Notes under the pieces: generated by a model
Database searches by the model: none
What the model saw: only the letters and a program-made list of their open reading frames with translations
What the model was told of the DNA's origin: nothing
DNA from: Nanobdellota archaeon
Lineage (GTDB): Archaea > Nanobdellota > Nanobdellia > Parvarchaeales > Parvarchaeaceae
Direction of reading: 5' to 3'
Length of the DNA: 64,000 nucleotides
NCBI GenBank assembly: GCA_021807085.1
Contig: JAKAPM010000003.1
Location: 2,014 to 66,013 of the forward strand
Made by a program: the position numbers and the translations under genes
Part shown: piece by piece, positions 1 to 64,000 of the stretch
How the letters are laid out: every line of letters starts with the position of its first letter
Position numbering within the stretch: position 1 is the stretch's first letter

Positions 1-76
1 CGGGTATACTAAGTCATTCCGTGATGAGATACAAATAAATGTAGGCAAAACAGGGTCGATAAGGAAATTGTAGATG

Positions 77-994
77 TTAGAGAGTATACCTGCTCTTATC
101 TACAGTTCTTGCGGTTATAGAGAGCCTGTCGTTGAACTTGTTGGATCTTCCACTAATATCCACTTGGTAGAGCCCGAAAGTAAGATCGTTTAACTTGTCG
201 TCAATCGATTCCTTCGAGGATAGGTCAAGGAGCTTTCTTGCGGCTTTGTCAAAGAACGAAATCCGCACGCTTCCGCTGCCATCGTCCAGCACACCAGTTA
301 TTAGCAGCATTTTCGATAGGGTTTTGTCTCCGTGTATATCGCATCTTTCAGGGACGGTCTTTTTGCATATTTCACATCTTATCAAGTATATCTTATTTGT
401 GAACAATCTTGTTATAAATCCCCTTATCGAATACGTGCGGTCCTCTTTGTCAATCTCATATACCATGCTTCTACTCCCACCCGTTGCTTCTTCAGCAGGT
501 GCAGCCACAGATTTTTCCTGATTTTTCGTGAGAGCTATTGCGCTGCCACTTCCTAAGTGGAGCTCCAGTCCACCAATCCTCCTATTCATCTTTGAGTATG
601 CATTTGCCACAGACAGGGCATCACCCCGTTCCGCCGTCTCTAGGTTCCCTATATGTCTCTCATTCCATACAACAATACCAATTTCGCCACTGTCGTCTTC
701 TAATATTAAGTTCATGACCTTGCCGACTCTACCCTTTATGATTACTGTCCTTGCTTCTTGTTTCCTTTTTATCCAACCACTGACATTTATATGGTTGAGA
801 TTTTCAACTACATCATTTATCTTGTACTTTCTGCGTATCGGCACCATGCCGTTCTCGGTAGCGATCATTCTAAGAGCAGCATCCTCGTTAAGTTCTGGGA
901 ACTCCGCTAATTTCTTGTTAACTAAACTCTGTATTCTTTCACCGTCTAGACCGGTCTTTTCCTTTATCGCACCAACAAGCCATTCTTCCATCAA
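77..994 (-). CDS. rpa: Replication protein A (single-stranded DNA-binding protein, OB-fold plus zinc ribbon)
   Basis: 305 aa. N-terminal RPA-like region, OB-fold body and a C-terminal CxxC...CxxH zinc-ribbon (CEICKK...CDIHGD) typical of archaeal RPA. Overlaps the upstream mutase stop by 4 nt, so operonic. Confidence 0.7.
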   Translation of the reverse strand: MMEEWLVGAIKEKTGLDGERIQSLVNKKLAEFPELNEDAALRMIATENGMVPIRRKYKINDVVENLNHINVSGWIKRKQEARTVIIKGRVGKVMNLILEDDSGEIGIVVWNERHIGNLETAERGDALSVANAYSKMNRRIGGLELHLGSGSAIALTKNQEKSVAAPAEEATGGSRSMVYEIDKEDRTYSIRGFITRLFTNKIYLIRCEICKKTVPERCDIHGDKTLSKMLLITGVLDDGSGSVRISFFDKAARKLLDLSSKESIDDKLNDLTFGLYQVDISGRSNKFNDRLSITARTVDKSRYTL

Positions 995-2277
995 CCAACA
1001 ATCTTTTCGACTGCCCTCTCTATCCTTTTTAGTTCTTTTTTAGTCGTTCCCTCATAATATACCCTTATGAGCGGCTCGGTATTGGATTCCCTAAATAACA
1101 TGAAACCACCACCCATTAATACCTTTACACCATCGAGTCTGTTCACTCTCCCATATTTTGCAGCTTTCTCTCTTATCTCCAACAATTTCTTGTACCTCTC
1201 AGCTTCGGTGGAAAATCTAATTTTTCTGTTTTTGTAGTGGATTGGAGGAAACTCCGCAACTAGCCCGCTCAGACTTTTCCCGTTCTCAGCCATAATTGAT
1301 GTGAGAAGTAATCCGCCGAGCAGACCATCGGAGAACGGGTAATAACCACCGAAATAGAAATGAGAGGAAGTTTCTACACCGAATTTATAATCGCCCCCAA
1401 CTAGTTTTTTTTCTATAAACGGTCTACCTACTTTTACGTATTTAACATCTGCGTATGCCTCCAATCTACGCGAACACGAGACTGTGGCTATTATTCTCTT
1501 ATAACCGAGGTATTTTATCATAATCATCGCAATAGTCATGGGGTCCACAAAGCGCCCCTTCTCATCCACGAAGGCAACCCTATCCCCGTCTGCATCCAGT
1601 TCTATGCCCAAATCCAATCTGCGTCTCTTTACAAGCTTCGATAAATCAACTATATTCTTCTTGGTCGGCTCGGGGACCTTTCCATAAAATGTCCTTGATG
1701 GTTTATCGTATAACATTTCAACACTCGAACCTACCTTATTGAACAGTCTTTTGGCAAGGCTACCTGTGGTGCCGCCCATGCTGTCTACCCCTATCTTTAG
1801 CGGTATTTTTCCAATGTTTCTAGATATATACCTAAGGTAGTCCTCAGAACAATCGCGCTTTATCAATTTTCCTTTTCGTTTACTAGAAAGTATTCTCGGC
1901 TTCATGTCGTCTATAATGTCCGATGGCTTTACCGTCACTCCTTCGTTGTAGGTCAAGATACCAGTGTATTCCGCTGGATTGTGCGACGCAGTAACGCATA
2001 TGCCATAACTCCTTTGCTTATAGGATAAGAACAGAGGGAGCATTATTGGCCCCAACCCCGTTTCTATAACATCCACACCAACCATTCTAAGCCCTTTGAT
2101 GACGCCATCCTTTATTTTGATACTCCCTTCTCTGTTATCATACCCGAGAAAAAGCGCCCTTCTACCAATTTTCCTGCCAATCTTTATCGCTATGTAGTAG
2201 GCTATCTTTTCGTTCAGCTCGACGGGGTACACTCCTCTTACATCGTATTCTTTGAACAAACCCTTTGGAATATCCAT
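991..2277 (-). CDS. alpha-D-phosphohexomutase (phosphoglucosamine mutase/phosphomannomutase family)
   Basis: 428 aa. Active-site phosphoserine motif GICVTASHNPAEYTG (TASHNP) and a DGDGDR Mg-binding loop (LDADGDRVAF). Confidence 0.8.
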   Translation of the reverse strand: MDIPKGLFKEYDVRGVYPVELNEKIAYYIAIKIGRKIGRRALFLGYDNREGSIKIKDGVIKGLRMVGVDVIETGLGPIMLPLFLSYKQRSYGICVTASHNPAEYTGILTYNEGVTVKPSDIIDDMKPRILSSKRKGKLIKRDCSEDYLRYISRNIGKIPLKIGVDSMGGTTGSLAKRLFNKVGSSVEMLYDKPSRTFYGKVPEPTKKNIVDLSKLVKRRRLDLGIELDADGDRVAFVDEKGRFVDPMTIAMIMIKYLGYKRIIATVSCSRRLEAYADVKYVKVGRPFIEKKLVGGDYKFGVETSSHFYFGGYYPFSDGLLGGLLLTSIMAENGKSLSGLVAEFPPIHYKNRKIRFSTEAERYKKLLEIREKAAKYGRVNRLDGVKVLMGGGFMLFRESNTEPLIRVYYEGTTKKELKRIERAVEKIVG

Positions 2278-2278
2278 G

Positions 2279-3319
2279 TCAAGAAATAACCTCTTCTAAT
2301 ACGTTTTTCAAGCCAGCAAACGCTTCACTTCTAGCCATATCAGTTATAGTTTGCCGTGTTTCGGTCTCTAGCGGTAACTTCGCAAGTATCGGCACACCTT
2401 CTATGCCCTCTTTTCCCACGAACGGCACCTCTATCTTGTGTCCACAATTTTTGCATCTTATATAACTCATATTTTCTATTATTCCACTAACAGGAATATT
2501 CAAAGCATTTGCCATAACAATCGTTTTCTTTCCTATCGTCTTAGATAAGGATTGGGGCGTCGTAACCACTATAACCCTGTCTACAGGTATTGATTGAAAG
2601 ACAGTTAGCGGCGCATCACTCGTACCTGGCGGTAAATCTAAAAGTAGTAAGTCTGTTTTTCCCCAGTCTGCATTGTTGTACATCTGTTTTATAGCGCTGG
2701 ATATAAGGGGCCCCCTCCATATTATTGCCTCTGCATCCGTAAGCATGTCTATGGAAACGACCTTTATATCCTCCATCTCGAACGGTTTTATCTTGCCGTC
2801 CTTATCTACTTCAGCTCTGTGAGTTTCTCCGAAAATAGAGAGCACAGACGGTCCGGATATGTCGCAGTCGAGTATCGCCACTTTGTGACCCAAGTTTTTT
2901 GCTATGATAGCCATTAGCGTAACTACTGTACTTTTCCCCACCCCCCCCTTCGCAGAATAAACCGCCACAATATTTCTTATACTTTTTTTATCATATCTTT
3001 CTATACTGTAAGGTATTTGTTTTTGCTCTGTTTGTATTTCTTCCTTTACCTTCTCCAACTCTTTTTTGGTCATGAAGGAAAAAGAGACTTCCGCCTCGTC
3101 GTATCCAGCTGCAGCTAGTGTCTCTTTTATATCCTTCTCTATAGTCGCAGACAACGGGCAGCCAGGGACAGTGAGTTTTATACCGATTTGTAGCCTGCCG
3201 TCTTCCCTGTCCACGGATTCTATCATCCGCAGTTTTTCTATGCTGATACCTATCTCCGGATCCTTTATCGACGCTAGTAACGAGTGTATCCTCTCTATTT
3301 CTGCTCTGTCTATACTCAT
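2279..3319 (-). CDS. Mrp/NBP35-family Fe-S cluster carrier ATPase with N-terminal DUF59/MIP18-like domain
   Basis: 346 aa. Deviant Walker A AVYSAKGGVGKST; conserved CxxC near the C-terminus (CKNC); N-terminal ~90 aa matches the DUF59 fold seen in ApbC/Mrp proteins. Confidence 0.8.
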   Translation of the reverse strand: MSIDRAEIERIHSLLASIKDPEIGISIEKLRMIESVDREDGRLQIGIKLTVPGCPLSATIEKDIKETLAAAGYDEAEVSFSFMTKKELEKVKEEIQTEQKQIPYSIERYDKKSIRNIVAVYSAKGGVGKSTVVTLMAIIAKNLGHKVAILDCDISGPSVLSIFGETHRAEVDKDGKIKPFEMEDIKVVSIDMLTDAEAIIWRGPLISSAIKQMYNNADWGKTDLLLLDLPPGTSDAPLTVFQSIPVDRVIVVTTPQSLSKTIGKKTIVMANALNIPVSGIIENMSYIRCKNCGHKIEVPFVGKEGIEGVPILAKLPLETETRQTITDMARSEAFAGLKNVLEEVIS

Positions 3320-4383
3320 TTTTTCTTCTCTTCTTCCACATCGGCTATTCCTTCCGCCGTTATCTGGAAATTCGCTTCGCCTTCCGGCAGACTCGGAGAA
3401 TCTACGAGTTTAGCCACTCTCGTGCCTTTCTTGCCTTTTCTAAGGTAAATTCTATAAGTGGCTACGTGACCTATTATGTGCCCCCCCACCGCAACTGTAG
3501 GGTCGCCGAACATGACGTCAGGCCTCGCCATCACCTGGTTTGTTATGTAGACAGCTATGTTGAATCTGTCTGCAAGCCTTTGTAGGTTGTGGAGTACCAC
3601 ATTCACTTTCTGTTGCCTGTCTGCAAGCGTTCCTCTCCCCACATATTCTGCCCTGAACAAGGCCATCATACTATCTACCACCACCAGTTTGATTTCTGGG
3701 TCCTTATTTATCAGTTCTGGGATTTTGTCTACCAATAGTATCTGGTGATCGGACGAGTACGCCCTGCCTATTTTTATGTTCTGTAGCGCCTGTTTTGGAT
3801 CCAGACCTTTTGATATCGCAAGCTGTTCTATCCTAGAGGGTCTGAACGTGCCTTCTGTGTCTATCCATATCGCGTGACCGGCAAGGCCTCCATTCTCTTT
3901 TGGTAACTGTACATTCACTGCTAGTTGGAACGCTATCTGGCTCTTTCCAGAGCCGTATTCTCCGTAGCATTCCGTTATTGACTGGGTTTCAACCCCGCCC
4001 CCAAGGAGAATGTCTAGCGCGTTGCTTCCAGTTGATACTCTCTGGACCATTTTCCTTTTATCTTCAAATTCCAAGCCCGAAAGAAAGTTCATTTTCAGCG
4101 CTTCCCTAGCTTCCGCGACTATCTTTCTGGCCGTAGGTTCCCCGACGCCACACGATTCCACTATATCGTTTGGATTGGCCACAGCCAGAGCCATTATATC
4201 TTGGTATCCTGCATTCTTTATTTTCGATGCTATCGCACCCCCGACTCCAGGTAGGTCTTTTATATCTTTGTAATCAAATTCGTCTGGTTCTACTTTTTCG
4301 TCCTCTTTTTCAATTTCCTCTTCTTGCTCATCCCCTTTCTGTTCTTCGTCGACTACGTCGTCTTTGTATCTTTTTTCTGCCAT
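3316..4383 (-). CDS. radA: DNA repair and recombination protein RadA
   Basis: 355 aa. N-terminal HhH domain (DLPGVGGAIASKI), Walker A GEYGSGKSQ, RecA/Rad51 core with a Walker B stretch (KLVVVDS). Confidence 0.9.
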   Translation of the reverse strand: MAEKRYKDDVVDEEQKGDEQEEEIEKEDEKVEPDEFDYKDIKDLPGVGGAIASKIKNAGYQDIMALAVANPNDIVESCGVGEPTARKIVAEAREALKMNFLSGLEFEDKRKMVQRVSTGSNALDILLGGGVETQSITECYGEYGSGKSQIAFQLAVNVQLPKENGGLAGHAIWIDTEGTFRPSRIEQLAISKGLDPKQALQNIKIGRAYSSDHQILLVDKIPELINKDPEIKLVVVDSMMALFRAEYVGRGTLADRQQKVNVVLHNLQRLADRFNIAVYITNQVMARPDVMFGDPTVAVGGHIIGHVATYRIYLRKGKKGTRVAKLVDSPSLPEGEANFQITAEGIADVEEEKKK

Positions 4384-4393
4384 ATCTTACCCC

Positions 4394-4633
4394 CTACTTT
4401 ACTTTGTTCAGTACTATTGTGGTATCTGTCTTGCCCACACCCTTTTCTCTCCTGAGCTCGGATACTACAAAGTTCGACAGCTCGTCCATGTTTTCGTACC
4501 CGAATCTTATCATGAGGTCCCATTGTCCGCTTATGAGAATTACTTCCTCGACACCCTTTATCTCTGCGACTCTTTTGGCTATCTCTATGACCGACTTTCC
4601 TTCTTCTATCTCTGCGAAAATTAGGGCTTCCAT
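4394..4633 (-). CDS. Stand-alone Lrp/AsnC-type RAM (ligand-binding) domain protein
   Basis: 79 aa with a beta-alpha-beta-beta-alpha-beta pattern matching the C-terminal regulatory domain of Lrp/AsnC regulators, with no HTH. Lies immediately upstream of radA on the same strand. Confidence 0.5.
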   Translation of the reverse strand: MEALIFAEIEEGKSVIEIAKRVAEIKGVEEVILISGQWDLMIRFGYENMDELSNFVVSELRREKGVGKTDTTIVLNKVK

Positions 4634-4726
4634 ACTAGATTATACTTTATGATAGTAGTCTGGATATTTAATGTTTTACGCGGTAAATGCTCTTTGTCGT
4701 TTATCCACCACACCACTGCAAAACCA

Positions 4727-5425
4727 CTATTCCTCTTTTGCTATTGCCTGCATGCATTCACTGTAGTATGGGCAGTATTTACATTGCCAGACGGTCTTAT
4801 CGTCGAAATAGTATTCAGCTGGCGGTAATTTCTTGTTTCTTAAGTGGTAATCTAAGTCTTTGAACCTGTTAACTATCTTCTGGTAAACCCCACTGTCGTA
4901 ATCCACTCTGAACTGCCTTATATCAAGATTCTTCTTATCTGCATAGACTAAGATACCATAATCTGCCTTTTGGGCCGCAAGGTAGAGTGTTATCTGCATT
5001 ATGTGCTTAGGATCAGGTTCATTTACTTTGTGGACATCCCCACTAGATTTGGCTTCTATTATTATGGTCTTCCCCCCCTTCGTTACAACAAAATCGTCTA
5101 TCCTTCCATAGACGGCAAATGATGTGTCCTTGTCCGAATATTCTATCCTTATCGGTTTCTCTTCCTCCACAGTTTCTAGTCTCTCAGAGGCTTTCAGTGC
5201 CTTCGTTATAAACTCGTGGACATTGTTGCCCATTGCAAATATCCTCAGTGCTGATGCCTCTGTCGGCTTTGGTATATTATAAGAATAGTAGCTCCTTCTT
5301 ATGCACATCCCTATTTCACTTGGAAAGTATGCTCCCAACTTCTTAGGTCTCATCTCATCTGTAAGGTATTCATCAATTATGTCACCGACATTCAGATCGC
5401 TTTTTTCGTCGTGGTTTTGGATCAT
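4727..5425 (-). CDS. Cas4-like/RecB-family PD-(D/E)xK nuclease with 4-Cys Fe-S cluster motif (not CRISPR-associated here)
   Basis: 232 aa. One N-terminal Cys (GMCIRR) plus a C-terminal CKYCPYYSEC triad, the Cas4/AddB-type 4Fe-4S arrangement. PD-(D/E)xK core GRIDDFVV...IIIEAKSS. No cas genes or repeats nearby. Confidence 0.6.
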   Translation of the reverse strand: MIQNHDEKSDLNVGDIIDEYLTDEMRPKKLGAYFPSEIGMCIRRSYYSYNIPKPTEASALRIFAMGNNVHEFITKALKASERLETVEEEKPIRIEYSDKDTSFAVYGRIDDFVVTKGGKTIIIEAKSSGDVHKVNEPDPKHIMQITLYLAAQKADYGILVYADKKNLDIRQFRVDYDSGVYQKIVNRFKDLDYHLRNKKLPPAEYYFDDKTVWQCKYCPYYSECMQAIAKEE

Positions 5426-5477
5426 ATCTAATTTATAGCACGGAAAGTAATTTAAATGTGAATATTTTCATACTCTG

Positions 5478-6152
5478 ATGAGAGCTCTAGTCCTGTCGCT
5501 AGGGATAGCGTTCGTAGTGATATTCGTGCTACTGTTCCTGCTAGTGAATTATAATACCATCTACAAATGGGATGAATCCGCGTTCCTACTGATTAATTCC
5601 ACGTTCAATGTTTCGTATCTTAACGGCTTTTTTGCTGCCCTGTCTATTTACGGAAGGGAGTACTTTTGGGTGCCCGTAGTGATACTGTTGTGGCTGTTGG
5701 GCAAGGAGAACGGCAAGAAAACTGCACTTATGATGGTGATTGTATTCGTGCTTGTCATAATAATAGGGTTCGCCCTGAAAGATGTCTATTACAGGCCTAG
5801 ACCGTTCCTTTCTATTGTCAACGCGATAGTGCTGGTTCCAAAAGATTTTGATTCGTCCTTTCCTTCCGGCCACGCTCTTGTGGTGGCCGCGGGTGCCACC
5901 GTAGCGTTCCTTATGCTCAAGAAACGCTATTCTATACCTCTGCTGATCGAGGCTGCGCTGGTGATATACTCAAGAGTGTATGTTGGAGTGCACTACCCAA
6001 CAGACGTCGTTGCCGGGCTGTTTCTCGGAGCCGCCATTGCTCTAATAACTTACGCCCTTTTAGTCGATTCAAGGGTATTCAGGACGATTTCAGAGGCTTT
6101 GATTTCTATCTATAGTAAGGTTATCTCCACCGTTAGATTGAAACGTATCTGA
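5478..6152 (+). CDS. PAP2-family membrane phosphatase (phosphatidic acid phosphatase type 2 superfamily)
   Basis: 224 aa polytopic protein with PAP2 motifs KxxxxxxRP (YYRPRPF), PSGH (SFPSGHA) and SRxxxxxHxxxD (SRVYVGVHYPTDV). Confidence 0.75.
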   Translation: MRALVLSLGIAFVVIFVLLFLLVNYNTIYKWDESAFLLINSTFNVSYLNGFFAALSIYGREYFWVPVVILLWLLGKENGKKTALMMVIVFVLVIIIGFALKDVYYRPRPFLSIVNAIVLVPKDFDSSFPSGHALVVAAGATVAFLMLKKRYSIPLLIEAALVIYSRVYVGVHYPTDVVAGLFLGAAIALITYALLVDSRVFRTISEALISIYSKVISTVRLKRI

Positions 6153-6220
6153 CTCTTTAGCGCGTACGTAGTGTTTGAATTCCCGCTTATCTCTCCTTTA
6201 CTGTCCTGTGTCCACTGCAT

Positions 6221-6721
6221 TCACTGTTGTTTGCCTTGGTCCGGTTCGCTCTTCTCCAGCTCGGGAGGCTGGCCGGCCTTCTGCTGGTGGATTATGTCGT
6301 ACTCTTCTGGGCTTTGAGCCACGAGATCTAGATATACTTTTTTTAGCATGAACGGGTCATATACTAGCTCTTTTCTATTATCCGTTGCTACGTTGAATTT
6401 GTGGGTGTGGTGCAGCACTTTTGGAGGGCATATCTCACTGCAAAGCCCGCAGAATATGCATTTGTTGAAATCTATAGCCGGCGCCTCGTCCCTGACGTTG
6501 TGCTTGAAATTCATATCTATCTTCTGCATCCTTATCGCGTCTGATGGACATATCCTGTAGCACAGTTCGCAACCTATACAGTTATCCATGTCGAGGCTTA
6601 GTATCCCCCTGCTCCTCTTCTGCACTGGCAGTGGTTTCTCCGGATATTGGTAGGTGGCCCTCTTTCCGGCGGCCGTTTTCAGACCGTACCCCACTGTTTT
6701 TATCGCGTCCTTTATGCTCAT
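6221..6721 (-). CDS. nuoI: NADH-quinone oxidoreductase subunit I (2x[4Fe-4S] ferredoxin subunit)
   Basis: 166 aa. Two CxxCxxCxxxCP motifs (CIGCELCYRICP, CIFCGLCSEICP). Last gene of the nuoA-I operon. Confidence 0.85.
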   Translation of the reverse strand: MSIKDAIKTVGYGLKTAAGKRATYQYPEKPLPVQKRSRGILSLDMDNCIGCELCYRICPSDAIRMQKIDMNFKHNVRDEAPAIDFNKCIFCGLCSEICPPKVLHHTHKFNVATDNRKELVYDPFMLKKVYLDLVAQSPEEYDIIHQQKAGQPPELEKSEPDQGKQQ

Positions 6722-7716
6722 ATCAGTAGTAAGCCCCCAACCATTACTAGGTTAACAATACTAAGAGGCAAAAGCCAGTTCCACCCGAATTTTATGAACT
6801 GATCTATTCTAGGTCTTGGGAGCGTCCATCTAGGCGCCATTATTATGAGAAGCACTGCCGCAGTTTTTATTATAAACCATACGAAGCCCGGCAGAACGGG
6901 ACCGAGCCACCCCCCCAAGAAAAGATACACCACAAGTATTGAAACAATCATGAGTCTGACATAATCGGCGATTAGAAAAAGTCCATAGCGTATCCCACTG
7001 TATTCTACCTTCCACCCAGCCTGCAATTCCTGGGACGCTTCTGGTATGTCGAATGGCGCCCTTTCTATTATAGCTAGACCAGTGAGAGCGAACACTATCA
7101 ATGTAACCGGTAGATAAGCTCCGTACCAGAGCCCACTCTGTCCGTTTACGATATCAACTATGTTGTAACTGCCGGCTAGGAACGCTACGCTTATCATCGT
7201 CACTATCAAAGCTAGTTCGTAGGTTGCTATTTGTCCGACTCCTCTGAACCCACCGAGCATTGCGTACTTGTTGTTTTCCCCCCAGCCTGCCATTAGTACT
7301 AATAGCGGAGAAACCGCCAGGAAAACGTACAGAAAAAGAAGGGAATAAGGGACACTGATAAATTCAAGGTTTGCGCCACCAAACGGGATTATAAGGACCA
7401 TAGCGAATGATAAAGTAGCCAACACTATCGGGACAAATTCGTACGGGAGTCTGTCTACATTCGTGGAGATTGCCCTCTTACCAATAAGTTTCATTATATC
7501 AGCGAAGTTCTGTAGCAGTCCGAACGGGCCTACATATACAGGACCATACCTGGATTGTATCCTCGCTGAATATTTCCTCTCTACCCAACCCAAGAATATC
7601 GGGACAAGCGCGGTTATGGCGAATACTAGTACGAATGTTATGAGCATAGTCACCACCCATGCAGGTCCAGCCGTTACAAATCTTGCGACTTCACCGTATA
7701 TAACGTTGAATATCAT
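6718..7716 (-). CDS. nuoH: NADH-quinone oxidoreductase subunit H (ND1)
   Basis: 332 aa polytopic membrane protein with ND1/NuoH-like conserved loops (e.g. GWGENNKYAMLGGFRG); position between nuoD and nuoI. Confidence 0.85.
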   Translation of the reverse strand: MIFNVIYGEVARFVTAGPAWVVTMLITFVLVFAITALVPIFLGWVERKYSARIQSRYGPVYVGPFGLLQNFADIMKLIGKRAISTNVDRLPYEFVPIVLATLSFAMVLIIPFGGANLEFISVPYSLLFLYVFLAVSPLLVLMAGWGENNKYAMLGGFRGVGQIATYELALIVTMISVAFLAGSYNIVDIVNGQSGLWYGAYLPVTLIVFALTGLAIIERAPFDIPEASQELQAGWKVEYSGIRYGLFLIADYVRLMIVSILVVYLFLGGWLGPVLPGFVWFIIKTAAVLLIIMAPRWTLPRPRIDQFIKFGWNWLLPLSIVNLVMVGGLLLI

Positions 7717-8813
7717 CTGTCGACCTCCCCCATCACAGGGTCCAGGCTAGCTATAGTCACAACTATGTCCGCAACTTTAACCCCAACGAGTATCTCCTCC
7801 AAAGCGCGCAGTGCGAAGAAAGTCGGACTTCGTATTTTTAGCCTGTACGGTTGGGTGCCGCCGTTTGTTATCATATACATTGCCATCTCGCCGCGTGGCG
7901 TTTCCTGTCTAACAAACGTACGTTTGTCCGGTATCTTCATTAGCCAAGGAGTCTTGGTCACGTACGGGCCTTCAGGGAGGTCCCTGAGGCATTGACGTAC
8001 TATCCTTATCGACTGCAGAATCTCTCCGACCCTTACCATAAATCTTGAATTTGCGTCCCCATCTTCTCCCGTGACAACGTCAAAATCAACTTTGTCGTAT
8101 GCTAGGTAAGGCTCGCTTTTTCTCAAATCTCTGTCTATACCGGCCGCCCTCATGTTCGGTCCTGTAATCCCATACTTTTTTACCATATATCTATCCAATA
8201 CTCCTACTCCTTTAGTTCTCATGAGGAATAACTGGTTTTTAGTAAACATAGAATTGTAGTCTTTGTTTATTTTCGTTTCCACTCTTACCAGTGCCTTCTC
8301 AGCCTTCTCATCGAAATGTTGCGGCAGGTCATAAAAGGATCCGCCAGTTGTCATGTACATCGGTGCCAGTCTCCCTCCACTAACCTCCTCGACAAGGTCC
8401 ATAAGTAGTTCCCTCTCTCTCAAGGCCCAGAACATGCCGGTTATATTCCCCAAATCCTCACCGATGCTTCCTATATACACTAAATGGCTCATTATTCTCT
8501 GTATTTCCGCCATTATCGTGCGTATGTACACTGCTCTGGGCGGTATTTCTATACCAGCAGCCTTCTCGACGAGGCTGGCATACAGCACTTCCATATTGAT
8601 AGCCGACACATAATCTAGCTTGTCGACTATAGGGTAATAGTTGGAAAAGTAGCGTACTTCTGCCATCTTTTCTTTCCCCCTGTGCAGGAAACCCATCTCG
8701 ACCTGTGCTTTGTTTACGGTGTCGCCTTCTATATCCACTACGACCTTTAGCACTCCGTGGGTCGCAGGGTGAACCGGCCCTACGTTCAGTCTTATGCCTT
8801 TCAGAGTTTCCAT
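7713..8813 (-). CDS. nuoD: NADH-quinone oxidoreductase subunit D (49 kDa subunit)
   Basis: 366 aa. NiFe-hydrogenase-large-subunit-like fold typical of NuoD (GPVHPATHGVL N-terminal motif, C-terminal PYRLKIRSP...DPVMGEVDR). Confidence 0.9.
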   Translation of the reverse strand: METLKGIRLNVGPVHPATHGVLKVVVDIEGDTVNKAQVEMGFLHRGKEKMAEVRYFSNYYPIVDKLDYVSAINMEVLYASLVEKAAGIEIPPRAVYIRTIMAEIQRIMSHLVYIGSIGEDLGNITGMFWALRERELLMDLVEEVSGGRLAPMYMTTGGSFYDLPQHFDEKAEKALVRVETKINKDYNSMFTKNQLFLMRTKGVGVLDRYMVKKYGITGPNMRAAGIDRDLRKSEPYLAYDKVDFDVVTGEDGDANSRFMVRVGEILQSIRIVRQCLRDLPEGPYVTKTPWLMKIPDKRTFVRQETPRGEMAMYMITNGGTQPYRLKIRSPTFFALRALEEILVGVKVADIVVTIASLDPVMGEVDR

Positions 8814-8814
8814 G

Positions 8815-9282
8815 TCAGAATTTAAGGTCTAATCCCGTCCAGTTCCTAACCTCGTCAGTTACCACGAAATCCTTTCTCAACGGGTGCCCTGGCCAATCTT
8901 CTGGCAGGAGTATCCTTCTCAGGTCAGGATGCTTGTTGAATTTTATGCCGAATAAGTCATACGCTTCCCTCTCTTCCCAGTTGGCGGAATCGAACACTTC
9001 AGTTAAGGTGTCTATGGAATAGTCCCTGTCTGTTATGTACGTCCTAATCACTATGGTGTCTGGTTTATCATATGACGAGAATACGTAGTTCAGTTCGAAT
9101 TTAGGTTTATAATCAGCAACCGCCAACATGAAAAGAACGTCAAAGTCCTGCCGGATTATCTCCGCCGCCGTTTTGAGTAGTTTTTTGTCCACCAACAGAA
9201 CGGAATATTCTGTGCCGTCAACCCCAAAGTCCTTTACTTTGTTTCCCAACACTCCCTTTAGTTTTTCAAAGTATTCTTTCAT
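8815..9282 (-). CDS. nuoC: NADH-quinone oxidoreductase subunit C (30 kDa subunit)
   Basis: 155 aa. NuoC signature region ([34 protein letters not shown]). Confidence 0.8.
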
Positions 9283-9805
9283 GATCCATCTGCGCCTTGC
9301 TCCTGTTCTCCTTTATTAGCTTCTGCAGCACCCTAACAGCGTCCATAAATTCCTCAGGCCTAGGCGGGCAGCCAGGGATAAAAACATCTACAGGCATTAT
9401 CTTGTCTATACCATGGATGGTGTTGTAACTATCGTGGTATAACCCACCACTTACATTGCACGCCCCAACGGCGATTACATACTTAGGGTCGGGCATCTGC
9501 TCGTATACATTGAGAAGTCTTCTAGCCATCTTTTTGGTTATGGTGCCACTTACTAGTATCATATCGGCCTGTCTAGGAGAATCCCCTATGAAAAGCACGC
9601 CCATCCTGTCTGAATCGACTTTGGTCGTTCCGAACGGCATCATCTCTATAGCACAGCAGGACGTGCCAAAGGTCAACGGCCACAAAGAGTTTCTCCTTCC
9701 CCAATTGAGTACATTTTCTATAAATTTTTCTGTTTTCATGAATATAATCTCCCCCATACCAGGATAGGAAAACTCATCTTTCTTCATTTCTTCGTCATTT
9801 TCCAT
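9266..9805 (-). CDS. nuoB: NADH-quinone oxidoreductase subunit B (20 kDa, N2 cluster subunit)
   Basis: 179 aa. Cys ligands of the NuoB/PSST family ([27 protein letters not shown]). Confidence 0.9.
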
Positions 9806-9813
9806 ATAGACGT

Positions 9814-10173
9814 TCAGTCCTTGCTGTAATCTCTTCTAGAGGCCGTCAGGTACCTGATAAGCAAAACAGCGAACACAAGACCTATCGAAACTCCGATAAA
9901 CGGCTGTAAGCCAAGAATTCTAGCGTTCTCGCCCCAAAGAAACAACAGGACAAAGAGCGCTTCTATAACGACAAAGATTATAGCGTATTGATAATACTGG
10001 AAACCAACGATTCTAGACGCAGTTAGTGACCTCTCAGCGCTCTCTATCGGTGCTCTGCCCATTCCTGCTGCCTTGGTTCTGGGGGATATGATGTGTTCGA
10101 TAGTTATCAGCAATATCCACGCGATAACGCTGCCTATTATCAGCAGCCCTGCGGCAACAAAATCACTCGCCAT
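9814..10173 (-). CDS. nuoA: NADH-quinone oxidoreductase subunit A
   Basis: 119 aa, three TM helices; first gene of the nuo operon, immediately upstream of nuoB. Confidence 0.7.
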   Translation of the reverse strand: MASDFVAAGLLIIGSVIAWILLITIEHIISPRTKAAGMGRAPIESAERSLTASRIVGFQYYQYAIIFVVIEALFVLLFLWGENARILGLQPFIGVSIGLVFAVLLIRYLTASRRDYSKD

Positions 10174-10294
10174 TTAATGATATCATAACCGTCAAATAAA
10201 TGTCTTTTTTCCAAGGTGCCGATAAAAGCGCCAATGCCGAGACGCTGGACGTTCTCCGCTCTTATTTAAATGTTGTAGCATCATAGTAATTATC

Positions 10295-11368
10295 ATGAAA
10301 AGTGCGCACTTGTTTTTGATCGCGCTGGCGGTCGCCGCACTGCTGGTTAGCGGTGTTAGCGAGGCTAACGCGTCTTCAGTATCCGCCTCTTTTTCTGTGC
10401 TGAATACTACAGTAGGGATAAACGGCAACGTTTTCTTCAATGTATCAGCAACTTTCCCAAACCAGACTAACTATTCTATTTATCTGAACAGCACCAAAAT
10501 CTACTCTAGTTCGTTTCAGGCTGGATATAACGGTTACAAAATTGTGGCGTACAACGTATCCAACAGATATTACGGTCTCTACCAACCTTCCGTAAGATTC
10601 AGCATCATGAACGCACCTTTGGATTCAAACACTTCACTTTATGTAAAGCCGACTTCTGGGTTCGGTTTTGTCGACTATACCAACATCACGGAAGAGGTAA
10701 ACAATACCGCGTCCATAATGATAAAAATACTGAATTCCGGCAATACACCGCTGAATTTCAGCTGGTTTCTACCTGTTATAAAAGGCATATCAATCAGCCT
10801 GAACTTTAACCAGAGCTTCAGACTGTTTCCAGGGGGAATATACTCCATCCCGATACATTTCGGCCTCTCGAACAGTTACCAGAGCAACATAAGTTTCCAG
10901 TTCAGCGCAAAGTTCATGGACGTGATGATGACGAAAAATTACACAACCTCCATAATCAAGCCGGTGGTGAATTTCACACTAGAGTCTCTCAAGACCGCTA
11001 AACTGAACAGCACGACACAGCTGTGGTACGCAAACATCTTAAATTTCAACAATGTGCCAATAAACGCGACACTAGAATTCTTGCTCAGTTACAACAACAG
11101 CAGGTTTTATTATAATAAGTCCTATCTTATAACCCCCTCTACCAAGAACATCTCAGTTTTGCTGCCGGAGAGCAAAATCTTGTCTGTAACCTTGTTTTAT
11201 CCTTCATCATCTCTCGCAACGGAGAGCCAGGAGCTATTTTCCGCACCTCAACCAACTGCGAGTATACTGAGTGGACTGTCCGGCGGCCTGGGCTACATAG
11301 TGCTTACAGTCTTGATAATAGTAGTATTTGTGGTCATACACTTAAGGGTGAACAGGAGGAAGAGATAG
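10295..11368 (+). CDS. Secreted/surface glycoprotein (signal peptide, numerous N-x-S/T sequons, C-terminal TM anchor)
   Basis: 357 aa. N-terminal hydrophobic signal (LFLIALAVAALLVSG), more than 25 NxS/T sequons, C-terminal TM (YIVLTVLIIVVFVVI) followed by a basic tail. No recognised catalytic motif. Confidence 0.5.
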   Translation: MKSAHLFLIALAVAALLVSGVSEANASSVSASFSVLNTTVGINGNVFFNVSATFPNQTNYSIYLNSTKIYSSSFQAGYNGYKIVAYNVSNRYYGLYQPSVRFSIMNAPLDSNTSLYVKPTSGFGFVDYTNITEEVNNTASIMIKILNSGNTPLNFSWFLPVIKGISISLNFNQSFRLFPGGIYSIPIHFGLSNSYQSNISFQFSAKFMDVMMTKNYTTSIIKPVVNFTLESLKTAKLNSTTQLWYANILNFNNVPINATLEFLLSYNNSRFYYNKSYLITPSTKNISVLLPESKILSVTLFYPSSSLATESQELFSAPQPTASILSGLSGGLGYIVLTVLIIVVFVVIHLRVNRRKR

Positions 11369-11369
11369 C

Positions 11370-12056
11370 ATGAAACTACCACTGCAGCAGTTGAAAAGCG
11401 GACGCTGGATATTCGAGATATACGTGGTCGCGGCGACAATTATGCTGTTTCTGTTCGCGTTTTTGTACTTAGGGCTGCCCGTAACGGTAGTAGATGTGCT
11501 CGCCTTCGCTGCGGTCGGATTTGCATTTATATTTTTCAAAAAACTAGTGGCACTTCTATTCAATGTGCATGTAAGCGGAAATATATGGATAGCCGGCATA
11601 ATCTTTTCCGTTGTGGCGACGCTGATAGCGTCTAGTTTCGGCATGCCGATAATAATACCTTTGTTCAACTTCAACAAGTACAGCAGAAGGAAAACACTCA
11701 CAGGGCTTAAAAGGGGGGAGATAAACGCACACGAAAAATGGAAGGTAGCTGTGTTCTCCACGCTGGCGCTTTCATTCATCGCCATGCTTACTCTACTTGC
11801 ATGGGGAAGGTACGGTGGAATCACCTTTTTCGCAGCCGGAATCGCCATTGCGATGTTCGTTTTGGTGGATTTTCTTCCCTTCGAAAAATTCGACGGTACT
11901 ACGCTGATTTACCACAACAATTTGGTTTATTATATTACATTTATGCTGTTAATCCTGTTCACAGCCACCGGTTTGATATCATACAGTTGGGTACTTCCGG
12001 TTTTCATAGCTCTCCTGGTTTTCAACATCGCTACGTATATAATGAACCTCTGGTAG
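11370..12056 (+). CDS. Polytopic integral membrane protein, function unknown
   Basis: 228 aa, about 6 predicted TM helices; start 2 nt after the glycoprotein stop, so probably co-transcribed. Confidence 0.4.
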   Translation: MKLPLQQLKSGRWIFEIYVVAATIMLFLFAFLYLGLPVTVVDVLAFAAVGFAFIFFKKLVALLFNVHVSGNIWIAGIIFSVVATLIASSFGMPIIIPLFNFNKYSRRKTLTGLKRGEINAHEKWKVAVFSTLALSFIAMLTLLAWGRYGGITFFAAGIAIAMFVLVDFLPFEKFDGTTLIYHNNLVYYITFMLLILFTATGLISYSWVLPVFIALLVFNIATYIMNLW

Positions 12057-12108
12057 CAGCAAAGCCCCAAAAAAAGCTTTTTATAGTGGACCATTTCATA
12101 GGAACCAT

Positions 12109-13467
12109 ATGAATGAGTCTGCGATATTTAGAGCCTACGACATAAGAGGGGTTTACGGCCAGGAACTGGATGAGGAGGCAGCACTTCTAGTTGGAAAGGC
12201 GGTTGGCACGTACGCAGGTGACGGTAAGTATGTCGCCGTCGGGAGGGATGTGCGCCTCAGCAGTGATTCCCTGCACGAAAAAGTGGTTGAAGGTATAATC
12301 TCTACTGGCTGCAATGTGGTAGATTTTGGCATAATACCCACCCCTCTTCTCTATTTCGGGGTGAACCATGAGAATCTATCTGGTGGTATAATGATAACTG
12401 CTTCGCACCTACCACCAGAATGGAACGGCTTTAAGATAGTCAAGGAAAAGGGCTTCATACTGTCCGATGGCACAGGATTGGAGAATATACACAACATATT
12501 CACAAAAAGGGCCTTCGCGACAGCCACCACCTCCGGCAAGGTCGCCGACATGTCAATATTGGACAAATACAAAAGATTTTGCGTGGAAAATATACCTCCC
12601 GGCAAGAGGCTGAGCGTTGTGCTCGACTATGCCAACAGCGTAACTTCCCTCGTGGCTGGGGACATAATAAGGAAACTCGGATTCGATGTTCACGAGATAA
12701 ACAAGGAACTGGATGGAACATTCCCCAACAGAGCATCCGAACCGAGCGAAGAGTCACTCCAGGGCCTAAAAAAAGAGGTTTTGGAGAGGAAGGCCGATAT
12801 AGGGATAGGCTATGATGGCGACGGTGATAGAGTGGCTTTCGTGGACGAAAGAGGGAGGATATTTGCTTCAGGCGATGTAACGATACCAATTCTTACCAAA
12901 CATTTGATGGGCAGAAAGGGGCCGGGAAAGGTCGTGCTTGATGTCACGTGCTCTCTGGCCATGGCTGACTACTTAAAAAATCTAGGGGCGGAACCGATAG
13001 TCGTCAGGACGGGGCACGGGTACTGCGTCCAGGCCGTGCTGGAGAACAATGCCCTGATAGGGGGGCAGTTCAGCGGGCATATAGCCCTGCCGGATGCCAA
13101 CTGCGCGGATGATGCCATATACGCCAGCCTCATCCTGCTGGATGCGCTAGTATCGAGTAGTGCGAAACTGTCCGAGCTAGTGGATTCTGTACCAAGCTAT
13201 AGCACTACTAAAATGGAACTGGTCGAGTGTCCAGATTCAGAGAAATTTGGAGTAATGGAGAAAGTGAGGGGTCTGGCCCGAAAATTGGATTATGATAAAC
13301 TAGAAATAGATGGAGTGAAGCTCATCGGCGATGATGGGGGGGTCCTGATAAGGGCTTCCAATACATCTCCTTTTATCCGCATAAGCGCAGAAGGCAAAAC
13401 AAAAGAAAAAGCAGAGGAATTTCACAGAACTGGGAAGACTCTGCTCGTAGAGGCGATGGGCGCATGA
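12109..13467 (+). CDS. Phosphomannomutase/phosphoglucomutase-family phosphohexomutase (candidate phospho-sugar or phospho-acetylglucosamine mutase)
   Basis: 452 aa. Active-site TASHLPPEWNG (phosphoserine loop) and GYDGDGDRVAF metal loop. Divergent in sequence from the second mutase at 991..2277. Confidence 0.8.
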   Translation: MNESAIFRAYDIRGVYGQELDEEAALLVGKAVGTYAGDGKYVAVGRDVRLSSDSLHEKVVEGIISTGCNVVDFGIIPTPLLYFGVNHENLSGGIMITASHLPPEWNGFKIVKEKGFILSDGTGLENIHNIFTKRAFATATTSGKVADMSILDKYKRFCVENIPPGKRLSVVLDYANSVTSLVAGDIIRKLGFDVHEINKELDGTFPNRASEPSEESLQGLKKEVLERKADIGIGYDGDGDRVAFVDERGRIFASGDVTIPILTKHLMGRKGPGKVVLDVTCSLAMADYLKNLGAEPIVVRTGHGYCVQAVLENNALIGGQFSGHIALPDANCADDAIYASLILLDALVSSSAKLSELVDSVPSYSTTKMELVECPDSEKFGVMEKVRGLARKLDYDKLEIDGVKLIGDDGGVLIRASNTSPFIRISAEGKTKEKAEEFHRTGKTLLVEAMGA

Positions 13468-14624
13468 TAAAACAGGCAGTTATACTGGCTGCGGGAAGGG
13501 GTAACAGGATGAAAAAAGGCTCTATCGACCCCACTATCCTCAACACCCCCAAGCCGCTGCTGAGGGTCAACGGAACGCCGATGATAGAAACCATAGCCGA
13601 CAAGCTGGTTTCGCACGGGATGGAAGTCATCGTGGTGGTCCACCCTGAGGATAAGAAGAAGTTCGAAGATGCCCTTTCCAAATATGTTGGGAATATAACC
13701 TATTGCCTCCAGGAAGACAGACTCGGCACCGCTTCGGCGCTGTACGCTGCGAAGGATGCAGTAAAGGACGATCTTTTCCTGGTTTTCATGGGCGACGACA
13801 TCACCAAATATGACATAGATAATATAAGAAAGACCACTCGTCCGTCTGTATTCGGCTATAGAGTCGATGACGTTAGCGGCTACGGGGCTCTCTTGTTAGA
13901 CGGAGACGAGGTTCTTGACATACTCGAGAAGAAACTCAACGGGCCAGGAGTAGCCAACACTGGCGTGTACGTCATGCCCCACGCTTTTTTTGACATCTAC
14001 AGCAGTATACCTAAAGATGAGAGGAGCGGGGAATATTTCCTGACGCATGCTGTAAGGCTGCTGAGAGACGCAAACACGAAATTTTATCTGAGAAACATAG
14101 ACTTCTGGTTTGGTGTAAACACACCAGAACAGCTGGCGGCTGCAAATGCAACATTCAACTTGGCTTCTAGGAATGGGCTGTCGGACAACGAGCAGCTGAG
14201 GCTTATAACAAGGGATGACCTAAAGGAGGTCCTTAATGTTTTGTACCAGCTCAGTCCGCCAGGTGGAAAAGACGACGCTATGTCACCAGAAATTCTGTCT
14301 TCCGTGCTTGGCGAGATAATCGCAGATAAAAACCACCATATGGCTGTTTATGAGGATAACAGTAGAGTAGTCGGCACTGCCACTCTTCTTGTGCAGAGAA
14401 ATCTATCGCATGGGGGAAAGCCTTACGGGCACATAGAGAATGTTGTGGTGGACAATAGTTACAGGGGTAAAGGAGTCGGTTTGAAGCTTCTCAAATACCT
14501 CATAAACATTGCAAGGGAAGAGGGCTGCTACAAGCTCGTGCTGAACTGCAACGACAGCAACATTCCTTTCTACGAGAAGATAGGTTTCAGGGTGCACGAA
14601 AGAGAGATGCGTCTCGATTTGTAA
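13464..14624 (+). CDS. Bifunctional fusion: N-terminal GlmU/RmlA-like sugar-1-phosphate nucleotidyltransferase plus C-terminal GNA1-type (glucosamine-6-phosphate N-acetyltransferase-like) GNAT domain
   Basis: 386 aa. N-terminus AVILAAGRGNRM matches the nucleotidyltransferase G-x-G-x-R loop of GlmU/RmlA. C-terminal ~160 aa aligns collinearly with eukaryotic GNA1 as I recall it: ...LITRDDLKEVLNVLYQLS...SPE...VVGTATLLVQ...HIENVVVDNSYRGKGVGLKLL...CYKLVLNC...FYEKIGFRV. Overlaps the upstream mutase by 4 nt. Confidence 0.75.
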   Translation: MIKQAVILAAGRGNRMKKGSIDPTILNTPKPLLRVNGTPMIETIADKLVSHGMEVIVVVHPEDKKKFEDALSKYVGNITYCLQEDRLGTASALYAAKDAVKDDLFLVFMGDDITKYDIDNIRKTTRPSVFGYRVDDVSGYGALLLDGDEVLDILEKKLNGPGVANTGVYVMPHAFFDIYSSIPKDERSGEYFLTHAVRLLRDANTKFYLRNIDFWFGVNTPEQLAAANATFNLASRNGLSDNEQLRLITRDDLKEVLNVLYQLSPPGGKDDAMSPEILSSVLGEIIADKNHHMAVYEDNSRVVGTATLLVQRNLSHGGKPYGHIENVVVDNSYRGKGVGLKLLKYLINIAREEGCYKLVLNCNDSNIPFYEKIGFRVHEREMRLDL

Positions 14625-14707
14625 GTTTCCGTAAATATTTTCGCTTACAGGCTTCCTGTGATAACAGTGTTATAATATATTTAAATGATCGCATATAACT
14701 AATATTC

Positions 14708-15064
14708 ATGTCTGAACTGTTTTGTGCGAAGGTTATAACCGAATTGATGCCATCGGTAAGATCGTTTGTTTCCAACAAGCTAATCCAAAGCGGTCTGAGC
14801 CAAGAAAAGACCTCTTCGCTACTAGGCGTGACTCAACCAGCCATCTCACAATACAAGAAAAAAGTGAGGGGTGCGCTATACAAACAGATGGAGGCTAACG
14901 ACAAATTCTCTAGCTACCTCTGCAAGATATCAGACGACATTCTTTCCCACAACACCGATATCAACGCAAAGACATGCGAGATATGCAGAAAGGCCAAAGC
15001 GTCCGGCCTGTTTGAAAACGGAAAATCATCGAACTATCTGTGTCTGTCGGAAATAGGTAGTTGA
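14708..15064 (+). CDS. Small HTH transcriptional regulator with C-terminal Cys cluster (candidate Fe-S/metal-sensing regulator of suf)
   Basis: 118 aa. HTH GLSQEKTSSLLGVTQPAISQY. C-terminal cysteines in YLCKIS, KTCEICRK and YLCLSE (4 Cys). Ends 12 nt before sufC on the same strand. Confidence 0.5.
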   Translation: MSELFCAKVITELMPSVRSFVSNKLIQSGLSQEKTSSLLGVTQPAISQYKKKVRGALYKQMEANDKFSSYLCKISDDILSHNTDINAKTCEICRKAKASGLFENGKSSNYLCLSEIGS

Positions 15065-15076
15065 AGTCCATTCGAT

Positions 15077-15814
15077 ATGGCAGAGTTAAAAATCTTGGAT
15101 TTAGACGTCAATATATCGGACACAAAGAAGATAATAAAGGGGTTGAACCTGTCCGTAAAAGGGGGAGAACTACACGTTCTGATGGGCCCAAATGGTAGTG
15201 GAAAGAGCACGCTGGCGAACGCAATATTCGGTAATCCAAAATACATCGTGAAAGCTGGCAAGATAGAGCTGGACGGTGAGAATCTTCTGTCATTGAAGGT
15301 GGATGAGAGGGCCAGAAAGGGGCTGTTTCTGGCGTTTCAGGAGCCCGTAGAGGTACCGGGCGTCAATGTAATGAACTTTTTGAGGATAGCTTTCGGGCAG
15401 CTCAAACCTGGCGACCCGCAGATAACTGACTTTAGGCAGACTGTCGTCGCCTACTTGAAAAGATTTGGTCTAGCAGAACATTTTCTAAAAAGAGCCCTCA
15501 ACGAAGGTTTTTCTGGCGGGGAAAAGAAGCGCTTTGAGCTTCTACAGGCTATCCTCTTCTCCCCCAAGATAGCAGTGCTTGATGAATTGGATTCTGGGCT
15601 GGACATGGACAGTGTAAAAACTATGGCGGAAGCTGTTAGAGAGCAACTCGCCAAAGGCACTGGAATACTCATGATAACTCACAGCGAGAAAATGTTCGAA
15701 TACCTGAAACCAGATTTCATACATATTATGGTTGACGGAAAGATAGTCAGAAGCGGCGGCTCAGAAATAGCCAGTGAGCTGCACAGCAAGGGGTACGCTG
15801 GCCTGGGTGGATGA
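15077..15814 (+). CDS. sufC: Fe-S cluster assembly ATPase SufC
   Basis: 245 aa ABC ATPase. Walker A GPNGSGKST, ABC signature FSGGEKKR, Walker B IAVLDELDSGLD, H-loop ITH. Confidence 0.9.
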   Translation: MAELKILDLDVNISDTKKIIKGLNLSVKGGELHVLMGPNGSGKSTLANAIFGNPKYIVKAGKIELDGENLLSLKVDERARKGLFLAFQEPVEVPGVNVMNFLRIAFGQLKPGDPQITDFRQTVVAYLKRFGLAEHFLKRALNEGFSGGEKKRFELLQAILFSPKIAVLDELDSGLDMDSVKTMAEAVREQLAKGTGILMITHSEKMFEYLKPDFIHIMVDGKIVRSGGSEIASELHSKGYAGLGG

Positions 15815-17208
15815 TTATGGAAAAGCTAGCTTTCGACTACAGTGGATATAATTTCCGCAACGGCACCGACTACGAGCTGAAATTTCCGAAAGGGCTGACT
15901 AAGGAAGTGGTGGAGAGGATTTCGAAGCTCAAGAACGAGCCGGATTGGATGCTAGAGTTCAGGCTGAACGCTTATAAATTCTTCCTCAACAGACCGATCC
16001 CTACATGGGGCGGAGACTTGAGTGAGATAGATTTTGATAGTATACATTATTTCATGAGGGCGACCAAGAGTATGGCTACAAAGTGGGATGAGCTTCCAGC
16101 CGACATAAGAGCCACTTACGACAAACTCGGCATACCGGAAGCGGAGAAAAAGGCGCTTTCAGGCGTTGAAGTAATGTATGAGAGTGAGAGCATATACAGC
16201 AGCATAAAAAAGGAGCTGGAGAACATCGGCGTCATATTTTGTGACACCGACACCGCCGTTAGGAAATATCCCGAACTCGTGAAGAAATACATAGGGCATG
16301 TAGTATCGTCGAACGATAACAAGTTCGCCGCGCTGAACTCCGCGGTGTGGAGTGGTGGCAGCTTCATATACGTGCCTAAGGGAGTAAGAGTGCCGATGCC
16401 ACTGCAGGCATACTTTAGGATAAACGCAGAGAGTATGGGCCAGTTCGAGAGAACTTTGATAATAGTGGATGAGGGTGCGGATGTGACGTACATAGAAGGG
16501 TGCAGTGCGCCGGTTTACTCGAATAATTCCCTCCACGCTGCCGTCGTTGAGATAATAGCCCATAGGAATTCTCATGTCAAATATATAACTATACAGAACT
16601 GGTCAGATAACATCTATAATCTTGTTACCAAAAGAGCATTCGCGCACGAGAATGCATTTGTAGAATGGGTGGACGCAAATATAGGTTCACGGCTGACTGA
16701 AAAATACCCGTCGGTCTACATGCTGGAGGAGGGCGCCAAAGCGAACATCATCTCGATAGCCTTCGCGAACAAGGGCCAGCATCAGGACGCCGGCGCGAAA
16801 GCTGTGCATCTGGCGTCCAATACCAGCTCCACCATACGTTCAAAGTCGATATGTGTCAATGGAGGCAGGACAAGCTATCGTGGACTGGTGAAAGTTATTA
16901 GGGGCGCGGAAGACGTAAAATCTAGCACAAGATGTGACGCCCTGATACTCGATGAAATTTCGAGAAGCGACACTTATCCATATATGGAGGTAGATGAACC
17001 TTCCGCCACCATAACGCATGAAGCGACAGTCGGCAAAATAGGGGACGAACAGCTCTTCTATATGCAGTCCAGGGGGCTCTCAGAACAGGATGCTGTAAAC
17101 ACAATAGTGCTAGGTTTCATGGCCGACTTCATAAACGAGTTGCCGTTGGAATTTGCCATAGAATTTAATCGTTTGATAAAAATAAGTATGGAAGGGGCGG
17201 TGGGATAG
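15811..17208 (+). CDS. sufB: Fe-S cluster assembly scaffold SufB
   Basis: 465 aa. SufB/SufD beta-helix core with a conserved Cys (EGCSAP) and a C-terminal motif; overlaps sufC by 4 nt. Confidence 0.9.
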   Translation: MIMEKLAFDYSGYNFRNGTDYELKFPKGLTKEVVERISKLKNEPDWMLEFRLNAYKFFLNRPIPTWGGDLSEIDFDSIHYFMRATKSMATKWDELPADIRATYDKLGIPEAEKKALSGVEVMYESESIYSSIKKELENIGVIFCDTDTAVRKYPELVKKYIGHVVSSNDNKFAALNSAVWSGGSFIYVPKGVRVPMPLQAYFRINAESMGQFERTLIIVDEGADVTYIEGCSAPVYSNNSLHAAVVEIIAHRNSHVKYITIQNWSDNIYNLVTKRAFAHENAFVEWVDANIGSRLTEKYPSVYMLEEGAKANIISIAFANKGQHQDAGAKAVHLASNTSSTIRSKSICVNGGRTSYRGLVKVIRGAEDVKSSTRCDALILDEISRSDTYPYMEVDEPSATITHEATVGKIGDEQLFYMQSRGLSEQDAVNTIVLGFMADFINELPLEFAIEFNRLIKISMEGAVG

Positions 17209-18399
17209 ATGTCCCGCGACGATTTTCTTGTAAAATTTTCAAAGGACAAAGGGGAGCCCGATTGGCTGCTTAATTACCGAAAGAAAGCGCTTTCTGAATC
17301 ATCTCGGCTAGCGTTCGAACCAGATTCTAAATTTTCAAAATACAACGACAGGGAGAGATACTTGACGTTATCTGAAAGTGAACTGGAGATAGCGTACACC
17401 AAGCCTGAAGAGAATAGAACATCGTCGATTCACAGCAACGCCTCTGGGATTCTTGTGGAAGAAATCAGTTCTGCGCTAAAGAATGACAAGCGGCTTCGCG
17501 ATGCCGTCGAACACGAAGTAAATTATGACTCTGTGGGGGCGGCTATAAACTCTTCGTTTAGCTCTGGACTCTTCATACGCGTGCCGGATTCGTATTCCGC
17601 TCAGGTTCCGCTGCAGATATCAACCTCTGTTTTCATGGGACTCAACATAAACAAGAGTGCAATTATAGTGGGTAAAAACAGTCACGTCAAAATCGTGTGC
17701 GAACTTGTATCTGCGGACGCGTCGCCTTCCAAGTTTATGCAGAACCTTTCCGTGCGCATCGGTCAAGACTCGTCGTTGCAGCTCTACTCTATACAAGCTA
17801 CAAACCCTTACACTATAGTTTCTGTCTGGCGTGATGTATATTCGGAGGGCAAGTTTGGCTTCGTATCGTTGGATTCGGGGGGGAATAGCATAAGGTCCAG
17901 GCTGAAATTAGACCTGGAGCACGGTGGGGCAGAAGGCGACGTTTACGAGGCGTTTGTAGGGAGGAGTGATATGTACTTTGACGTGTTCAACAAGATTGAC
18001 CACACAAAGGGAAACACAATCAGTAGAACAAATTCCAGGGCGATACTGGACGACAGTTCGAAAGCAGTTTTCAAAGGTTCCGTACACCAGGAGAAAGAAG
18101 CAATAGCATCTCATACAACCCTATCTGAACACTCCCTCCTTCTGAGCAGTGGCGCAAGGAGCGTATCCATACCGGGTCTGGAAATAGAGACGAATGAGGT
18201 CAGCGCATCGCATTCTGCGTCTTCCCATACCATAAGTAAAGAAGATAAGTTCTACTTGATGTCCAGGGGAATAGAGGAAAAGGGCGCAGCCAACATGATA
18301 GCAGTAGGTTTCCTGGATCCAGTTCTGTCGAAGTTTTACAGCGGCCTGTCTGACTATTACGGTAACATCGAAGAAAGATTGAAAAATATAGTAATTTAA
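17209..18399 (+). CDS. sufD: Fe-S cluster assembly protein SufD
   Basis: 396 aa SufB/D-family paralog directly after sufB (start 1 nt after the sufB stop). Confidence 0.8.
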   Translation: MSRDDFLVKFSKDKGEPDWLLNYRKKALSESSRLAFEPDSKFSKYNDRERYLTLSESELEIAYTKPEENRTSSIHSNASGILVEEISSALKNDKRLRDAVEHEVNYDSVGAAINSSFSSGLFIRVPDSYSAQVPLQISTSVFMGLNINKSAIIVGKNSHVKIVCELVSADASPSKFMQNLSVRIGQDSSLQLYSIQATNPYTIVSVWRDVYSEGKFGFVSLDSGGNSIRSRLKLDLEHGGAEGDVYEAFVGRSDMYFDVFNKIDHTKGNTISRTNSRAILDDSSKAVFKGSVHQEKEAIASHTTLSEHSLLLSSGARSVSIPGLEIETNEVSASHSASSHTISKEDKFYLMSRGIEEKGAANMIAVGFLDPVLSKFYSGLSDYYGNIEERLKNIVI

Positions 18400-18422
18400 G
18401 TCGGCAGCGCAGAGATTTAAGG

Positions 18423-19082
18423 ATGGGCATAATATTCGATTTAGATGGCACACTTATCAACAGTCTGGGAGTCCACCGAGACTCGGTCAAGAGAGGGTTT
18501 GATACTGTATTAGGGAAGAACAGGGTGACAGCCAGTTTTGTCGCAGAAAATATAAGATACCCCTTCTCGATGCTTATCAAGAACTTGAGGAGAAATGGTA
18601 TCGAAATAACCGATAAAGATGCAATGTTGGTATTGTCGACTGCGGACAGATACATGACGCTGAAGAAGATATCGGAAGGCGTGAAGTTTTTCCGCGGAGC
18701 TAAGGAAGTTATATCGTTGATACGGTCGACGGGAATAAACTACTGTATAGCGACCTCAATGGATGACGCCGAGGTCAAAAATACAATCCGCGCACTCAGC
18801 CTGTCTTCTCTTGGAACCATGATAATAAATTCCAAGAATAGGAGGAGAGAAAAACCAGACCCTTACCTTCTGAACATAGCCATAAGGGAGACGGGTATGA
18901 ATAGGGCGCACACATGTTACATTGGTGACAGCAAATTCGATTTTTTGGCTGCAAGAAGAGCCAAGATAGGTTTTCTTGGTGTATTCAATAGGAGAGAACT
19001 GTCTGGTAAGGGACAGTTCTTCGGCAATCTCACCACCCTCAGAAAATATATAGAAAAGAACGCCGGCCTATTTTTTGACTGA
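18423..19082 (+). CDS. HAD-superfamily hydrolase (phosphatase, subfamily IA)
   Basis: 219 aa. Motif I IIFDLDGTL, motif II S/T (IATS), motif IV GDSKFD. Confidence 0.75.
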   Translation: MGIIFDLDGTLINSLGVHRDSVKRGFDTVLGKNRVTASFVAENIRYPFSMLIKNLRRNGIEITDKDAMLVLSTADRYMTLKKISEGVKFFRGAKEVISLIRSTGINYCIATSMDDAEVKNTIRALSLSSLGTMIINSKNRRREKPDPYLLNIAIRETGMNRAHTCYIGDSKFDFLAARRAKIGFLGVFNRRELSGKGQFFGNLTTLRKYIEKNAGLFFD

Positions 19083-20351
19083 ACTTCTGTCTCTGCTCTT
19101 CTTGCCGCCAGCTAGCCGTATATAATAGGACAGGGGGTTCTTTATCAATTTACAAGTCTCATTCGGAAAGCAGACATTGAAATATTTGTAATATCCTTGG
19201 GAATCGCAATTGGGCGGAGGAAAGGACTTGTTTGAGAAAGCGTAATCGATTTGTGACTTAATCAATCCTTCCTTCAAAGGTGGTTTGTTGAGGCTGTTCC
19301 AGTCCAACAGTATCTTCTCCACTTCCTGCCTGTTCTTTCCTATATTCCTTAGAAAGTTCACCATTATGAAGGTGCTTCTCTTCCTACCGTCGCTGAGGCC
19401 GCCCATTATCGTTTTTATGCACGGCGGAAGATACTTGGTGTCCAAAGGAAGATTTACTTTTTCAAATTCCTTCACTTCCTTTCTTACTTCCTGCTCCGGT
19501 TCGAACGAATCATATGCTCTGACAAAGAGGCTCGTAGCCTCTTCCTCTTTTGCATGCACATCGAAGAAATCAAGTCTGGTGTCGACGTTATCCGGCATTG
19601 CAGTTTCTGGGTCAAAATCTCCTACTTTATCTTTTTCTACGGGTATTGACACCAACCACTTTTTTTCGTTCAGCGAATACTGCATCCTGAACATATGTCT
19701 CTCTGATATTAGTACGGTATCTATATCTATCACACTGTAGGGGTTGAAAACACCCTTTTTGTAGAGGTCGTGTTCCGGTACTCGGACCTGTGAAAGTACT
19801 TTTTCGATGCCGTAATCTCTCTTTATGAAGTTTCTTATATTCTCCTCCAGTTCTTTTTTTAAGAATATGGAAACTATCATCGGTGCGCTGGGGAAAAGTT
19901 TATTTGTGTCTATACCATTGATTTTCTTGGGGAATGTCTCGTACGGTACCAGCACATGGAAGCCAGATCCACCACTGAATTTTACGGAGACGGTTCTTAT
20001 GCCCTCGTCTCCAAGCTTTTTTACAATCATTTCGGTGAACCGTTTTGATATGTCCAGTACCTTGCAGTCTACATCTATAAGTAGGTCCCAACCCTTTCTC
20101 AAGTCGTCCAACTCCTCTTTTTTCATGTCTTTGTTTATCAGAAGGGGGTTGTGCCACCGCTCCTCACTGACATGGAAGCTGGTGGCGCCGTTCCTGACAA
20201 GCGACTCCACGTCGCTCTTGTACTGAAAATACATTGGCCTTTTGCCGAAGTTTTCTCCGTATCTGGCGGCGCATTCCCTGTCTTTGACATTGACGAGCTT
20301 GGTAATTACTTCATCTTTCAGGTAGTATCTTAGGATATCGGAAGGTTTCAT
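19068..20351 (-). CDS. priS: DNA primase catalytic subunit PriS fused to a PriL-C-terminal-like 4Fe-4S domain
   Basis: 427 aa. PriS motifs DLLIDVD (catalytic DxD), SGGSGFHVLV and RHMFRMQYSLNEK within the first ~270 aa. C-terminal ~150 aa contains LPPCIKTIMGGL plus three more Cys (NCDSQ, NVCF, ETC), resembling the PriL-CTD Fe-S domain. Confidence 0.7.
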   Translation of the reverse strand: MKPSDILRYYLKDEVITKLVNVKDRECAARYGENFGKRPMYFQYKSDVESLVRNGATSFHVSEERWHNPLLINKDMKKEELDDLRKGWDLLIDVDCKVLDISKRFTEMIVKKLGDEGIRTVSVKFSGGSGFHVLVPYETFPKKINGIDTNKLFPSAPMIVSIFLKKELEENIRNFIKRDYGIEKVLSQVRVPEHDLYKKGVFNPYSVIDIDTVLISERHMFRMQYSLNEKKWLVSIPVEKDKVGDFDPETAMPDNVDTRLDFFDVHAKEEEATSLFVRAYDSFEPEQEVRKEVKEFEKVNLPLDTKYLPPCIKTIMGGLSDGRKRSTFIMVNFLRNIGKNRQEVEKILLDWNSLNKPPLKEGLIKSQIDYAFSNKSFPPPNCDSQGYYKYFNVCFPNETCKLIKNPLSYYIRLAGGKKSRDRSSVKK

Positions 20352-20407
20352 TTAATTGATAGTTGCCGCCGAGATATTAACTTTTTCTGATAGCTCCTGT
20401 AAAAAGC

Positions 20408-20415
20408 TTTAAAAA
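20408..20415 (+). promoter_or_regulatory. Candidate TATA box (tttaaaaa) ~26-33 nt upstream of the L1 ATG, implying a leaderless or near-leaderless transcript
   Basis: AT-rich octamer at the spacing expected for an archaeal TATA box relative to the start codon at 20441; purine-rich BRE-like stretch just upstream. Confidence 0.3.
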
Positions 20416-20440
20416 CAGATATGTTCTTTATATTTCAATT

Positions 20441-21085
20441 ATGGAGCAGGCACAGATAGAGGCCGCTCTCTCCACAGTAAAGGGAGAGATAGCCGAGAAA
20501 GCGAGAAAATTCACACAGGCGATAGACTTGATAATAGTGACCAAACCGCCGAGAGCAAAAACAGACGTAAAGATAGATACAGTGACCAATCTGCCGAGGG
20601 CTACTAGCGTTATCAAAACGTGTGCCTTTATAGACAAAGATATGTCTACACAGGCAGGTGGCGTTTTTGATAAGACCATACTCAAAGACGAGTTCGGTAA
20701 GTACGACAAGAAGGCGATTAAAAAACTGATAAAAACATACAATTTCTTCTTTTCCGAAGCGTCTGTAATGGCTCCCGCCGCTGCAAAGTTCGGAAAACAG
20801 CTAACGGCCGCCAACAAGATGCCAAACCCGAAAACAAACACAATAATAAGCCCAGCTTCCGACCTAAAAGGAATTGTAGCGAAGGTCAGGTCGCTTGTAA
20901 AGCTCAGTACAAAAAAGAACAATGCGGTTTGCGTGAAGGTCGGGGACCAGAACTGGAACAATCAAGATATCTCTAAAAACATACTGTTCGTCTATTCAGC
21001 TGTTAAATCTGCGCTACCCAACGGAGATTCGTCCATAAAGCACGTATATATCAAACCTACGATGGGGAAGAAGGTCGCTTTATGA
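20441..21085 (+). CDS. rpl1: 50S ribosomal protein L1 (uL1)
   Basis: 214 aa. L1 family; first gene of the conserved L1-L10(P0)-L12(P1) cluster. Confidence 0.9.
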   Translation: MEQAQIEAALSTVKGEIAEKARKFTQAIDLIIVTKPPRAKTDVKIDTVTNLPRATSVIKTCAFIDKDMSTQAGGVFDKTILKDEFGKYDKKAIKKLIKTYNFFFSEASVMAPAAAKFGKQLTAANKMPNPKTNTIISPASDLKGIVAKVRSLVKLSTKKNNAVCVKVGDQNWNNQDISKNILFVYSAVKSALPNGDSSIKHVYIKPTMGKKVAL

Positions 21086-21927
21086 GCAAATCGAAAGGGT
21101 CTTCTGCAAAGGCAAAGTTAGCGGCGGAACTCAATGAGAAGATAAAAAAATACAAGAGCATTCTGCTTGTCGATATAAACGGGTTTCCCTCCCCGAATTT
21201 CGAAAAAATAAGGAGAATCCTCAGGGGTAGAGCTGATTTCGTGTATACTAATAAAGTGGTGATATACAACGCTCTCAAAGGAATAAACAACGACCTCGCC
21301 GAAAAGGCGGAAACACTACGCATGCCGGTTCTTTTGTTATCCAACGAAGACCCATTCGGGCTGGCGCACGTGGCTGTAGAGAATAAATCTTTCGCGAAGA
21401 TAAAGGAAGGAGAAGAATCCCCCGAAGATATAACATTACCAAGTGGGCCCACTCCTTTCCCACCAGGACCGATGCTCTCACAATTCTCTTCTATAGGCGT
21501 TAAGACGAAGAATGAAGCAGGCAAAATATCTATAGTCTCTGATACAACTATCCTGAAAAAAGGGGAGACTGCGAGTGCCAAGATAGCGAATATACTCTCC
21601 AGCATGGACATAAGACCCAAACCAGTGGTACTGTCCATCGCGTACGCTTTTAGCGAAGGGTTAGTTGTGGCCGGCGCGCTACTGTACAAGAGCGTAGCAG
21701 ACTACATAGATGAGGTAAAAACTGCATTCACAAGAACACTGTCGCTGTCTGTGGGCCGTGGCATTCTGAATAGATATTCGGTAAAGAGCATAATCAAAAA
21801 GGTTTATATAGGAGTAAGATTTTTATCTGTAAATAGAAATATAGTCACGGATGAGACTATAGGTGATATATTGGCAAAAGCCACAGCTCAAGCCAATGCA
21901 CTGAAAAACACAGGAGGAATGCACTAA
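21082..21927 (+). CDS. rpl10: 50S ribosomal protein L10/P0 (uL10) stalk protein
   Basis: 281 aa; sits between L1 and P1; overlaps rpl1 by 4 nt. Confidence 0.85.
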
Positions 21928-21929
21928 AT

Positions 21930-22232
21930 ATGGAGTACGTATACGCTGCGATGCTTTTACACGCTTTGGGCAAGGAGATAAATGAGACTAACATAAAGAA
22001 TATAATCGCCGCTGCCGGCGCACAGCCAGACGACGCCCAGATAAAATCTGTTGTTACGGCATTAAAGGATGTTGATATAGACAAAGTCATAAGCGAGGCA
22101 CAGGTGGCTCAGGCACCGGCAGCTATGGCTGCACAAGTGGCACCCGCTGCAGAGACCAAGAAAGAAGAACACAAGGACGAGGCGAAAAGCGCCGAGGAAG
22201 CCGCCGCTGGTCTCAGCAGTCTGTTCGGTTAG
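21930..22232 (+). CDS. rpl12: 50S ribosomal stalk protein L12/P1 (aP1)
   Basis: 100 aa. N-terminal [17 protein letters not shown] dimerisation helix, Ala/Glu/Lys-rich linker, conserved C-terminal [12 protein letters not shown]. Confidence 0.85.
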
Positions 22233-22298
22233 AAACGATTGTTCCGGCAGTACCGCTGAAATGCAGCCAACTTTAATATCCTAGCAGTGCGCTAATAC

Positions 22299-23081
22299 TT
22301 GTATATGGTCGTGCTGGTAACCAACGATGACGGGTACAAGGCCGCCGGGCTCAGGGAGTTGTATAGAGCCGCCAGGCTAGTTTTCGGAAAGAATGTAGTG
22401 GCAGTGGTACCGGACACTCCGCAGAGCTCCAGCGGAATGAGTTTCACGTTCCACAAACCTCTGCGTGTGGTTAAAACTTCTTACGAAGGAATGCAGTGTT
22501 TCACCGTGTCTGGTACGCCAGCCGACTGCGTATTCATAGCAAACTACCATATGTTTAAAGGAGGCGTAGACTTGGTTCTGTCGGGTATAAACGAGGGCAT
22601 GAACGCGGGTCTCGAGACTATGTATTCTTCGGGGACCATATCCGCCGCGATGTTCGCGGCTATCTCAGAGATACCAAGCGTGGCCTTATCCAAGAACATC
22701 CCAAAGAACGCAAAAGGGGAGTACATAAAAAAGAGCATGAAAGCCTCGTTCAATAGGCTCGTCTTCATACTCAACCGTATCAAAAAATTCGGGCTTCCCG
22801 AAGGCTCCGATATCCTCAACATCAACTTTCCAATCTACATGCGCAGGAATACTCCTATAAAAATTGTTAAGACAGACAGTATGGTGTTCGAAGACAAAGT
22901 TATAAAGAAAATGGACCCGCTTGGCCGACACTACTACTGGCTTTACGGGACACTCAAGAAAAATCTTGACAAGGAAGCCGATCTGTACTCTCTTTTCAGA
23001 GGGAACATAACGATAACGCCTATACGCTTGTCAGAATCCGAATACACGGCTCTGGAAAAGGCAAGGAAGGTCTTTTCTTAG
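22299..23081 (+). CDS. surE: 5'/3'-nucleotidase SurE
   Basis: 260 aa. N-terminal signature VLVTNDDGYKAAG (SurE DDG metal site) and GTPADC motif. Confidence 0.85.
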   Translation: MYMVVLVTNDDGYKAAGLRELYRAARLVFGKNVVAVVPDTPQSSSGMSFTFHKPLRVVKTSYEGMQCFTVSGTPADCVFIANYHMFKGGVDLVLSGINEGMNAGLETMYSSGTISAAMFAAISEIPSVALSKNIPKNAKGEYIKKSMKASFNRLVFILNRIKKFGLPEGSDILNINFPIYMRRNTPIKIVKTDSMVFEDKVIKKMDPLGRHYYWLYGTLKKNLDKEADLYSLFRGNITITPIRLSESEYTALEKARKVFS

Positions 23082-23082
23082 T

Positions 23083-24216
23083 ATGAAGTTCGTGCACAGG
23101 CTGGCTGTCTCCGTTGCGGTGATAGTGGTCGTAGCGGTTGCACTGGTAATGTATACTGGCGGGAAGGGTCACAGCAGTGGCTATGAGTACACTTCCATCC
23201 TTGTGCCGGGATGTTCGGCGTGTACAGACATATCCTCGTTCTATACTCTGCTTTCCACGTACAATTTCTCACTATCGAAAGCCTACAGCTTAGGTAGTAA
23301 GTACGGCAACTCGCTGATAGAGAACTATTCCGTCGCGAACCTTCCGTCCGTTGTGATGAGTGCGACTAACGCCTCTGCCAACATATTTTACGGACTAATA
23401 TACCTGAATGTTTTCAACTTGGTGGGAAACTCACTTATTCTGAACACACCTTTCACGGCAGGTCTTTACCGTAACGTTACCTTCTATGACATAATCCAGA
23501 ACAAGACCATCGAGAGCCTAGATATATACAACCAGTCTGATGTCTACAACATCTCATCTAAACCATCATACGAGACCTATATAAACCCTTCCCAGTTCCT
23601 GCTTTTATCGAACTCTTCTCCCATATCTTCAGGGAACAAGACCGTTATAGACTTCATTTACGGCGATTCTCCCTTTTCAGCACTACAGACGATTGTTCTA
23701 TTCACTGCTCTGTCTTCCTTCGGTAATTTCTCCGATTATTCCACTATGAGATCTACATCCGTCGCCTTCTCTCAAGGAGAGGTCATAGGCCCTGTATACT
23801 CCTACAACCTAACCGCTGCATACTACTCGAGCAATTACTTCTCCCTCCGCATATACAACGTAAGCTCGCCGGCAACAGTCGCAGACACATCAGTCCAACG
23901 CGAACTATTTGAATTCGACCAGAACGCGCTCTCCCCCGCCTTCGGGAATGTCGGTAACTTTCTGCCTTTTCTTAACATAGGAGGCAGATATATCTCCGTA
24001 TCATCGATGCTGAACCCATTCTATTTCTCCAACATGCAACTGTCGAAGTTTTACAGCGAAATGCGGACCAACTCCACTCTTGGTAGTATGTTCAATGATA
24101 GTGTTGCCTTTGCGCAGGCCGTGCTGTGTTCTGACATAGCTAACTCCGCTAGTATCTGTTCGACTCCACTGGTAGAATACGAGACCAATGCCATCTATAA
24201 GGACCTATTGACTTGA
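23083..24216 (+). CDS. Membrane-anchored extracellular glycoprotein with CxxC motif (function unknown)
   Basis: 377 aa. N-terminal signal-anchor (LAVSVAVIVVVAVALV), VPGCSAC motif shortly after the anchor, about 20 NxS/T sequons. Starts 2 nt after the surE stop. Confidence 0.4.
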   Translation: MKFVHRLAVSVAVIVVVAVALVMYTGGKGHSSGYEYTSILVPGCSACTDISSFYTLLSTYNFSLSKAYSLGSKYGNSLIENYSVANLPSVVMSATNASANIFYGLIYLNVFNLVGNSLILNTPFTAGLYRNVTFYDIIQNKTIESLDIYNQSDVYNISSKPSYETYINPSQFLLLSNSSPISSGNKTVIDFIYGDSPFSALQTIVLFTALSSFGNFSDYSTMRSTSVAFSQGEVIGPVYSYNLTAAYYSSNYFSLRIYNVSSPATVADTSVQRELFEFDQNALSPAFGNVGNFLPFLNIGGRYISVSSMLNPFYFSNMQLSKFYSEMRTNSTLGSMFNDSVAFAQAVLCSDIANSASICSTPLVEYETNAIYKDLLT

Positions 24217-24323
24217 CTTTAGCCAGTCCGCTGGCCCCTTAACGGTTCTTTGAAGGATTTTGTCACAGGTCTGACTGGCAGATACAACGGCAATGTGATT
24301 ATAACGAGCAACTACCAGGTATC

Positions 24324-25010
24324 TCAGAGGTTTAGCGCTTCTGCGAGTTCTGATATTACTTCTTTCGTGTCTTCTGCCTTCATCACGCCGGAGGCTACGA
24401 GTATGCCTTCACTGCCGAGTTCAACGCTTTTTTTCACATCCTCAGAGGTTTTTATGCCAGCGCCTATCAATGGTAAGGATTTTGAACCATTTTTTACAAT
24501 GTCGCAGAATTCCTTGACTATCTCTGGCTTTGCGCTGGACACGGAAATGTCTCCACCTATTAGCTCAGGCGGTTCATATGCTATAGCTGTAGGCTCGAAT
24601 TTCGCAATTTCCCTCGCCTCGTCTGTGCTCTGCACGCACACATAGGTTTTCAGACCATTCTGTTTGCACAGGTCTATCGCCTTCTTCAGTTCTGGGTATG
24701 CTATGGCCCCCCCCTTTGAATATGAATATCTTTCTTCTGAGTGGTTCAGCAGCGTTCCGACAGCGCCGCTACTCTTTACTTCATACCATGTTATGTGCGC
24801 AGTGAATGCACCAGGCTCAACTTCGTCTATGCCTTGAGCTATCGTTTTAGCTATCTTTGACGTCTCCCTAAGTTCTGTGAACGGCGGAGAAACTATTATG
24901 TCAACCCCTTTCTTCTTGGATATTTCTGCGGAGGCCCTGGCTATTTCTATTTCTTTTGTGAAAGCTTCCTCGTACGCCTTGTAATTAATTATAAACGTCT
25001 TCATACTCAT
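24324..25010 (-). CDS. tpiA: Triosephosphate isomerase (short archaeal type)
   Basis: 228 aa. Archaeal-type TIM (~225 aa) with conserved NYKAY N-terminus, LLNHSEERY active-site region, GAGIKT and VASGVMKA phosphate-binding segments. Confidence 0.85.
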   Translation of the reverse strand: MSMKTFIINYKAYEEAFTKEIEIARASAEISKKKGVDIIVSPPFTELRETSKIAKTIAQGIDEVEPGAFTAHITWYEVKSSGAVGTLLNHSEERYSYSKGGAIAYPELKKAIDLCKQNGLKTYVCVQSTDEAREIAKFEPTAIAYEPPELIGGDISVSSAKPEIVKEFCDIVKNGSKSLPLIGAGIKTSEDVKKSVELGSEGILVASGVMKAEDTKEVISELAEALNL

Positions 25011-25818
25011 CTAGGAAATAACATCCCTTTACTACATAGAATTTTCCCTTGTCTATGTTTATACGTATCTTCTTTCTTATTCCCTTCTTCAACATCTTTG
25101 TGGTCTCACTTTTCATGAATTTCCATGAATTGATGAAACTTCCGCCGATTATTATTACGTTCGGATCCAATATATACGACATTGAGAGTAGGTAATACCC
25201 GAACTTCCTACCTATTTCCTCAAATATTTTTATCGCTCTCCTGTCCCCCCTCTCTGCCAGCCTGTGCATGTCGTAGCCGCTGATGCCGTATATCCTCTCT
25301 ATGCTCCTACCACCTATCTCGCTCTCTACATCCCTACCAGTTTTGAAATCAGAGACATGGTGCCCTATCTCAGAGGCGAAACCTCCTCCCCTGTATATTT
25401 TATTCTTGTAGACTATTGCACCACCGAGTCCAGTTCCCCAAACAACTACAAGTCCATTCTGGTACCACTTGAATTCATCATTGTGTATCCGGCTTATCGT
25501 GAAGCAGTTTGCGTCGTTGTCTATAAGTACCCTATTGGAGAATTTTCTGAAAAAATCGCGAAGGTTTACACCCTTTATGGGAAGATTCGGAGCGAACACT
25601 ACTCTACCATTTCCGTCGATTCTCCCAGCTATGGATACATTGATTCTTTCCTCTTCATTCTCCAGGAATTTTGGTATTGTTTCCTTGAAAATCTTCAGAA
25701 ATTCACTTCTCGTCTGAGGCGTGTCTATCCTAGTACTCTTTAGTATGCTGTTCGGGTGGTTCAGTGTGGCGAATATAGTTTTAGTGCCGCCTATATCTAT
25801 GCAGAGCTTATTTGCCAT
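24985..25818 (-). CDS. ROK-family sugar kinase (glucokinase-like)
   Basis: 277 aa. N-terminal ATPase motif CIDIGGTKT; ROK-family Gly-rich loop VWGTGLGGAIV. Confidence 0.75.
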   Translation of the reverse strand: MANKLCIDIGGTKTIFATLNHPNSILKSTRIDTPQTRSEFLKIFKETIPKFLENEEERINVSIAGRIDGNGRVVFAPNLPIKGVNLRDFFRKFSNRVLIDNDANCFTISRIHNDEFKWYQNGLVVVWGTGLGGAIVYKNKIYRGGGFASEIGHHVSDFKTGRDVESEIGGRSIERIYGISGYDMHRLAERGDRRAIKIFEEIGRKFGYYLLSMSYILDPNVIIIGGSFINSWKFMKSETTKMLKKGIRKKIRINIDKGKFYVVKGCYFLDEYEDVYN

Positions 25819-26566
25819 TGATTATCTCCTTTAGAGATTTCAATCTTTTTACAGGATCGTCGCTCTGCCAGATATTTCTTCCGACAGCTACACCACTGAA
25901 GCCAGCTTCCACAGCTTTTTTTACGTGTCCTTCTATATTCTCATCGTCGAGTTTCTTCCCTCCTGCTAAGAAGACCTTCGTTTTGTCTGCCGCTTTAACT
26001 ATCCAGTTGAGTTTGGATTCATCGTTTGGGTACTTCAGCTTCACTATGTCAGCGCCGAGCTCGAAAGCCGCCCTGGCGGCATAAGCCACAATATCTGGAG
26101 CTTCATCGTCCTTTACTGCTTCCCCTCGTGGATACGACCACATTATAACTGGGAGTCCGACAGCATGCGCCTCCTCTTCTATCTTCCCAAATTCTCGTAT
26201 CATGAATTTTTCGTATCTGCTCCCGAAGTAAATGGTGTAACCGACGGCGGAAGCTCCATATTTAACAGCTTCGCTTACAGACGTATTCTGGGTGGAGAAA
26301 GGCTCCCCTTTATAGAGTTCAGTCTTGCCGTTCAGTTTTATTACAAGAGGTATCTTGGATTTTTTGTTGTAGTATCTGCGCGCGGCGCCTTTTAAAAGTA
26401 TCAAAGCGTCTACACCAGCCTTCTCCGCTACGTCAAATATGTATTCTGGTGATACATTCCTATCGTTGAAGTCCGTAGGACCGTGTTCCAGTCCGTGGTC
26501 ATATGCTAAGAAAATACCTTTCGTTCTGAAATTTACCATTTGCCCCACCTCTTCAATAAAAACCAT
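25808..26566 (-). CDS. Class I fructose-bisphosphate aldolase (archaeal DhnA/FbaB type)
   Basis: 252 aa TIM-barrel enzyme with a Schiff-base Lys region (VKLKYP) and DhnA-like N-terminal DHGLEHGP motif. Confidence 0.7.
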   Translation of the reverse strand: MVFIEEVGQMVNFRTKGIFLAYDHGLEHGPTDFNDRNVSPEYIFDVAEKAGVDALILLKGAARRYYNKKSKIPLVIKLNGKTELYKGEPFSTQNTSVSEAVKYGASAVGYTIYFGSRYEKFMIREFGKIEEEAHAVGLPVIMWSYPRGEAVKDDEAPDIVAYAARAAFELGADIVKLKYPNDESKLNWIVKAADKTKVFLAGGKKLDDENIEGHVKKAVEAGFSGVAVGRNIWQSDDPVKRLKSLKEIINGK

Positions 26567-26590
26567 TCGAAATTTATATAGGTGTTTGTT

Positions 26591-27556
26591 TCACCCGTTA
26601 CCTGGAACGGATGTTACTTTTATCGGCAGGGCATTCTTGGGATAGTGGTCCACTATCCCGTCTTTCGCTCCATACCTTTTTACGACACTGGCAGCGTTGT
26701 AGCTGCCAAGGTTGATCGCCTCCTCTACAGTTTTGTCGTCGATTATCGCGTTCGTGAATCCCGACAGGAAGGCGTCTCCTGCGCCTATGTAATTTATCTG
26801 TTTTGTCCTGAACGCTCCTGCCGAATATACTTTATCTTTTGTTGCTACCATAGAGCCGAGGCTTCCTTTTGTTATTATCGCTGCATCCTTAACTTCTTTG
26901 GCTAACTTGATTATGTTGTTGACGTCATTGCCATACCCTATGAATGTTCTTGCTTCTTCATCATTCATGCTCACAATATTGAGTCTGTTAAGAATAGGTT
27001 CCATCTTTTTTATCTTCAGCGACAGTTCCGTAGAGCCCGGGTTCATGACTGTCTTTATCCCCCTTTCCTCACAGTAATCCAGAATTTTCGGTAGCATCTT
27101 GTAGCCCTCACCCGGCATAGGTCCTATATATAACCACTTACTGGAGAAATCCAGCCTAAGTTCCTCCTCTTTCCACCCCCTCTCTATACCTCTGTAAACA
27201 AGTACCACCATTTCTCCGTTGCTGGCGACGAGGATGTTGCTGAAAGGAGTCTGTCCTGCGGTTCTGATAAGGTATTCTTGGTCTATTCTTCTAGACTTCA
27301 TGTCATTCGAGATGAACTCAGCGGCGCCGTCGTCCCCCACTAGCGCCATTACCGCCGTCTTTTTTTCAAAGCTAGCGAACGTGGCAGCCGCGTTAGTGGC
27401 GCTGCCACCAGTGAATTCTATTTTCTCCTTTATGTCTATTTTTTTATCTATTGGTATGTCCAGAAAATGTTTTTTTACCCCCGGTTTCAGATTAGATTTA
27501 TCTAGGAACAGAAATACGTCCTTTGTCGCGGACCCCAGCGTAATCACATCATACAT
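26591..27556 (-). CDS. PfkB/ribokinase-family carbohydrate kinase
   Basis: 321 aa. N-terminal GG dipeptide motif (TGGSATN) and C-terminal DTTGAGD-type motif (IGAGDAFLSGF). Confidence 0.75.
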   Translation of the reverse strand: MYDVITLGSATKDVFLFLDKSNLKPGVKKHFLDIPIDKKIDIKEKIEFTGGSATNAAATFASFEKKTAVMALVGDDGAAEFISNDMKSRRIDQEYLIRTAGQTPFSNILVASNGEMVVLVYRGIERGWKEEELRLDFSSKWLYIGPMPGEGYKMLPKILDYCEERGIKTVMNPGSTELSLKIKKMEPILNRLNIVSMNDEEARTFIGYGNDVNNIIKLAKEVKDAAIITKGSLGSMVATKDKVYSAGAFRTKQINYIGAGDAFLSGFTNAIIDDKTVEEAINLGSYNAASVVKRYGAKDGIVDHYPKNALPIKVTSVPGNG

Positions 27557-27579
27557 ATTGTTTTAACCAGTTGTGGGTA

Positions 27580-27882
27580 TTAATTTTTTTCCAACTGTTT
27601 CTGGAAGTCCTGTACTTGTTTTGTTAGGTCCTCGACCGATTTGTTTATAGATTTCATCCTGTACTCCAGTATCTCGCTCTTTTCCGAGAGCTCTTTTTTG
27701 AGCGTTTCTTTGTCCTTCTTTATCAGTATCTGTCCGGACAATTCGAACAGTTCATCTGAACCAGCTTTTTCTATTTCTTCGATAGTTCTCTTTATATCGT
27801 TGTATTGTAGTTGTGCGGCCTGTTTCTGGCTAGTTTCTATCTGCAGCCTCTGTCTTAGCTCATCATATTCGTTTTCATTCAT
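27580..27882 (-). CDS. pfdB: Prefoldin beta subunit
   Basis: 100 aa coiled-coil protein with a central beta-hairpin region (LSGQILIKKDKETL); conserved archaeal neighbourhood with pcc1, rpoP and rpl37ae. Confidence 0.75.
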   Translation of the reverse strand: MNENEYDELRQRLQIETSQKQAAQLQYNDIKRTIEEIEKAGSDELFELSGQILIKKDKETLKKELSEKSEILEYRMKSINKSVEDLTKQVQDFQKQLEKN

Positions 27883-28121
27883 AGTTTCCTTATGTCATCT
27901 AGCATTTTAATAGATTGCAAGATGGTGTTGGCAGTAGACACTAACATATTTGTGTCGGCAGCCTCTATAGTTACGATTGTGGCTTCCTTCTTCTCGTTTA
28001 CTGAAAGTCGGAATCTTGTATTCTCAGATTCGTGAATAGACAGCGCCCTATAGAATTTTCTATGTTCCTTGTCGGTCAGGCTGAGTACTAGTTTGAATTG
28101 GAACCTAGCGCGCCTTGACAT
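27879..28121 (-). CDS. pcc1: KEOPS complex subunit Pcc1
   Basis: 80 aa. Pcc1-like pattern (IEAADTNMLVSTANTILQSIKML); conserved position between rpoP and pfdB. Confidence 0.6.
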   Translation of the reverse strand: MSRRARFQFKLVLSLTDKEHRKFYRALSIHESENTRFRLSVNEKKEATIVTIEAADTNMLVSTANTILQSIKMLDDIRKL

Positions 28122-28245
28122 GGTGGCCGCCCTCCGGACGCTTCTTCACAAGGATCCTACCACCACAGTACGGGCATCTGACTATGTCCCCGACTTCACT
28201 CGAGTCGACAGTCGCACCACACGAAAAACATTTGTATTTTGCCAT
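28105..28245 (-). CDS. rpoP: DNA-directed RNA polymerase subunit P (RpoP/Rpb12), zinc ribbon
   Basis: 46 aa ORF, absent from the six-frame track because it is under 60 aa. Reverse-complement translation: MAKYKCFSCGATVDSSEVGDIVRCPYCGGRILVKKRPEGGHHVKAR. Contains CxxC...CxxC; overlaps the pcc1 start by 17 nt. Confidence 0.75.
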   Translation of the reverse strand: MAKYKCFSCGATVDSSEVGDIVRCPYCGGRILVKKRPEGGHHVKAR

Positions 28246-28250
28246 ACTAC

Positions 28251-28448
28251 TCAATTAATCGATTTCACTGTGAGGTTATAAGCGTTGTCGGCTATCTCAA
28301 GTTCACACCTTTTGCACTTCCATATGCCGCTTGCTACCCTCTTCATCGCGGTTTTTTTGCATCTAGGGCATTTGTACTTTCCCGCGCGCAGCTTTGTTAT
28401 GGCGTCGACACCTTTCCTTACGCTTACACCATACTTAGTTGTTCTCAT
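28251..28448 (-). CDS. rpl37ae: 50S ribosomal protein L37ae (eL43)
   Basis: 65 aa. C4 zinc ribbon CPRCKK...CKRC and an N-terminal basic region typical of L37ae. Confidence 0.9.
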   Translation of the reverse strand: MRTTKYGVSVRKGVDAITKLRAGKYKCPRCKKTAMKRVASGIWKCKRCELEIADNAYNLTVKSIN

Positions 28449-28623
28449 AGCAATAATAGATGTACTGTAGAGTATTTGAAAGTTTAGGTTTCTAGGCTAT
28501 TTATACCTTCCACCTTCTGTCATTCTGGGAAAAAAGTGGTGAATATGTGAAATAAGTGTTAGTTATTGCACAACGCTGCCTTCTGTCAAACTACAATACC
28601 GTGCGTCTTGCACTGGTGTTAAT

Positions 28624-28631
28624 TTTATAAG
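28624..28631 (+). promoter_or_regulatory. Candidate TATA box (ttttataa) 23-30 nt upstream of the ATG at 28654
   Basis: AT-rich octamer at canonical archaeal spacing for a leaderless mRNA, inside the 205-nt divergent intergenic region between rpl37ae and the wHTH membrane protein. Confidence 0.3.
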
Positions 28632-28653
28632 AGAGCGAAGCATTCGTAATGTT

Positions 28654-29640
28654 ATGCGTAAATCAGTTTTAGTAGCCGCACCCATTCTAGCTGCGGTTTT
28701 GCTGCTGTCGGCTGGTACTGTTAACGCTCTTGTATATTCAAACGTTCAGATATCGGCAAACGTGACGCAGGTTTACACCCAACTGTCTTTGTCATCGGTA
28801 AGGTACGTCACAACATTCTACAACCTTCCAGATTCTTCTTTCAATGTAAGTTTCCCCCGTGGCGTGCAAAATCTGAAATTGCTGAGCGGGGCCTCAAACA
28901 TGACTATCCTGCCGGTGGCTTACTGCCATTCCGACCCGCCGACCCAGCCATGTATGCTGGTTAGAGTCTATGGAATTAGTGATGGCGTGCCGATAGTTTT
29001 CACGTACGACTTTAACGAGACATACACAGGAGGATCTGACTTATTTAATACTAGCCTGAATTTCCTACCATCGACATTCACTCAGGTGCTCAACATAACC
29101 ATGCTTCTCCCGTCAACAGCATATCTGCCGTCAAATCCCTACTATTCCCTCAACCCATCATCCTTTACCTCCTCTAGCGGCAGGTTTTCCGTAACTTGGC
29201 TATTTGCAAACCAGACGGCGCCTTTTCTTCTCAATAATCAACTCACTTATATTGATCTCCCGTTTACTATAGAGTATGCCGGTTCCTTTCGTCCGCAGCC
29301 CGGCAGCGCCCCTCTTTCCTATACCGAAATAATCACTGCGGTTGCTGTAGTGACCGTATTGGTAGGTTTATGGCTGTGGCTGATGTTTAGGCGACGAATA
29401 GTTCCAAAGAAAGTCAGTAGACGCAAGAAGAACAACAGTCTTTTCTCTAGGCTGCTGACCGAGAATGAAAAAAAGGTGCTGAGCGCCATCAGCAGGAATG
29501 GCTTTACCCAACAGTCAGAGGTGATTAGCAGCACTGGTTTCTCCAAGGTAAAAGTAAGTAAGATAGTCTCAAAACTTTACAAATACCGACTTATCAAGAT
29601 AAAATCAAACGGCAGGCAGAACATGTTGAAACGTTCATAA
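28654..29640 (+). CDS. Single-pass membrane protein: extracellular N-glycosylated domain, TM helix, cytoplasmic winged-HTH (MarR/TrmB-like) domain
   Basis: 328 aa. Signal peptide VLVAAPILAAVLLLSAGTVNA; about 15 NxS/T sequons; TM IITAVAVVTVLVGLWLWLMF; basic stop-transfer RRRIVPKKVSRRKK; C-terminal LTENEKKVLSAISRNGFTQQSEVISSTGFSKVKVSKIVSKLYKYRLIKIKSNGRQNML, a wHTH-like pattern. Confidence 0.5.
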   Translation: MRKSVLVAAPILAAVLLLSAGTVNALVYSNVQISANVTQVYTQLSLSSVRYVTTFYNLPDSSFNVSFPRGVQNLKLLSGASNMTILPVAYCHSDPPTQPCMLVRVYGISDGVPIVFTYDFNETYTGGSDLFNTSLNFLPSTFTQVLNITMLLPSTAYLPSNPYYSLNPSSFTSSSGRFSVTWLFANQTAPFLLNNQLTYIDLPFTIEYAGSFRPQPGSAPLSYTEIITAVAVVTVLVGLWLWLMFRRRIVPKKVSRRKKNNSLFSRLLTENEKKVLSAISRNGFTQQSEVISSTGFSKVKVSKIVSKLYKYRLIKIKSNGRQNMLKRS

Positions 29641-29643
29641 CCC

Positions 29644-29979
29644 ATGTACAACAAAATGAAAGGTTACAGAGTAGAGAGAAAAGTAAAACTGATGTTCGTA
29701 GCGGATGGTTGGAAAGTCGTGCGCGCTGGAGGAAGCCTGGGAGAGTACGACTTGATAGCGTTCAAGAACGGGGAATGTGTATTTCTTCAGATAAAATCCA
29801 CTAAAAAGGATAAATTCTACTACTACGGCTACATGGAAGATAAGTACGAAGGCTTCCCTTTCAGGCTGGTCGTGGATTTTGGCAGGGGCAACGTTAGGAT
29901 AACCAAGCCGGGCAAGATGCTAACCGCTTCAGAAGGGGAGGGTTTGGAGGATTTTCTGCACGGAAACAGTTTCCATTAG
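29644..29979 (+). CDS. hjc: Holliday junction resolvase Hjc (catalytic motif variant E->Q)
   Basis: 111 aa. Collinear with my recollection of Pyrococcus Hjc: KGYRVERKVKLMFVADGWKVVRAGGSLGEYDLIAFKNGECVFLQIKSTKKD against ERELIKLL..VVRSAGSKKVDLVAG..IEVKVTKKD. The third catalytic position reads Q-I-K, not E-V-K. Starts 3 nt after the upstream gene. Confidence 0.75.
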   Translation: MYNKMKGYRVERKVKLMFVADGWKVVRAGGSLGEYDLIAFKNGECVFLQIKSTKKDKFYYYGYMEDKYEGFPFRLVVDFGRGNVRITKPGKMLTASEGEGLEDFLHGNSFH

Positions 29980-30027
29980 TTTCTAACAAATATTTTAATA
30001 TCATAAGTTTTTCCTATAATTATTAAA

Positions 30028-30075
30028 AATTAAAGGCGGTCCTCGCTTACTCGGACTCGGGTACCGCCTTTAATT
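30028..30075. terminator. Perfect 13-bp inverted repeat hairpin between convergent genes (candidate bidirectional terminator)
   Basis: AATTAAAGGCGGT (30028-30040), a 22-nt loop, then ACCGCCTTTAATT (30063-30075), flanked by A/T-rich sequence. Lies in the 129-nt gap between hjc (+) and sec61-beta (-). Confidence 0.35.
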
Positions 30076-30108
30076 ATTATTTCTATCAAATCCTAGAACA
30101 CAAAACGT

Positions 30109-30291
30109 TCAGCCAAAAACCGCTCTAAGACCGATTACTATTATTACCAGAACTACTCCAAGAATTATGACCGTCCTAGGTTTTATCGTTATTTTGCTCT
30201 TGTAATCCGCGTAGTACTGCACCAACCCGCCGAACGACGACGGCATTCTTGTCTGTCCCCTGTTGTTAAACATATCGTTATTTATCCTCAC
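30109..30291 (-). CDS. Preprotein translocase Sec61-beta (SecG-like) subunit
   Basis: 60 aa. Cytoplasmic N-terminus with GLVQYY motif and a single C-terminal TM (ILGVVLVIIVIGL), the typical archaeal Sec61-beta layout. Confidence 0.55.
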   Translation of the reverse strand: MRINNDMFNNRGQTRMPSSFGGLVQYYADYKSKITIKPRTVIILGVVLVIIVIGLRAVFG

Positions 30292-30827
30292 GCCTTGTTA
30301 TTAAAACTTTCTACGTGCGTTATATCCTTTAGGTTCGGAGTGGCGTCCTTAGGCTTTGACACCGAATCCACGCTTGGGTAACCCACAGGGATAACCCCTC
30401 TAACAATGTAATTCTGGGGTATGTCAAGAAGCTTTCGTATGCCATCCTGCTGGACAGTCGCTATCCATGCGCTTCCAATGCCCAGACTGGCAGCGTACAA
30501 CAGAATATTTTCTATGGCCAGTGCGGCGTTCTCTACGCAGAAGACGTCAGAATCTCCTTTGTCGAAGACTCTTGTCAGCTTGTCCTGATTGCACACAACT
30601 AATATTATGAAAGGGGCGGTCTCTATGTTAGGGGTGAGGCATATCCTTCCCAATTCTAGTTTCTTCGGCTTTTCCGTCACGACTATAAATTCGTACTCGT
30701 GGATGCCACCAGCTGCCGGCGCGGCTTTAGCGGCTTCCAATATATCTATGATTATCTCATCCTTAACCGGTTTGTCCAGGAACGAAAATACCGTCTTTCT
30801 GGTGTCTATGGCCTGTCGGACATCCAT
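30288..30827 (-). CDS. Nitroreductase-family flavoprotein
   Basis: 179 aa. N-terminal motif AIDTRKTVFSF and a Gly-rich FMN-binding region typical of the NfnB/NfsA nitroreductase fold. Confidence 0.7.
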   Translation of the reverse strand: MDVRQAIDTRKTVFSFLDKPVKDEIIIDILEAAKAAPAAGGIHEYEFIVVTEKPKKLELGRICLTPNIETAPFIILVVCNQDKLTRVFDKGDSDVFCVENAALAIENILLYAASLGIGSAWIATVQQDGIRKLLDIPQNYIVRGVIPVGYPSVDSVSKPKDATPNLKDITHVESFNNKA

Positions 30828-30851
30828 TACTATTTATGAAAGCAGCCCAAT

Positions 30852-31043
30852 TTAAGAATATCTCTCGACTATTTCAGCTTTTATGTCCGCATTTCCGCCT
30901 TTTGATTCTGCCAGCGTCTCCTCACACACCAGGCACTTGACCTCTGTCGCCGCATTCGCAAATATTACCTGTTCATTCTTGCATTTTTGACATCTTACCT
31001 TGACGAATTTGCTCTCCGCTGGCTTGAATACTATCTCGTCCAT
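30852..31043 (-). CDS. rps27e: 30S ribosomal protein S27e (eS27)
   Basis: 63 aa. C4 zinc finger VRCQKCKNEQVIF...VKCLVCEETL. Confidence 0.85.
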   Translation of the reverse strand: MDEIVFKPAESKFVKVRCQKCKNEQVIFANAATEVKCLVCEETLAESKGGNADIKAEIVERYS

Positions 31044-31044
31044 A

Positions 31045-31338
31045 TTATTTTATCTCCACCTTCCTTGCCTTATTCCCCCTTTTCTGGGTCGTCATTTTAC
31101 CGCACTTCGTGCATTTATATCTTATATCATATCTTTTTGACTGCTTGACACCTAGCCTTTTCGCGTGCTCAAACATTGGATAAGGAGTGGAACCGTATCC
31201 ATGCTCTATGTTGTAGAGCTTCCTCCGGCTGCCTGCTGTAAGCGTCCCTCTCTGGCCTCCTTTTACTTGAATGACCTTCTGCAAGGTATGCTCTTTGCAA
31301 AATTTACAATATCGTTTTACTTGTGACGGCAACTTCAT
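31045..31338 (-). CDS. rpl44e: 50S ribosomal protein L44e (eL42)
   Basis: 97 aa. CKFCKEH...CTKCGK zinc ribbon and a basic tail; conserved pairing with rps27e. Confidence 0.85.
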   Translation of the reverse strand: MKLPSQVKRYCKFCKEHTLQKVIQVKGGQRGTLTAGSRRKLYNIEHGYGSTPYPMFEHAKRLGVKQSKRYDIRYKCTKCGKMTTQKRGNKARKVEIK

Positions 31339-31457
31339 TTAGTTTGATAAAAATGTATACTATTTAACTCTTTCTGTAGCTTCCAGTGTTGTATCCCGCC
31401 TGTGTAGAAAATCTAACTATTTGGCACAGATTTAAATTCCAGAAGCATCTAAACAGT

Positions 31458-33875
31458 ATGAAATCGCCCATCATCATACTTGTAGTTCTGCTGCTAGTTA
31501 GTGTGGGTACCGTCCACGCGTCTATAACTCTCAACATGAATGAAATCCCGCTGCAGGGACAGGCGTGCACCTTCCTGTCGCCCCAGCAACTGCAGACAGC
31601 CTACGGTTTCGGCCAACTCTATAGTTCCGGCATAAACGGTAACGGCCAGAGTGTAGCTATAATAGTGGCGTATGGAGACTCCAACCTCCAGGCCGACGTA
31701 AATGCGTTCGACTCGCAATACAGTTTGCCGTCGCTGTCCGTTGGATCAAACCTTATGGTGGTAACTCCGTTCGGAAAACCGCAAAGCAGTTTCACGAACT
31801 GGACGGCTGAGACTGCCCTAGACGTTGAGACTGTGCATTCGCTTGCGCCCGGAGCCAGGATATATGTAGTGGAAGCCCCAAACGAAAACTCTCTTTTCTC
31901 CGCGATAAACTATACTGTTAATAACCTGCCCGTAACTGTAATCTCCGTGAGCTGGGGAAGTTCTGAATCCAGCTACACCAGCAGCGACATAAGTTATCTC
32001 AACAGCGTATTATACAACGCGGAGCAGAAAGGAGTGAATATCTTCGTTGCTTCCGGTGATACAGGCGCTTATAACTCCCAAAGCTTCCCAAACGTCAATT
32101 TTCCCGCTTCCAGTCCGTACGTAGTGTCTGTGGGCGGCAGCACCCTCTCGGTGAGTTCTTCAGGCTCCTATCAGGGCGAAACCGCTTGGAACGGCAGCGG
32201 GGGCGGTAACAGCGAGTACTTCTACAGACCCCCTTTTCAGCCCGATCTCAACAGCTATAGGATGGTGCCTGACGTGGCTTTTAACGCTGGTACGCCTGTT
32301 TGCATAGAGTCCAACCTATCCATCAGGGGATATTACGGCACTAGTCTATCCGCCCCATCCTGGGCGGCAATAGACTCGCTGATAAACCAGAAGGTAAAGG
32401 GGGACAAAGCATTCCTGCTGCAGGAGCTCTACAAGACGTATTCCGACTACGGTTCGCTGGCATTCAACAGCATAACCAGCGGATGCAACGGCCTGTACTG
32501 CGCATCAAACAGTTATAACGAGGTCACAGGACTCGGATCGCCGAAGGTATACCAGCTTGTTCAAATAATATCCAAGGCCCAGTACAAGATAACGTTCGAT
32601 CCGTCAACGACCGATTCGGTTTTCAGCGTGAACGGCATCAATTACTCCTCAACTGTATCGCTAAACTTTACGTATGGACAGAAGGTGAGCATAATAGCGT
32701 ATTCTGGAAAAGTACCGGATGTAGGGGTGGTAAATTTCAGCTCGTTCTCCGGTATTGTTAACGCCGCTGACTCCGCAGTTGTGTTTTTCGTAAACACCTC
32801 CGGCATACTCAGCATCCATTTCAACGAGTATTTCATAGTATCCCTCAATGGTGTTATGGGTAATTCTACTTCGGCTTCGTTAATGAAGAACGGCAGTTCT
32901 CTCGACCTTACCTCTCCTTTGTACGTCAACTACAGCGGCGTGCAGTACACTTTAGTAGGTTTCACTATGAACGGCGGACCTGTGGTGTATTCCGGCGCTT
33001 ACAGTATAGATGTGTACGCACCGATGAATGTCAGTTTCGTTTGGCATAAGATTGCGAAGACGCCAATAGCTACCGAACCGATACCATCGCTGTTGGTTAC
33101 AGTTTCGTTCTATTCTTTTGCGCCTCTTTCAAACAAAATTACACATGAGTTGGCCACTCTATCTGGATCTTCCGGTGTGTTTGCTGTGAATGGAACAGAG
33201 ATAAGTGTTTACAGCAAACCGCAAGTAGTCTCGGGTTACAGGTACGAATTGGCGAATTTCACCACAGCCTCCGGGCAGCAAATAATAGTAAACTTCACGA
33301 AAGAAAAGTCTATAAACGTCAGTTTCTACTCCGAACAGGATGTGAGCATAGTTCCCAGCTCCCTACAGGTAGGTTTTGACGGGGTGAACGAAACTTACAT
33401 AAACAGCACCACCATATGGGGTCCGCTGTCTGGCGGTGTAACTATCGAGAGCGTCCTGTACAAAGGAGTAGAGATGCTGGATCAGCCAGTCCGCCTGTAC
33501 TCCAATTCCAGCGGGGCTAACCTTACGCTTCCTATAAGTGATGTTACAGTCCGGCTAGTAACATATTTCGGCATACCTGTGGTAGGGGCAGGAATCTACC
33601 TATCATTCGATAACATATCAATATATAACTCCACAAGTATTTCCGGCAGCACCACATTCTACAACATCCCCCAAAAACCATATAGCCTCAGAATAAACGC
33701 ATACGGTACAAAATATACGTTTAGTAATCTAGACACAGCATCGCTGGACTTGACTGTGTCCCCTATACTGTACCAGCTGTACATAATACTGGGACTCGTT
33801 CTGGTTGTGCTGTTGTCGCTGTTCCTGTTCGAGAGGCTGAAGCACCGCTCCAACAAGAGTCACAGTATTAAATAG
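31458..33875 (+). CDS. Sedolisin-like (peptidase S53) secreted serine-carboxyl protease with large glycosylated C-terminal region and C-terminal TM anchor
   Basis: About 805 aa from the MKSPIIILVVLLLVSVGTVHA signal peptide. The ORF extends upstream to 31386, but the signal peptide fixes the start at 31458. S53-type motifs: TAETALDVE (catalytic Glu/Asp), ASGDTGAY (oxyanion Asp), GTSLSAPSWAA (catalytic Ser). More than 30 NxS/T sequons and a C-terminal TM ILGLVLVVLLSLFLF. Confidence 0.75.
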   Translation: MKSPIIILVVLLLVSVGTVHASITLNMNEIPLQGQACTFLSPQQLQTAYGFGQLYSSGINGNGQSVAIIVAYGDSNLQADVNAFDSQYSLPSLSVGSNLMVVTPFGKPQSSFTNWTAETALDVETVHSLAPGARIYVVEAPNENSLFSAINYTVNNLPVTVISVSWGSSESSYTSSDISYLNSVLYNAEQKGVNIFVASGDTGAYNSQSFPNVNFPASSPYVVSVGGSTLSVSSSGSYQGETAWNGSGGGNSEYFYRPPFQPDLNSYRMVPDVAFNAGTPVCIESNLSIRGYYGTSLSAPSWAAIDSLINQKVKGDKAFLLQELYKTYSDYGSLAFNSITSGCNGLYCASNSYNEVTGLGSPKVYQLVQIISKAQYKITFDPSTTDSVFSVNGINYSSTVSLNFTYGQKVSIIAYSGKVPDVGVVNFSSFSGIVNAADSAVVFFVNTSGILSIHFNEYFIVSLNGVMGNSTSASLMKNGSSLDLTSPLYVNYSGVQYTLVGFTMNGGPVVYSGAYSIDVYAPMNVSFVWHKIAKTPIATEPIPSLLVTVSFYSFAPLSNKITHELATLSGSSGVFAVNGTEISVYSKPQVVSGYRYELANFTTASGQQIIVNFTKEKSINVSFYSEQDVSIVPSSLQVGFDGVNETYINSTTIWGPLSGGVTIESVLYKGVEMLDQPVRLYSNSSGANLTLPISDVTVRLVTYFGIPVVGAGIYLSFDNISIYNSTSISGSTTFYNIPQKPYSLRINAYGTKYTFSNLDTASLDLTVSPILYQLYIILGLVLVVLLSLFLFERLKHRSNKSHSIK

Positions 33876-33903
33876 AAAACTGCTAGATAATAATTATTGA
33901 ACT

Positions 33904-36144
33904 ATGGAGAACAGGGCTAAAGACTATACCTTGTCTAGGGAAGAAGGGGAAATAGTCCTTACATACAAAGTGGATTTGAACATCCTCTACCCAAATCCCG
34001 AAGACAACGAGGCCATTTTCGAGAAGATAGTTGACGCGATACTCGAATCTGGAAACATAACATCCCTGATAATAGCAAGCGACAGGAACTATATCTACAC
34101 CAAAAACGAGGTGGAGCTCTTCAACAATCTCGCCGACGTATACAGGCAAATATTGGAATCCGACTTGGTTGTACAGTTCGGAGTGGATGCCCAGAGAGAA
34201 TTTCCAGGCGCCATATCCTCCTTCAACTACGTGGTGTTCAACAGGCTGAAGAGGGACCCGATAGGCGCGTATGTTTTCGCCGTCAGGGCCGAGAGGGAGA
34301 TAAGGGTGATGGCGGAGGGCAATAAATCAGAGGAACTCGGTTCTATAGTGCAGCGCTTTTCCAAGCTGCTCGAAGCGCTCTCGTCCGCAGAAATAATAAA
34401 GAGGAGCGCCAGTTACCTCCTCGGCTACAAGATAGGCGACAGAACGCCGTACAGGTCTTTGCTGAAGCCTTTGATACGCCCTAATTTCACGTACACTCGC
34501 ATAATGTCCGAGCCCCCTATGTCGGCAGTAGAGGTGGATACATACAAAATAGCCGACGCAGACCAGACAGAAGTCACAATATACAAGATTCCAGGAATAT
34601 CGCAATATCTGTACCACTTGTCACCACCAGAACTGCTTCTCAACGTGGACGAATACAACGTTCTGGACCAAGTTAGGACAAATTTGATAAACTACAGGCC
34701 CCAAGAGGAGGAATTTACCGATCCTGTCAGGATGAGGGACGTGTTTTTCAACCTCGCGAAGGACATGATAATAGACATAAGTGGCAAAAACAAGTACAAC
34801 ATAGGCTTCAAAGACGTGGAAAAACTTGCCAGGATACTGGTTAGGCTGACTGTAGGTTTTGGGATAACCGAAGTCATACTGTCGGATTCAAAAGTTGAAG
34901 ATGTTTATCTGAATTCCCCCATAAGCCACTCACCACTGTTCGTGAAGCACGGAACCTACGGCGAGTGCGCGTCCAACATAATTCCGAATGCCAAGGAAGT
35001 GGATGCATGGGCATCGCGCTTCAGATTGATGTCTGGCAGGGCGCTCGATGAGGGACACCCCGTCCTGGATACGGAGCTTATAACCGGGCTGTTGAGGGCC
35101 AGAGTGGCAATTTCTCAGAAGCCTCTTTCTCCGTTCGGCCTGAGTGTAGCGTTCAGGCGCCATAGGGATAATCCTTGGACTATTCCACTTTTCATAAACA
35201 ACGGTATGGTGTCCCCGTTCGCTGCCGGTTTGCTCTGGTTCTGCGTAGAAGGCGCCAGGACACTTCTGATAAGCGGCACCAGGGGCGCTGGAAAAACATC
35301 GTTCTTGACTGCCCTGATGCTTCTCCTCATGAAGAGATACAGGATAATAACAGTGGAGGACACGCTGGAGATACCTACCGACGCGTTCACCAATCTCGGC
35401 TACGATATCTTGTCGCTGAAAGTCCAGAGCGCTATAACCGGCGAAAAATCTGAAATGACGGCGGAAGAGGGCATACGAACTACCCTTAGGCTGGGAGATA
35501 GCTCTCTAGTCGTAGGGGAGGTCAGGAGTACTGAGGCTAAGGCGCTGTATGAGGCTATGCGCGTGGGGGCGCTTTCTAACGTCGTTCTCGGTACAATACA
35601 CGGCGAGAACGCGTACGGTGTGTTCGATAGAATAGTCAACGACCTAGGCGTGCCGAGGACAAGTTTCAAGGCAACTGATCTTATCATATCCATCAACAAG
35701 ATAAAGACAGAAGATAGACTAATCGAGAGGAGACGGGTGCTAAATATAACAGAAGTCAGGAAGGACTGGACAGACGATCCGCTATACGAGAATGGGTTCG
35801 TGGACCTTGTCAAATACGACATAAGGAAAGACATACTATTGCCGTCAGACGACCTCTTGGAAGGAAACAGCGCGGTAGTTAAACAGATTGCCTCAAACGT
35901 CAAGGACTGGGCCGGAAACTGGGACGCGGTTCTGGACAACATAAACGCCAGGGCAGACATATTTAAAATGATCGTGGAACATTCCAAGAGGAAGGGGGAC
36001 AACTCGTTCCTCGAGGCAGAATTTTCGGTCTCAGCGATAGACCAATATTATGATATAGTTAACAAGCTCAAGGAGGAGTACGGTTCGGCCGAAAGGTCCG
36101 GAATAATCAAGGCGTTTGACTTATGGCTAAGAGAACAAAAATAG
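33904..36144 (+). CDS. Type IV pilus/archaellum-type secretion ATPase (FlaI/TadA/GspE family) with long N-terminal extension
   Basis: 746 aa. Walker A GTRGAGKTS; Asp-box/Walker B region LVVGEVRSTEA; His-box GTIHGEN. About 420 aa precede the Walker A, longer than in typical FlaI. Confidence 0.8.
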   Translation: MENRAKDYTLSREEGEIVLTYKVDLNILYPNPEDNEAIFEKIVDAILESGNITSLIIASDRNYIYTKNEVELFNNLADVYRQILESDLVVQFGVDAQREFPGAISSFNYVVFNRLKRDPIGAYVFAVRAEREIRVMAEGNKSEELGSIVQRFSKLLEALSSAEIIKRSASYLLGYKIGDRTPYRSLLKPLIRPNFTYTRIMSEPPMSAVEVDTYKIADADQTEVTIYKIPGISQYLYHLSPPELLLNVDEYNVLDQVRTNLINYRPQEEEFTDPVRMRDVFFNLAKDMIIDISGKNKYNIGFKDVEKLARILVRLTVGFGITEVILSDSKVEDVYLNSPISHSPLFVKHGTYGECASNIIPNAKEVDAWASRFRLMSGRALDEGHPVLDTELITGLLRARVAISQKPLSPFGLSVAFRRHRDNPWTIPLFINNGMVSPFAAGLLWFCVEGARTLLISGTRGAGKTSFLTALMLLLMKRYRIITVEDTLEIPTDAFTNLGYDILSLKVQSAITGEKSEMTAEEGIRTTLRLGDSSLVVGEVRSTEAKALYEAMRVGALSNVVLGTIHGENAYGVFDRIVNDLGVPRTSFKATDLIISINKIKTEDRLIERRRVLNITEVRKDWTDDPLYENGFVDLVKYDIRKDILLPSDDLLEGNSAVVKQIASNVKDWAGNWDAVLDNINARADIFKMIVEHSKRKGDNSFLEAEFSVSAIDQYYDIVNKLKEEYGSAERSGIIKAFDLWLREQK

Positions 36145-38252
36145 AGAAAGTTCCGGAGCAGGACAACTCCCGGAAAGACAACATAGATTTCGCCTACAAC
36201 TACTATGAACCTGGGGATATAGTGTCACAGGATATGTACACGAAAGATCAGAAGGTAAGGGAAGACCTGAAATCTTTGGAGTACAAAATATTCAAGGAGA
36301 AGAACCAGACCTTTCTGTCCAAAATCGTAGTTTTCGGCGCTGGCACGATAGGTAAGGCGATAAAGTTTAACATAAACAAAGACGAGGAGCGCAAATTAAA
36401 CACAATACTCTACTTACTCGGGTATAATTTTGACGCCAAGCAGCTGTATGGCTTCTCCATCTTCACGTTAGTACTAGGTTTTCTCCTAGGCCTTCTACTG
36501 ATACTCATAAGACAGTTCATGTTCGGCATAATCGCCATATTCTTGGGGATAATCGCACTTTTCGGCGTGCAGTATTTTCCGAAGCAACAGATGGCAGTCA
36601 GGATGAGCAAGGCTTCTGGAGACCTGGTCACTACTATACTGTATATAGTGATATTCATGAGGCAGACGCCGAACCTTGAAGGAGCCGTGCAGTTCGCATC
36701 CGACAACCTGAACAGCTATATCGCCTTCGATTTGAAGAAACTCATATGGGACACTGCCGCCAGAAAATACGCCAACATAAAGGAAGCTCTCGACGACTAT
36801 TCAAAGAAGTGGATGAAGACTAGCCCGGCTTTCACCGACGCAATATTCCTTATAGAGAGCTCAGTCTCGCAGGAGGAAGAGTCGAGGAGGTTGGAACTTC
36901 TTGATGAGGCATCAGATAGGATACTGTCGGGCACATACAATTCTATGACGAAGTACGCCTCGTCTCTAAAAGAGCCGCTGAATACGATATACATGCTGGG
37001 TATGGTGCTGCCTGTTCTGGGCCTGGTGCTGGCGCCAATGCTGATGGCTTTCGTGGCCATACCAGATTTCGGCGTCCTACTCGCACTAATGTACGATATA
37101 GCGCTACCGCTGCTGGTTTATTTTCTGATTAGGACTAAACTTCTGACAAGACCGAGCGGTTTCGGCGCTCCGGACCTCAGCAATATACCTAACCTTCCAA
37201 AACTCGGGACGTTTAACATAAAGCTTGGCTCTAGGAAGGTACCTATAAACGCACTCATACCCGCTGCAGCGGTCTTCGCGCTATTTATGGTACCCGTCTA
37301 TTTCCTGTCCCCGTATCTCTCGGTGTTCGGGCCCAATCAGATATACATATCTATGTTTATAACCGCCGGGATAGGCTTTTCCCTTTTTGTCTACTTCAAA
37401 CTTTCTGTAGTGCAGCTGAGAGAGAGCGAGGAGGAACTTGTCAATATAGAATCCTCGTTCGGCGTAGCTCTCTCCCAGATGGGCTCTTTCTTGGCGCAGG
37501 GTTACCCTGCGGAGACCACTATAATAAAGGTTAGCGACAACATGAAGAATACGCCAGTGGCCTCCTTTTTCCAAATAACAGTCAACAATATGCGGAAGCT
37601 AGGCATGTCCCTGCGCGACGCGTTTTTCAACAAAATAAACGGCTCGGTTAGGTTCTTCCCTTCGCCGATGATAATCTCGGCGACTCGGATATTCATAGGC
37701 TCCGCTGAGAAGAGCGTCGGAAACGCCGCATCCGCCGCCATGTACGTGTCAAAGCATCTTTCCAATCTGAAGAAGATAGAGGAACAGGTGCGTTCCCTCT
37801 TGGAAGAGGTTACTTCTGGTATGAGGGTTGAGGTCGGTCTGCTGAGTCCTGCGATGGCCGGCATTGTGGTGGGACTTACCACCCTTATAGGAACCGTGCT
37901 TAGGTCACTCTCTGGCAGTATAAGCGCCATACAGACGGGTGTATCGAGTACATCGGCTCCTGGAGGTATCTCCTCTGTCGTGCCCTTTGCTTTCGGTCTT
38001 TTTAACCTTAGTGGCGGTGCCATCCCGCTATACACTTTCCAGATAATAATAGGGATTTACCTGGTCTCGCTGGCTTCAATAATAGGCTACGCGATATCTA
38101 CTATATCGCAGCCAGGCGATAGAATACTAATGAGGGAGACCATCGCCTCTATGCTGCTGATGTCAATGATATTGTACGTGCTGATAACCTTTATAGTCAC
38201 CCTAGTTTTCTCATCAGTCGGTGGACTAGTGATAAGCGCCACTCATATCTAG
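36123..38252 (+). CDS. Type IV pilus assembly polytopic membrane platform protein (FlaJ/TadC/T2SS-F-like)
   Basis: 709 aa. Two blocks of TM helices separated by cytoplasmic helical regions, as in the duplicated T2SS-F architecture. Overlaps the ATPase gene by 22 nt; the call rests mainly on topology and context. Confidence 0.5.
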   Translation: MAKRTKIEKVPEQDNSRKDNIDFAYNYYEPGDIVSQDMYTKDQKVREDLKSLEYKIFKEKNQTFLSKIVVFGAGTIGKAIKFNINKDEERKLNTILYLLGYNFDAKQLYGFSIFTLVLGFLLGLLLILIRQFMFGIIAIFLGIIALFGVQYFPKQQMAVRMSKASGDLVTTILYIVIFMRQTPNLEGAVQFASDNLNSYIAFDLKKLIWDTAARKYANIKEALDDYSKKWMKTSPAFTDAIFLIESSVSQEEESRRLELLDEASDRILSGTYNSMTKYASSLKEPLNTIYMLGMVLPVLGLVLAPMLMAFVAIPDFGVLLALMYDIALPLLVYFLIRTKLLTRPSGFGAPDLSNIPNLPKLGTFNIKLGSRKVPINALIPAAAVFALFMVPVYFLSPYLSVFGPNQIYISMFITAGIGFSLFVYFKLSVVQLRESEEELVNIESSFGVALSQMGSFLAQGYPAETTIIKVSDNMKNTPVASFFQITVNNMRKLGMSLRDAFFNKINGSVRFFPSPMIISATRIFIGSAEKSVGNAASAAMYVSKHLSNLKKIEEQVRSLLEEVTSGMRVEVGLLSPAMAGIVVGLTTLIGTVLRSLSGSISAIQTGVSSTSAPGGISSVVPFAFGLFNLSGGAIPLYTFQIIIGIYLVSLASIIGYAISTISQPGDRILMRETIASMLLMSMILYVLITFIVTLVFSSVGGLVISATHI

Positions 38253-38737
38253 GGATTTGGATTATATTTTATCTTCCCGGTTACGGGGTTTGTGAGTATG
38301 CTTCCGATTGATACGTCCCTCTCATTGAACGCTCCGTTGTAGTATGTGTACACTATACTAACTGAATTGCTGTTTCCATTGAATGAGCCCGGTACGCTGC
38401 ATGGCGTCTGCTGGCCTGTATACAGTGTGTAATTGAGGCACGAGAAACTAGTCAGGTTTGCTCCATTAGATGCGACGTATATGGAAATTATATTTATTTT
38501 CTCCGCTAGAGAGTCGGACACTGTGAACTCCAGAGTCGTCGAGTTGGCCACCGCTTCCTTGACAATAGCACCACTGAACCCATTTATTACCGTGTTGGGC
38601 AGGGAGCTTCTAGAATTGAATATACCGTAAGCTAGTACTATAGCCACACCGACCACTATTACAGCTATAGCCCACGCGTACGTGGTTAGAAATTCCAAGG
38701 CAGCCTGGGATCTCTGCATATGAGAATAAAGATGCAC
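38249..38737 (-). CDS. Type IV pilin-like protein with class III (prepilin) signal peptide
   Basis: 162 aa. Probable start at Met7 (38719): MQRSQAALEFLTTYAWAIAVIVVGVAIVLA, a short polar leader followed by a Q/A-x-A-L-E-hydrophobic helix with Glu at +5. NxS/T sequons in the globular part. Confidence 0.6.
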   Translation of the reverse strand: MHLYSHMQRSQAALEFLTTYAWAIAVIVVGVAIVLAYGIFNSRSSLPNTVINGFSGAIVKEAVANSTTLEFTVSDSLAEKINIISIYVASNGANLTSFSCLNYTLYTGQQTPCSVPGSFNGNSNSVSIVYTYYNGAFNERDVSIGSILTNPVTGKIKYNPNP

Positions 38738-38749
38738 TAACTTAAAAAC

Positions 38750-39874
38750 TTAAGGCGCCACCCAACTCACGTTCGTAGCGACTCCGTTGTTGCCGTTTCC
38801 GCTGTAGTCGTTGGCGTTGCCGTCCAGCGGCCACCACCCAACCAAATTAGAATTAGAAACCGGACCGCCACCAAGTCCCTCGTTGTAAAGTGCAGTTATT
38901 TGCGACCCCGACAAAACACTATTGTAAACTTGAAAATCGCTCAATTTTCCAGTAAAGTACGAAGAAATGCTACTCCACGTCCAGCCGCCCAACTCGACCC
39001 AGCCAGTAGCAGGGCTCTGTGGTGTATAATCCCCATATCCTAGATCATAATTGGAATTAATGTAATAATTTACTCCACTTGTTGAATTTATTATCATAGC
39101 TACAAAGTACCAGCCTGTTGACCCAAATTGAGCGGTTCCTAACCAGTGTACGCATTCATATAAACCAATAAGATTATTTCCATCGTGACCGCTACTGAAC
39201 TGATTATTCACACCAACACCAAGAGCGTAACCTCCGTTTGAACCACAGATGCCATTTGTAACCCCGATTGTTATGAAAGCGCCGGCTTCTGATGTTGAGG
39301 GGAGGTATACCCAGCCAGTAATTGTAACGGAAGAGATTGCGGTGGTAGGTACTGTACTTGTATTGATTATGCTATTTACACCGTTAAAATTGCCAACAAC
39401 ATTAGGTTTTGTACTAATCGCAATGCCTGTAGCCTTACCCTCAGAGAAGTAAGGTCCTGGGAATACCTGTCCCGGCTCAGTATAAGTTATGGTTACTTGG
39501 TTTGAGTAAGAAACACCAGTGGTTGTTGTGCAAGCATCTGGTACGAATGCCAGTTGTGTTTGTCCGGTAGTAATAATCAACGCCGTCGGTATAGAGACGG
39601 CTTGCCCATCTGAACCAGTACTATTAATTCGCGTTATATTTATTGTATAGCCTTGGCCATTTAATATTTGCAATACCAACGCACCCCCTTGGATACAAGC
39701 AACTTGTATACTGAATCCTCCAAAGCCAGTTACTGTGTTAGAAGTAGAACTGGACGGCGAAAAAACACCGAATGAATAGAGAACCGCGGCAACTATCACT
39801 ATTATGAGGATGGCCCATCCATAGGTCATCATGTATTCCAGTGCGGATTGCCCTTCACTCATATTTCTTTTCAT
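38750..39874 (-). CDS. Large type IV pilin-like protein with class III signal peptide and C-terminal LamG/concanavalin-A-like lectin domain (candidate adhesin pilin)
   Basis: 374 aa. MKRNMSEGQSALEYMMTYGWAILIIVIVAAVLY prepilin-like N-terminus. C-terminal ~180 aa shows a LamG-like jelly-roll pattern (GWVYLPS...AFITIG...LSDFQVYNSVLSGSQITALYNEG...LVGWWPLDGNANDYSGNGNNG). Confidence 0.6.
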   Translation of the reverse strand: MKRNMSEGQSALEYMMTYGWAILIIVIVAAVLYSFGVFSPSSSTSNTVTGFGGFSIQVACIQGGALVLQILNGQGYTINITRINSTGSDGQAVSIPTALIITTGQTQLAFVPDACTTTTGVSYSNQVTITYTEPGQVFPGPYFSEGKATGIAISTKPNVVGNFNGVNSIINTSTVPTTAISSVTITGWVYLPSTSEAGAFITIGVTNGICGSNGGYALGVGVNNQFSSGHDGNNLIGLYECVHWLGTAQFGSTGWYFVAMIINSTSGVNYYINSNYDLGYGDYTPQSPATGWVELGGWTWSSISSYFTGKLSDFQVYNSVLSGSQITALYNEGLGGGPVSNSNLVGWWPLDGNANDYSGNGNNGVATNVSWVAP

Positions 39875-40709
39875 TCAGTGATATCACATCAGTTATTATC
39901 TTAGCCGCCAGTACTTCCGTCGCCTTATTGTCAGGTTCCGGTTTTACTTCCGTGACATCCATACCTACTATCTCTGAGTTCTTTATTATAATGAACATGT
40001 ATTCTATCATGTCGGTGTACAGTAAACCATTCGGCTGCGGAGTACCAACTCCCGGTGCTATCGACGGGTCAAACACATCCATATCTACGCTTATGTAGAC
40101 TTTTCTGCCGGAGATTTTTCTTGCAAGGCTATCTTTACTCTCCTGTTTTCTAATCTGGTCCATATACAGTATAGCGAGCCCCCTCGACTCGATCTCTTTT
40201 TTCTCCTCTAGGCTCAGGCTCCTTACGCCGACCAAGACCACACCGTTTCTGCCGTTTACCAGCCTGGAATCGCTAGCGTGATTCAACGGTACGCCGTAGA
40301 CTGCGTCTTTGAAATCTGCGTGTGCGTCGAATATGACGAACAAAACGTCCTGATCGAACGCCCCAGACGCCCCGTAAGTAAGGAGGTGTTCCCCACCTAT
40401 CAGGATTGGAAATTTTCCGCTTGCCAGCACGTCGGACACGGTGGTTTTTATAGTTTCTAAGGCTTTTTCTGTGTCTGGAGGAATCTCTATCTCGTTTGTT
40501 GTGAATACTTTGCCTCTTATCTCGTAATCTAATTCCTGGTTGTAATTCTCCAGCGACCTCGATGCATCTATTATTGATTTTGGCGCGAATCTCGTGCCCT
40601 TCAGATATGACGTGGTAATCTCCATAGGTATCGGCAGTACCACATATTTGGCGCTGTCAAAGTCCACCACTTCCTCCAAAAATGAATTGCTGCCTTCGTG
40701 AAACAACAT
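39855..40709 (-). CDS. Agmatinase/arginase-family ureohydrolase
   Basis: About 284 aa from the MLFHEG start; the longer ORF to 40898 would overlap the ligase gene. Mn-binding motifs FDAHADF, DMDVFDP and SGGEH-like GGEHLL. Confidence 0.8.
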   Translation of the reverse strand: MLFHEGSNSFLEEVVDFDSAKYVVLPIPMEITTSYLKGTRFAPKSIIDASRSLENYNQELDYEIRGKVFTTNEIEIPPDTEKALETIKTTVSDVLASGKFPILIGGEHLLTYGASGAFDQDVLFVIFDAHADFKDAVYGVPLNHASDSRLVNGRNGVVLVGVRSLSLEEKKEIESRGLAILYMDQIRKQESKDSLARKISGRKVYISVDMDVFDPSIAPGVGTPQPNGLLYTDMIEYMFIIIKNSEIVGMDVTEVKPEPDNKATEVLAAKIITDVISLNEKKYE

Positions 40710-40747
40710 ACTAATCCTACACTCTTTCGACTTAAATCCGTTCCCCG

Positions 40748-42478
40748 TCAGGCCTTTAGTTTTACGTTTTTCTGTCCTTTGAACATCTCGATTATTTCGT
40801 GAGTGGTATTGACATCCCCCGCGTCCTTGTCGCTTCTTAAAAATGATACTGCCCTCGGGAACCTGAGTGCGTAACCCACTCCGTTCTCCTGTCCGCATGT
40901 GTGTATCGGACTCCTAGTTATCTCGTCAGCTTTTACAGTTATGACATACCTCGGCATAACCCAAACGTCCGGTTCCATTATCGAATTGACGCGAGCCGGT
41001 TTTTTCTCGGTGCTGATTTCATCCAGCATTTTTCTCAACTCCCTGAACTGTTCTTCTGAGAAGCCCGAACCTACCTTTGTAAGAGTCTCAAATTCGTCCC
41101 TGTTTTTGTTGTATACCCCCCCGAGCACAGCACCTATCCCGAAATTTGCTCTCATTCCACGGCCCTTAAAGTAGCCGAGTATTACTATATCTACAGTGTC
41201 GGATAGCTGTGACTTATACGATCTCTTCATCTTTATCCAGTCGAAATTCCTTGCCCCTGCGGAGTAGGGAGAATCGAGCTTCTTGGCCACAACCCCTTCT
41301 AATCCTGCGCCGACAGTCTCTTCGAAGAATTTTGTGAACTCCTTGACGCTGTCGGTAACTATCTCCTTGTTCTTGCATATCGTGGAATCTTCCGCAAATG
41401 TCTCGTCCACCATCTCCCTCCTTTTTACGTACGGTTCGTTCATAAGGTCGAGGTCATCCAGTAGCATCATGTCAAAAACGAACAGTCTCAGCGGAAAGTT
41501 TTCTGAAACTTCTTCTATATTGTGCTTGCGCTTCCTCTGTATGGTTATCTGGAACGGATAGAGGGTGTTTGTATCTTCATCGTATGTTAGGGCCTCTCCG
41601 TCGAATATCATCCTCCTGTGTTTGAGTTTCTTTACGGCGGCTACAATCTCTGGCATGAAGTGCGTTATATCCTCAAGGTTCCTTGAAAAGATCTTCACTT
41701 TCTCACCGTCCTTGTGTACCTGCGCCCTGAAACCGTCCAGTTTTTGGTCCACCGCGCACCTACCTAGCTTTTTGATTATATCTTCCGCGCTTGGCAAGCG
41801 CTCCGCCAGTGCCGGCCTTATCGGCCTCATTACTCTTACTTCGAATTTTCTTATCCCTTCTTCCCCTTTGTCGTAGAACACTTCCGCTACATAACCTAGG
41901 TCAGAACAGAGGTTGTATGCTCTTTCTAGCGAGGCCTTAAACTCTCTTTTGCCGGTCTTTGCTTTCGACAGCGCTTCCATTATCGTTGCCTCGCCGACGC
42001 CCAATCTGAGTTTTCCCATCACGAACCTTATTATATACCTAGAGCTCAGAGGCGACACTTCCTTCAGAAGTTTTGCCAGCGAAGTGATCTTGCCCTCTAC
42101 GCTGCCACTTCCCGATATCTTCGATAGCTCGAATATCCTATCGTACACTTCCGACACCGACAGTTCCGATTTTTCCTTTCTATGGTCATATTTCTCCGCG
42201 GCCTCTCCCAGGTCGCCAACCTTTTTGCTGTAGGCTTTTACAGTCTCCAGATCCACATTGTGGGCGTCGGATATAGCTTTCTCCACCATTCTATCCGCCA
42301 TACCAAGCTGTATATCGAAGAAGGGCGGCAGTAGTTCCTCCTGCATGAGGTAAACAGTCTTTGCTATGTCCCTTCTGTCCGCTCTTGAGAATACCTCAGA
42401 CAGTATGTCAAACATCTCGAGGCGTTTCGTGGTAGCTTCGAGTTTCTGGAAATACTCGCTGAGTTCCTCGAACTTCAT
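40748..42478 (-). CDS. lig: ATP-dependent DNA ligase
   Basis: 576 aa. Adenylation motif I DQKLDGFRAQ (KxDG), DNA-binding N-terminal domain, OB-fold C-terminal domain with conserved motifs (EGVVAK, DTVDIVILG). Confidence 0.9.
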   Translation of the reverse strand: MKFEELSEYFQKLEATTKRLEMFDILSEVFSRADRRDIAKTVYLMQEELLPPFFDIQLGMADRMVEKAISDAHNVDLETVKAYSKKVGDLGEAAEKYDHRKEKSELSVSEVYDRIFELSKISGSGSVEGKITSLAKLLKEVSPLSSRYIIRFVMGKLRLGVGEATIMEALSKAKTGKREFKASLERAYNLCSDLGYVAEVFYDKGEEGIRKFEVRVMRPIRPALAERLPSAEDIIKKLGRCAVDQKLDGFRAQVHKDGEKVKIFSRNLEDITHFMPEIVAAVKKLKHRRMIFDGEALTYDEDTNTLYPFQITIQRKRKHNIEEVSENFPLRLFVFDMMLLDDLDLMNEPYVKRREMVDETFAEDSTICKNKEIVTDSVKEFTKFFEETVGAGLEGVVAKKLDSPYSAGARNFDWIKMKRSYKSQLSDTVDIVILGYFKGRGMRANFGIGAVLGGVYNKNRDEFETLTKVGSGFSEEQFRELRKMLDEISTEKKPARVNSIMEPDVWVMPRYVITVKADEITRSPIHTCGQENGVGYALRFPRAVSFLRSDKDAGDVNTTHEIIEMFKGQKNVKLKA

Positions 42479-42655
42479 ACTAGTTTAAGCATGCCGGTAT
42501 TAATATGCTAGAAGTCATGTCAGGGCGTTTTTCCAATGCTATTTTTCTTCTCGAGTCTTGAGTTTATTTGTGTATCACATAAGCATGCGTTTTGTCGCCA
42601 TGGTCTCCCTAATTTAGATTTATGTCTTGTTACCCAGCTATCATTAACTCCTGCG

Positions 42656-42820
42656 TCAGAGTGTCGAGAGAGTTAACAGCGCAAATCCTATGATACCTAC
42701 CGCCTCAGTGACTTGTAGAGGCGGCCTCACCATCTTGTATGTCAAGGCGGTTAATGATAGGAGCATTATACTGACGAAAAAAAGAGGGTATCTGTATCTC
42801 GATGGAATTATTTTTTTCAT
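42656..42820 (-). CDS. Small two-TM membrane protein (candidate second SDH membrane anchor, SdhD-like)
   Basis: 54 aa from MKKIIPSRYRYPLFFVSIML...; the ORF track extends it to 42958, overlapping sdhC. 4-nt overlap with the sdhC-like stop and same strand. Assignment is by context only. Confidence 0.3.
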   Translation of the reverse strand: MKKIIPSRYRYPLFFVSIMLLSLTALTYKMVRPPLQVTEAVGIIGFALLTLSTL

Positions 42821-43530
42821 ACTATCCTCAGTATTGTCGCGTCTATGGGCATACCCGCCGCCAGCCCTCTTAGATATAGGTCTACGGCTACTATCAATAT
42901 CAGCCCAGCCCACGCAAGCAGCTCGTGATGTCTGTTTAGGTAGGACTGTCCCCTCCATACCGCGTTTTTCTTGTTACCCGCGAATTCGCAGCCGTAGCAG
43001 TCCGTTCTGCCACCAACCAGGTGCCTTATAGAGTGGCAGGACGCCAGCCAGAGGGTAAGCGCCACCACTTCTGCCGCCATCAACACACTTCCAAGTCTCA
43101 GAGTTAAACCACCTGCGTATGTTATGGAACCTACCATATCGTAGTAGAAGAAAGGAAGTATCGCTATGCCCGCGTACACAAAATACCTGTGTGCGTTCTC
43201 CAATCTGAAGAATTTCGTTTCGCCAGAGTAACTTCTGGTCTCAGAATCCCCCCTTGCAGAGGTGGTACAGTCCAAAGGGTGTTTGAAAAGATGCCTGTGG
43301 TAGTTCTTCCTGAATGCGTAACAGGTAAGCCTCAGCAAGCCCGCGACAGGCACTAACAGCACAGTTGGCGAATAGAAAGGATCTACATAACCGTCGAAAC
43401 TCTTGACTGGGAGCACTATAAGTGCGGACATGCTGGCTACTATAAGGATGACGAACGACCACAGCCTCCAGTTCGGCTCCAGTAGCTCCGAAGGTATAAT
43501 AGACCGTAGCAGGCTTTTATTCTCTTCCAT
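42817..43530 (-). CDS. Succinate dehydrogenase membrane anchor subunit (SdhC-like, His/Cys-rich)
   Basis: 237 aa, about 5 TM helices, several His and a DCYGCEF motif. Immediately downstream of sdhB with a 14-nt overlap. Confidence 0.45.
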   Translation of the reverse strand: MEENKSLLRSIIPSELLEPNWRLWSFVILIVASMSALIVLPVKSFDGYVDPFYSPTVLLVPVAGLLRLTCYAFRKNYHRHLFKHPLDCTTSARGDSETRSYSGETKFFRLENAHRYFVYAGIAILPFFYYDMVGSITYAGGLTLRLGSVLMAAEVVALTLWLASCHSIRHLVGGRTDCYGCEFAGNKKNAVWRGQSYLNRHHELLAWAGLILIVAVDLYLRGLAAGMPIDATILRIV

Positions 43531-44278
43531 CCCTTCCCATAATCTTCTTTATCTTCTTAACTGCCAGGAACAATGGGTCGTATCTACCGTCCACAACCCT
43601 CTCCTTCTCGGGTATTATCGCATTGTCGGTTATCCTTATACCTTCAGGGCATGTCTCCTGGCAGCACTTGGTTATGTTGCAATAGCCGAGTCCCATGTTC
43701 TTGTTGAGGGCGTACGACCTGTCTAATGCGTCGAGAGGGTGCATGTCTAGCGACGCCGCTTTTACTATAAACCATGGACCTACATAATCGGTGTCGTGCT
43801 CTCTTATCACATGGCATACATCCAGGCACAGGAAACATTCTATGCAGTTCCTGAACTCTCTTGAGCGAAGCACATCCATCTCTTCTATCCTCCAGGGTTC
43901 CTTGACGTTCTCTCTCGGTGTGAATGGCGGTATCTTTCTCGCGGTCACCCAGTTCGCGGATACGTCAGTCACCAGGTCTTTGACCAGTGGAAAGGCCCGC
44001 ATGGGAGCGACGTGTATCTTGTTGTCTTTTAGTGAATCCACCCGCGTCTTGCACATCAAGGACGGTTTACCATCTATTTCCGCGGCGCACGAGCCACATC
44101 TCGCAGCCTTGCAGTTCCATCTGACCGCCAGTGTCGGATCAAGGTTGTTCTCTATATAATGTACAGCGTCAAGGACTACCATCCCTTCCTTCACAGGTAC
44201 CTCGAAATCCTGGAATTTTCCCTCTTTATCTTTTGAAGGATCCTGCCTGTATACGCTTAGAATGACACTGTCAGTCAT
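43517..44278 (-). CDS. sdhB: Succinate dehydrogenase/fumarate reductase iron-sulfur subunit
   Basis: 253 aa. 2Fe-2S motif CKAARCGSCA; 4Fe-4S/3Fe-4S motifs CIECFLCLDVC and CCQETCP. Confidence 0.85.
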   Translation of the reverse strand: MTDSVILSVYRQDPSKDKEGKFQDFEVPVKEGMVVLDAVHYIENNLDPTLAVRWNCKAARCGSCAAEIDGKPSLMCKTRVDSLKDNKIHVAPMRAFPLVKDLVTDVSANWVTARKIPPFTPRENVKEPWRIEEMDVLRSREFRNCIECFLCLDVCHVIREHDTDYVGPWFIVKAASLDMHPLDALDRSYALNKNMGLGYCNITKCCQETCPEGIRITDNAIIPEKERVVDGRYDPLFLAVKKIKKIMGRDGRE

Positions 44279-45989
44279 ATCTTTCCTCCGGTAATGTCTC
44301 TAGTAAATACGATGGGATTTCCGGCGGTTGTGAAGTATACGATTCCAGTTTTTCACCGCTTTTCCTGAAAACAATGTTCTTCTTCCATTCCCTGCTCTTC
44401 TTTGGATAATCCAGTCTGAAATGAGCACCCCTACTCTCCTTTCTGAGCAAGGCACCCTTGACAATCAATTCTGCTATCGTCAGCATATTGTGCAATTCAA
44501 AGCACTGGAGGAGTCCTGGGTTGAAGTTCAATCCTCCTCCAACACCTACGTTTTTGTATTCCTTCTTTATCTCTTCTATCGTCGATAGGGCCTTCATCAA
44601 GCCTTTCTCTTCTCTTTCTATCCCAACATTCTCAGACATTGTTTTCCTGAGCTTTTCTGTTAAAGTATATGGGTTAGTTCCGTCTTTCTTGAGAAATGAT
44701 TTTATTCTGTCCGCTTCCCTTTCCACAGTTTCTTTCTGTATCTCCTGCAACTCGCTCTTTTTTGCGTATTCAGACACCCCTATACCTGCGTATTTGCCGA
44801 AAACTAAAAGATCGGCGAGAGAGTTGCCGCCTAGCCTGTTTGCTCCATGCACACCGGATGCGGCTTCTCCGACAGCGAACAGGCCGCCGACGCTAGATGA
44901 CGTAGTATCAGGATCTACCTTTATCCCTCCCATGAAATAGTGGGTTGTAGGAGCCACTTCCATTTTCTCCTTTGATATATCTATGCCGGCAAACTCTTTG
45001 AACTGCATGTACATACCAGGTAGTTTTTTCATTATGAAATCTTTTCCTTTGTATGAAATGTCGAGGTATACACCGCCGTGCCCGGTGCCTCTCCCTTCCT
45101 TTATTTCGTTGAATATCGCCCTTGCAACCACGTCCCTTGCGTCTAGTTCCTTTTTCTGCGGTGAATACCTCAGCATGAATCTCTCTCCCTTTGAATTGTA
45201 GAGGAAGCCTCCGTCCCCCCTAATGCTCTCAGTAACCAGCAGCCCCCTCACCCCAGGAGGCCATACCATACCAGTTGGATGGAACTGCATCATTTCCATA
45301 TCCATCATGTCAGCGCCCCCTTCGAATGCCAATGCCAATCCATCGCCGGTGCTCTCCCACGAATTTGAAGTAACTTCAAATATCCTTCCGCACCCTCCAG
45401 ATGCAATTAGCACGGCTTTGGATTCAAAAATCATTAGCTTACCAGTTCTCATGCTGAGCCCTATCGCACCAGTCACTTTCCCCCTGTTTTTCACCAGCTT
45501 AGTTATAAACACCTCGTCGTATACGTGCACGTTTTCGTTGTGCAGTATCTGGTCTTCAAGTGTTCTGAGTAATTCTAGTCCCGTTTTATCCCCCACATGG
45601 CACAGCCGTCTGTAAGTGTGCGCTCCGAAGGCGCGCTGCATTATTTTTTTCTCCGGAGTCCTGTCAAACAGTGCACCCATCCTCTCCAGTTCATACACTC
45701 TATCCGGTGCCTCCTTTGCTAATTTCTCCGCGAATCTCCAGTCTGATATGTACACCCCCTCAACCATCGTGTCTTTAAAGTGTATTTTCCAGTTGTCTTC
45801 TGGATCTACATCACCGAGTGCGGCTGCTATACCCCCTTCAGCCATCACGGTATGGGCTTTTCCGAGAAGCGACTTTGAGACTATAGTTACGCTGGCGTCG
45901 TGCCTTATAGCTTCGAGCGCGGCCCTCATACCAGAACCCCCCGCTCCCACTATCAATATATCAGTTTTTACAGTTTCCGTAGTGGTCAT
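44271..45989 (-). CDS. sdhA: Succinate dehydrogenase flavoprotein subunit
   Basis: 572 aa. FAD-binding DILIVGAGGSGMRAALEA, RSHTVMAEGG (FAD-His linkage), and the catalytic HPTG and RGDGG-like regions. Confidence 0.9.
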   Translation of the reverse strand: MTTTETVKTDILIVGAGGSGMRAALEAIRHDASVTIVSKSLLGKAHTVMAEGGIAAALGDVDPEDNWKIHFKDTMVEGVYISDWRFAEKLAKEAPDRVYELERMGALFDRTPEKKIMQRAFGAHTYRRLCHVGDKTGLELLRTLEDQILHNENVHVYDEVFITKLVKNRGKVTGAIGLSMRTGKLMIFESKAVLIASGGCGRIFEVTSNSWESTGDGLALAFEGGADMMDMEMMQFHPTGMVWPPGVRGLLVTESIRGDGGFLYNSKGERFMLRYSPQKKELDARDVVARAIFNEIKEGRGTGHGGVYLDISYKGKDFIMKKLPGMYMQFKEFAGIDISKEKMEVAPTTHYFMGGIKVDPDTTSSSVGGLFAVGEAASGVHGANRLGGNSLADLLVFGKYAGIGVSEYAKKSELQEIQKETVEREADRIKSFLKKDGTNPYTLTEKLRKTMSENVGIEREEKGLMKALSTIEEIKKEYKNVGVGGGLNFNPGLLQCFELHNMLTIAELIVKGALLRKESRGAHFRLDYPKKSREWKKNIVFRKSGEKLESYTSQPPEIPSYLLETLPEERYD

Positions 45990-45990
45990 G

Positions 45991-47139
45991 TCAGCGCCTC
46001 TGCTCGATTGGGATATACTCCAGGTCAGTCTTGCCTGTGTACTCTTCCAAGGGTCTGAACAGTTTATTATCCTTCCAGTATTCTATGACATGTGCGCACC
46101 ACCCAACGGTTCTGCTCGAGCTGAAAACTGTGTCGAACATCTCCGGCTTTATCCCCATGTGCATATACAGAGGGCCAGCAAAAAAATCGACGTTCGGCCA
46201 TATGCCGTGGCTTTTTCCCAACCGCTCTATCATTATCTTCTCCGCCGTCAGTGCTATCCTGACAAGCTTGTTTATGTCTTCTTCATCGTTACCGTCTATC
46301 TCGTCTAGGTATCTCTTGAGTATCTTCGCCCGTGGATCGTAAGCTTTGTATACCCTGTGTCCGAATCCCATTATCTTCTTTTTGCCTGCGAGTGCCTCGT
46401 CTATGTATTTCTCCGTGTTTGCAGGGTCGCCTATGCTCTCCATCATTCTGACAGCAGCTTCGTCTGCTCCTCCATGCAGTGGCCCCTTGAGAGTGGCTTC
46501 TCCAGCTACGACAGCGGAATATATATCTGCTAGCGTCGAACACGCCACTAGTGCGCCGAAAGTCGACGCGTTAGAGCTGTGTTCTGCGTGGAGTATAAAC
46601 ATAACATCAATCAGCTTTGTCTTTTCTCTATCCGGCTTGTTCCCAGTCAGCATATACAGGAAGTTTTCGGAATGGTCCAACGAGTTGTCTGGCTGTATAA
46701 TCTCTTTTCCTTTCTTTGTTCTGCCTATTGCGGCCGAAATCGTTGCGGTCTTTGCTATTATCCTTATTGCCTTCTCTATGTTGACACTTTCGTCTGCGCT
46801 GTATGGCTCCGGATCGTCGGCGGATATCGCCGACATGGCAGTTCTAAGAGTGTCCAGGACGTGGGCTTTAGCCGCCATATTTTTTATTATCTCCAGCACT
46901 TCTTTAGAGAGAGTACGCTCTCTTTTCAGTTTTTCCGAAAATTCTTCCAGCTCTTTTTTTTTCGGTAACTTGTTGTACAGTATCAAGTAACAAACTTCTT
47001 CGTACGTGGACTTTTCGGCCAGATCCTCTATGCAGTATCCCCTGTAGTAGAGCTTACCTTTCTCTCCATCAACCTTGCATATAGAGGATTTCTCTATGTA
47101 CACCCCTTCTAATCCAGAGTGTATCATGTTCCCACTCAT
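45991..47139 (-). CDS. gltA: Citrate synthase
   Basis: 382 aa. Signature GFGHRVYK and catalytic His/Asp regions (LHGGADE). Confidence 0.9.
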   Translation of the reverse strand: MSGNMIHSGLEGVYIEKSSICKVDGEKGKLYYRGYCIEDLAEKSTYEEVCYLILYNKLPKKKELEEFSEKLKRERTLSKEVLEIIKNMAAKAHVLDTLRTAMSAISADDPEPYSADESVNIEKAIRIIAKTATISAAIGRTKKGKEIIQPDNSLDHSENFLYMLTGNKPDREKTKLIDVMFILHAEHSSNASTFGALVACSTLADIYSAVVAGEATLKGPLHGGADEAAVRMMESIGDPANTEKYIDEALAGKKKIMGFGHRVYKAYDPRAKILKRYLDEIDGNDEEDINKLVRIALTAEKIMIERLGKSHGIWPNVDFFAGPLYMHMGIKPEMFDTVFSSSRTVGWCAHVIEYWKDNKLFRPLEEYTGKTDLEYIPIEQRR

Positions 47140-47143
47140 TTAC

Positions 47144-49198
47144 TTACACCTCTAACGATTTCAACAAAAGTTCTATGTCTGTAGTGGACTTACCTTCTTT
47201 GTCAGAAATGTTGAGAGTGAGGGGTGGTTTTATGCCTCTGGCGGAGAGCCGGCTCTCGAAAACATCAGGATCTTCGCATTGGTAGAAGATCCCTGTATGC
47301 ATATTATCCGGATTCTCGCTGAGCAACATCTTAAGCGCTCCTAGCTTCTTATCGTCTACCTCATTCTTATCCGATGGGTTCTTAACCATACCATCATATT
47401 CCTGCGGCAGCGGTTTGAGGTGCTGGTTGAACCACGCGGCGGACGTGAATTCCGGGTTATAAGTAGGACATCCCTGCATTATGTCGACCAGAGCAAGGCC
47501 TTTGTGCTTTATCGCCGCTATCATAACATCTGACATCTCTTTCACCTTGAAGCTCTGCGTCCTCGCAACGAAAGTGTAACCCGCCATTATCGCTAGCGAC
47601 AGGGGATTAAGTGCACCATTTATGTTCGGAGCGGGGAGGGATTTGGTTTTTCTCCCTTCTGGTAGCGTTGGACTTGCCTGGCCTTTCGTGAGCGAGTAAA
47701 CGCCGTTATCGTGCACGAACAATTTTATGTCAACGTTCCTTCTGCCAGCGCTTATGAAATGCCCGACACCTATACCATACGTGTCACCGTCACCACTGTC
47801 TATGAGCACATTTAGATCTGGATTTGCGAGTTTTATCCCCTCTGCAAACGGTATAGCTCTTCCGTGGAGAGTGTGCACGCCGTTGACATTAACAAGATGA
47901 GGCAGCTTGGAGGAACATCCTATCCCGGAAACTATTACTGTCTTGTTGGGATCCAGTCCGGCTTCCACTATCGCGGTCTTAACACCGAGGACTATCCCCG
48001 AGTCACCGCAGTTATGCAGCGTCGCTGAATTGCTTACATAAGAATTTACATCCTCAACTTCGAAGTTGTAAACCGGACCGTTGTAATAGAAACTGTCCAA
48101 GCTTCTTATCCTGAGGTACAAATAACTATCATCTCGGAATGACATAAAGTGCGCTGCATCGGAAATTTTTGCTTCTTCCGATTTTATCCCAAATAATTTT
48201 ATAAGTCCATTGTAGTGGCTGTTTTTTACTTCGATAGAATAAGACTCTTTGTGGATCCCATAAGATTTATTTTTGTATACATACGGAACTATGGACTGCC
48301 TTAGTAAGAGCATCTTTATCTGCTCTTTTAGAACAGGTGAAATTGTCTTGTATCCCGTCCTCAATTTTTGAGTATTGATGAATCCATCACCTCTCCACAA
48401 TCCTACTAGTAGGTGTATCTGCTTTTTCGGGGGCAGCAGCACAAGATTGTGCGGAATTCTTTTCTCCGCAGCGCAGTCACCGAACCATTCCAAAAATATC
48501 TCTGATAGATATGATGAACTTACATGCACTTCTATAGAGCCTTTTTTTGCCGATCTGTCCTTTATAGTAGCAGCCAATCCGAATACTTTGGAGAAAAGTT
48601 TCTTCGCATCTTCAGCGAGTTCTTGTTCAGTTTTTCCAAACGTTAGTACTATCTCTCTTTCATGTACATTTCCTTCTGCTATGTAATAGCCTGCCAGTTT
48701 AAGAAAATCGCTGTCAACCTTTATTTCTGCGGGCAGCGATTTGCTTCGTGTATCCTTCTTTTTCTTTTTGTATGCTATCGAAAGTGTATCGATGTCTATT
48801 TCGGCCTTCATCACAGGGTAAGCGACATAGTCCCCAACGTTTAACTTCTCGGCTTCGACCCATTCTGTTTTGATAGAGCCTCTAGCAACGTTCTCTTTTC
48901 TTACAATCAGCGCTGGGTGTTCATTCGTTAGAGTAGTCTCACCGAAGTAGGCAGTATTAAGTCGGTATATCCTTCCTTTGTGTATATGAGTCATGACTTC
49001 GTCTATTCTGTGAAAGTACCCATCGCTTCCAAGAACTTTATCTCCTACTTTAAACGCCTGTATCGCTTTTGCCGAAGGATTTCCTATTATTATATTGTCG
49101 GGGAGCAGGCAGCCAGGACACCAGTCGTTGAATTCGTTCGATGTGAGACTGGACACTGTCGTCTGTTTTTTCAACCGGTCATCGCTTTCAGTAGGCAT
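47144..49198 (-). CDS. korB: 2-oxoacid:ferredoxin oxidoreductase beta subunit (KorB/OorB, TPP-binding) interrupted by an in-frame intein
   Basis: 684 aa precursor. Exteins (29 + 288 aa) rejoin to WCPG/CGDSGIVLG..., the canonical KorB N-terminal CPGCG motif. Also GDGDTYGIG (TPP-binding GDG) and GCPTYNPE. The intein occupies residues 30-396. Confidence 0.85.
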   Translation of the reverse strand: MPTESDDRLKKQTTVSSLTSNEFNDWCPGCLLPDNIIIGNPSAKAIQAFKVGDKVLGSDGYFHRIDEVMTHIHKGRIYRLNTAYFGETTLTNEHPALIVRKENVARGSIKTEWVEAEKLNVGDYVAYPVMKAEIDIDTLSIAYKKKKKDTRSKSLPAEIKVDSDFLKLAGYYIAEGNVHEREIVLTFGKTEQELAEDAKKLFSKVFGLAATIKDRSAKKGSIEVHVSSSYLSEIFLEWFGDCAAEKRIPHNLVLLPPKKQIHLLVGLWRGDGFINTQKLRTGYKTISPVLKEQIKMLLLRQSIVPYVYKNKSYGIHKESYSIEVKNSHYNGLIKLFGIKSEEAKISDAAHFMSFRDDSYLYLRIRSLDSFYYNGPVYNFEVEDVNSYVSNSATLHNCGDSGIVLGVKTAIVEAGLDPNKTVIVSGIGCSSKLPHLVNVNGVHTLHGRAIPFAEGIKLANPDLNVLIDSGDGDTYGIGVGHFISAGRRNVDIKLFVHDNGVYSLTKGQASPTLPEGRKTKSLPAPNINGALNPLSLAIMAGYTFVARTQSFKVKEMSDVMIAAIKHKGLALVDIMQGCPTYNPEFTSAAWFNQHLKPLPQEYDGMVKNPSDKNEVDDKKLGALKMLLSENPDNMHTGIFYQCEDPDVFESRLSARGIKPPLTLNISDKEGKSTTDIELLLKSLEV
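48011..49111 (-). mobile_element. Full-length intein with LAGLIDADG homing-endonuclease domain inside korB
   Basis: 367 aa. Block A CLLPDNIIIG (Cys1); block B LTNEHPAL (TxxH); LAGLIDADG motifs LKLAGYYIAEGNV and LLVGLWRGDGFI; block F/G VYNFEVEDVNSYVSNSATLHN, then the +1 Cys of the extein CGDSG. Codon boundaries were checked by reverse complement: residues 396/397 = N/C at 48013-48008. Confidence 0.85.
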
Positions 49199-51041
49199 TT
49201 AGTATCACCTTATGTTCTCCCTTCTTTATCTTGTCTATAGCGTCGGATACCTCGTCGTATCTTATCAATCTTCCGTTGTACTTTAGTATCTCGTTGGGTA
49301 TCACGAATCCGCTCTCTGATGCGATGTGTTGTTTTAGCTGTGCAGATATGTTCTCTTCTAGGATGACCGTGTTTTTTGCTTTTCTCAAGATATCCGGAAC
49401 TTCTTTCGGCAGCGGATGTATCAGTTTTATCTGGAGTATCGCAACGTTATCTTTGCCATTAATGGCGTCTATAGCCGCGGCGGAAGGGCTACCCCACGTG
49501 ACAAGTAGCAAATCAGCTCCGTCCGTATCGCCGATGATTCTGAATTTTTCTTCTGGTTTTAGTTCGCTGAGTATCTTGTCGTATTTCCCGTTTCTTTTCT
49601 GCATCATCTTTATTCTGTTGTTGGGCTCTTCAGATACATGTCCCCACTCGTCGTGTTCGTCTCCGGTCATCCAGAAAATTGCGTCTGGGTTGCCTGGAAT
49701 TATCCTTGGGGATATATTATCATCTGTAAATTCGAACCTCTTGTAAGAACCGTCCGTTTTGTATATGAGTTTTCCCCTATCGACTCTGTATCTATCCTTT
49801 ATGTCGAGTATTGTCTTCTTGTCCATATTCATGGAGCCTTGCGATATCGCTTTCTCGCCAAGCACAATTACTGGCAACTGATACTTCTCCGCGTAGTTGA
49901 ACGCATTTGCAGTCATCTCTATCGATTCTTCGACGTCTCCAGGCGCTATTATCATCCTACCGAAGTCGCCGTGTCCTTGGTGTACAGCAAACATCAGATC
50001 GCTCTGTTCCGTTCTGGTCGGCTGCCCTGTAGCCGGTGCACCTCTCTGGTGGTCGACAAGCACCACGGGCACCTCGTTCATTCCCGCCCACGTGACTGTT
50101 TCTGCCATCAACGACATGCCTGGTCCCGACGTTGAGCTGGACGCCCTGACTCCAGCTATGCTTGCACCAACCGTCATTGCGAAGACCGCTAGTTCACTCT
50201 CCGGCTGTATCACCCTTATCCCTAGCTCCGGATGCGATTCTATGAATACACTCTCGTCACTGGCCGGTGTTATCGGATAGTATATTTGCATTTTGCACCC
50301 AGCTATGGCCTTCCCTATGGCTGTAGACGTGAAACCCTCCATGTATATCTGTGATTCTTTGCCGGACTTCTCAAGATTCAGGGCCGGCTGCAGACCCCTC
50401 GACTTTATGTGGTTTATCGTCTCGTTCACAACAGCTTCGTTCCTGCCCTTTAAGTAGTCGATGGTGCCCTCTGAAACCGATATGTCCAAATCTATTACGC
50501 TCTTCGGTTTTTTCGCGAACTCGCTTATTATTGCGTCGGCTATCGTGCTTTCATCAAATCCCAAAAGATACGCAGAGGCGGATACGCAGACTATATTCTT
50601 GGCTATCATCACCTCGCTTGTAGGTTTGTCGAATTTCTTCGCGACTTTGCTTATTATAGAATCGAAATCTATGTCCAGGATGGTTATGTCCTTTCTGTCT
50701 ATCCTGCTCTTGTCTACCTTGCTGTCGATTATCAATACGCCCCCCTCCTTTACGTCCCTGACATGGCCTTCATGGACTGTATCGCCTCTTTCGTTCTTCT
50801 CCCCCAGCACCGATTCGCTGTCGGAAAATATTGCCATGTCCACTCTGCTTGGTATGGAAGCTATCTTATTTTCTGAGACTCTGACGGTAAAGAAACTGTG
50901 CATACCCTTTATGTTGGAGAAATATTCCCTGTAGCCGTATATGTTGTAGCCGAACTTCATCATCACTCTTGAGAAAAGGCCGAGAGCTGCGTCGATGCCG
51001 CTACCTTGTTTTCCCCCCGTCATCCAAGTGAGCTCTACCAT
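49188..51041 (-). CDS. korA: 2-oxoacid:ferredoxin oxidoreductase alpha subunit (fused gamma-alpha type)
   Basis: 617 aa, the size and domain order of the Sulfolobus/Thermoplasma-type two-subunit 2-oxoacid:ferredoxin oxidoreductase alpha. Overlaps korB by 11 nt. Confidence 0.8.
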   Translation of the reverse strand: MVELTWMTGGKQGSGIDAALGLFSRVMMKFGYNIYGYREYFSNIKGMHSFFTVRVSENKIASIPSRVDMAIFSDSESVLGEKNERGDTVHEGHVRDVKEGGVLIIDSKVDKSRIDRKDITILDIDFDSIISKVAKKFDKPTSEVMIAKNIVCVSASAYLLGFDESTIADAIISEFAKKPKSVIDLDISVSEGTIDYLKGRNEAVVNETINHIKSRGLQPALNLEKSGKESQIYMEGFTSTAIGKAIAGCKMQIYYPITPASDESVFIESHPELGIRVIQPESELAVFAMTVGASIAGVRASSSTSGPGMSLMAETVTWAGMNEVPVVLVDHQRGAPATGQPTRTEQSDLMFAVHQGHGDFGRMIIAPGDVEESIEMTANAFNYAEKYQLPVIVLGEKAISQGSMNMDKKTILDIKDRYRVDRGKLIYKTDGSYKRFEFTDDNISPRIIPGNPDAIFWMTGDEHDEWGHVSEEPNNRIKMMQKRNGKYDKILSELKPEEKFRIIGDTDGADLLLVTWGSPSAAAIDAINGKDNVAILQIKLIHPLPKEVPDILRKAKNTVILEENISAQLKQHIASESGFVIPNEILKYNGRLIRYDEVSDAIDKIKKGEHKVILNAY

Positions 51042-51060
51042 TATCGTTACGTGACACCGA

Positions 51061-51420
51061 TTATAGATTGTCGTTTATCCATTTCTGCAGCGGCTCTTTC
51101 TGCATAGCGCCGACAATGCTGGATTTTACCTTGCCGCTCTTCATGAGAAGGGTGGTAGGTATCGCTTCCACACCATATTTAGCGGCTATCTCCTGATTTT
51201 CATCTACGTTTATCTTTACTAGCTTTATCTTGTCTTTCATCCCTTCCGACACTTCCTCTATTATCGGCGAGTACCATCGGCAAGGCATGCACCAGGGCGC
51301 CCACAGGTCCACCAGGACGGGAACTTTTGATTCCAGAACTTCGCTCTTGAATTTGTCTTCACCACTGACGTCTACGCTCATATTATTTTTACCCCCGATG
51401 AAAATATGTGAGATCATCAC
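51061..51420 (-). CDS. trx: Thioredoxin
   Basis: 119 aa. Active site WAPWCMPCR (CxxC) and a cis-Pro region (AIPT). An alternative start at Met14 would give ~106 aa. Confidence 0.8.
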   Translation of the reverse strand: MMISHIFIGGKNNMSVDVSGEDKFKSEVLESKVPVLVDLWAPWCMPCRWYSPIIEEVSEGMKDKIKLVKINVDENQEIAAKYGVEAIPTTLLMKSGKVKSSIVGAMQKEPLQKWINDNL

Positions 51421-51585
51421 AATATTCTATGTTTTATATGAACTGATATCTTTTCAGCTATTTAAAATTTCCAGATTTGCTTCGTTTTTAAATCCAGCGT
51501 CCGCTGCGCAAAATTTGCTAGCGAAAAATCGTCTACATAACATAGTTATAAAAGATTTAAATATAACGATCTCATAATCTATACG

Positions 51586-52152
51586 ATGGCGTTCGTAGAT
51601 TCGCTAACAGTGATGCTTCTTCTTACAGGATTCAGTGCCCTCACGCTAGCCTTGTACGTGTTTCTTGCGGCAAGGGGCAAAAAGGATTTCAACGTCCTCA
51701 TCGCACCGGCGTTTATATTCGGTATCTTCGACGCGGTCAGCGGATTCGTAATGTCGTTTACCTGGCCTCTGCCGGGAGCTTACAACATGCTTTTCGGAGA
51801 CCCGTTGCTGGCTCTGGGATTGCTGATGATAGCAGGTGCTTATATGCTCTACAAGAGGATGGACGTCAGGATTCTCTCTATATTCGCCGTTTTCTTGGGC
51901 GTATACATAGCAATAGGGGCGGCTTCAATGTCGACTTTCAACCTGGAGAGCGGATCACATTTCTTGTCCTCGTTCGGATTTTACGTCGTATCGGCTTCGG
52001 CTGCACTGTTTTCGCCTCTCGTATACGCTAATGTTAAGAGGAAGGGAAAATACGCGTACTATTTCCTGTTTGCGCTTCTGATACTGTCGGCTTTCGCAGC
52101 TTTCTTCATAGGGTACACTGGTCTGTACTCGCACCTGCAATCGCCCCCCTAG
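51586..52152 (+). CDS. Polytopic membrane protein, function unknown
   Basis: 188 aa, about 6 TM helices, no catalytic motif recognised. Confidence 0.4.
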   Translation: MAFVDSLTVMLLLTGFSALTLALYVFLAARGKKDFNVLIAPAFIFGIFDAVSGFVMSFTWPLPGAYNMLFGDPLLALGLLMIAGAYMLYKRMDVRILSIFAVFLGVYIAIGAASMSTFNLESGSHFLSSFGFYVVSASAALFSPLVYANVKRKGKYAYYFLFALLILSAFAAFFIGYTGLYSHLQSPP

Positions 52153-52170
52153 AGATTCAATGAATCGTCT

Positions 52171-52878
52171 TCAGCGTCGGTTTGTCCCTTTCTTCTGTGT
52201 AAGTTTGTAAGTGTAGTACATCCATCCGTGCGATTTCACTCTAATCATCTCCCTATGTATAATCTTGGACTCAAACCCGTTTCGGCCTATAAGCAACTCC
52301 AGGTACTTTATATCCCCCTCGCTGCCGTAAAACAGCATGACTCTACCGTTCTTTTCTAGGTGCTTGCCGACGTTCCTGAAGAAAGCGCTTAACGTCCTGA
52401 ACCCTTCATCTGTAACGCTTCTTTCCCGTATATCCCTGGGCTTGTACCAAGCGAATGGGGGGTTGAATATCACGAGGTCGAACTTACCACCCACGTCGCG
52501 GAACAGGTTGCTCTTCACAACTTTAACCCGGTCCGACACGCCGTTTCGCGCGGCATTCTCCCTCGCACACTTTACGGCGAATGGGTTTATGTCCACTGCG
52601 AGTACGCGCCTGGATTTCAAAGCGGCCACAATCGCGTTTATGCCGCTTCCAGTCCCCATGTCGAGTACTTTGTCGTCCGTCTCGGTCTCCTTCAGGATTG
52701 ATTTGCTGAAGCGTTCTGTTATTGCATCTGGAACGAAGACTTCTTTTGGTACTATGAGTTTCCTACCGAGAAAAGTTAGAGATGCTTCCTTTCTGTTCGA
52801 TACTGGAACGTACCATTCGTTCCACAGTGCAAGTCTTCTGCTAGCTTCATCCCTTGACATCATAGGCTTGTAGGTCAT
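52171..52878 (-). CDS. HemK/PrmC-family SAM-dependent methyltransferase (Mtq2-like N5-glutamine methyltransferase candidate)
   Basis: 235 aa. HemK-like substrate-clamp LIVPKEVFVPDAITE, SAM motif I VLDMGTGSGINAI, motif IV VIFNPPF (an NPPY variant). Confidence 0.6.
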   Translation of the reverse strand: MTYKPMMSRDEASRRLALWNEWYVPVSNRKEASLTFLGRKLIVPKEVFVPDAITERFSKSILKETETDDKVLDMGTGSGINAIVAALKSRRVLAVDINPFAVKCARENAARNGVSDRVKVVKSNLFRDVGGKFDLVIFNPPFAWYKPRDIRERSVTDEGFRTLSAFFRNVGKHLEKNGRVMLFYGSEGDIKYLELLIGRNGFESKIIHREMIRVKSHGWMYYTYKLTQKKGTNRR

Positions 52879-52893
52879 GTAATCACATGTAGG

Positions 52894-53829
52894 TTAGGTG
52901 TTAAAATCTGTCTGTGCAACCCGAGGCAGTTTATCTTTCAATGCTTTTGGTATTTCTTCTATACTTTCAGCTACGCAGACTCCCGCCCTCTCGAACGAAC
53001 GTATCTTGCTCTCTGCGGTACCTTCGTTGCCGGTTATTATCGCTCCCGCGTGCCCCATCCTTTTCCCCGGCGGCGCATGCACGCCGGCTATGAAAGCAAC
53101 AGCCGGTTTTGAAAATTCTTTTTCTATCAGTTCAGCCGCTTCCTCCTCCGCAGTACCGCCTATCTCCCCGACCAGCACAACCGCATCAGTGTACTCGTCC
53201 TTTTCGAAAAGTCTAAGAACATCGCTGAATGTCATGCCTGGTATCTTATCTCCTCCCATCCCGACGACAGTACTCTCTCCGAGTCCAGACTTGCTTATCG
53301 CATCGACTACTTCGTAAGTTAGGGTTCCGCTCCTGGATATGACACCTATCCTGCCTTTCTTTAGCACTGTGTTCGGGATAATTCCTATCTTACCCACTCC
53401 CGGGCTGGCTATCCCGGGACAGTTCGGTCCCACAAGTGTTGCACCATTCATCCTCGCGTAGAAGAGCACGTCTAACATGTCATGTGACGGTATATGTTCG
53501 GTTATTATCACTATAAGCCGTATGCCCCCGTCTATTGCCTCTATCACCGCGTCCTTTGCGAACTGTGCAGGAACAAAAACCACAGAGGCATCCGCCCCCG
53601 TTTCATTTACTGCGTTTCTGACGCTGTCATATACCTTAATGCCGTCTATTTCCTCTCCGCCCTTGCCTGGTGTGACCCCCGCGACTATCTTAGTACCCGC
53701 CTCCAGCATCGCTTTCGTGTGGAACAGGCCTTGGTGACCTGTTATGCCCTGTACCAGAACCTTTGTGTCTTTGTCCATTAGTATCCCCATATCACCGCTT
53801 CGACGCTTGGACGGCAGTCCTGATTGCAT
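52894..53829 (-). CDS. sucD: Succinyl-CoA synthetase alpha subunit
   Basis: 311 aa. CoA-binding Rossmann region (VQGITGHQG), phosphohistidine loop SRSGTLTYE, and the GHAGAI catalytic His region. Confidence 0.9.
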
Positions 53830-54892
53830 CGCTCATGTTGTCAAATGCTTCTATTCCGCGCGTAGCCAGGATTTTTTTACCTTTATCCGTGTTGAATCCG
53901 CTCAGCCTGACTATTATTTCGAATTTGGGTTTTATCCTGTCCACGGCGTCCACTATGCCCTGCGAAACCGTATCTGCCTTTGTGACGCCAGCGAAAATGT
54001 TTATCAAAAGCACCTTTGGCTTCGAGTCTGAAACCAGCTCCATCGCCTTTGCCACCTTAGAAGGCTCGTCGGTTCCTCCGAGATCCAGGAAATCCCCCGC
54101 TTTTCCCCCCAGTTTTGCTATCATGTCTATCGTTGCCATCGTAAGGCCCGCTCCGTTGGCTACAAGTCCTATATCGCCAGACAGCCTGACGAAAGATATC
54201 CCTTCTCCCGCAGCTTTCTGCTCCAGACGGTTGCTCTTTTTTGCAGGGCTTATGTCCGCGTGCCTGAACAAAGCATCATCGTCTATCGTCACCTTGGAAT
54301 CCAGCGCTATCAGTCCTTTCTTTGACACTCCCAAAGGATTTATCTCCACAAGTTCTGCGTCCTCTTTCGTGTAAAGGCGCCACAGGCTCTCGAGCAGCTC
54401 ATCCAACCGTCCGCGGTTTTTTCCTCCGATGCTTAGAACGGAGGCGATTTCCCGTTTCACGTATTCTGGCACGCCTACGAACGGGTTTAAGGTGTAGGTG
54501 TGGATGTATTCCCTTCCAACTTTTTCTATGCCAGTGCCGCCTTTCTCTGAGACTATTAGCACCGGGGCTCTAGTACTTCTGTCGGTTGACAGGCTCAAGT
54601 AAACTTGTTTATCAGTTTTCTCCGGTTTCTCCAGAATGAATTCAGATGGCTTGAAACCGTTGAAGCTTATCTTTTTCATCGATGTTATCCCTTCCGTCAG
54701 CTCCTTCTTGCTCTTCGCTATGATTACGCCCCCGAGTTCCTTCCTGTGACCCGCGGGCACTTGGGCTTTTAGGAATGCGGGGAAGAACAGGCCCCTCCCC
54801 TTTCCGTTCGCGTCCACGAGTACGCTCTCTGGTACCGGTATGCCGTATTTTCTGAACAGGTTTTTCCCGCAGTACTCTAGAAGATCAACCAT
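53792..54892 (-). CDS. sucC: Succinyl-CoA synthetase beta subunit
   Basis: 366 aa. ATP-grasp N-terminal domain and C-terminal CoA-ligase domain with the [10 protein letters not shown]-type motif ([12 protein letters not shown]). Confidence 0.9.
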
Positions 54893-54913
54893 GATATCTT
54901 TTGTATATATTTA

Positions 54914-55413
54914 CTAATAAACCCTTAGAGTGGACAGAAAAGCAGCCACGTGCAGCGAGCTGTCTATCTTTTTGTCGTCTATCAGCCGTAACACCTCCCG
55001 CACAGGAAAAACCTTCACTTTTATGTTCTCCATGGGTTCGAGCTCCTGTCTGCCCCTCTCAAGACCATTTGCAGCGAATACATAAGCGACTTCATCCGTG
55101 AATCCGGGCGAGGAGTAGAGTTTTGTAACCTTCTTCAGGCTGTGGGCTCTGTAACCAGCCTCTTCCTCGAGTTCTCTTCCGGCGCAGCCCACTGGGTTTT
55201 CCCCCCCTCTACCAAGCCGGCCGGAAACTCCAGCAACCATCTTCCCACCACTGGGCGATACTGTTTTAGCATTATGACCGTCTCTTTATCCAGAAAAGGC
55301 ACGGTTACGGCTACCGGGAGCGAATGCGCCATCTCGACGTTCGCAGTGTGCCCGTTTGGTAGCACCATCTTCCTTTTCTCCACCGCGAATCTTCTCCCTG
55401 AGAATATTTTCAT
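54914..55413 (-). pseudogene. NUDIX hydrolase (ADP-ribose pyrophosphatase-like) disrupted by a -1 frameshift in a G7 homopolymer; possible sequencing error
   Basis: Two overlapping ORFs (55135..55413 and 54914..55240). The Nudix box is split: WLLEFPAGLVEGG in frame A, ENPVGCAGRELEEEAGY in frame B. Adding one G to the run (C7 on the + strand at 55191-55197) restores ...GLVEGGENPVGCAGRELEEEAGY... Confidence 0.6.
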
Positions 55414-55414
55414 G

Positions 55415-56731
55415 TCAAGCTCTGCCGGATATCTTCACGTTTTCTATCAGCAACGACGGGCTCGTTATCCCGTACATGCTGCGCTTGTCGCTTCCTATGT
55501 CCGTCACATTCCTCATCATGTCCAGCACGTTCGCGCCTATCATGGTCTCCTTCACTGGGTATAGTATCTTTCCGTTCTCCACATAATACCCCACACTGAC
55601 CATCGCCGAAAGATCGCCAGTGGCTTCGTTGGGCTCGTCTCCAGTCTCTATCATATAGATTCCTCTTTTGATTTTTGCAAGCATGTCGCCGAACCTGTAT
55701 CTGCCGGGCCTGAGCGCAAGGTTCACGGTAGAGATGCCACCTCTCGTGAGCGAGAAATCGTTTCCGGTCGGACGGCTGCGCATTTTCTCCGCGCTGTACA
55801 TGCTGTGGAGGAATCCTTTTAGCACGCCGTATCTTACGATGTCTTTGGATGTGGTTGGCACAAACTCGTCGTCGAAGCTTCTGTTGTACAGACTGCCGGC
55901 AACCTCCGCCTTTTCGCTCAAGCATACACCTTTCGCTGCAACACCCTTGTTTTTCATGTTCCCTAGGAAGCTTTTCTTCTTGTATACATCCTCGCCGTCA
56001 AGAGCTGAGACGAACGAACCCAGGAACGATATGGCTGCACGCGAGTCTAGCAAAAGCTGCCCGTTGCATGTAGGAGCTGCTTTGGCTCCGAGCATAGATT
56101 TTGCTATCCCGAACGCGCTACTCAAGTTATCAGATACATCTATATCATCGAGATTACGCGACTCAGAATATTCCGAACCCGTACCTTGGTTCGAACCGTC
56201 TTTGGATATTACCTCGGTCGCTAGCATAGATATCTCCGCCTTCATATCCCCGCCGATGCCGAAACTGTTCGCTCCAGACATCACAACGCTTACCTTTGAA
56301 GCCACGCTATTCAGCGAATAGAGCGTCTTGCTGTTTTTTACTCTATTAACCCCCCCTATCAGTCTTTCAACGAAATCTGTGCTTTTTCCACCCCCGATTC
56401 TCGTTCTGGTAGCGGCTGCAGGTCTCCCCCCATAGAACCGGCGTTGAAAATCGTCCGACCCGGTGTTTTTGGCGAGCTTGTACGCGTAATTTATCAGGCC
56501 GTCTATATCGGATTCCCTGTCCACGTTCCCGCTGACTATGGAGCCCCTGCCCTTGTATATGCACCTTACTATTGCGCCTTCCGACTCATCCAGTTCCGAG
56601 CCCCTGAACCTCTTGTTCTCGATTTTGAAATTCTCCGTACTGTTCTTGAGCACGGCCACTTCTATCTGTGCATCCAGGTCGAGTCTCGCTATCCTCCCCC
56701 CTATCGAATCACTGTCCACCAACAACCACAC
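55415..56731 (-). CDS. pmbA: PmbA/TldE-family metalloprotease component
   Basis: 438 aa TldD/PmbA-fold paralog without the HExxxH motif, directly downstream of tldD with a 23-nt overlap. Confidence 0.8.
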   Translation of the reverse strand: MWLLVDSDSIGGRIARLDLDAQIEVAVLKNSTENFKIENKRFRGSELDESEGAIVRCIYKGRGSIVSGNVDRESDIDGLINYAYKLAKNTGSDDFQRRFYGGRPAAATRTRIGGGKSTDFVERLIGGVNRVKNSKTLYSLNSVASKVSVVMSGANSFGIGGDMKAEISMLATEVISKDGSNQGTGSEYSESRNLDDIDVSDNLSSAFGIAKSMLGAKAAPTCNGQLLLDSRAAISFLGSFVSALDGEDVYKKKSFLGNMKNKGVAAKGVCLSEKAEVAGSLYNRSFDDEFVPTTSKDIVRYGVLKGFLHSMYSAEKMRSRPTGNDFSLTRGGISTVNLALRPGRYRFGDMLAKIKRGIYMIETGDEPNEATGDLSAMVSVGYYVENGKILYPVKETMIGANVLDMMRNVTDIGSDKRSMYGITSPSLLIENVKISGRA

Positions 56732-58076
56732 CTCTAATTCTTATCTCCGGTCCGCCGCTGGTCACGGGAACCCACTGGCCTAGTTTCCCGCACATTCCGT
56801 CATCGAATTCCACCCTCCTACCTATCGCGTCTATTTTGTTGAGCACGTCAAGCGTGCTGCCAGCAAGTGCCGCGTCCCTTACGTACTCTCCGAGCTTCCC
56901 GTTTTTTATCATCCTGCCATACTGTGATTTGAACATGAATTTTCCGCTCCCGGGGTCAGTATATCCGTATTGGAAGCCGTAGAACGCCACTCCTTTTTTT
57001 ATGCCTTCAAATATATCGTCTGAAAATTCCCCGGCGGATATGAAAGTGTTCGACATCCTCGGTATCGGATTCGATGAATGGTTCATCGCTCTAGCAGCTC
57101 CGTTCGGCTTCGAGCCCATTACACCTGCGGTCTCGTTGGAGTGGAGGTAGCTCTTAAGGACGCCCCTATCTACCAGCACCCTCCTAGCAGCCTTCGTACC
57201 CTCTTGGTCGAAAAGGTATGAACCCCTCGCATTTTTTATGGTAGGGTCGTCCACTATCGACACTATCTCCGGCCCGACTCTTTTTTCAAGCCTATTCTCC
57301 AGTATCGACGACCTGTTCATGACGGCATCCGCTTCGGTAGCGTGACCGAACGCCTCATGTGTGTATACACCCGTCATGGAATGGTCGAGTACGGTATCGT
57401 ATCTGCCGCCAATCACCGGCTTCGCGCCACGCAATTTCAGGGCTGTACCCGCCGTTTCCCCCGCCATCTTAAGCAGCTCGTTGCGGTCCATAAGCTCGAA
57501 GCCGCCGTTTCCCCCTCTAGATTTGGTGACATTCTGCATCGAATTTCCGTCCTTTACGAAGACAGACACAATCAGGCGCGGATACGAATTGTAGAAAGAC
57601 AGTCTGCCGCCGTAACTGTTGCTTATTATCCATCGATCGGTCTGGTCCCCGTATGCGACGGAGACCAGCTCCACTCCTTTAAGCCTGGCCGCTTCCTCTG
57701 TGTCCTTTGCCAGTTCCATTTTCTCCGATGGTTCGATGTACCGCGCGTCTTTTTTCCATATAGGGCTGATTTCCGCGTCCTTTACGCGTTGGACGGGCTT
57801 AACGGCACCCTTCCCCTTGGTTTTTATGGAGCCGTACGCCCTCTCTACAGCCTTTTTGACAGCCTTCTTGGATAGTATTGTGTCTGAAGCGAGCGCCGAG
57901 AGACCGTTGTGGTATACCCTTATCCCGAACCCGTGGGAGTCGGTCTCGGTTATGTACCTATTCTTCCCTTTTTCCCTCAGAATCGAAGTAGATTCCCTTT
58001 CGAGCAGTTTTATCTCCCCGAAATCTCCCTTCTTTATCAGCTTGTTGAAATCTTCGATGATTGTTTCGTCGAGCAT
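56709..58076 (-). CDS. tldD: TldD-family zinc metalloprotease
   Basis: 455 aa. HEAFGHATEAD (HExxxH zinc site) and a GxC motif (DGMCGK) typical of TldD. Confidence 0.85.
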   Translation of the reverse strand: MLDETIIEDFNKLIKKGDFGEIKLLERESTSILREKGKNRYITETDSHGFGIRVYHNGLSALASDTILSKKAVKKAVERAYGSIKTKGKGAVKPVQRVKDAEISPIWKKDARYIEPSEKMELAKDTEEAARLKGVELVSVAYGDQTDRWIISNSYGGRLSFYNSYPRLIVSVFVKDGNSMQNVTKSRGGNGGFELMDRNELLKMAGETAGTALKLRGAKPVIGGRYDTVLDHSMTGVYTHEAFGHATEADAVMNRSSILENRLEKRVGPEIVSIVDDPTIKNARGSYLFDQEGTKAARRVLVDRGVLKSYLHSNETAGVMGSKPNGAARAMNHSSNPIPRMSNTFISAGEFSDDIFEGIKKGVAFYGFQYGYTDPGSGKFMFKSQYGRMIKNGKLGEYVRDAALAGSTLDVLNKIDAIGRRVEFDDGMCGKLGQWVPVTSGGPEIRIRGVVVGGQ

Positions 58077-58203
58077 TTTATTATAACTATCTTTAGATTT
58101 TTATAGTGTGCGCAGACTAGTTACCTTTCAAAGGTAAATAAACACTTCATCGCGTTCTAGCCGGCTTTCATAAATATTTAAAAAGGCATAGATTAACTCT
58201 ACT

Positions 58204-59424
58204 ATGTTCGATGCTACGACACTGGAATTGCTGATGATGGGCATAGCCGGTGTGCTGATAATAGGTTTTTTGGGCAGAGCTCTGGCCAGAAAGACATCCG
58301 TCTCGCATATAATATGGCTGATGGCGTTCGGCATTCTTATGGGTCCGATACTCGGGCTGGTCGACCGCTCTCTTTTGTCCAACTACCTGCAGCTCGTCAT
58401 TGAATTCGTCATACTAATCGTCCTTTTCAACGCTGGTTTGAACATAAGGCTGCGGAAGCTGGTCCGCAACGCATCGAGGGGGTTGTTGCTGTCGCTTGTT
58501 ACGTTCACGCTTACATTTCTCGCGGTATCCATGACAATGTACTTCCTGTTCTACCAGATAATCCCTTCAGTACTTATGGGTCTGATAGTCGGCGGCATAA
58601 GCCTGTCTTCGGTAAAGAAGAAGGGGCTCGTAATAGACAAAGTCAGCCCTATACTAGAGCAAGAGTCCACTATAGAAGAACCCATGACAATAATACTGGT
58701 GCTTATACTGATAAGCGCAGTATTGATAAGCGGTCCGTCGCTCACGCTGGAATACGTGTCCGGCCAGATAATCTCCGAATTTTCTATAGGTATAGTCCTG
58801 GGCGCCGCAGTCGGCATGGCTTGGGTTCCTATAATGAGCCACTTGCAGAGAAAGAAGTACGAATACTCTTACGTAGCGTCTCTCGCGATAGTCTTCCTGC
58901 TCTACATAATAGTCCAAGTGCTTAGTGGCAGCGGACCCGTATCTTCACTAGTCTTCGGTATAGTCATAGCGAACGGCGAGGCAATATTCCGCTCGCTCAA
59001 ATACAAGCACAGCACTTCCTTCACTTTCACCAAAGAGTCGAAGAACTTCAACGATCTTGTAACCTTCCTGACAACTTCGTTCTTTTTCGTATATTTCGGC
59101 GGCCTGGTAGACATAAAGAACTATACCGCTTTCGTGATAGGCATAGTCATAGCCCTGGTGATACTCCTCGCTAGGCAGGCTGGCGTAAGAGCCGCGCTCG
59201 TAAAATCCGACTACCAGCCGAAGGACAAGGCCGTTGTAGCCTCCATGATGTCCAGGGGCATAGGCGCGGCGGTCGTAGCCGCGCTGCCGATAAGCTACGC
59301 AATAAACGGTACCTCTTATTTCATAGACGTGGTGGTCTCCGTGATATTCTTTACGATAGCGTTCAACAGTGTGCTTCTCCACATCTCACTGCGTGACAAG
59401 GGGGAGACAAAAAATGGCAGTTGA
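58204..59424 (+). CDS. Na+/H+ (cation:proton) antiporter, CPA1/NhaP-type
   Basis: 406 aa, about 12 TM helices. Conserved LFNAGLNIRLRKL (the FxxGL...R segment of CPA1) and an N-terminal GPxxGL motif (ILMGPILGLV). Confidence 0.7.
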   Translation: MFDATTLELLMMGIAGVLIIGFLGRALARKTSVSHIIWLMAFGILMGPILGLVDRSLLSNYLQLVIEFVILIVLFNAGLNIRLRKLVRNASRGLLLSLVTFTLTFLAVSMTMYFLFYQIIPSVLMGLIVGGISLSSVKKKGLVIDKVSPILEQESTIEEPMTIILVLILISAVLISGPSLTLEYVSGQIISEFSIGIVLGAAVGMAWVPIMSHLQRKKYEYSYVASLAIVFLLYIIVQVLSGSGPVSSLVFGIVIANGEAIFRSLKYKHSTSFTFTKESKNFNDLVTFLTTSFFFVYFGGLVDIKNYTAFVIGIVIALVILLARQAGVRAALVKSDYQPKDKAVVASMMSRGIGAAVVAALPISYAINGTSYFIDVVVSVIFFTIAFNSVLLHISLRDKGETKNGS

Positions 59425-60703
59425 TCCCACTTCCTTTGTGCTTGTTATAGCGGCTCTGATAATACTCTTAGGGTTCATAGGGGAAGAGATATTCAAAAAG
59501 GCCCACGTCCCTTCCTTTCTTTTCCTTGTTCTGGCGGGGTTTCTTATGGGCCCGGTATTCGGGCTCATAAACGAGAGCCTGCTTATGCCCGTGCTGGGCA
59601 TATTCGCGGAACTTACTCTTATAATGGTCCTTTTCCACGGTGGGATAGACCTCAAATTGAACCTAGTTCTAAAGGAAGGGTGGAGAGTTTTCCTCCAGGT
59701 GTTTCTCTATATACTGATAAGCGTACTATTCATAGTCCTATTCTCGACCTTTGTCCTGCACATGCCGATAGTGCTGTCGCTTATACTCGGTTCTATAATC
59801 GGCGGTGAGACCACTGCAGTGGTCATCATACCGCTCTCGAGGGAGCTGAGATTGAAGGAGAGTAGTGTAACCTTCCTGACGCTGGAGTCTGCACTCAATT
59901 CAATAATCCTCGTTATACTATTCCTTTCGTTCGTGGGCCTGTACCAGGGGGGAGGTACAGTAATCTCTGCAGCCGGGCACGGTATACACATAACCGAGCT
60001 TTACTCTACTGCCACATCGTTGACGTCTTCCTTCTCCATAGGTGCGGTTGTAGGGCTCGTTTTATCCGTGCTCTGGCTGTACCTATTGGATTACCTCAAA
60101 AAACAGAGTTATACCTATGTCCTTACGCTGGGTCTGCTTTTCCTCACCTTTTCGCTGACTAATTACGCGGGCGGAAGCGGTTTCCTGGCTGTTATAATCT
60201 TCGGTATAATACTCGGTAATCACACATTTATAAGCAGTATCCTCAGGAGAAGAGTCAGGATAGCAAACTTGGAGAAGCAACTCTTCCATTTACAGGGAGA
60301 GATAACCTTCCTACTGAAAACCTTTTTCTTCGTCTTTTTGGGGCTTGTGCTCAGCCTGTCTCTCTCAACTCTGATATACGGCCTGGTTGTTGGCGGATCG
60401 TTCCTTCTGATACTTATGGTGTCAAGGTACCTCGCCTTATCTGTGTCGACGTTTAAATCAGAGATGAGGAAGGACATAGTTGCAATATTCATATCATTGG
60501 CGCAGGGAGTGACGCCCGCGACTCTTGCGATACTCGCCGTCAGCTACAACATAATGGACGCGAATACCTTCTTGACAATAACAGCTTATGTAATAATACT
60601 TACAAACATTGTTACGACAATAGGTACGTTTGCCATACTAAGAAAAAATAAGGGCGGGCCCAGCGTTCCATCGGCTGCCGGTAAAGCTGTAAAAAGCGCG
60701 TAA
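59414..60703 (+). CDS. Na+/H+ antiporter, CPA1/NhaP-type (tandem paralog)
   Basis: About 429 aa from MAVDPTSF. The ORF track start at 59369 is likely an in-frame extension. GGGGAG Shine-Dalgarno-like sequence 8 nt upstream of the ATG at 59414. Paralogous N-terminus FLMGPVFGLI and LFHGGIDLKL. Confidence 0.7.
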   Translation: MAVDPTSFVLVIAALIILLGFIGEEIFKKAHVPSFLFLVLAGFLMGPVFGLINESLLMPVLGIFAELTLIMVLFHGGIDLKLNLVLKEGWRVFLQVFLYILISVLFIVLFSTFVLHMPIVLSLILGSIIGGETTAVVIIPLSRELRLKESSVTFLTLESALNSIILVILFLSFVGLYQGGGTVISAAGHGIHITELYSTATSLTSSFSIGAVVGLVLSVLWLYLLDYLKKQSYTYVLTLGLLFLTFSLTNYAGGSGFLAVIIFGIILGNHTFISSILRRRVRIANLEKQLFHLQGEITFLLKTFFFVFLGLVLSLSLSTLIYGLVVGGSFLLILMVSRYLALSVSTFKSEMRKDIVAIFISLAQGVTPATLAILAVSYNIMDANTFLTITAYVIILTNIVTTIGTFAILRKNKGGPSVPSAAGKAVKSA

Positions 60704-60799
60704 GGCGCTTCCTCGAGACAAAATTTTACCGGCCTTGTTTTATGGCTCTTCGAGTCGTAGAGTAGAACACTTTAATAAAGCGGTTGTTTTCAGTAAACT

Positions 60800-62212
60800 A
60801 TGGAGTGCCGTACAGAGCACGATTACCTTGGCGCTGTTAAGGTCCCGAAAAATGCTTACTGGGGCGCGCAGACGCAGAGGGCGTACGATAATTTTCCGAT
60901 TTCCAGGATACGACCAATCCAGGAGTACACCAACGCGATAGTGCTGATAAAGAAGGCCGCAGCCGAAGCGAATTCCAAAATAGGGCTTTTGGACAAGAAA
61001 ATAGCGGGTGCAATCATAAAGGCTTCCGACGAAATCCTAGCGGGAAAGCTATCGAATCAGTTCATAGTCGACATATACCAGGCCGGCGAGGGTACTTCAA
61101 ACAACATGAACGTGAACGAAGTCATCGCAAACAGGGCGATAGAGCTGCTCGGCGGCAAGAAGGGAGATTACTCCATCGTGCACCCCAACGACCACGTTAA
61201 CATGGGGCAGTCGTCAAACGATGTTATTCCTAGCGCGATAAAGATAGCGGCTCTGATGATGGCTCCGAAGCTTCTAAAATCCCTGTCGTTACTGTCGAAG
61301 GAACTCTCCAGCAAGGCCAAGAAGTACGATTCTGTTATAAAGAGCGGACGCACTCACATGATGGACGCGGCTCCAATACGCCTTGGCCAGGAGTTTGGGG
61401 CGTGGGCCGATCTTGTTAGCGAGTCGATGGGCAGGATAAAATCCGCTGCTAACGGACTACTAGAACTGAATCTGGGCGCAACGGCCGTCGGCACCGGTGT
61501 AAATGCCGATCCGCGTTATGTTGTTGAGTCCGTGTCGGCACTCAGGAGCTACACAGGGCTCAGACTGAGAAGAGCGAAGGACCTACCAGAGGTGACAGAG
61601 TCCCCGTCCGACCTGATGGCGCTCTCCAGCGCACTCAGAATATTCGCCGCCGACATGACTAAAATATCGAACGACGTGCGTCTGATGAATTCCGGCCCCA
61701 TCACAGGGCTGGCGGAAATAATCCTGCCAGCCGTGCAGCCTGGGTCGTCTATAATGCCCGGCAAGGTCAACCCTAGCGTCGCGGAAATGATGAACATGGT
61801 CTGCTTCAGGGTGATAGGGGACGACGAGACAATAACTCTGGCAACGCAGGCGGGGCAGTTCGAGTTGAATGTCATGGAACCGCTTATAGCCTACTGTCTT
61901 CTGCACGACATCGAGATACTCACCAACGCCGTGGATGTTTTCACAAGAGCAGCGGTGAAAGGGATGAAAGTGAACAGTAGCAGGATAGAGGATTTGGCAA
62001 TGAAGAGCCCAGGTATGGCCCTGCTTCTGAATCCGTACATAGGTTATGAGAAAGCAGCGATGCTGGAGGAGAAGGCTGTGGCGGAGAAAAGGACCATCAA
62101 AGACGTGGCTGGAGAGAGCGGTCTCCTGGATAAAAAGACTCTATCGAAAATTTTCAATCCTTACAGCCTCACAACTCCAAAAAAGCTTGGAAAAAGAAAG
62201 AAAAGGGCGTAA
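60800..62212 (+). CDS. fumC: Class II fumarate hydratase/aspartase-family lyase (FumC-like)
   Basis: 470 aa. Fumarate-lyase signature GSSIMPGKVNPSVAEM and an N-terminal EGTSNNMNVNEVIANRA region. Fumarase versus aspartase cannot be settled by eye; the surrounding TCA genes favour fumarase. Confidence 0.75.
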   Translation: MECRTEHDYLGAVKVPKNAYWGAQTQRAYDNFPISRIRPIQEYTNAIVLIKKAAAEANSKIGLLDKKIAGAIIKASDEILAGKLSNQFIVDIYQAGEGTSNNMNVNEVIANRAIELLGGKKGDYSIVHPNDHVNMGQSSNDVIPSAIKIAALMMAPKLLKSLSLLSKELSSKAKKYDSVIKSGRTHMMDAAPIRLGQEFGAWADLVSESMGRIKSAANGLLELNLGATAVGTGVNADPRYVVESVSALRSYTGLRLRRAKDLPEVTESPSDLMALSSALRIFAADMTKISNDVRLMNSGPITGLAEIILPAVQPGSSIMPGKVNPSVAEMMNMVCFRVIGDDETITLATQAGQFELNVMEPLIAYCLLHDIEILTNAVDVFTRAAVKGMKVNSSRIEDLAMKSPGMALLLNPYIGYEKAAMLEEKAVAEKRTIKDVAGESGLLDKKTLSKIFNPYSLTTPKKLGKRKKRA

Positions 62213-62290
62213 ATCCGTTTTTCCGGATAAGGCGGCTGTACAGAATCCCCACGAAGTAAGGCTTAAATTTTATAACATAGTTATAGGCAC

Positions 62291-64000
62291 ATGGACGCCG
62301 AATTCTCCCCCGCAATAACCACATCCTTTGACTTGAACGGGAAAACGATAAAATATTTCTCCATTCCCGAACTCGGCAAGCGCCTTGGCAAGGACCTGTC
62401 AGTATTGCCTTTTTCTATAAGGGTCGTGCTCGAGTCGCTGCTCAGGAACCTGGACGGGAGGGAGATTACGGAGGAGGACGTCGCGTCACTTGCAGGTTGG
62501 AATGCCAGAAACCCGGTAGACAGAGACATTCCTTTCAAAGTCGCCAGGATACTAATGCAAGATTTTACCGGAGTGCCAGCGGTAGTAGACCTAGCCGCGA
62601 TGAGAGATATTATTGTGAAGGCGGGAAAATCACCCGAACTTATACAGCCGATAATACCAACCGACCTAATAATCGACCATTCGGTGCAGGTGGATTTCTT
62701 CGACGTTCCAGACGCACTGGCTAAAAACCAAGAGATAGAGATAAAAAGAAACAGCGAAAGATACAAGTTGCTAAAATGGGCAGCCGGCGCTTTCAACGGT
62801 TTCAGAGTTTTCCCCCCCTCCGCAGGCATATGTCACCAAGTCAACCTAGAGTATCTTGCGACCTGCGTTGCGTCCAAAAAGCAGGGCGACAGCATCGTGG
62901 CGTTCCCAGACACGCTGGTCGGTACGGATTCCCATACAACCATGGTGGATTCCCTCGGCGTAGTCGGGTTCGGCGTCGGGGGCATAGAGGCCGAAGCGGC
63001 TCTGCTCAACCAACCAGTCTCCTTCGCAACGCCAAAGGTGCTAGGCGTGCACCTAACCGGCAGGCTCAGGGAAGGGGCAACGGCAACTGATTTTGCGCTG
63101 ACTCTCACCAGACTGCTGAGGGAGAAAGGCGTGGTAGGGATGTTCGTCGAGTTTTACGGCGAAGGACTGGGGGGGCTCTCGCTACCGGACCGTGCTACGC
63201 TGTCCAACATGTGCCCAGAGTACGGCGCCACGATAGCTATATTTCCCCCCGATGAGGAAACCCTCCGTTACCTTAAGATGACGGGGAGAAGTCACGAGCA
63301 GATAGAACTGATAAGGAAATACTACAACGCACAGGAAATGTTCGGTATAGACCACGGCAAAGTCATATACAGCGACGTGCTCGATGTCGACTTATCATCG
63401 ATAGGCCCTAGTGTGTCCGGACCGAGCCAGCCCAAGCAGCAAGTACCTCTGGAGAAGATAAGCGATAATTTCAAAAGCGCTTTCCTTGTTGCAAAGATAA
63501 CGGATGGCGGCCACAAGATAAACTCCAAGGATTACACCAGGTGGGCTGGCGAGAGCATGACGCCCGAGAACGGCGGTATAAAGGAGGCGCCCACCCACAG
63601 TGGCGTGAAAACCGTGAAAATAACCTATCCAGACGGTTATGTGACAACCCTATCCGACGGAGACGTCGTCATATCATCTATAACAAGCTGCACCAATACC
63701 AGCAACCCTTCTGTGATGGTGGCTGCAGGGTTGCTTGCGAAGAAAGCTGTAGAGAAAGGCCTAAAAGTTGACACCAGAAGAGTCAAGACCAGTTTCGGGC
63801 CCGGTTCTAGGGTCGTGATGCGCTATCTGGAGAAAGGCGGACTGGTGGAGCCCCTCGCCAAACTCGGATATTCTCTGGTGGCGTTCGGATGCATAACGTG
63901 CATAGGCAACTCTGGCCCGTTAATAGAGCCGCAGAGCCGGACTATCAACGAAAACAACCTTGCGGTAGCGAGTGTACTCTCTGGAAACAGAAACTACGAA
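62291..64000 (+). CDS. acnA: Aconitate hydratase (aconitase A family), 5' part; continues beyond the window
   Basis: Open frame from the ATG at 62291 to the window end, about 570 aa so far. Aconitase family motifs (QDFTGVPAVVDLAAMRD, GTDSHTTM, SCTNTSNPS, GCITCIGNSGP). Absent from the ORF track because no stop lies within the window. Confidence 0.85.
   Translation, partial: MDAEFSPAITTSFDLNGKTIKYFSIPELGKRLGKDLSVLPFSIRVVLESLLRNLDGREITEEDVASLAGWNARNPVDRDIPFKVARILMQDFTGVPAVVDLAAMRDIIVKAGKSPELIQPIIPTDLIIDHSVQVDFFDVPDALAKNQEIEIKRNSERYKLLKWAAGAFNGFRVFPPSAGICHQVNLEYLATCVASKKQGDSIVAFPDTLVGTDSHTTMVDSLGVVGFGVGGIEAEAALLNQPVSFATPKVLGVHLTGRLREGATATDFALTLTRLLREKGVVGMFVEFYGEGLGGLSLPDRATLSNMCPEYGATIAIFPPDEETLRYLKMTGRSHEQIELIRKYYNAQEMFGIDHGKVIYSDVLDVDLSSIGPSVSGPSQPKQQVPLEKISDNFKSAFLVAKITDGGHKINSKDYTRWAGESMTPENGGIKEAPTHSGVKTVKITYPDGYVTTLSDGDVVISSITSCTNTSNPSVMVAAGLLAKKAVEKGLKVDTRRVKTSFGPGSRVVMRYLEKGGLVEPLAKLGYSLVAFGCITCIGNSGPLIEPQSRTINENNLAVASVLSGNRNYE

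Follow-up and report, generated by a model that had tools for sequence, protein, structure and literature searches.

Described Systems Closest to the Locus

Most DPANN archaea, the Parvarchaeota included, carry a solo-Cas4 without CRISPR-Cas that is vertically inherited, and a role in repair has been suggested for such proteins in small genomes (Hudaiberdiev et al. 2017, PMC5704561). In the one characterised archaeal case, that of M. mazei, the solo-Cas4 has supercoiled dsDNA as its preferred substrate and shows induction in the stationary phase (PMC12501428). A viral relative is known from the gp17-gp18-gp19 operon of SIRV2, which encodes an SSB, an ssDNA-annealing protein and a Cas4-like ssDNA nuclease, and for which a role in recombination has been proposed (PMC5062984).

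The locus analysed here comes from a tiny Parvarchaeales archaeon (ARMAN-4/5-like, DPANN) of acid mine origin, and lies at one end of a 64-kb window, i.e., the whole stretch of 64,000 nt that was studied. It comprises five minus-strand genes, termed here the radA string, and a gene for a Cas4-like nuclease, which is of an already described kind, the solo-Cas4 of DPANN reported in 2017 (PMC5704561). As the synteny of the radA string and that of the Cas4-like gene differ, the locus can be considered as consisting of two parts. It is rather probable that these are two independent units adjoining by chance, the radA string and a separately promoted solo-Cas4; the locus would then be largely ordinary, a lineage-specific operon with a chance neighbour.

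Genes of the radA String and Their Genomic Background

All six gene identities given in the original prediction, as well as the coordinates of the minus-strand ORFs, were borne out by Pfam and NCBIfam profiles. The first gene of the string (4394..4633) encodes a RAM-only protein of 79 aa with no HTH (PF01037, 55 bits), whose nearest PDB entry is 2ZBC, an 83-aa asnC-type protein. It is followed by radA (3316..4383), the 355-aa product of which, a RadA recombinase, scores 463 bits with NF003301 (cut-off 259) and 449 bits with TIGR02236, contains the Walker A motif GEYGSGKSQ (3937-3963) and is extended at the N-terminus by about 38 aa of acidic character. The mrp gene (2279..3319) encodes an Fe-S carrier ATPase of the Mrp/ApbC/NBP35 type, with a NUBPL ParA domain (PF10609, 232 bits) preceded by an N-terminal DUF59 (PF01883, 49 bits) and with the motifs KGGVGKST (2927-2950) and CKNC (2444-2455). 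The product of pgm (991..2277), 428 aa in length, is an alpha-D-phosphohexomutase of the PMM/PGM type in which all four PGM_PMM domains exceed their cut-offs; it has the active-site loop TASHNP (1975-1992) and the metal loop DADGDR (1579-1596), and its best PDB matches are the PMM/PGM AlgC (145 bits), the phosphopentomutase 9IX8 (116 bits) and GlmM (about 99 bits). The last gene, rpa (77..991), encodes an RPA41-like ssDNA-binding protein of 304 aa from the ATG, a length also found in an independent gene call on the source contig. It matches the OB fold PF01336 (5e-10), replication factor A NF006255 (4e-25) and, as the best PDB entry, P. abyssi RFA 8AAJ (2e-23, residues 5-271), and is composed of a helical domain at the N-terminus and two OB folds, the second of which contains the zinc motif CEIC-x7-CDIH (332-376). 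All these genes and motifs are located on the minus strand.

About 96% of the genome is coding, and genes on the same strand follow one another at a median spacing of 2.5 nt, as calculated from 50 pairs called within the window and shortly past its limits, with 56% of the pairs spaced by no more than 4 nt and 78% by no more than 25 nt. Besides the radA string there are eight more tight runs of three to eight genes, some of mixed function, such as Sec61beta-nitroreductase-S27e-L44e and DUF929-deoxyhypusine synthase-Ssb-like. Tight overlap is therefore background in this genome, and the tightness of the radA string is no more than chance. The mixture of genes, regarded as unusual in the original prediction, is thus in part a product of genome compaction.

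Conservation of the String and the Possible Roles of Its Members

RAM-radA-mrp is kept in all six Parvarchaeales radA loci examined, i.e., in the window and in L019, L025, L041, L042 and L043. RAM is always upstream and the radA-mrp junction is always tight (overlap or close spacing), while the identity across the six lineages falls to 42% for RAM and 46% for Mrp. Further downstream, pgm(-rpa) joins the string in three of the six loci (the window, L041 and L042); in L025 the string stops at mrp, and in L019 neither pgm nor rpa was found downstream of mrp. Outside the order, none of RAM, Mrp and PGM accompanies radA in the 77 nearest radA loci, most of which were placed taxonomically by their nearest named RadA sequences only. 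Judging from these gene orders, RAM-radA-mrp-pgm-rpa appears to be a Parvarchaeales-specific string, in which radA-mrp with RAM upstream seems to be conserved beyond what pure hitch-hiking would predict, the six lineages representing one order.

In the preferred reading, Mrp, an Fe-S carrier, and the phosphohexomutase would be products of housekeeping genes packed into the unit, as happens across this genome, and the RAM-only protein would be a small metabolite-binding module that has travelled with radA-mrp throughout Parvarchaeales; its acting as a regulator is a guess. A functional meaning of the mixture is rather unlikely. The RAM protein would then be a metabolite-responsive modulator of radA expression or of RadA activity, Mrp would deliver Fe-S clusters to DNA-metabolism enzymes, e.g., to the neighbouring solo-Cas4, and the mutase would feed (deoxy)ribose-phosphate salvage. 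DUF59 combined with NBP35 is the architecture of the CIA components by which Fe-S enzymes of DNA repair are matured in eukaryotes. The persistence of RAM-radA-mrp, with its tight radA/mrp junction, despite such divergence of RAM and Mrp argues for this alternative, but conservation within one order with compact genomes is a weak argument for function, the three companions are absent beside radA in the 77 other loci, and in L025 and L019 pgm-rpa does not adjoin radA-mrp. The match of the mutase to a solved phosphopentomutase and the presence of a DeoC gene in the window would suit a salvage role, yet the score with PMM/PGM is higher. Similarly, the Fe-S assembly genes sufU-sufS neighbour the Cas4-like gene in the ARMAN-4/5 clade, but they are convergent on it and hence not co-transcribed with it. 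As for modulation, the RAM-only protein lacks a DNA-binding domain, and proteins of this kind have no established physiological role (PMC2995911).

The Cas4-like Nuclease and Its Neighbourhood

The Cas4-like protein of 232 aa (4727..5425, minus strand) scores 34 bits with PDDEXK_1 and 23.2 bits with Cas_Cas4 (PF01930), marginally over the gathering cut-off of 22.7, while its score with TIGR00372, 50 bits, lies under the trusted cut-off of 65. The strongest profile match is the viral Cas4-like family phrog_1706 (131 bits). Comparison of the profile of its family with Cas4 SSO0001 (4IC1) gave 7e-8 in an alignment that matched the cysteines as well as the catalytic motifs, and 4IC1 was also the best Foldseek match (3e-8), the structural relatives found in this way being Cas4 SSO0001, AddB/AdnAB, MGME1 and EXO5. 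On the same strand are encoded C41 in GMCIRR (5294-5311), GRIDD (5093-5107), IEAKS with E124-x-K126 (5045-5059), QITLY with Q144xxxY148 (4982-4996) and CKYCPYYSEC with C215, C218 and C224 (4754-4783). The four cysteines, GRIDD, E124-x-K126 and Q144xxxY148 are invariant across 20 homologues; the description of the protein as a PD-(D/E)xK nuclease with a 4-Cys cluster is thereby confirmed. Homologues of the protein are 55-77% identical to it and named Ca. Parvarchaeum ARMAN-4/5 or Parvarchaeota, in accord with the placement of the organism in Parvarchaeales. The absence of a CRISPR context, also predicted, was found as well: there are no CRISPR-like repeats in the 64-kb window, cas genes are absent from the gene calls with Pfam annotation and from the ORFs, which were scanned as far as about 62.8 kb, and an Rfam search of the window gave no match. 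By prediction, the protein is a DNA nuclease of the Cas4/RecB/AddB kind that depends on a metal, carries an Fe-S cluster and works outside CRISPR.

The original prediction placed this gene, described as divergent, at the head of the operon. It lies on the same strand as the other five genes, 93 nt upstream of the RAM gene, and its true divergent neighbour is a PAP2/undecaprenyl-diphosphatase-like gene (5478..6152, plus strand; PF01569, 86 bits; NF047884, 163 bits, under the cut-off of 250). The 52-nt spacer between the two (5426..5477) contains a palindromic ATTTAAAT box, placed about 31 nt from the start codon of the Cas4-like gene (-32 as a TATA-like box) and about 28 nt from that of PAP2, and is likely to be the promoter of the Cas4-like gene. 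The 93-nt spacer from the Cas4-like stop to the RAM ATG (4634..4726, minus strand) starts with a TTTT run directly after the stop and contains a TATA-like box, ATTAAATA, that begins 39 nt upstream of the RAM ATG; the five-gene unit is probably transcribed from here. The four Ts would make for a weak archaeal terminator, so that some read-through from the Cas4-like gene into the RAM gene may occur.

Of 30 full-length Parvarchaeales loci, 24 have a PAP2 gene upstream of the Cas4-like one and on the opposite strand, whereas the Cas4-like gene directly upstream of RAM-radA recurs in only one (L025) of the 28 other informative species-level loci. The radA string of L019 is 3.6 kb away from the Cas4-like gene and on the opposite strand, in 11 loci of the ARMAN-4/5 clade sufU-sufS converge on the Cas4-like gene instead, and in 80 radA loci from metagenomes no Cas4-like ORF was found at distances of up to about 8 kb from radA. 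With PAP2 as the constant partner, and with a TATA box in front of both the Cas4-like and the RAM gene, an operon headed by Cas4 fails on synteny. Solo-Cas4 would be one half of a divergent PAP2/solo-cas4 pair conserved across Parvarchaeales and transcribed from its own promoter, set beside the radA string by a local rearrangement in this lineage.

It seems quite improbable that the nuclease is instead the functional head of a recombination module and co-regulated with the operon, performing 5'->3' end resection to leave 3' ssDNA that is coated by RPA and used by RadA, and thus substituting for HerA-NurA/Mre11-Rad50. In favour of such a role, the Cas4/RecB catalytic residues and the 4-Cys cluster of the nuclease are all preserved, and the structural relatives named above are nucleases that process DNA ends. 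Neither gene calls nor the ORF scan revealed mre11, rad50, herA or nurA in the window, where the predicted lack of these genes nearby thus holds. The adjacency in L025, the repair role suggested for solo-Cas4 in small genomes (PMC5704561) and the viral homologue SIRV2 gp19, encoded in an operon with SSB and annealing proteins (PMC5062984), point in the same direction. Set against this are the synteny counts (one of 28 species-level loci, none of 80 metagenomic ones), the conserved partnership with PAP2 and not with radA, the 93-nt spacer with its own TATA box between the units, and the properties of the M. mazei solo-Cas4, no obvious fit for a resection enzyme (PMC12501428). The nuclease may have a part in end resection for RadA, but this is unsupported by synteny.

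Junctions and Transcription of the String

According to the original prediction the five genes overlap or abut by 4 nt or less. This holds for radA/mrp (4-nt overlap, ATGA), mrp/pgm (1-nt gap) and pgm/rpa (1-nt overlap, TGATG, with the ATG start; 4 nt only with a TTG start) and not for RAM/radA, separated by a 10-nt gap with a Shine-Dalgarno-like GGGGGT ahead of radA. TATA-like motifs at -45..-20 are present in 12 of the 19 window genes with an upstream gap of at least 40 nt, versus two of the 40 with a shorter gap. Within the unit, RAM alone has such a box at the position typical for the genome, the four genes that follow it lacking one at -45..-20. The RAM gene is preceded by a TATA-like box, 25-40 nt before its ATG, in each of the six Parvarchaeales loci, irrespective of the gene further upstream. 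Co-transcription of the five genes, as proposed originally, is plausible on these sequence features. Most likely, one mRNA would run from the RAM TATA box through RAM, radA, mrp, pgm and rpa (4633 to 77, minus strand), with radA translated from the Shine-Dalgarno-like element and mrp, pgm and rpa by coupling at their stop and start codons, which overlap or abut.

The longer RAM-radA spacers of L019, L042 and L025 contain a TATA-like box, so internal promoters exist in relatives, and others could be hidden in the coding sequence of this string. That there is no operon, most or all genes using their own promoters embedded in the preceding coding sequence, as has precedent in some compact archaeal genomes, would fit these relatives and would render the tight spacing, universal in this genome whatever the gene function, uninformative on co-expression, but it is very unlikely given the missing boxes before the four downstream genes, the rarity of the motif at short gaps, and the GGGGGT, ATGA and TGATG elements, the two overlaps being typical of translational coupling.

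Comparison with Known Systems

With the solo-Cas4 of DPANN (COG1468/PF01930) the Cas4-like protein shares the RecB-type D/ExK/QxxxY motifs, the C...CxxC...C set of cysteines, a size of about 230 aa, a gene located outside CRISPR-cas loci, and apparent vertical inheritance, with similar homologues linked to PAP2 across Parvarchaeales. It differs in its scores, below the TIGR00372 cut-off and marginal in Pfam, in having a viral family as its strongest match, and in that its gene abuts the radA string in this lineage. SIRV2 gp19, 26% identical to it over 84% of the length, is likewise a Cas4-like nuclease encoded beside ssDNA-binding and recombination proteins, but that operon comes from a virus and has an annealing protein, not RadA, as its recombinase; its linkage is conserved in rudiviruses, whereas that of the Cas4-like gene with radA is not conserved in Parvarchaeales. 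The archaeal mre11-rad50-herA-nurA cluster would perform the same step as proposed for the Cas4-like nuclease, the provision of 3' ssDNA for RadA, but is not homologous to it, and none of its four genes occurs in the window. The RAM-only protein resembles the demi-FFRPs, P. horikoshii DM1 and S. tokodaii STS042, in being an Lrp/AsnC ligand-binding domain of about 80 aa with no HTH; a conserved location ahead of radA-mrp, as seen here, is not mentioned in the review PMC2995911.

A counterpart of the string is the rpa-radA operon of other DPANN. Among the 77 non-Parvarchaeales radA loci, placed as described above, 24 have rpa within 400 nt upstream of radA and a further 17 have it within 3 kb; the two ORFs abut, overlap or are at most 13 nt apart in the loci sampled, and overlap by 26 nt in Ca. 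Aenigmatarchaeota GCA_038999725.1 (L123). The genetic linkage of rpa and radA thus seems to reach beyond Parvarchaeales to other DPANN, Aenigmatarchaeota included, and RadA and RPA would be the functionally coupled pair of the string, RPA coating resected ssDNA and RadA displacing it for strand exchange. With that operon, e.g., in L123, the string shares the tight same-strand linkage of genes for RadA and an RPA41-like protein, and the RPA agrees in its domains, a helical one at the N-terminus followed by an OB fold and a zinc-finger OB fold. In the other DPANN, however, rpa comes first and abuts or overlaps radA, whereas in the Parvarchaeal string radA precedes rpa, mrp and pgm lie between them, and RAM stands in front.

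Gene Content of the radA String

The region 77..5425 consists of six consecutive ORFs, all on the minus strand, and the six gene identities put forward in the original prediction were all confirmed by Pfam and NCBIfam models. Downstream of the Cas4-like gene lies the string RAM-radA-mrp-pgm-rpa. RadA (3316..4383, minus strand) scores above the cut-offs of NF003301 (463 bits, cut-off 259) and TIGR02236 (449 bits, cut-off 361) and has the features of an archaeal RadA, i.e., the HHH_5 and Rad51 Pfam domains and a Walker A motif, GEYGSGKSQ. Residues 1-38, before the HhH domain, form a strongly acidic N-terminal extension of ~38 residues (DDVVDEEQKGDEQEEEIEKEDEKVEPDEFD); shorter charged extensions are found in some other DPANN RadA proteins.

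The rpa gene (77..991, minus strand) encodes an OB fold (PF01336 at 5e-10) and matches NF006255 (replication factor A) at 4e-25; the best solved relative of its product is P. abyssi RFA (8AAJ, 2e-23, residues 5-271). The zinc motif CEIC-x7-CDIH at aa 206-220 follows the C-x2-C...C-x2-H/C pattern of archaeal RPA, and the score against the NCBIfam equivalog model is below the cut-off (88 vs 442 bits). Judged by its sequence, the product is an RPA41-like replication factor A, with membership at the family level only. Convergent with rpa, the stop codons being 3 nt apart, is an Ssb-like OB-fold gene of 94 aa (PF21473, 32 bits; 1..73, plus strand, extending past the window start; 15353-15637 in locus L001), so that a second small ssDNA-binding protein is encoded beside the RPA41-like gene.

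The product of the phosphohexomutase gene, pgm (991..2277, minus strand), has four PGM_PMM domains, each over the gathering threshold, with the catalytic Ser loop TASHNP and the metal loop DxDxDR. It reaches 261 bits with Arch_GlmM (cut-off 439), and its PDB matches are AlgC PMM/PGM (145 bits), phosphopentomutase 9IX8 (116) and GlmM (about 99). A second PGM/PMM paralogue, 28% identical to this mutase, lies at 12109..13467 (plus strand) and overlaps by 4 nt a GlmU-like nucleotidyl/acetyltransferase gene (13464..14624, plus strand). These two genes are probably a GlmM/GlmU pair. Mrp/ApbC (2279..3319, minus strand) combines a NUBPL ParA domain (PF10609, 232 bits) with DUF59 (PF01883, 49 bits), and carries the deviant Walker A motif KGGVGKST and the C-terminal CKNC (CxxC) that characterize the family; its scores are below the ApbC and MrpORP equivalog cut-offs of NCBIfam.

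The RAM-only protein (4394..4633, minus strand) is 79 aa long, matches PF01037 (55 bits) over residues 12-76 and has no HTH; its closest structure is 2ZBC, an asnC-type protein of 83 aa. The Cas4-like gene ends 93 nt before the RAM gene and these 93 nt are non-coding, as befits a stand-alone RAM protein. Such proteins constitute a class with a physiological role yet to be defined (PMC2995911). The probable ligand of the RAM-only protein is an amino acid or some other metabolite, and by analogy with other stand-alone RAM proteins the protein may act via hetero-oligomers with a full-length Lrp.

Gene Spacing

The five genes of the string had been described as overlapping or abutting by 4 nt or less, which holds for three of the four junctions and fails for RAM/radA. 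In gene order the spacings are +10, -4, +1 and -1 nt: a 10-nt gap between RAM and radA containing a Shine-Dalgarno-like GGGGGT, a 4-nt overlap of radA and mrp (ATGA), a 1-nt gap between mrp and pgm, and a 1-nt overlap of pgm and rpa (TGATG), where the independent gene call of the source contig likewise starts rpa at the ATG.

The background was taken from the stored gene calls of the source contig and of a near-identical contig, covering the window to about 55 kb. The 50 same-strand neighbour pairs have a median spacing of 2.5 nt, with 56% of them spaced by ≤4 nt and 78% by ≤25 nt, and coding regions make up about 96% of the sequence. Apart from the radA string, eight more tight runs of 3-8 genes were counted; several bring together different functions, e.g., Sec61beta-nitroreductase-S27e-L44e and DUF929-deoxyhypusine synthase-Ssb-like. 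With such a median and such mixed runs, tight packing of unrelated genes is the rule here and carries no signal alone; against this distribution, tight overlap was rejected as a special feature of the radA string. Gene overlap in a DPANN genome should therefore be taken as functional coupling only once the background spacing and the synteny have been checked. In this genome, where intergenic DNA is nearly absent, the simplest view of Mrp, an Fe-S carrier, and of the mutase is that they are housekeeping genes carried along.

Additionally, the gene for the TPP-binding subunit of a 2-oxoacid:ferredoxin oxidoreductase (47144..49198, minus strand) contains Intein_splicing and LAGLIDADG domains, which marks it as an intein-containing metabolic enzyme gene.

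The radA Locus across DPANN Archaea

A RadA-centred metagenome scan gave 80 loci, three of them (L041-L043) with RadA of at least 78% identity. RAM-radA-mrp is present in all three, as well as in two further Parvarchaeales loci, L019 and L025. Downstream of mrp, L041 has pgm and L042 has pgm-rpa; the string of L025 stops at mrp, and in L019 neither pgm nor rpa was found downstream of mrp. The remaining 77 loci, from outside the Parvarchaeales, have RadA identities of 52-63% and a GC content of 26-55%. Among them no RAM gene and no Cas4-like gene was found with HMMs and no Mrp next to radA with tblastn, while PGM was present in only two, about 5 kb off. The possibility that RAM, Mrp or PGM accompanies radA outside the Parvarchaeales was rejected on the basis of these tblastn and RAM HMM searches.

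The composition of the operon is a lineage-specific arrangement. It could still be argued that the RAM, Mrp and mutase genes stand next to radA for functional reasons, not by mere packing, as RAM-radA-mrp is kept in all six Parvarchaeales loci, the window included; this conservation, however, is confined to one order, and the functional reading is considered unlikely.

The pairing of radA with rpa extends further. In 24 of the 77 loci radA is preceded, on its own strand and within 400 nt, by an RPA41-like gene, and in 17 more the distance is up to 3 kb; in 15 of the remaining loci the upstream sequence is too short for rpa to be judged. The rpa-radA pair is common in low-GC archaeal metagenome contigs (L044-L120), examples being those at 6986-9023 of L088 and 6957-8927 of L107. 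In seven pairs inspected at the ORF level the genes abut, overlap by up to 8 nt or are separated by ≤13 nt. A RadA homologue search with the L107-type protein gave as its closest relatives proteins named Ca. Aenigmatarchaeota (77-82% identity), and in the Aenigmatarchaeota MAG GCA_038999725.1 (L123, 4004-5948) the called rpa gene encodes Rep_fac-A_C and an OB fold and shares 26 nt with radA. In the Parvarchaeales, unlike other DPANN, radA comes before rpa, with mrp and pgm between the two genes.

In view of the 24 and 17 loci and of the Aenigmatarchaeota MAG, RadA-RPA linkage is apparently a wider DPANN trait, and a functionally sensible one. RPA protects resected ssDNA; the filament that exchanges strands is made of RadA. 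RadA and RPA would thus be the recombination-relevant core of the string, and a single mRNA would keep their expression in step. Neither the DPANN rpa-radA pair nor the Parvarchaeales RAM-radA-mrp string was found described in the literature searched; a 2008 survey of archaeal gene context treats associations of replication genes with RadA in general terms only (PMC2643942). The pair and the order-specific string are two small comparative by-products of modest interest.

The Cas4-like Protein

The Cas4-like gene (4727..5425, minus strand) encodes a protein of 232 aa. Its earlier description as a PD-(D/E)xK nuclease with a four-cysteine cluster was borne out, the catalytic residues and the cysteines being intact on alignment. 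None of D110/D111, E124, K126, Q144 and Y148 varies among 20 homologues, and the same motifs are aligned in SSO0001 (4IC1); also invariant are the four cysteines expected to hold the Fe-S cluster, the N-terminal C41 and C215, C218 and C224 (C-terminal CxxC-x5-C), of which C41 and WECKYC (C215, C218) align to 4IC1. A profile of the 20 homologues matched a single solved family, Cas4 SSO0001 (4IC1, 7e-8), in an alignment covering the N-terminal Cys-x-R-R, GR-x-D, ExK, QxxxY and WECKYC. With HMMs the Cas4 assignment is borderline: PF01930 gives 23.2 bits, just over its gathering threshold of 22.7, and TIGR00372 50.4 bits, short of its cut-off of 65. PF12705 is matched with 34.4 bits (vs 22), and PADLOC returned its Cas4 models (about 50 bits) and one weak DruK match (19 bits).

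Modelled with AlphaFold, the protein reaches a mean pLDDT of 77.7, with a confident core and poor residues 24-52, including C41. A structure search with this model placed 4IC1 first (3e-8), followed by ACE1, AdnAB/AddAB, MGME1 and EXO5; although the E-value is significant, the TM-score to 4IC1 is low (0.44) because residues 24-52 are poorly modelled. The family is large, as an exhaustive profile search returned 2,683 cluster representatives at E ≤1e-3.

The top library match of the protein is the viral phrog_1706, at 131 bits vs about 50 for the cellular Cas4 models, and by tblastn gp19 of the rudiviruses SIRV1/2/3 is about 26% identical to it. These viral matches reflect family relationship, not a provirus. 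A mobile-element or defence origin of the gene was rejected on the PADLOC result and on its genomic position, which is stable across the order.

The original prediction was also right that the gene has no CRISPR context: there are no CRISPR-like repeats in the 64 kb and no cas domains among the called genes and scanned ORFs, and an Rfam scan of the window gave no matches. As CRISPR association is lacking, the protein is a solo-Cas4 and not a CAS-Cas4; its motifs predict an Fe-S, metal-dependent DNA nuclease.

Position and Transcription of the Cas4-like Gene

Homologues of the Cas4-like protein, 55-77% identical, are encoded by MAGs that bear the names Ca. Parvarchaeum ARMAN-4/5, Parvarchaeota or 'Nanoarchaeota', which places the window in a Parvarchaeales (DPANN) archaeon. 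When GTDB was scanned for this gene, each species being represented by a single genome, 38 loci were obtained; in 30 the homologue is close and full-length, and these 30 come from MAGs labelled Parvarchaeota, Nanoarchaeota or Woesearchaeota. The adjacency of the Cas4-like gene, RAM and radA proved not to be conserved: among the 28 loci with at least 1.5 kb beyond the Cas4-like gene, RAM-radA-mrp follows directly in one only (L025). In L019 the radA string is 3.6 kb away, on the opposite strand. Nor is the Cas4-like gene divergently transcribed, as had been supposed; it is co-directional with the operon, and its true divergent neighbour is a PAP2 phosphatase gene (5478..6152, plus strand), found upstream of it in 24 of the 30 loci with full-length homologues. 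In 11 loci of the ARMAN-4/5 clade (L003, L004, L005, L007-L011, L013, L016 and L020) the Cas4-like gene is convergent with a downstream NifU/SufU-like gene, a cysteine desulfurase gene and a VIT1-type gene. In the present genome an Aminotran_5 (cysteine desulfurase-type) gene and a VIT1 gene are located about 8 kb further, past the radA string. Given the single adjacency in 28 loci, the PAP2 gene in 24 and the Fe-S genes beyond the radA string, the contact between the Cas4-like gene and this string is best explained as a local rearrangement. In the ARMAN-4/5 clade the gene of a predicted Fe-S nuclease thus adjoins, convergently, Fe-S assembly genes and a VIT1-type iron transporter gene; SufC-SufB-SufD Fe-S genes are present in the window at 15077..18399 (plus strand).

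Promoter signals were sought as a TATA-like box, [AT]TT[AT][AT]A[AT][AT], typically TTTAAATA, starting 20-45 nt upstream of the ATG. It precedes 12 of the 19 genes with an upstream gap of at least 40 nt vs 2 of the 40 with shorter gaps. The box is mostly 28-33 nt before the ATG, examples being in 5426..5477, 4634..4726 and 14625..14707; this spacing fits, and would imply, mostly leaderless or short-leader mRNAs. It starts at -39 for RAM, at -32/-31 for the Cas4-like gene and at -28 for PAP2. In the 52-nt spacer between the last two genes (5426..5477) one palindromic ATTTAAAT is common to both and could serve both directions.

These results bear on the proposal that the Cas4-like gene heads a recombination operon and resects ends for RadA. 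Its active site is intact, a viral SSB/annealase/nuclease operon offers an analogy, and the absence of Mre11, Rad50, HerA and NurA nearby was upheld for the window, as no such domain is found in the genes and larger ORFs annotated to about 62.8 kb. A literature search on these four proteins in DPANN yielded nothing usable. Against a nuclease working with RadA stand, however, the synteny counts and the putative separate promoters, and such a module is unlikely. Other genome-maintenance genes of the window encode an Hjc resolvase (29644..29979, plus strand) and an ATP-dependent DNA ligase (40748..42478, minus strand).

Within the string no TATA-like box was found at -45..-20 of radA, mrp, pgm or rpa, while one lies 25-40 nt before the RAM ATG in all six Parvarchaeales loci, irrespective of the upstream gene; the relatives L019, L042 and L025 have an extra one between RAM and radA. 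The five genes RAM-radA-mrp-pgm-rpa have the properties of an operon, in that they share a strand, are joined by short gaps or overlaps and show no sign of a promoter in between. The TATA-box pattern, the Shine-Dalgarno-like element and the overlapping stop and start codons support two transcription units, the Cas4-like gene alone and RAM-radA-mrp-pgm-rpa. The run of Ts behind the Cas4-like stop codon is just four long, so that read-through into RAM is possible. Scans for bacterial-type promoters and terminators stayed at shuffle level, the models being bacterial and uninformative for an archaeon. Separate transcription of the internal genes, which would leave no operon, is at odds with the promoter-motif statistics and very unlikely.

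The most far-reaching reading makes the Parvarchaeales RAM-radA-mrp string a dedicated module for the control and supply of recombination in a minimal genome. Whether RadA is expressed or active would depend on the RAM-only protein, responding to a signal from an amino acid or other metabolite; nucleases of DNA repair, solo-Cas4 included, would receive their Fe-S clusters from the DUF59-NBP35 Mrp; and solo-Cas4 would be the end-resection nuclease replacing HerA-NurA/Mre11-Rad50. If true, the connection of CIA with DNA repair in eukaryotes would have an archaeal equivalent, yet this reading is highly improbable. Solo-Cas4 is nearly universal in small DPANN genomes without CRISPR, and were it identified as their end-resection nuclease, a missing step in the initiation of homologous recombination by these minimal archaea would be accounted for; no special evidence for such a role comes from this locus. 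The initial observation is thus partly confirmed and its interpretation partly supported, and the direct value of the locus is modest.

Comparison with Known Systems

The viral counterpart of the proposed module is the SIRV2 operon gp17 (SSB)-gp18 (annealing)-gp19 (nuclease), for which a role in recombination has been proposed. Among cellular proteins, the only biochemically studied archaeal solo-Cas4, that of M. mazei, is an oligomeric [4Fe-4S] nuclease that prefers supercoiled dsDNA and is induced in the stationary phase (PMC12501428). Most DPANN, the Parvarchaeota explicitly, encode solo-Cas4 but no CRISPR-linked Cas4 (Hudaiberdiev et al. 2017, PMC5704561); the same study found mainly vertical inheritance of DPANN solo-Cas4 and gave its role as 'defense or repair', uncharacterised. 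Parvarchaeota are already known from the literature to have solo-Cas4, and every component of the locus comes from a known family; the Cas4-like protein described here fits the solo-Cas4 of Hudaiberdiev et al.

What the first reader, a model, noticed from the sequence alone, without database searches (positions are those of the whole stretch)
12109..14624. Fusion of a GlmU-like nucleotidyltransferase with a eukaryote-type GNA1 acetyltransferase, adjacent to a phosphohexomutase: candidate hybrid UDP-GlcNAc pathway
In the 386-aa protein at 13464..14624, the N-terminal ~225 aa carry the AVILAAGRGNRM loop of GlmU/RmlA-type sugar-1-P nucleotidyltransferases. The C-terminal ~160 aa align collinearly with glucosamine-6-phosphate N-acetyltransferase (GNA1, EC 2.3.1.4): LRLITRDDLKEVLNVLYQLS...SPE... 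with [22 protein letters not shown]..SPE..., and VVGTATLLVQ..HIENVVVDNSYRGKGVGLKLL..CYKLVLNC...FYEKIGF with [39 protein letters not shown]...FYKKFGY. Canonical prokaryotes use GlmM plus bifunctional GlmU, whose acetyltransferase is a left-handed beta-helix acting on GlcN-1-P. This gene joins a GNAT-type enzyme that acts on GlcN-6-P in eukaryotes to a bacterial-type pyrophosphorylase. It overlaps a PMM/PGM-family mutase by 4 nt; that mutase could act as the phosphoacetylglucosamine mutase. Together they would form a mosaic 6-P acetylation, mutase, uridylylation route. It lies just downstream of heavily N-glycosylated surface proteins that would consume the product. The human GNA1 sequence used for comparison is from memory.
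Basis: partly seen in the sequence, partly recalled or inferred. Interest (0 to 1): 0.8.

Follow-up and report, generated by a model that had tools for sequence, protein, structure and literature searches.

The report
GlmU-like enzyme with GNA1-type acetyltransferase
An uncultured acidophilic archaeon carries a two-gene module that most likely makes the sugar donor UDP-GlcNAc in the eukaryotic order of steps (acetylate glucosamine-6-phosphate first). It does so with a GlmU-like enzyme whose usual acetyltransferase domain has been replaced by a GNA1-type one, next to an unusual subfamily of sugar-phosphate mutase.

Summary
ORF 13464..14624 (386 aa) is a real fusion of an NTP_transferase domain and a GNAT domain, and it overlaps a 452-aa phosphohexomutase gene by 4 nt.

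By sequence, profile and predicted fold, the GNAT domain's best solved relatives are all glucosamine-6-P N-acetyltransferases (GNA1), with T. brucei GNA1 first. Ordinary GNATs score more than 10 orders of magnitude worse.

- In relatives the module is glmS→mutase→NT→GNAT, fused or as adjacent genes.
- Standalone copies of the same GNAT clade sit directly beside glmS in DPANN archaea and some bacteria.
- Related archaea have mutase→NT-LbH (canonical GlmU) in the same operon position.
- The partner mutase belongs to a discrete subfamily with two covarying active-site changes: TASHLP in place of TASHNP, and GGQ[FY]SGH in place of GGExSxH.

Two corrections apply. The domain belongs to a prokaryotic sister clade of GNA1 (HIEN, Asn replacing the sugar-binding Asp), not to eukaryotic GNA1 proper. 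The fusion is recent in this lineage, because the closest syntenic relative has two overlapping genes.

No biochemical data exist and I found no published description. Verdict: a new variant of a known kind, of moderately high interest.

The parts
12109..13467 (+). alpha-D-phosphohexomutase (452 aa) of a distinct 'Q-type' subfamily; predicted GlcNAc-6-P <-> GlcNAc-1-P mutase
   Evidence: Pfam PGM_PMM I-IV. The best NCBIfam model is Arch_GlmM at 391 bits, below its 439 cutoff. The closest solved structures are Pyrococcus-type and Pseudomonas PMM/PGM. The gene lies immediately upstream of NT(-GNAT) in 14 related loci plus L039, L040, L048 and L049.
12397..12429 (+). phosphoserine loop TASHLPPEWNG (Ser99; Leu101 replaces the near-universal Asn of TASHNP)
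   Evidence: TASHLP covaries with GGQ[FY]SGH in every sequence where both loops could be read, about 33 of the 120 closest homologues.
12814..12831 (+). metal-binding loop DGDGDR
   Evidence: Conserved in all module-linked mutases.
13060..13080 (+). sugar-binding loop GGQFSGH (Gln320 replaces the canonical Glu)
   Evidence: The three aligned solved relatives have Glu here. 13 of 14 module-linked mutases have Gln.
13351..13371 (+). phosphate-binding loop RASNTSP
13464..14624 (+). 386-aa bifunctional protein: sugar-1-P nucleotidyltransferase + GNA1-like N-acetyltransferase; the start overlaps the mutase stop (ATGA)
   Evidence: AF2 model pLDDT 88.9, two domains joined by a disordered linker.
13464..14156 (+). 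GlmU-N/RmlA-type nucleotidyltransferase domain (aa 1-231) with LAAGxGxR15, K30, Q83/G88-T89, D111, E155-K156, N165, N219
   Evidence: The best NCBIfam model is Arch_glmU, N-terminal part only (1.6e-38). PDB sequence hits are HddC, ST0452 and GlmU. Foldseek top hits are RmlA, GlmU and ST0452 N-domains, TM to target about 0.68, rmsd about 3 A. The residues are invariant or nearly so in alignment A1.
14157..14183 (+). flexible linker (aa 232-240, pLDDT <50), derived from the former overlapping gene junction
   Evidence: Comparison with the syntenic split locus L049. The window linker is 8 aa longer than in the other fusions.
14184..14621 (+). GNA1-like GNAT domain (aa 241-386): QLS motif, GHIE325-N326-V327, RGKGVG (acetyl-CoA pyrophosphate loop), K357, C362, Y370, M382-R383
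   Evidence: sequence, profile and fold all give GNA1. Residues mapped onto CeGNA1 active-site residues from PMC3413214. Standalone AF2 model pLDDT 93.2.
10295..11368 (+). context: sequon-rich secreted, membrane-anchored protein (357 aa), a possible consumer of the product
   Evidence: 20 NxS/T sequons against 7.1±2.3 in shuffles, plus a signal peptide and a C-terminal TM segment. A 370-aa gene occupies the same position in L049. No Pfam hit.
11370..12056 (+). context: 228-aa multi-pass membrane protein of unknown function directly upstream of the mutase
   Evidence: no Pfam hit. A 228-aa gene occupies the same position in L049.

Best explanation
The two overlapping genes encode the last three steps of UDP-GlcNAc synthesis in a re-ordered, mosaic form.

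Proposed steps:
1. GlmS, encoded elsewhere in this genome but adjacent in relatives, makes GlcN-6-P.
2. The C-terminal GNA1-like domain of the fusion acetylates GlcN-6-P with acetyl-CoA to give GlcNAc-6-P. Tyr370 would stabilise the CoA thiolate, the Asn326 and Val327 backbone would form the oxyanion hole, and Lys357 and Arg383 would hold the 6-phosphate.
3. The upstream Q-type phosphohexomutase converts GlcNAc-6-P to GlcNAc-1-P through its phosphoserine (Ser99).
4. The N-terminal GlmU-type domain of the fusion uridylylates GlcNAc-1-P to UDP-GlcNAc, which feeds glycosyltransferases for surface glycans.

Proposed evolution: this is an archaeal glmM-glmU operon in which the left-handed beta-helix acetyltransferase of GlmU was displaced by a GNA1-type GNAT. 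The mutase active site changed along with it.

What is shown: the domain identities, the conservation of active-site residues, the operon context, the covariation of the mutase motifs with the partner type, and the recurrent fusion and fission.

What is inferred: the substrates, the order of steps, the nucleotide used, and a dimeric state formed through the GNA1 domain.
For: GNAT domain is GNA1-like:
- The nine best PDB sequence hits are all GNA1, led by T. brucei GNA1 at 2e-29.
- With a family profile, GNA1 enzymes score 2e-33 to 2e-26. Apart from the uncharacterised 2dxq and 1z4e, the next GNAT is at 2e-12.
- The predicted fold (pLDDT 93) gives Foldseek ranks 1-28 as GNA1, or as the two uncharacterised prokaryotic relatives 2dxq and 1z4e. 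TM is about 0.8, and rmsd is 1.6-2 A for most non-Tb hits.

Active-site map onto CeGNA1 (PMC3413214):
- E104→E325, V106→V327, K136 (6-phosphate)→K357, C141→C362 and Y149→Y370, all invariant in 17 fusions.
- M161→M382, nearly invariant.
- The C-terminal tail EMRLDL matches T. brucei GNA1 (QMRLDL).

NT domain: the best model is archaeal GlmU, and the catalytic residues are kept.

Genomic context:
- glmS→mutase→NT-GNAT lies on one strand in L039 (Cuniculiplasma sp.), L040, L006, L007, L017, L023 and L029.
- Standalone GNA1-like genes lie directly next to glmS in L024, L027, L033, L030 and L031. In L026 and L028 glmS is followed, about 220 and 900 nt downstream, by a GNAT-NT pair.
- Glycosyltransferases flank the operon.
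- Related E-type mutases are followed by NT+LbH GlmU in 3 of 5 loci checked. Q-type mutases are followed by NT+GNA1-like or are fused to NT.
- TASHLP and GGQ[FY]SGH covary in every one of the 120 homologues where both loops could be read.

Fusion history: NT and GNAT are fused in 7 related loci and are separate adjacent genes in 13. The fully syntenic nearest relative L049 has them as overlapping genes.
Against: - No enzymatic or genetic data exist for any member of this clade.
- Asn326 replaces the Asp (CeGNA1 D105, yeast D99) whose side chain binds the sugar 4-OH. This holds throughout the prokaryotic clade, so acceptor specificity could differ.
- The phosphate-binding Arg is two positions earlier than in yeast and worm GNA1, although it matches the validated T. 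brucei enzyme.
- A fusion of steps 2 and 4 joins non-consecutive reactions, whereas acetylation of GlcN-1-P would make them consecutive, as in GlmU.
- The mutase is closest to archaeal GlmM and PMM/PGM, not to eukaryotic AGM1. The meaning of its two substitutions is inferred.
- Fold and sequence do not separate UTP from dTTP, or GlcNAc-1-P from Glc-1-P, for the NT domain.
- I could not test whether the genome lacks a canonical LbH GlmU. Only the 64-kb window was checked.
- Most Q-type loci were retrieved through the NT-GNAT query, so that association is partly ascertainment-biased. Only three Q-type loci were sampled through the mutase itself.
Confidence: 0.62

Rival explanations
1. The product is the same (UDP-GlcNAc) but the bacterial order of steps is kept. 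The mutase is an ordinary GlmM (GlcN-6-P → GlcN-1-P). The GNAT domain acetylates GlcN-1-P, simply standing in for the LbH domain of GlmU. The NT domain then uridylylates GlcNAc-1-P.
For: - The GNAT occupies exactly the position of the LbH domain in a glmM-glmU-like operon (against 14, 45, 46).
- The two fused activities would be consecutive, as in GlmU.
- The mutase's best model is archaeal GlmM.
- The Asp→Asn change in the sugar site could reflect a different binding mode.
Against: - The 6-phosphate ligand Lys357 and the whole C-terminal phosphate-binding strand are conserved with bona fide GlcN-6-P enzymes, especially T. brucei GNA1.
- Standalone members of the clade sit next to glmS with no mutase within about 6 kb in L024, L027, L030, L031 and L033.
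- This reading does not explain why the mutase acquired two covarying active-site substitutions only when partnered with the GNA1-type domain.
Confidence: 0.2
2. Acetylation happens at the nucleotide-sugar level. The mutase makes GlcN-1-P, the NT domain makes UDP-GlcN, and the GNAT domain acetylates UDP-GlcN, as the GNATs PseH and WecD do on NDP-amino sugars. Alternatively, the module makes a different NDP-HexNAc.
For: - GNAT enzymes acting on NDP-amino sugars exist (general knowledge).
- A weak NCBIfam hit to PseH, E=1.8e-3.
- The gene order mutase-NT-GNAT matches this reaction order.
- The NT domain's nucleotide and sugar specificity is undetermined.
Against: - PseH-type and other GNATs score far below GNA1.
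- The compact GNA1 acceptor pocket at the dimer interface, with its conserved phosphate ligands, fits a sugar monophosphate (PMC3413214).
- glmS adjacency of standalone copies.
Confidence: 0.08
3. The GNAT domain is a generic or regulatory acetyltransferase (RimI-like protein acetylation, antibiotic or polyamine acetylation) that became fused by chance to a sugar nucleotidyltransferase. The similarity to GNA1 would be superfamily-level only.
For: - The best NCBIfam model is RimI at 6e-11, well below its cutoff.
- Public annotations read 'GNAT family N-acetyltransferase' or 'histone acetyltransferase'.
- The fusion in this lineage is recent.
Against: - I saw no GNA1 model among the NCBIfam hits, and against PDB all top sequence hits are GNA1. 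With the family profile the only non-GNA1 entries scoring comparably are the uncharacterised 2dxq and 1z4e, and every other GNAT scores more than 10 orders of magnitude worse.
- NT-GNAT adjacency or fusion is conserved across Thermoplasmata and DPANN at 40-55% identity, and it is linked to glmS and the mutase.
Confidence: 0.04

Closest known systems
Bifunctional GlmU of bacteria and archaea (E. coli GlmU; archaeal GlmU such as Methanococcus MMP1076 and Sulfolobus tokodaii ST0452; NCBIfam TIGR03992 Arch_glmU)
   Same: The N-terminal sugar-1-P nucleotidyltransferase domain is homologous and keeps its catalytic residues. The protein is bifunctional (acetyltransferase + nucleotidyltransferase). 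The gene sits directly downstream of a phosphohexomutase gene, as in archaeal glmM-glmU pairs.
   Different: The C-terminal left-handed beta-helix (hexapeptide) acetyltransferase is absent and is replaced by an unrelated GNAT fold. The predicted acceptor is GlcN-6-P rather than GlcN-1-P. The protein probably forms a dimer through the GNAT domain rather than a trimer through the LbH domain (inference).
Eukaryotic glucosamine-6-phosphate N-acetyltransferase GNA1/GNPNAT1 (EC 2.3.1.4), especially Trypanosoma brucei GNA1 (PDB 3FB3/3I3G)
   Same: Same fold and closest sequence relatives. The catalytic Tyr, the beta-bulge Glu and Val, the 6-phosphate Lys, the conserved Cys and Met, and the 'MRLDL' C-terminus shared with TbGNA1 are all conserved.
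   Different: It belongs to a prokaryotic sister clade with an HIEN motif (Asn replaces Asp). It is fused to, or encoded next to, a nucleotidyltransferase. No activity has been shown.
Mimivirus UDP-GlcNAc pathway (L619 GFAT, L316 GNAT acting on GlcN-6-P, R689 bacterial-type uridylyltransferase; PMC4691112)
   Same: The same mosaic logic: acetylation at the 6-phosphate stage by a GNAT, combined with a prokaryote-type GlmU-N-like uridylyltransferase.
   Different: The viral genes are separate and no mutase is encoded. Here the two activities are fused or adjacent and are translationally coupled to a dedicated mutase, in cellular archaea.
Phosphoacetylglucosamine mutase AGM1/PGM3 (eukaryotes) and archaeal or bacterial GlmM
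   Same: The same alpha-D-phosphohexomutase superfamily, with phosphoserine, metal, sugar and phosphate loops. The predicted reaction equals that of AGM1. The closest sequence family is archaeal GlmM and PMM/PGM.
   Different: It is not an AGM1 orthologue, and it falls below the Arch_GlmM cutoff. It carries TASHLP and GGQ[FY]SGH in place of TASHNP and GGExSxH.
Uncharacterised prokaryotic GNATs with solved structures: PDB 2DXQ (Agrobacterium) and 1Z4E (Bacillus halodurans)
   Same: They score in the GNA1 range against the family profile (6e-30 and 4e-23). 2DXQ shares the IEN and CYK motifs.
   Different: They are standalone proteins with no known function. 2DXQ lacks the EMRxDL tail in the aligned region. 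In the NJ tree 2DXQ falls outside the main clade that holds the window domain.

Membership tests
GNA1 / GNPNAT1 (glucosamine-6-phosphate N-acetyltransferase, EC 2.3.1.4) | GNAT fold, with closest sequence and structure similarity to characterised GNA1 rather than to other GNAT families | tested here: met
   All top hits are GNA1 or the uncharacterised GNA1-like 2dxq and 1z4e, with a gap of more than 10 orders of magnitude to other GNATs. TM is about 0.8.
GNA1 / GNPNAT1 (glucosamine-6-phosphate N-acetyltransferase, EC 2.3.1.4) | Catalytic Tyr (yeast Y143, worm Y149) and the conserved active-site Cys (C135/C141) | tested here: met
   Y370 and C362 align to them and are invariant in 17 fusions.
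GNA1 / GNPNAT1 (glucosamine-6-phosphate N-acetyltransferase, EC 2.3.1.4) | beta4 bulge Glu-Asp-Val/Ile (yeast E98-D99-I100): the side chains bind the sugar 3-OH and 4-OH, and the backbone polarises the acetyl carbonyl | tested here: inconclusive
   E325 and V327 are conserved, but Asp is replaced by Asn326 throughout the prokaryotic clade. Asn can still hydrogen-bond, and the effect is unknown.
GNA1 / GNPNAT1 (glucosamine-6-phosphate N-acetyltransferase, EC 2.3.1.4) | Basic residues binding the 6-phosphate (worm K136 and R164) | tested here: inconclusive
   K357 aligns to K136 and is invariant. The Arg lies two positions earlier (R383, in 'EMRLDL'), exactly as in validated T. brucei GNA1.
GNA1 / GNPNAT1 (glucosamine-6-phosphate N-acetyltransferase, EC 2.3.1.4) | Strand-swapped homodimer with active sites at the interface | not testable with these tools
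   Only monomer models were possible.
GNA1 / GNPNAT1 (glucosamine-6-phosphate N-acetyltransferase, EC 2.3.1.4) | Acetyl-CoA-dependent N-acetylation of GlcN-6-P | not testable with these tools
   Indirect support only: adjacency to glmS in many lineages.
GlmU (bifunctional GlcN-1-P acetyltransferase / GlcNAc-1-P uridylyltransferase) | N-terminal nucleotidyltransferase domain with the G-x-G-x-R loop, Lys, Gln/Gly-Thr base-recognition residues and Asp/Asn metal ligands | tested here: met
   R15, K30, Q83, G88-T89, D111, E155-K156, N165 and N219. The best NCBIfam model is Arch_glmU (N-terminal part).
GlmU (bifunctional GlcN-1-P acetyltransferase / GlcNAc-1-P uridylyltransferase) | C-terminal left-handed beta-helix (hexapeptide-repeat) acetyltransferase domain | tested here: not met
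   No Hexapep or LbH hit, and the Arch_glmU match covers model positions 2-226 of 393 only. It is therefore not a GlmU family member, though it is predicted to work like one in outcome.
Archaeal GlmM (TIGR03990) / AGM1 | Score above the curated equivalog cutoff, and canonical TASHNP and GE.S.H active-site loops | tested here: not met
   391 bits against a cutoff of 439. The loops are TASHLP and GGQFSGH. The protein is a member of the superfamily (PGM_PMM I-IV), but it is a separate subfamily and not an AGM1 orthologue.

The most novel reading that the evidence does not exclude
DPANN and Thermoplasmata archaea, and some host-associated or candidate-phylum bacteria, use a so far undescribed prokaryotic route to UDP-GlcNAc. 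In it, GlcN-6-P is acetylated by a GNA1-type enzyme. A new GlmM-derived mutase subfamily (TASHLP / GGQ[FY]SGH) has converged on the function of eukaryotic AGM1. The NT and GNAT parts have fused repeatedly. The 'eukaryotic' acetylation step would then have a prokaryotic sister lineage, which bears on the origin of the eukaryotic hexosamine pathway.
Probability: 0.5. Interest if true: 0.75.

Novelty: new variant of a known kind. Interest (0 to 1): 0.66.

Why it matters
Textbooks divide UDP-GlcNAc synthesis into a prokaryotic route (GlmM, then GlmU acting on GlcN-1-P) and a eukaryotic route (GNA1 acting on GlcN-6-P, then AGM1 and UAP1).

If it works as predicted, this module would be:
- a cellular prokaryotic pathway that uses the eukaryotic order of steps with prokaryotic parts;
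- a clean natural case of non-homologous domain displacement inside GlmU;
- a possible case of a partner enzyme, the mutase, changing its active site in step with that displacement.

Practical consequences:
- It would correct automated annotations, which now read 'GNAT family N-acetyltransferase', 'dTDP-glucose pyrophosphorylase' and 'phosphomannomutase'.
- It would explain apparent GlmU gaps in metabolic reconstructions of DPANN and Thermoplasmata genomes.
- It gives sequence signatures for predicting mutase specificity.
- It offers compact, possibly acid- or heat-tolerant enzymes for GlcNAc and UDP-GlcNAc production.
- A named relative, Cuniculiplasma, carries the fused form. To my knowledge (not checked here) that genus has cultured members, so the prediction should be directly testable.

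Tried and rejected
- NCBIfam on the GNAT domain gave RimI, ArsN and AAC models, all far below cutoff. I saw no GNA1 model among the hits, so I rejected this as evidence for a generic GNAT.
- Foldseek with the full-length model returned only nucleotidyltransferase hits, with RmlA and GlmU equally good. It cannot settle the sugar or nucleotide specificity. A separate model of the GNAT domain was needed.
- The word-indexed homologue search with the GNAT domain scored only 69 candidates. The exhaustive representative search was needed to size the family: 1992 representatives at E≤1e-10.
- No glmS and no LbH-type GlmU was found by tblastn anywhere in the 64-kb window. Genome-wide absence could not be tested, and the window's own genome did not appear among the loci returned by the genome-contig scan.
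- Literature searches for a prokaryotic GNA1 or an NT-GNAT fusion found nothing relevant. The thermophilic GNA1 mining paper (PMC9829697) does not describe this architecture in the passages I read.
- The idea that the fusion is a frameshift artefact was rejected. The same protein lies on several independently assembled contigs, and independent fused orthologues exist.
- A single ancient fusion was rejected. The nearest syntenic relative is split, and the window's domains are closer to split forms.
- No tRNA gene lies in the window, and the taxonomy of the source MAG could not be resolved beyond the DPANN/Thermoplasmata-like neighbourhood.

Full report
**1. The observation**

The window holds ORF 12109..13467 (+, 452 aa) and ORF 13464..14624 (+, 386 aa). 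They overlap by the 4-nt ATGA.

- Pfam assigns the four PGM_PMM domains to the first ORF.
- Pfam assigns NTP_transferase (aa 5-229) plus Acetyltransf_1 (aa 284-375) to the second. No hexapeptide or left-handed beta-helix hit appears.
- The identical 386-aa protein was read on five contigs, and the three shown come from three different assembly records, one of them GCA_027320385.1.
- About 17 clusters with the same architecture exist at 42-49% identity. Those that carry names are labelled Thermoplasmata, Cuniculiplasma and Micrarchaeaceae.

The fusion is therefore real and not an assembly artefact.

**2. The acetyltransferase domain**

- phmmer of the C-terminal 158 aa against every PDB chain returns glucosamine-6-phosphate N-acetyltransferases as the nine best hits. 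T. brucei GNA1 leads at 2e-29, with most of the 92 aligned residues identical. C. elegans, A. fumigatus, yeast, Arabidopsis and human follow.
- A profile of 41 members of the clade (alignment A2) scores all GNA1 enzymes between 2e-33 and 2e-26. It also picks up two uncharacterised prokaryotic structures, 2dxq and 1z4e. The next GNAT of any other family scores 2e-12.
- An AlphaFold2 model of the domain has pLDDT 93.2. Its Foldseek ranks 1-28 are GNA1 or those same two proteins, at TM about 0.8 and, for most non-Tb hits, rmsd 1.6-2 A.
- RimI is the best NCBIfam model but falls far below its cutoff, and I saw no GNA1 model among that library's hits.

I mapped the active site of C. elegans GNA1, as described in PMC3413214, through the alignment:

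| CeGNA1 residue | Role | Window residue | Conservation in 17 fusions |
|---|---|---|---|
| E104 | sugar 3-OH | E325 | invariant |
| V106 | backbone, acetyl carbonyl | V327 | invariant |
| K136 | 6-phosphate | K357 | invariant |
| C141 | conserved Cys | C362 | invariant |
| Y149 | catalytic Tyr | Y370 | invariant |
| M161 | conserved Met | M382 | nearly invariant |

Two differences stand out.

- Asp105, which binds the sugar 4-OH, is Asn326.
- The C-terminal Arg lies two residues earlier, in 'EMRLDL'. The experimentally validated T. brucei enzyme has the same arrangement ('QMRLDL').

The Asn is a clade signature. Close prokaryotic relatives read GHIENVV and usually end E(V/I)EMRxDL. The remaining representatives, which include the solved eukaryotic GNA1s, read HxEDVVV. 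A neighbour-joining tree shows the same grouping, though without support values. The domain is thus a prokaryotic sister group of GNA1 rather than a eukaryotic GNA1.

**3. The nucleotidyltransferase domain**

- The best NCBIfam model is archaeal GlmU, matching the N-terminal half only (1.6e-38).
- PDB sequence hits are HddC, ST0452 and GlmU.
- The full-length model (pLDDT 88.9, disordered linker at aa 232-240) superposes equally well on RmlA, GlmU and ST0452 N-domains.
- The loop LAAGxGxR15, K30, Q83, G88-T89, D111, E155-K156, N165 and N219 ('GVN', as I recall it in bacterial GlmU) are invariant or nearly so.

The domain looks catalytically competent. Its nucleotide and sugar specificity cannot be read from sequence or fold.

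**4. Comparative context, the strongest evidence**

A scan of species-representative genomes gave 35 loci.

- In 14 of them a homologue of the window's mutase lies immediately upstream of the NT and GNAT coding regions. In a fifteenth (L014) only the 3' end of such a gene is on the contig.
- In L039 (Cuniculiplasma sp.) and L040 the called genes run glmS (GATase + SIS) → mutase → NT-GNAT, flanked by glycosyltransferases.
- tblastn finds the same glmS position in L006, L007, L017, L023 and L029.
- Standalone GNA1-like genes of the same clade lie directly beside glmS in DPANN archaea (L024 Iainarchaeum, L027, L033) and in bacteria (L030, L031 Vermiphilus). In L026 and L028 glmS is followed, about 220 and 900 nt downstream, by a GNAT-NT pair.

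GlmS makes GlcN-6-P. A GNAT that is repeatedly encoded next to it, often with no mutase nearby, most simply uses that product.

**5. The mutase**

Among the 120 closest homologues, two active-site motifs covary in every sequence where both loops could be read.

- TASHLP with GGQ[FY]SGH: about 33 sequences, including the window and the 23 best hits.
- TASHNP with GGExS[GSN]H: about 87 sequences.

The Glu of the sugar loop is conserved in the three solved relatives aligned. I know it as the ligand of the sugar O3 and O4 in Pseudomonas PMM/PGM (own knowledge).

- Q-type mutases are followed by NT plus a GNA1-like gene in the window, the 14 loci above, L039, L040, L048 and L049. In L041 a Q-type mutase is fused directly to an NT domain (P0333, 689 aa).
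- Of five E-type mutases whose neighbourhood I fetched, three are followed by a canonical NT+LbH archaeal GlmU (L042, L044, L046). None is followed by a GNA1-like gene.

The operon position is therefore homologous: mutase(E)-[NT-LbH] against mutase(Q)-[NT-GNA1].

That pattern is what one expects if acetylation moved from after the mutase to before it, so that the mutase substrate changed from GlcN-P to GlcNAc-P. Leu in place of Asn next to the phosphoserine, and Gln in place of Glu, would make the site near C2 less polar. This last step is inference. Most Q-type loci were found through the NT-GNAT query, so the association carries some ascertainment bias.

**6. History of the fusion**

- NT and GNAT are one ORF in the window and in L002, L006, L007, L017, L023, L039 and L040.
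- They are separate genes, with gaps of -26 to +27 nt, in 13 loci labelled Parvarchaeota, Nanoarchaeota or Thermoplasmata, or left unnamed.
- The nearest relative, L049, has the same gene order as the window: complex-I subunits, a large protein of similar size to the sequon-rich surface protein, a 228-aa protein, the mutase, NT, GNAT, a 119-aa protein, then SufC, SufB and SufD.
- The window's linker (…SRNGLSDNEQ…) merges the old NT C-terminus with the old GNAT N-terminus.

Fusion and fission are thus recent and recurrent, which argues for tight functional coupling.

**7. Mechanism proposed**

1. GlmS makes GlcN-6-P.
2. The GNA1-like domain makes GlcNAc-6-P.
3. The Q-type mutase makes GlcNAc-1-P.
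4. The GlmU-type NT domain makes UDP-GlcNAc, which glycosyltransferases then use.

My confidence that the module makes UDP-GlcNAc is about 0.85. My confidence in this particular order of steps is about 0.6.

The main rival keeps the bacterial order, with the GNAT acting on GlcN-1-P (0.2). Acetylation of UDP-GlcN (0.08) and a generic GNAT (0.04) are less likely.

**8. Comparison with what is known**

- The protein is not a GlmU, because the defining LbH domain is absent.
- It is GNA1-like, but it differs at one defining sugar-binding residue and has not been assayed.
- The mutase is neither an AGM1 orthologue nor a clear Arch_GlmM equivalog (391 bits against a 439 cutoff).
- The closest described system in logic is the Mimivirus pathway: a GNAT acting on GlcN-6-P plus a bacterial-type uridylyltransferase, encoded by separate genes with no mutase (PMC4691112).
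- Seven literature searches found no description of a prokaryotic GNA1-type pathway or of this fusion. Public annotations are generic. The absence of a paper in the searchable library is not proof of novelty.

**9. Limits**

- No biochemistry exists for any member of the clade.
- The genome-wide absence of a canonical GlmU is untested. Within the 64-kb window there is no glmS and no LbH GlmU.
- The NJ tree has no support values.
- The taxonomy of the source MAG is unresolved.
- Glycosylation of the sequon-rich upstream protein (20 sequons against 7.1±2.3 expected) is only plausible.

Noticed in passing
window 47147..49198 (-): The beta subunit of a 2-oxoacid:ferredoxin oxidoreductase (TPP_enzyme_C, PFO_beta_C) is interrupted by an intein with a LAGLIDADG homing-endonuclease domain.
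   Followed up: no
window 12397..12429 and 13060..13080; P0314-P0433: The phosphohexomutases split into two classes by covarying active-site motifs: TASHLP + GGQ[FY]SGH against TASHNP + GGExSxH. The covariation holds in every one of the 120 homologues where both loops could be read. This looks like a specificity signature worth testing on its own.
   Followed up: partly
L041 6001..8070 (protein P0333): A 689-aa protein fuses a Q-type mutase directly to an NTP_transferase domain. No GNA1-like gene lies within 6 kb. This is another fusion variant of the same pathway parts.
   Followed up: partly
proteins P0166, P0167, P0169, P0170, P0173, P0175 and others: Many of the best GNA1-like representatives are 290-440 aa proteins with two tandem GNA1-like domains of the Asp (HxEDVVV) type. 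They may be covalent pseudo-dimers of an enzyme that normally works as a strand-swapped dimer. Their origin is unknown.
   Followed up: partly
PDB 3FB3/3I3G versus window 14184..14621: T. brucei GNA1 is clearly the closest characterised enzyme to the prokaryotic clade (105 bits, against 68 or fewer for other eukaryotes). It shares the clade's MRLDL C-terminus while keeping the eukaryotic Asp. This hints at an unusual history for kinetoplastid GNA1.
   Followed up: partly
PDB 2DXQ (Agrobacterium) and 1Z4E (Bacillus halodurans): Two structural-genomics proteins, one annotated as 'acetyltransferase' and the other as 'transcriptional regulator', score in the GNA1 range (6e-30 and 4e-23). They may be unrecognised amino-sugar-phosphate acetyltransferases.
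   Followed up: no
window 10295..11368 (+) and 11370..12056 (+); L049 790..2591: A sequon-rich secreted and anchored protein (20 NxS/T) and a 228-aa multi-pass membrane protein have no Pfam family. Genes of matching size and order lie directly upstream of the mutase in the nearest relative, so they may be co-transcribed with it.
   Followed up: partly
window 14708..15064 (+): A 118-aa protein with a weak HTH_3 match lies between the fusion gene and sufC-sufB-sufD. A 119-aa gene occupies the same position in L049. It may be a regulator of the Suf operon.
   Followed up: no
window 31386..38252 (+): A cluster of a large subtilase-like protein (829 aa), a 746-aa T2SSE-type secretion or pilus ATPase, and a 709-aa protein with no Pfam hit.
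   Followed up: no
L031 (Vermiphilus sp.), L030, L034, L032: GNA1-like genes of the HIEN clade also occur in bacteria. They lie next to glmS in Dependentiae (Vermiphilus, L031) and in an unclassified bacterium (L030). They also occur in Ratteibacteria and a gammaproteobacterial MAG, so the predicted GlcN-6-P acetylation route may not be confined to archaea.
   Followed up: partly

Follow-up and report, generated by a model that had tools for sequence, protein, structure and literature searches.

A small cysteine-containing helix-turn-helix protein upstream of sufCBD as a strong candidate for an archaeal regulator of Fe-S cluster supply

The analysed window, a 64-kb stretch of a contig from a Nanobdellota archaeon, encodes on its forward strand a helix-turn-helix (HTH) protein of 118 amino acids directly upstream of genes for the SUF system. 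The open reading frame (14708..15064, ATG start) is real, as the initial annotation had proposed, and its stop codon is separated by 12 nt from the ATG of sufC at position 15077. The sufC gene (15077..15814, forward strand) encodes the ABC ATPase (Pfam ABC_tran, 2.5e-23) and overlaps by 4 nt with sufB (15811..17208, forward; SUFBD_core, 4.1e-80, and SufBD_N), which is followed by sufD (17209..18399, forward; SUFBD_core, 1.3e-46) and by a gene for a HAD-family hydrolase (18423..19082, forward; HAD_2, 2e-26). The 12-nt gap and the conserved synteny described below suggest that the regulator gene, sufC, sufB and sufD form one operon, of which the HAD gene is possibly the last member. A HAD hydrolase with 34-54% identity is also found just downstream of sufD in most Parvarchaeota-type loci (L008-L034) and may be a functional part of the SUF operon of this type. 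A search against Rfam gave no match within the window.

Two neighbouring genes differ in structure between related genomes. Upstream of the regulator gene, the window has a single gene (13464-14624) for a 386-aa fusion of an NTP-transferase and a GNAT acetyltransferase; its counterpart in a genome whose regulator is 60% identical (L001, 6786-7944) consists of two overlapping genes for proteins of 237 and 150 aa. SufB is interrupted in Candidatus Parvarchaeum acidiphilum ARMAN-4 and in two metagenome-assembled genomes (MAGs) labelled 'Nanoarchaeota' (L016, 4299-6772; L026, 5872-8358; L028, 6115-8583). The insert of about 1.0-1.07 kb follows the residue that aligns with position 231 of the window SufB (...IEGC|SAP), and homology is picked up again past it; the window SufB (465 aa) is without insert. 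The insert looks like an intein.

The initial annotation described a clear HTH in the 118-aa protein. An HTH is indeed placed at residues 29-49 (14792-14854), but the match of the window protein alone is weak: it reaches 19.2 bits against HTH_3 (PF01381; residues 25-51, E-value 1.2e-3), which is below the cutoff of 23 bits, and HTH_37, HTH_23, Sigma70_r4 and HTH_5 compete as weak matches, with further weak matches to the 434 repressor and NE_1354. Of 42 homologues, 37 match HTH_3 at an E-value of 0.01 or lower (best 4.7e-8). The regulator is outside every curated family. Neither Pfam nor NCBIfam contains a model specific to the family when searched with the window protein and the 42 homologues, which match generic HTH models, and in the PDB no entry covers the family beyond the HTH, so that residues 56-118 are without a solved structure. 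The searchable literature contains no description of this protein family, whose members carry source names such as 'hypothetical protein', 'predicted transcriptional regulator' and 'helix-turn-helix domain-containing protein'.

A word-indexed homologue search retrieved, besides the query, a single relative with 60% identity and the same gene order, and a genome scan based on the alignment of these two sequences found no relatives as its peptide patterns were too specific. The orphan status suggested by the word-indexed search was ruled out when 1.84 billion cluster representatives were searched exhaustively with a profile; this yielded 393 proteins with an E-value of 1e-3 or lower, 38 of them at 1e-10 or lower. 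These representatives are nearly all archaeal, have a length of 95-130 aa and align from end to end. The family spans DPANN archaea, Methanobacteria, Bathyarchaeia and MAGs that are Asgard-related or labelled Thaumarchaeota. One member that was found together with its operator on a 2.4-kb contig binned as 'Campylobacterales bacterium' (L077, JAIVYO010000138.1) probably represents a mis-binned archaeal contig. Apart from the cysteines discussed below, P15, R18, A45, Y49 and R54 are invariant in the family and Q32, Q43 and S47 are invariant or nearly so, and the recognition stretch of the HTH, TQPA[IV]SQY...R, is near-invariant.

The window protein has five cysteines (C6, C72, C90, C93 and C112). 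The initial annotation had noted four of these, all in the C-terminal region. Three of the four withstand comparison with the 33 suf-linked homologues, in which C90 is conserved in all sequences and C93 and C112 in 32 each, the one exception for C112 being a cysteine shifted by one residue. The fourth, C72 (14921-14923), is confined to the window protein, and C6, which had been overlooked, is present in 33/33; no other cysteine is conserved in this set. The conserved codons are located on the forward strand at 14723-14725 (C6), 14975-14977 (C90), 14984-14986 (C93) and 15041-15043 (C112). C6 and the C90-x2-C93 pair are near-invariant throughout the family and invariant in an alignment of 109 sequences (A3). 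With C6, C90, C93 and C112 as candidate ligands, the protein shows the three or four invariant Cys/His residues of transcription factors that ligate Fe-S clusters. Members of the wider family have in addition a cysteine aligned with position 103 and a histidine aligned with position 106 (CKLH, a C-x2-H motif), and a terminal CxxC. The two CxxC knuckles of a zinc ribbon or treble clef occur in this wider family and are absent from the window protein and the suf-linked subfamily, which have one CxxC and two isolated cysteines. In the AlphaFold2 (AF2) model the helical core is predicted with confidence (pLDDT 84.5), with C6 at the start of the N-terminal helix and C90-x2-C93 in helix 6, while C112 is located in a poorly ordered tail (residues 100-118, pLDDT 48-58). 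Such low values around C112 would be expected of a segment that depends on a cofactor.

When one genome was scanned for each GTDB species, 495 loci with relatives of the regulator were found, and the best 80 of these were analysed. Neighbouring genes were identified by tblastn with the window's own proteins, and for the remaining loci by Pfam. The nearest loci belong to MAGs labelled Woesearchaeota, 'Nanoarchaeota', Parvarchaeota (including ARMAN-4) and Aenigmatarchaeota, with 30-50% identity. These best hits point to a Parvarchaeales-like DPANN archaeon as the most likely source of the window. The regulator gene lies directly upstream of sufC-sufB(-sufD) in 31 loci, comprising all but two of the 31 closest ones plus L055 and L070, and the SufC match begins about 9-65 nt past the end of the regulator match. 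The synteny of orthologues with sufCB(D), which had been put forward as a check, holds with the same orientation across species for 31 of the 33 closest loci. The two exceptions (L025 and L035) adjoin iscS-iscU, as do six Aenigmatarchaeota loci; here the neighbours are a cysteine desulfurase (Aminotran_5, 7e-86) and IscU (NifU_N, 5e-44), either co-directional with the regulator gene or divergent from it. In four Methanobacteria loci, one of which is from a complete genome (Methanobrevibacter acididurans DSM 15163, L082), the gene is found between cysK-like (PALP) and cysE-like (hexapeptide) genes on one side and cysS on the other, in the order cysK-cysE-X-cysS. The family therefore occurs in three separate Fe-S or cysteine gene contexts, namely suf, iscS-iscU and cysteine-synthesis genes. 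About 19 loci of Aenigmatarchaeota type (L039-L079; for example L054, 5286-8813, minus strand) have the regulator homologue convergent with a gene for a protein of 850-1300 aa to which Pfam gave no match at 1e-5, and nine of these loci also encode a conserved protein of about 300-327 aa without Pfam match.

The initial annotation proposed to look for a palindromic operator in 14625..14707, and such a site is found there. The predicted operator ATAACAGTGTTAT (14661..14673, strand-neutral) is located 47 nt upstream of the ATG and abuts the element AATATATTTAAAT (14674..14686, forward strand), about 22-34 nt upstream of the ATG, which we take to be a TATA box on the basis of general knowledge of archaeal promoters. 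The genome of the 60%-identical relative (L001) has ATAACACCGTTAT at the same place. The family consensus is tTATAAC-N3-GTTATA with the exact core ATAAC-N3-GTTAT. In the window, in L001 and in most suf-linked loci this core precedes the start codon by 43-47 nt. Among the best 80 of the 495 loci, 53 from several phyla have the exact palindrome upstream of the regulator gene and about seven more have it with one mismatch at the same position. In total, 683 kb of locus sequence contains 54 exact sites, nearly all of them at promoters of regulator genes. An alignment of 49 loci anchored on the palindrome shows that it is directly followed by a conserved TTTATAAA / TTTAAAT; the arms (fixed by selection in this alignment) and the following TTTATAAA are informative, in contrast to the 3-nt spacer and the upstream flank with next to no information content. 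This conservation of the operator is matched by that of the recognition stretch TQPA[IV]SQY. At loci with a divergent iscS the site is 19-32 nt from the iscS start, and one site could therefore serve both promoters. Directly before the genes of the Methanobacteria members the exact operator is missing; these members may have a different site or one in front of cysK. The constant distance between operator and ATG suggests that the regulator transcript is leaderless or nearly so. The 3' half-site coincides with the position of the BRE, and from general knowledge of archaeal promoters this would favour repression by occlusion of TFB/TBP.

The exact core occurs three times in the 64-kb window, where 0.03 sites are expected, and all three occurrences are close to promoters. 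The second site, ATAACATAGTTAT (51537..51549, strand-neutral), followed at the same spacing by TTTAAAT, is 49 nt upstream of a gene for a DUF981 membrane protein (51586..52152), in the intergenic region between this gene and a divergent thioredoxin gene on the minus strand (51061..51420). The thioredoxin open reading frame (WCMPC motif) is listed with a GTG start and an odd N-terminal extension, MMISHIFIGGKNN; its true start is probably an internal ATG (MSVDV...). The third site, again ATAACATAGTTAT (62272..62284, strand-neutral), is 19 nt upstream of the ATG of an aconitase gene (62291), just downstream of the TATA-like element TTAAATTTTA; the aconitase reading frame extends beyond the end of the window. 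Aconitase is a [4Fe-4S] enzyme, which fits a regulon for Fe-S homeostasis. The site is absent, however, upstream of its two nearest available homologues (about 70% identity), whose genomes may lack the regulator, and for this reason aconitase and the DUF981 protein are only candidate members of the regulon. In L088 (2501-5296 of a 163-kb contig) the aconitase homologue appears as two consecutive genes for 502 and 413 aa, owing either to a split gene or to a frameshift.

A metagenome-wide scan with TATAACNNNGTTATATTT returned at least 120 matches that were mostly noise, and among the matches listed only L106 and L145 carry the family; in L145 the site is located between the regulator gene and a divergent cysteine desulfurase gene. 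An AT-rich nanoarchaeon-like contig (L117) has the motif (2560-2577) 44 nt upstream of a sufC-like gene (1844-2533, 35% identity), with a 202-aa low-complexity reading frame instead of a recognisable sufB and without a regulator gene nearby. Also among the matches listed, the TATAACNNNGTTATATTT 18-mer is found about 30-70 nt upstream of bacterial TetR-like genes, whose products share N-termini of the type ...LRNIVKDAGLTTGAFYKYYPTKE... (L108, L132, L134, L173, L174, L114, L122, L165, L184 and L107, mostly from human-gut metagenomes). These sites seem to belong to an unrelated operator of bacteria whose half-sites are identical, and they call for caution when a regulon is scanned for by motif only.

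In its function the protein looks analogous to IscR and SufR, but it belongs to neither family, as it matches no Rrf2 or SufR profile and differs from both in size, HTH type and cysteine spacing. According to work cited in two papers (PMC6034842, PMC13066941), SufR of cyanobacteria and actinobacteria is encoded first in or adjacent to the suf operon, is autoregulated and binds a palindromic operator in the suf promoter. Its [4Fe-4S] cluster is ligated by four conserved cysteines of the C-terminal part, and the holo form represses. The window regulator resembles SufR in its adjacency to suf, in the palindrome in its own promoter and in having four conserved cysteines. SufR differs in its length of about 220-250 aa and in its winged-helix N-domain; the window protein has 118 residues, is all-alpha with a tri-helical HTH of XRE/DeoR-like type, has one candidate ligand (C6) N-terminal to the HTH, is encoded by an archaeon and has its operator on the BRE/TATA. 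At an E-value of 10 or lower, NCBIfam gave no SufR model match to the window protein and just a weak match to sigma-70 region 4.

The Rrf2 regulators IscR, RirA, NsrR and RisR are likewise small homodimeric Fe-S sensors that autoregulate biogenesis operons and control genes of Fe-S client proteins, but their HTH type and cysteine spacing are different from those of the window regulator. The ligands of IscR are spaced C-x5-C-x5-C-x2-H (92/98/104/107 in Escherichia coli) and are C-terminal to the winged HTH; the window protein has C6...C90-x2-C93-x18-C112 without a conserved histidine and does not have this pattern, while the C-x2-H (CKLH) of the wider family is, as we take it, reminiscent of C104-x2-H107. 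The Rrf2 family (PF02082) gave no match to the window protein at an E-value of 1 or lower and is missing from the 25 families listed for the 42 homologues. Only 5 of 641 Rrf2 members are archaeal (PMC9973013). The HTH_3 proteins of XRE/Cro-C1 type and the N-terminal HTH of DeoR/SorC proteins have neither the cysteine-bearing N-terminal helix nor the C-terminal CxxC...C module. SurR of Thermococcales is an archaeal regulator with a CxxC, in which the state of the cysteines switches DNA binding and the effect depends on the position of the site relative to BRE/TATA. It is however a two-domain winged-helix protein of ArsR type with about 230 aa, has its CxxC inside the N-terminal DNA-binding domain, responds to S0 and is without linkage to suf; no sequence similarity to the window regulator was detected.

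Taken for itself, the proposal that the protein is an operator-binding autoregulator is very likely correct. The full reading that we prefer, an autoregulated SUF regulator that binds the operator, senses through its four cysteines, most likely by an Fe-S cluster, and represses in its holo form, seems to us somewhat better than an even proposition. A dimer would bind ATAAC-N3-GTTAT through the HTH, and occupancy of the operator at BRE/TATA would exclude TFB/TBP and so repress the leaderless operon transcript. The signal would be read by a site formed by C6, C90, C93 and C112, with an Fe-S cluster delivered by the SUF machinery as the most likely ligand. With enough clusters the protein would be a DNA-binding holo-repressor, while shortage or oxidation would leave the apo form and lead to derepression. 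SufR works in this way, and so does IscR on isc. Several points weigh against this reading. The four cysteines could equally bind zinc or form disulfides, the C-x2-H and the terminal CxxC of the wider family give a CxxC...CxxC arrangement that resembles a zinc-ribbon-type site, and the predicted site is missing both at the two nearest available aconitase homologues and, in exact form, before the Methanobacteria members. Moreover, repression of aconitase by a holo-repressor would be physiologically awkward, which hints at activity that depends on position or on the apo form.

The same autoregulator could alternatively be a thiol redox or persulfide switch, in which the CxxC together with C6 and C112 forms disulfides or persulfides without any metal cluster, and in which oxidative or sulfane-sulfur stress releases the protein from DNA and induces SUF. 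Its closest parallels would be SurR of Thermococcales and sensors of the CstR/SqrR/BigR type. The CxxC is invariant, members of the family adjoin genes for cysteine desulfurase and cysteine synthesis, whose products handle persulfide and sulfide, the thioredoxin gene has the second window site in its intergenic region, and SUF is a classic stress-induced system. We nevertheless consider this switch unlikely: one redox pair would do and yet four cysteines are invariant, its use is less obvious in strict anaerobes, to which many members belong (Methanobacteria, Aenigmatarchaeota), and the NCBIfam matches to BigR and ArsR are limited to the HTH and far below cutoff. It seems more improbable that the cysteines form a structural Zn(Cys)4 site and that the signal, be it a small ligand, a partner such as SufC or SufB, or the protein's own concentration, enters elsewhere. 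The CxxC-x22-CxxC of the wider family is indeed typical of zinc-ribbon or treble-clef sites, and the modelled protein is small and shows no obvious ligand pocket. On the other hand, the suf-linked subfamily has lost one cysteine of the terminal pair and keeps the distant C6, which would make an atypical zinc ribbon, the structure is predicted with low confidence around C112, and the recurrent linkage to three Fe-S/cysteine gene sets argues for a signal related to Fe-S clusters or sulfur.

Another possibility is that the logic is opposite or dual, so that the apo form binds DNA, activates suf from a site before the TATA box and represses Fe-S clients such as aconitase from a site that covers the transcription start. 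This would be a form of Fe-S sparing like that of apo-IscR on suf, with TrmBL1 and SurR as parallels for regulators whose effect depends on position. At suf and at the DUF981 gene the site precedes the TATA-like element, and at aconitase it is located between this element and the ATG; with such differing positions one DNA-binding form could have opposite effects. It would also remove the paradox that aconitase is repressed when clusters are plentiful. Since the 3' half-site lies exactly at the BRE, which favours occlusion of TFB over its recruitment, and since positive autoregulation would be unusual for a homeostatic system and two homologous loci lack the aconitase site, we regard this logic as quite unlikely. 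Finally, the protein could be a small HTH protein of generic type, such as an antitoxin or a mobile-element remnant, and have its place upstream of suf in this genome by chance. The window protein's own Pfam match is a sub-threshold HTH_3, and toxin-antitoxin and phage modules often contain HTH proteins of XRE type, but this reading is contradicted by the synteny with suf in 31 loci down to 30% identity, by the operator, by the four cysteines and by the linkage to isc and cys genes. No gene for a toxin-like partner is present, and we consider the generic reading extremely improbable.

As a member of a widespread family of cysteine-bearing HTH proteins with a conserved palindrome in their own promoters and with Fe-S or cysteine genes as neighbours, the window protein is a strong candidate for an archaeal regulator of Fe-S cluster supply. 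The family would be a new one that carries out a familiar kind of task in archaea, where this task has had no known agent. The regulation of Fe-S biogenesis in archaea is essentially uncharted; IscR/Rrf2 and SufR are almost absent there, and the searchable reviews and papers name no archaeal counterpart of either. The protein offers a concrete candidate with four predicted ligand residues, a putative operator of 13-15 bp and a defined promoter, and with homologues in cultivated methanogens such as M. acididurans DSM 15163 genetics and biochemistry are feasible. The wider proposal, which we hold with somewhat less than even confidence, is that a pan-archaeal and so far undescribed family of HTH proteins with cysteine-ligated (Fe-S) sites acts, through one operator, as the master regulator that has been missing for the supply of Fe-S clusters and cysteine in Archaea. 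If so, SUF/SMS, the ISC/MIS-type iscSU and the cysKE/cysS genes would be controlled via TATAAC-N3-GTTATA on the BRE/TATA, with effects that depend on position on Fe-S client genes such as aconitase. One regulator family would then link SUF, ISC-type and cysteine-synthesis genes, which would bear on the early evolution of Fe-S homeostasis.
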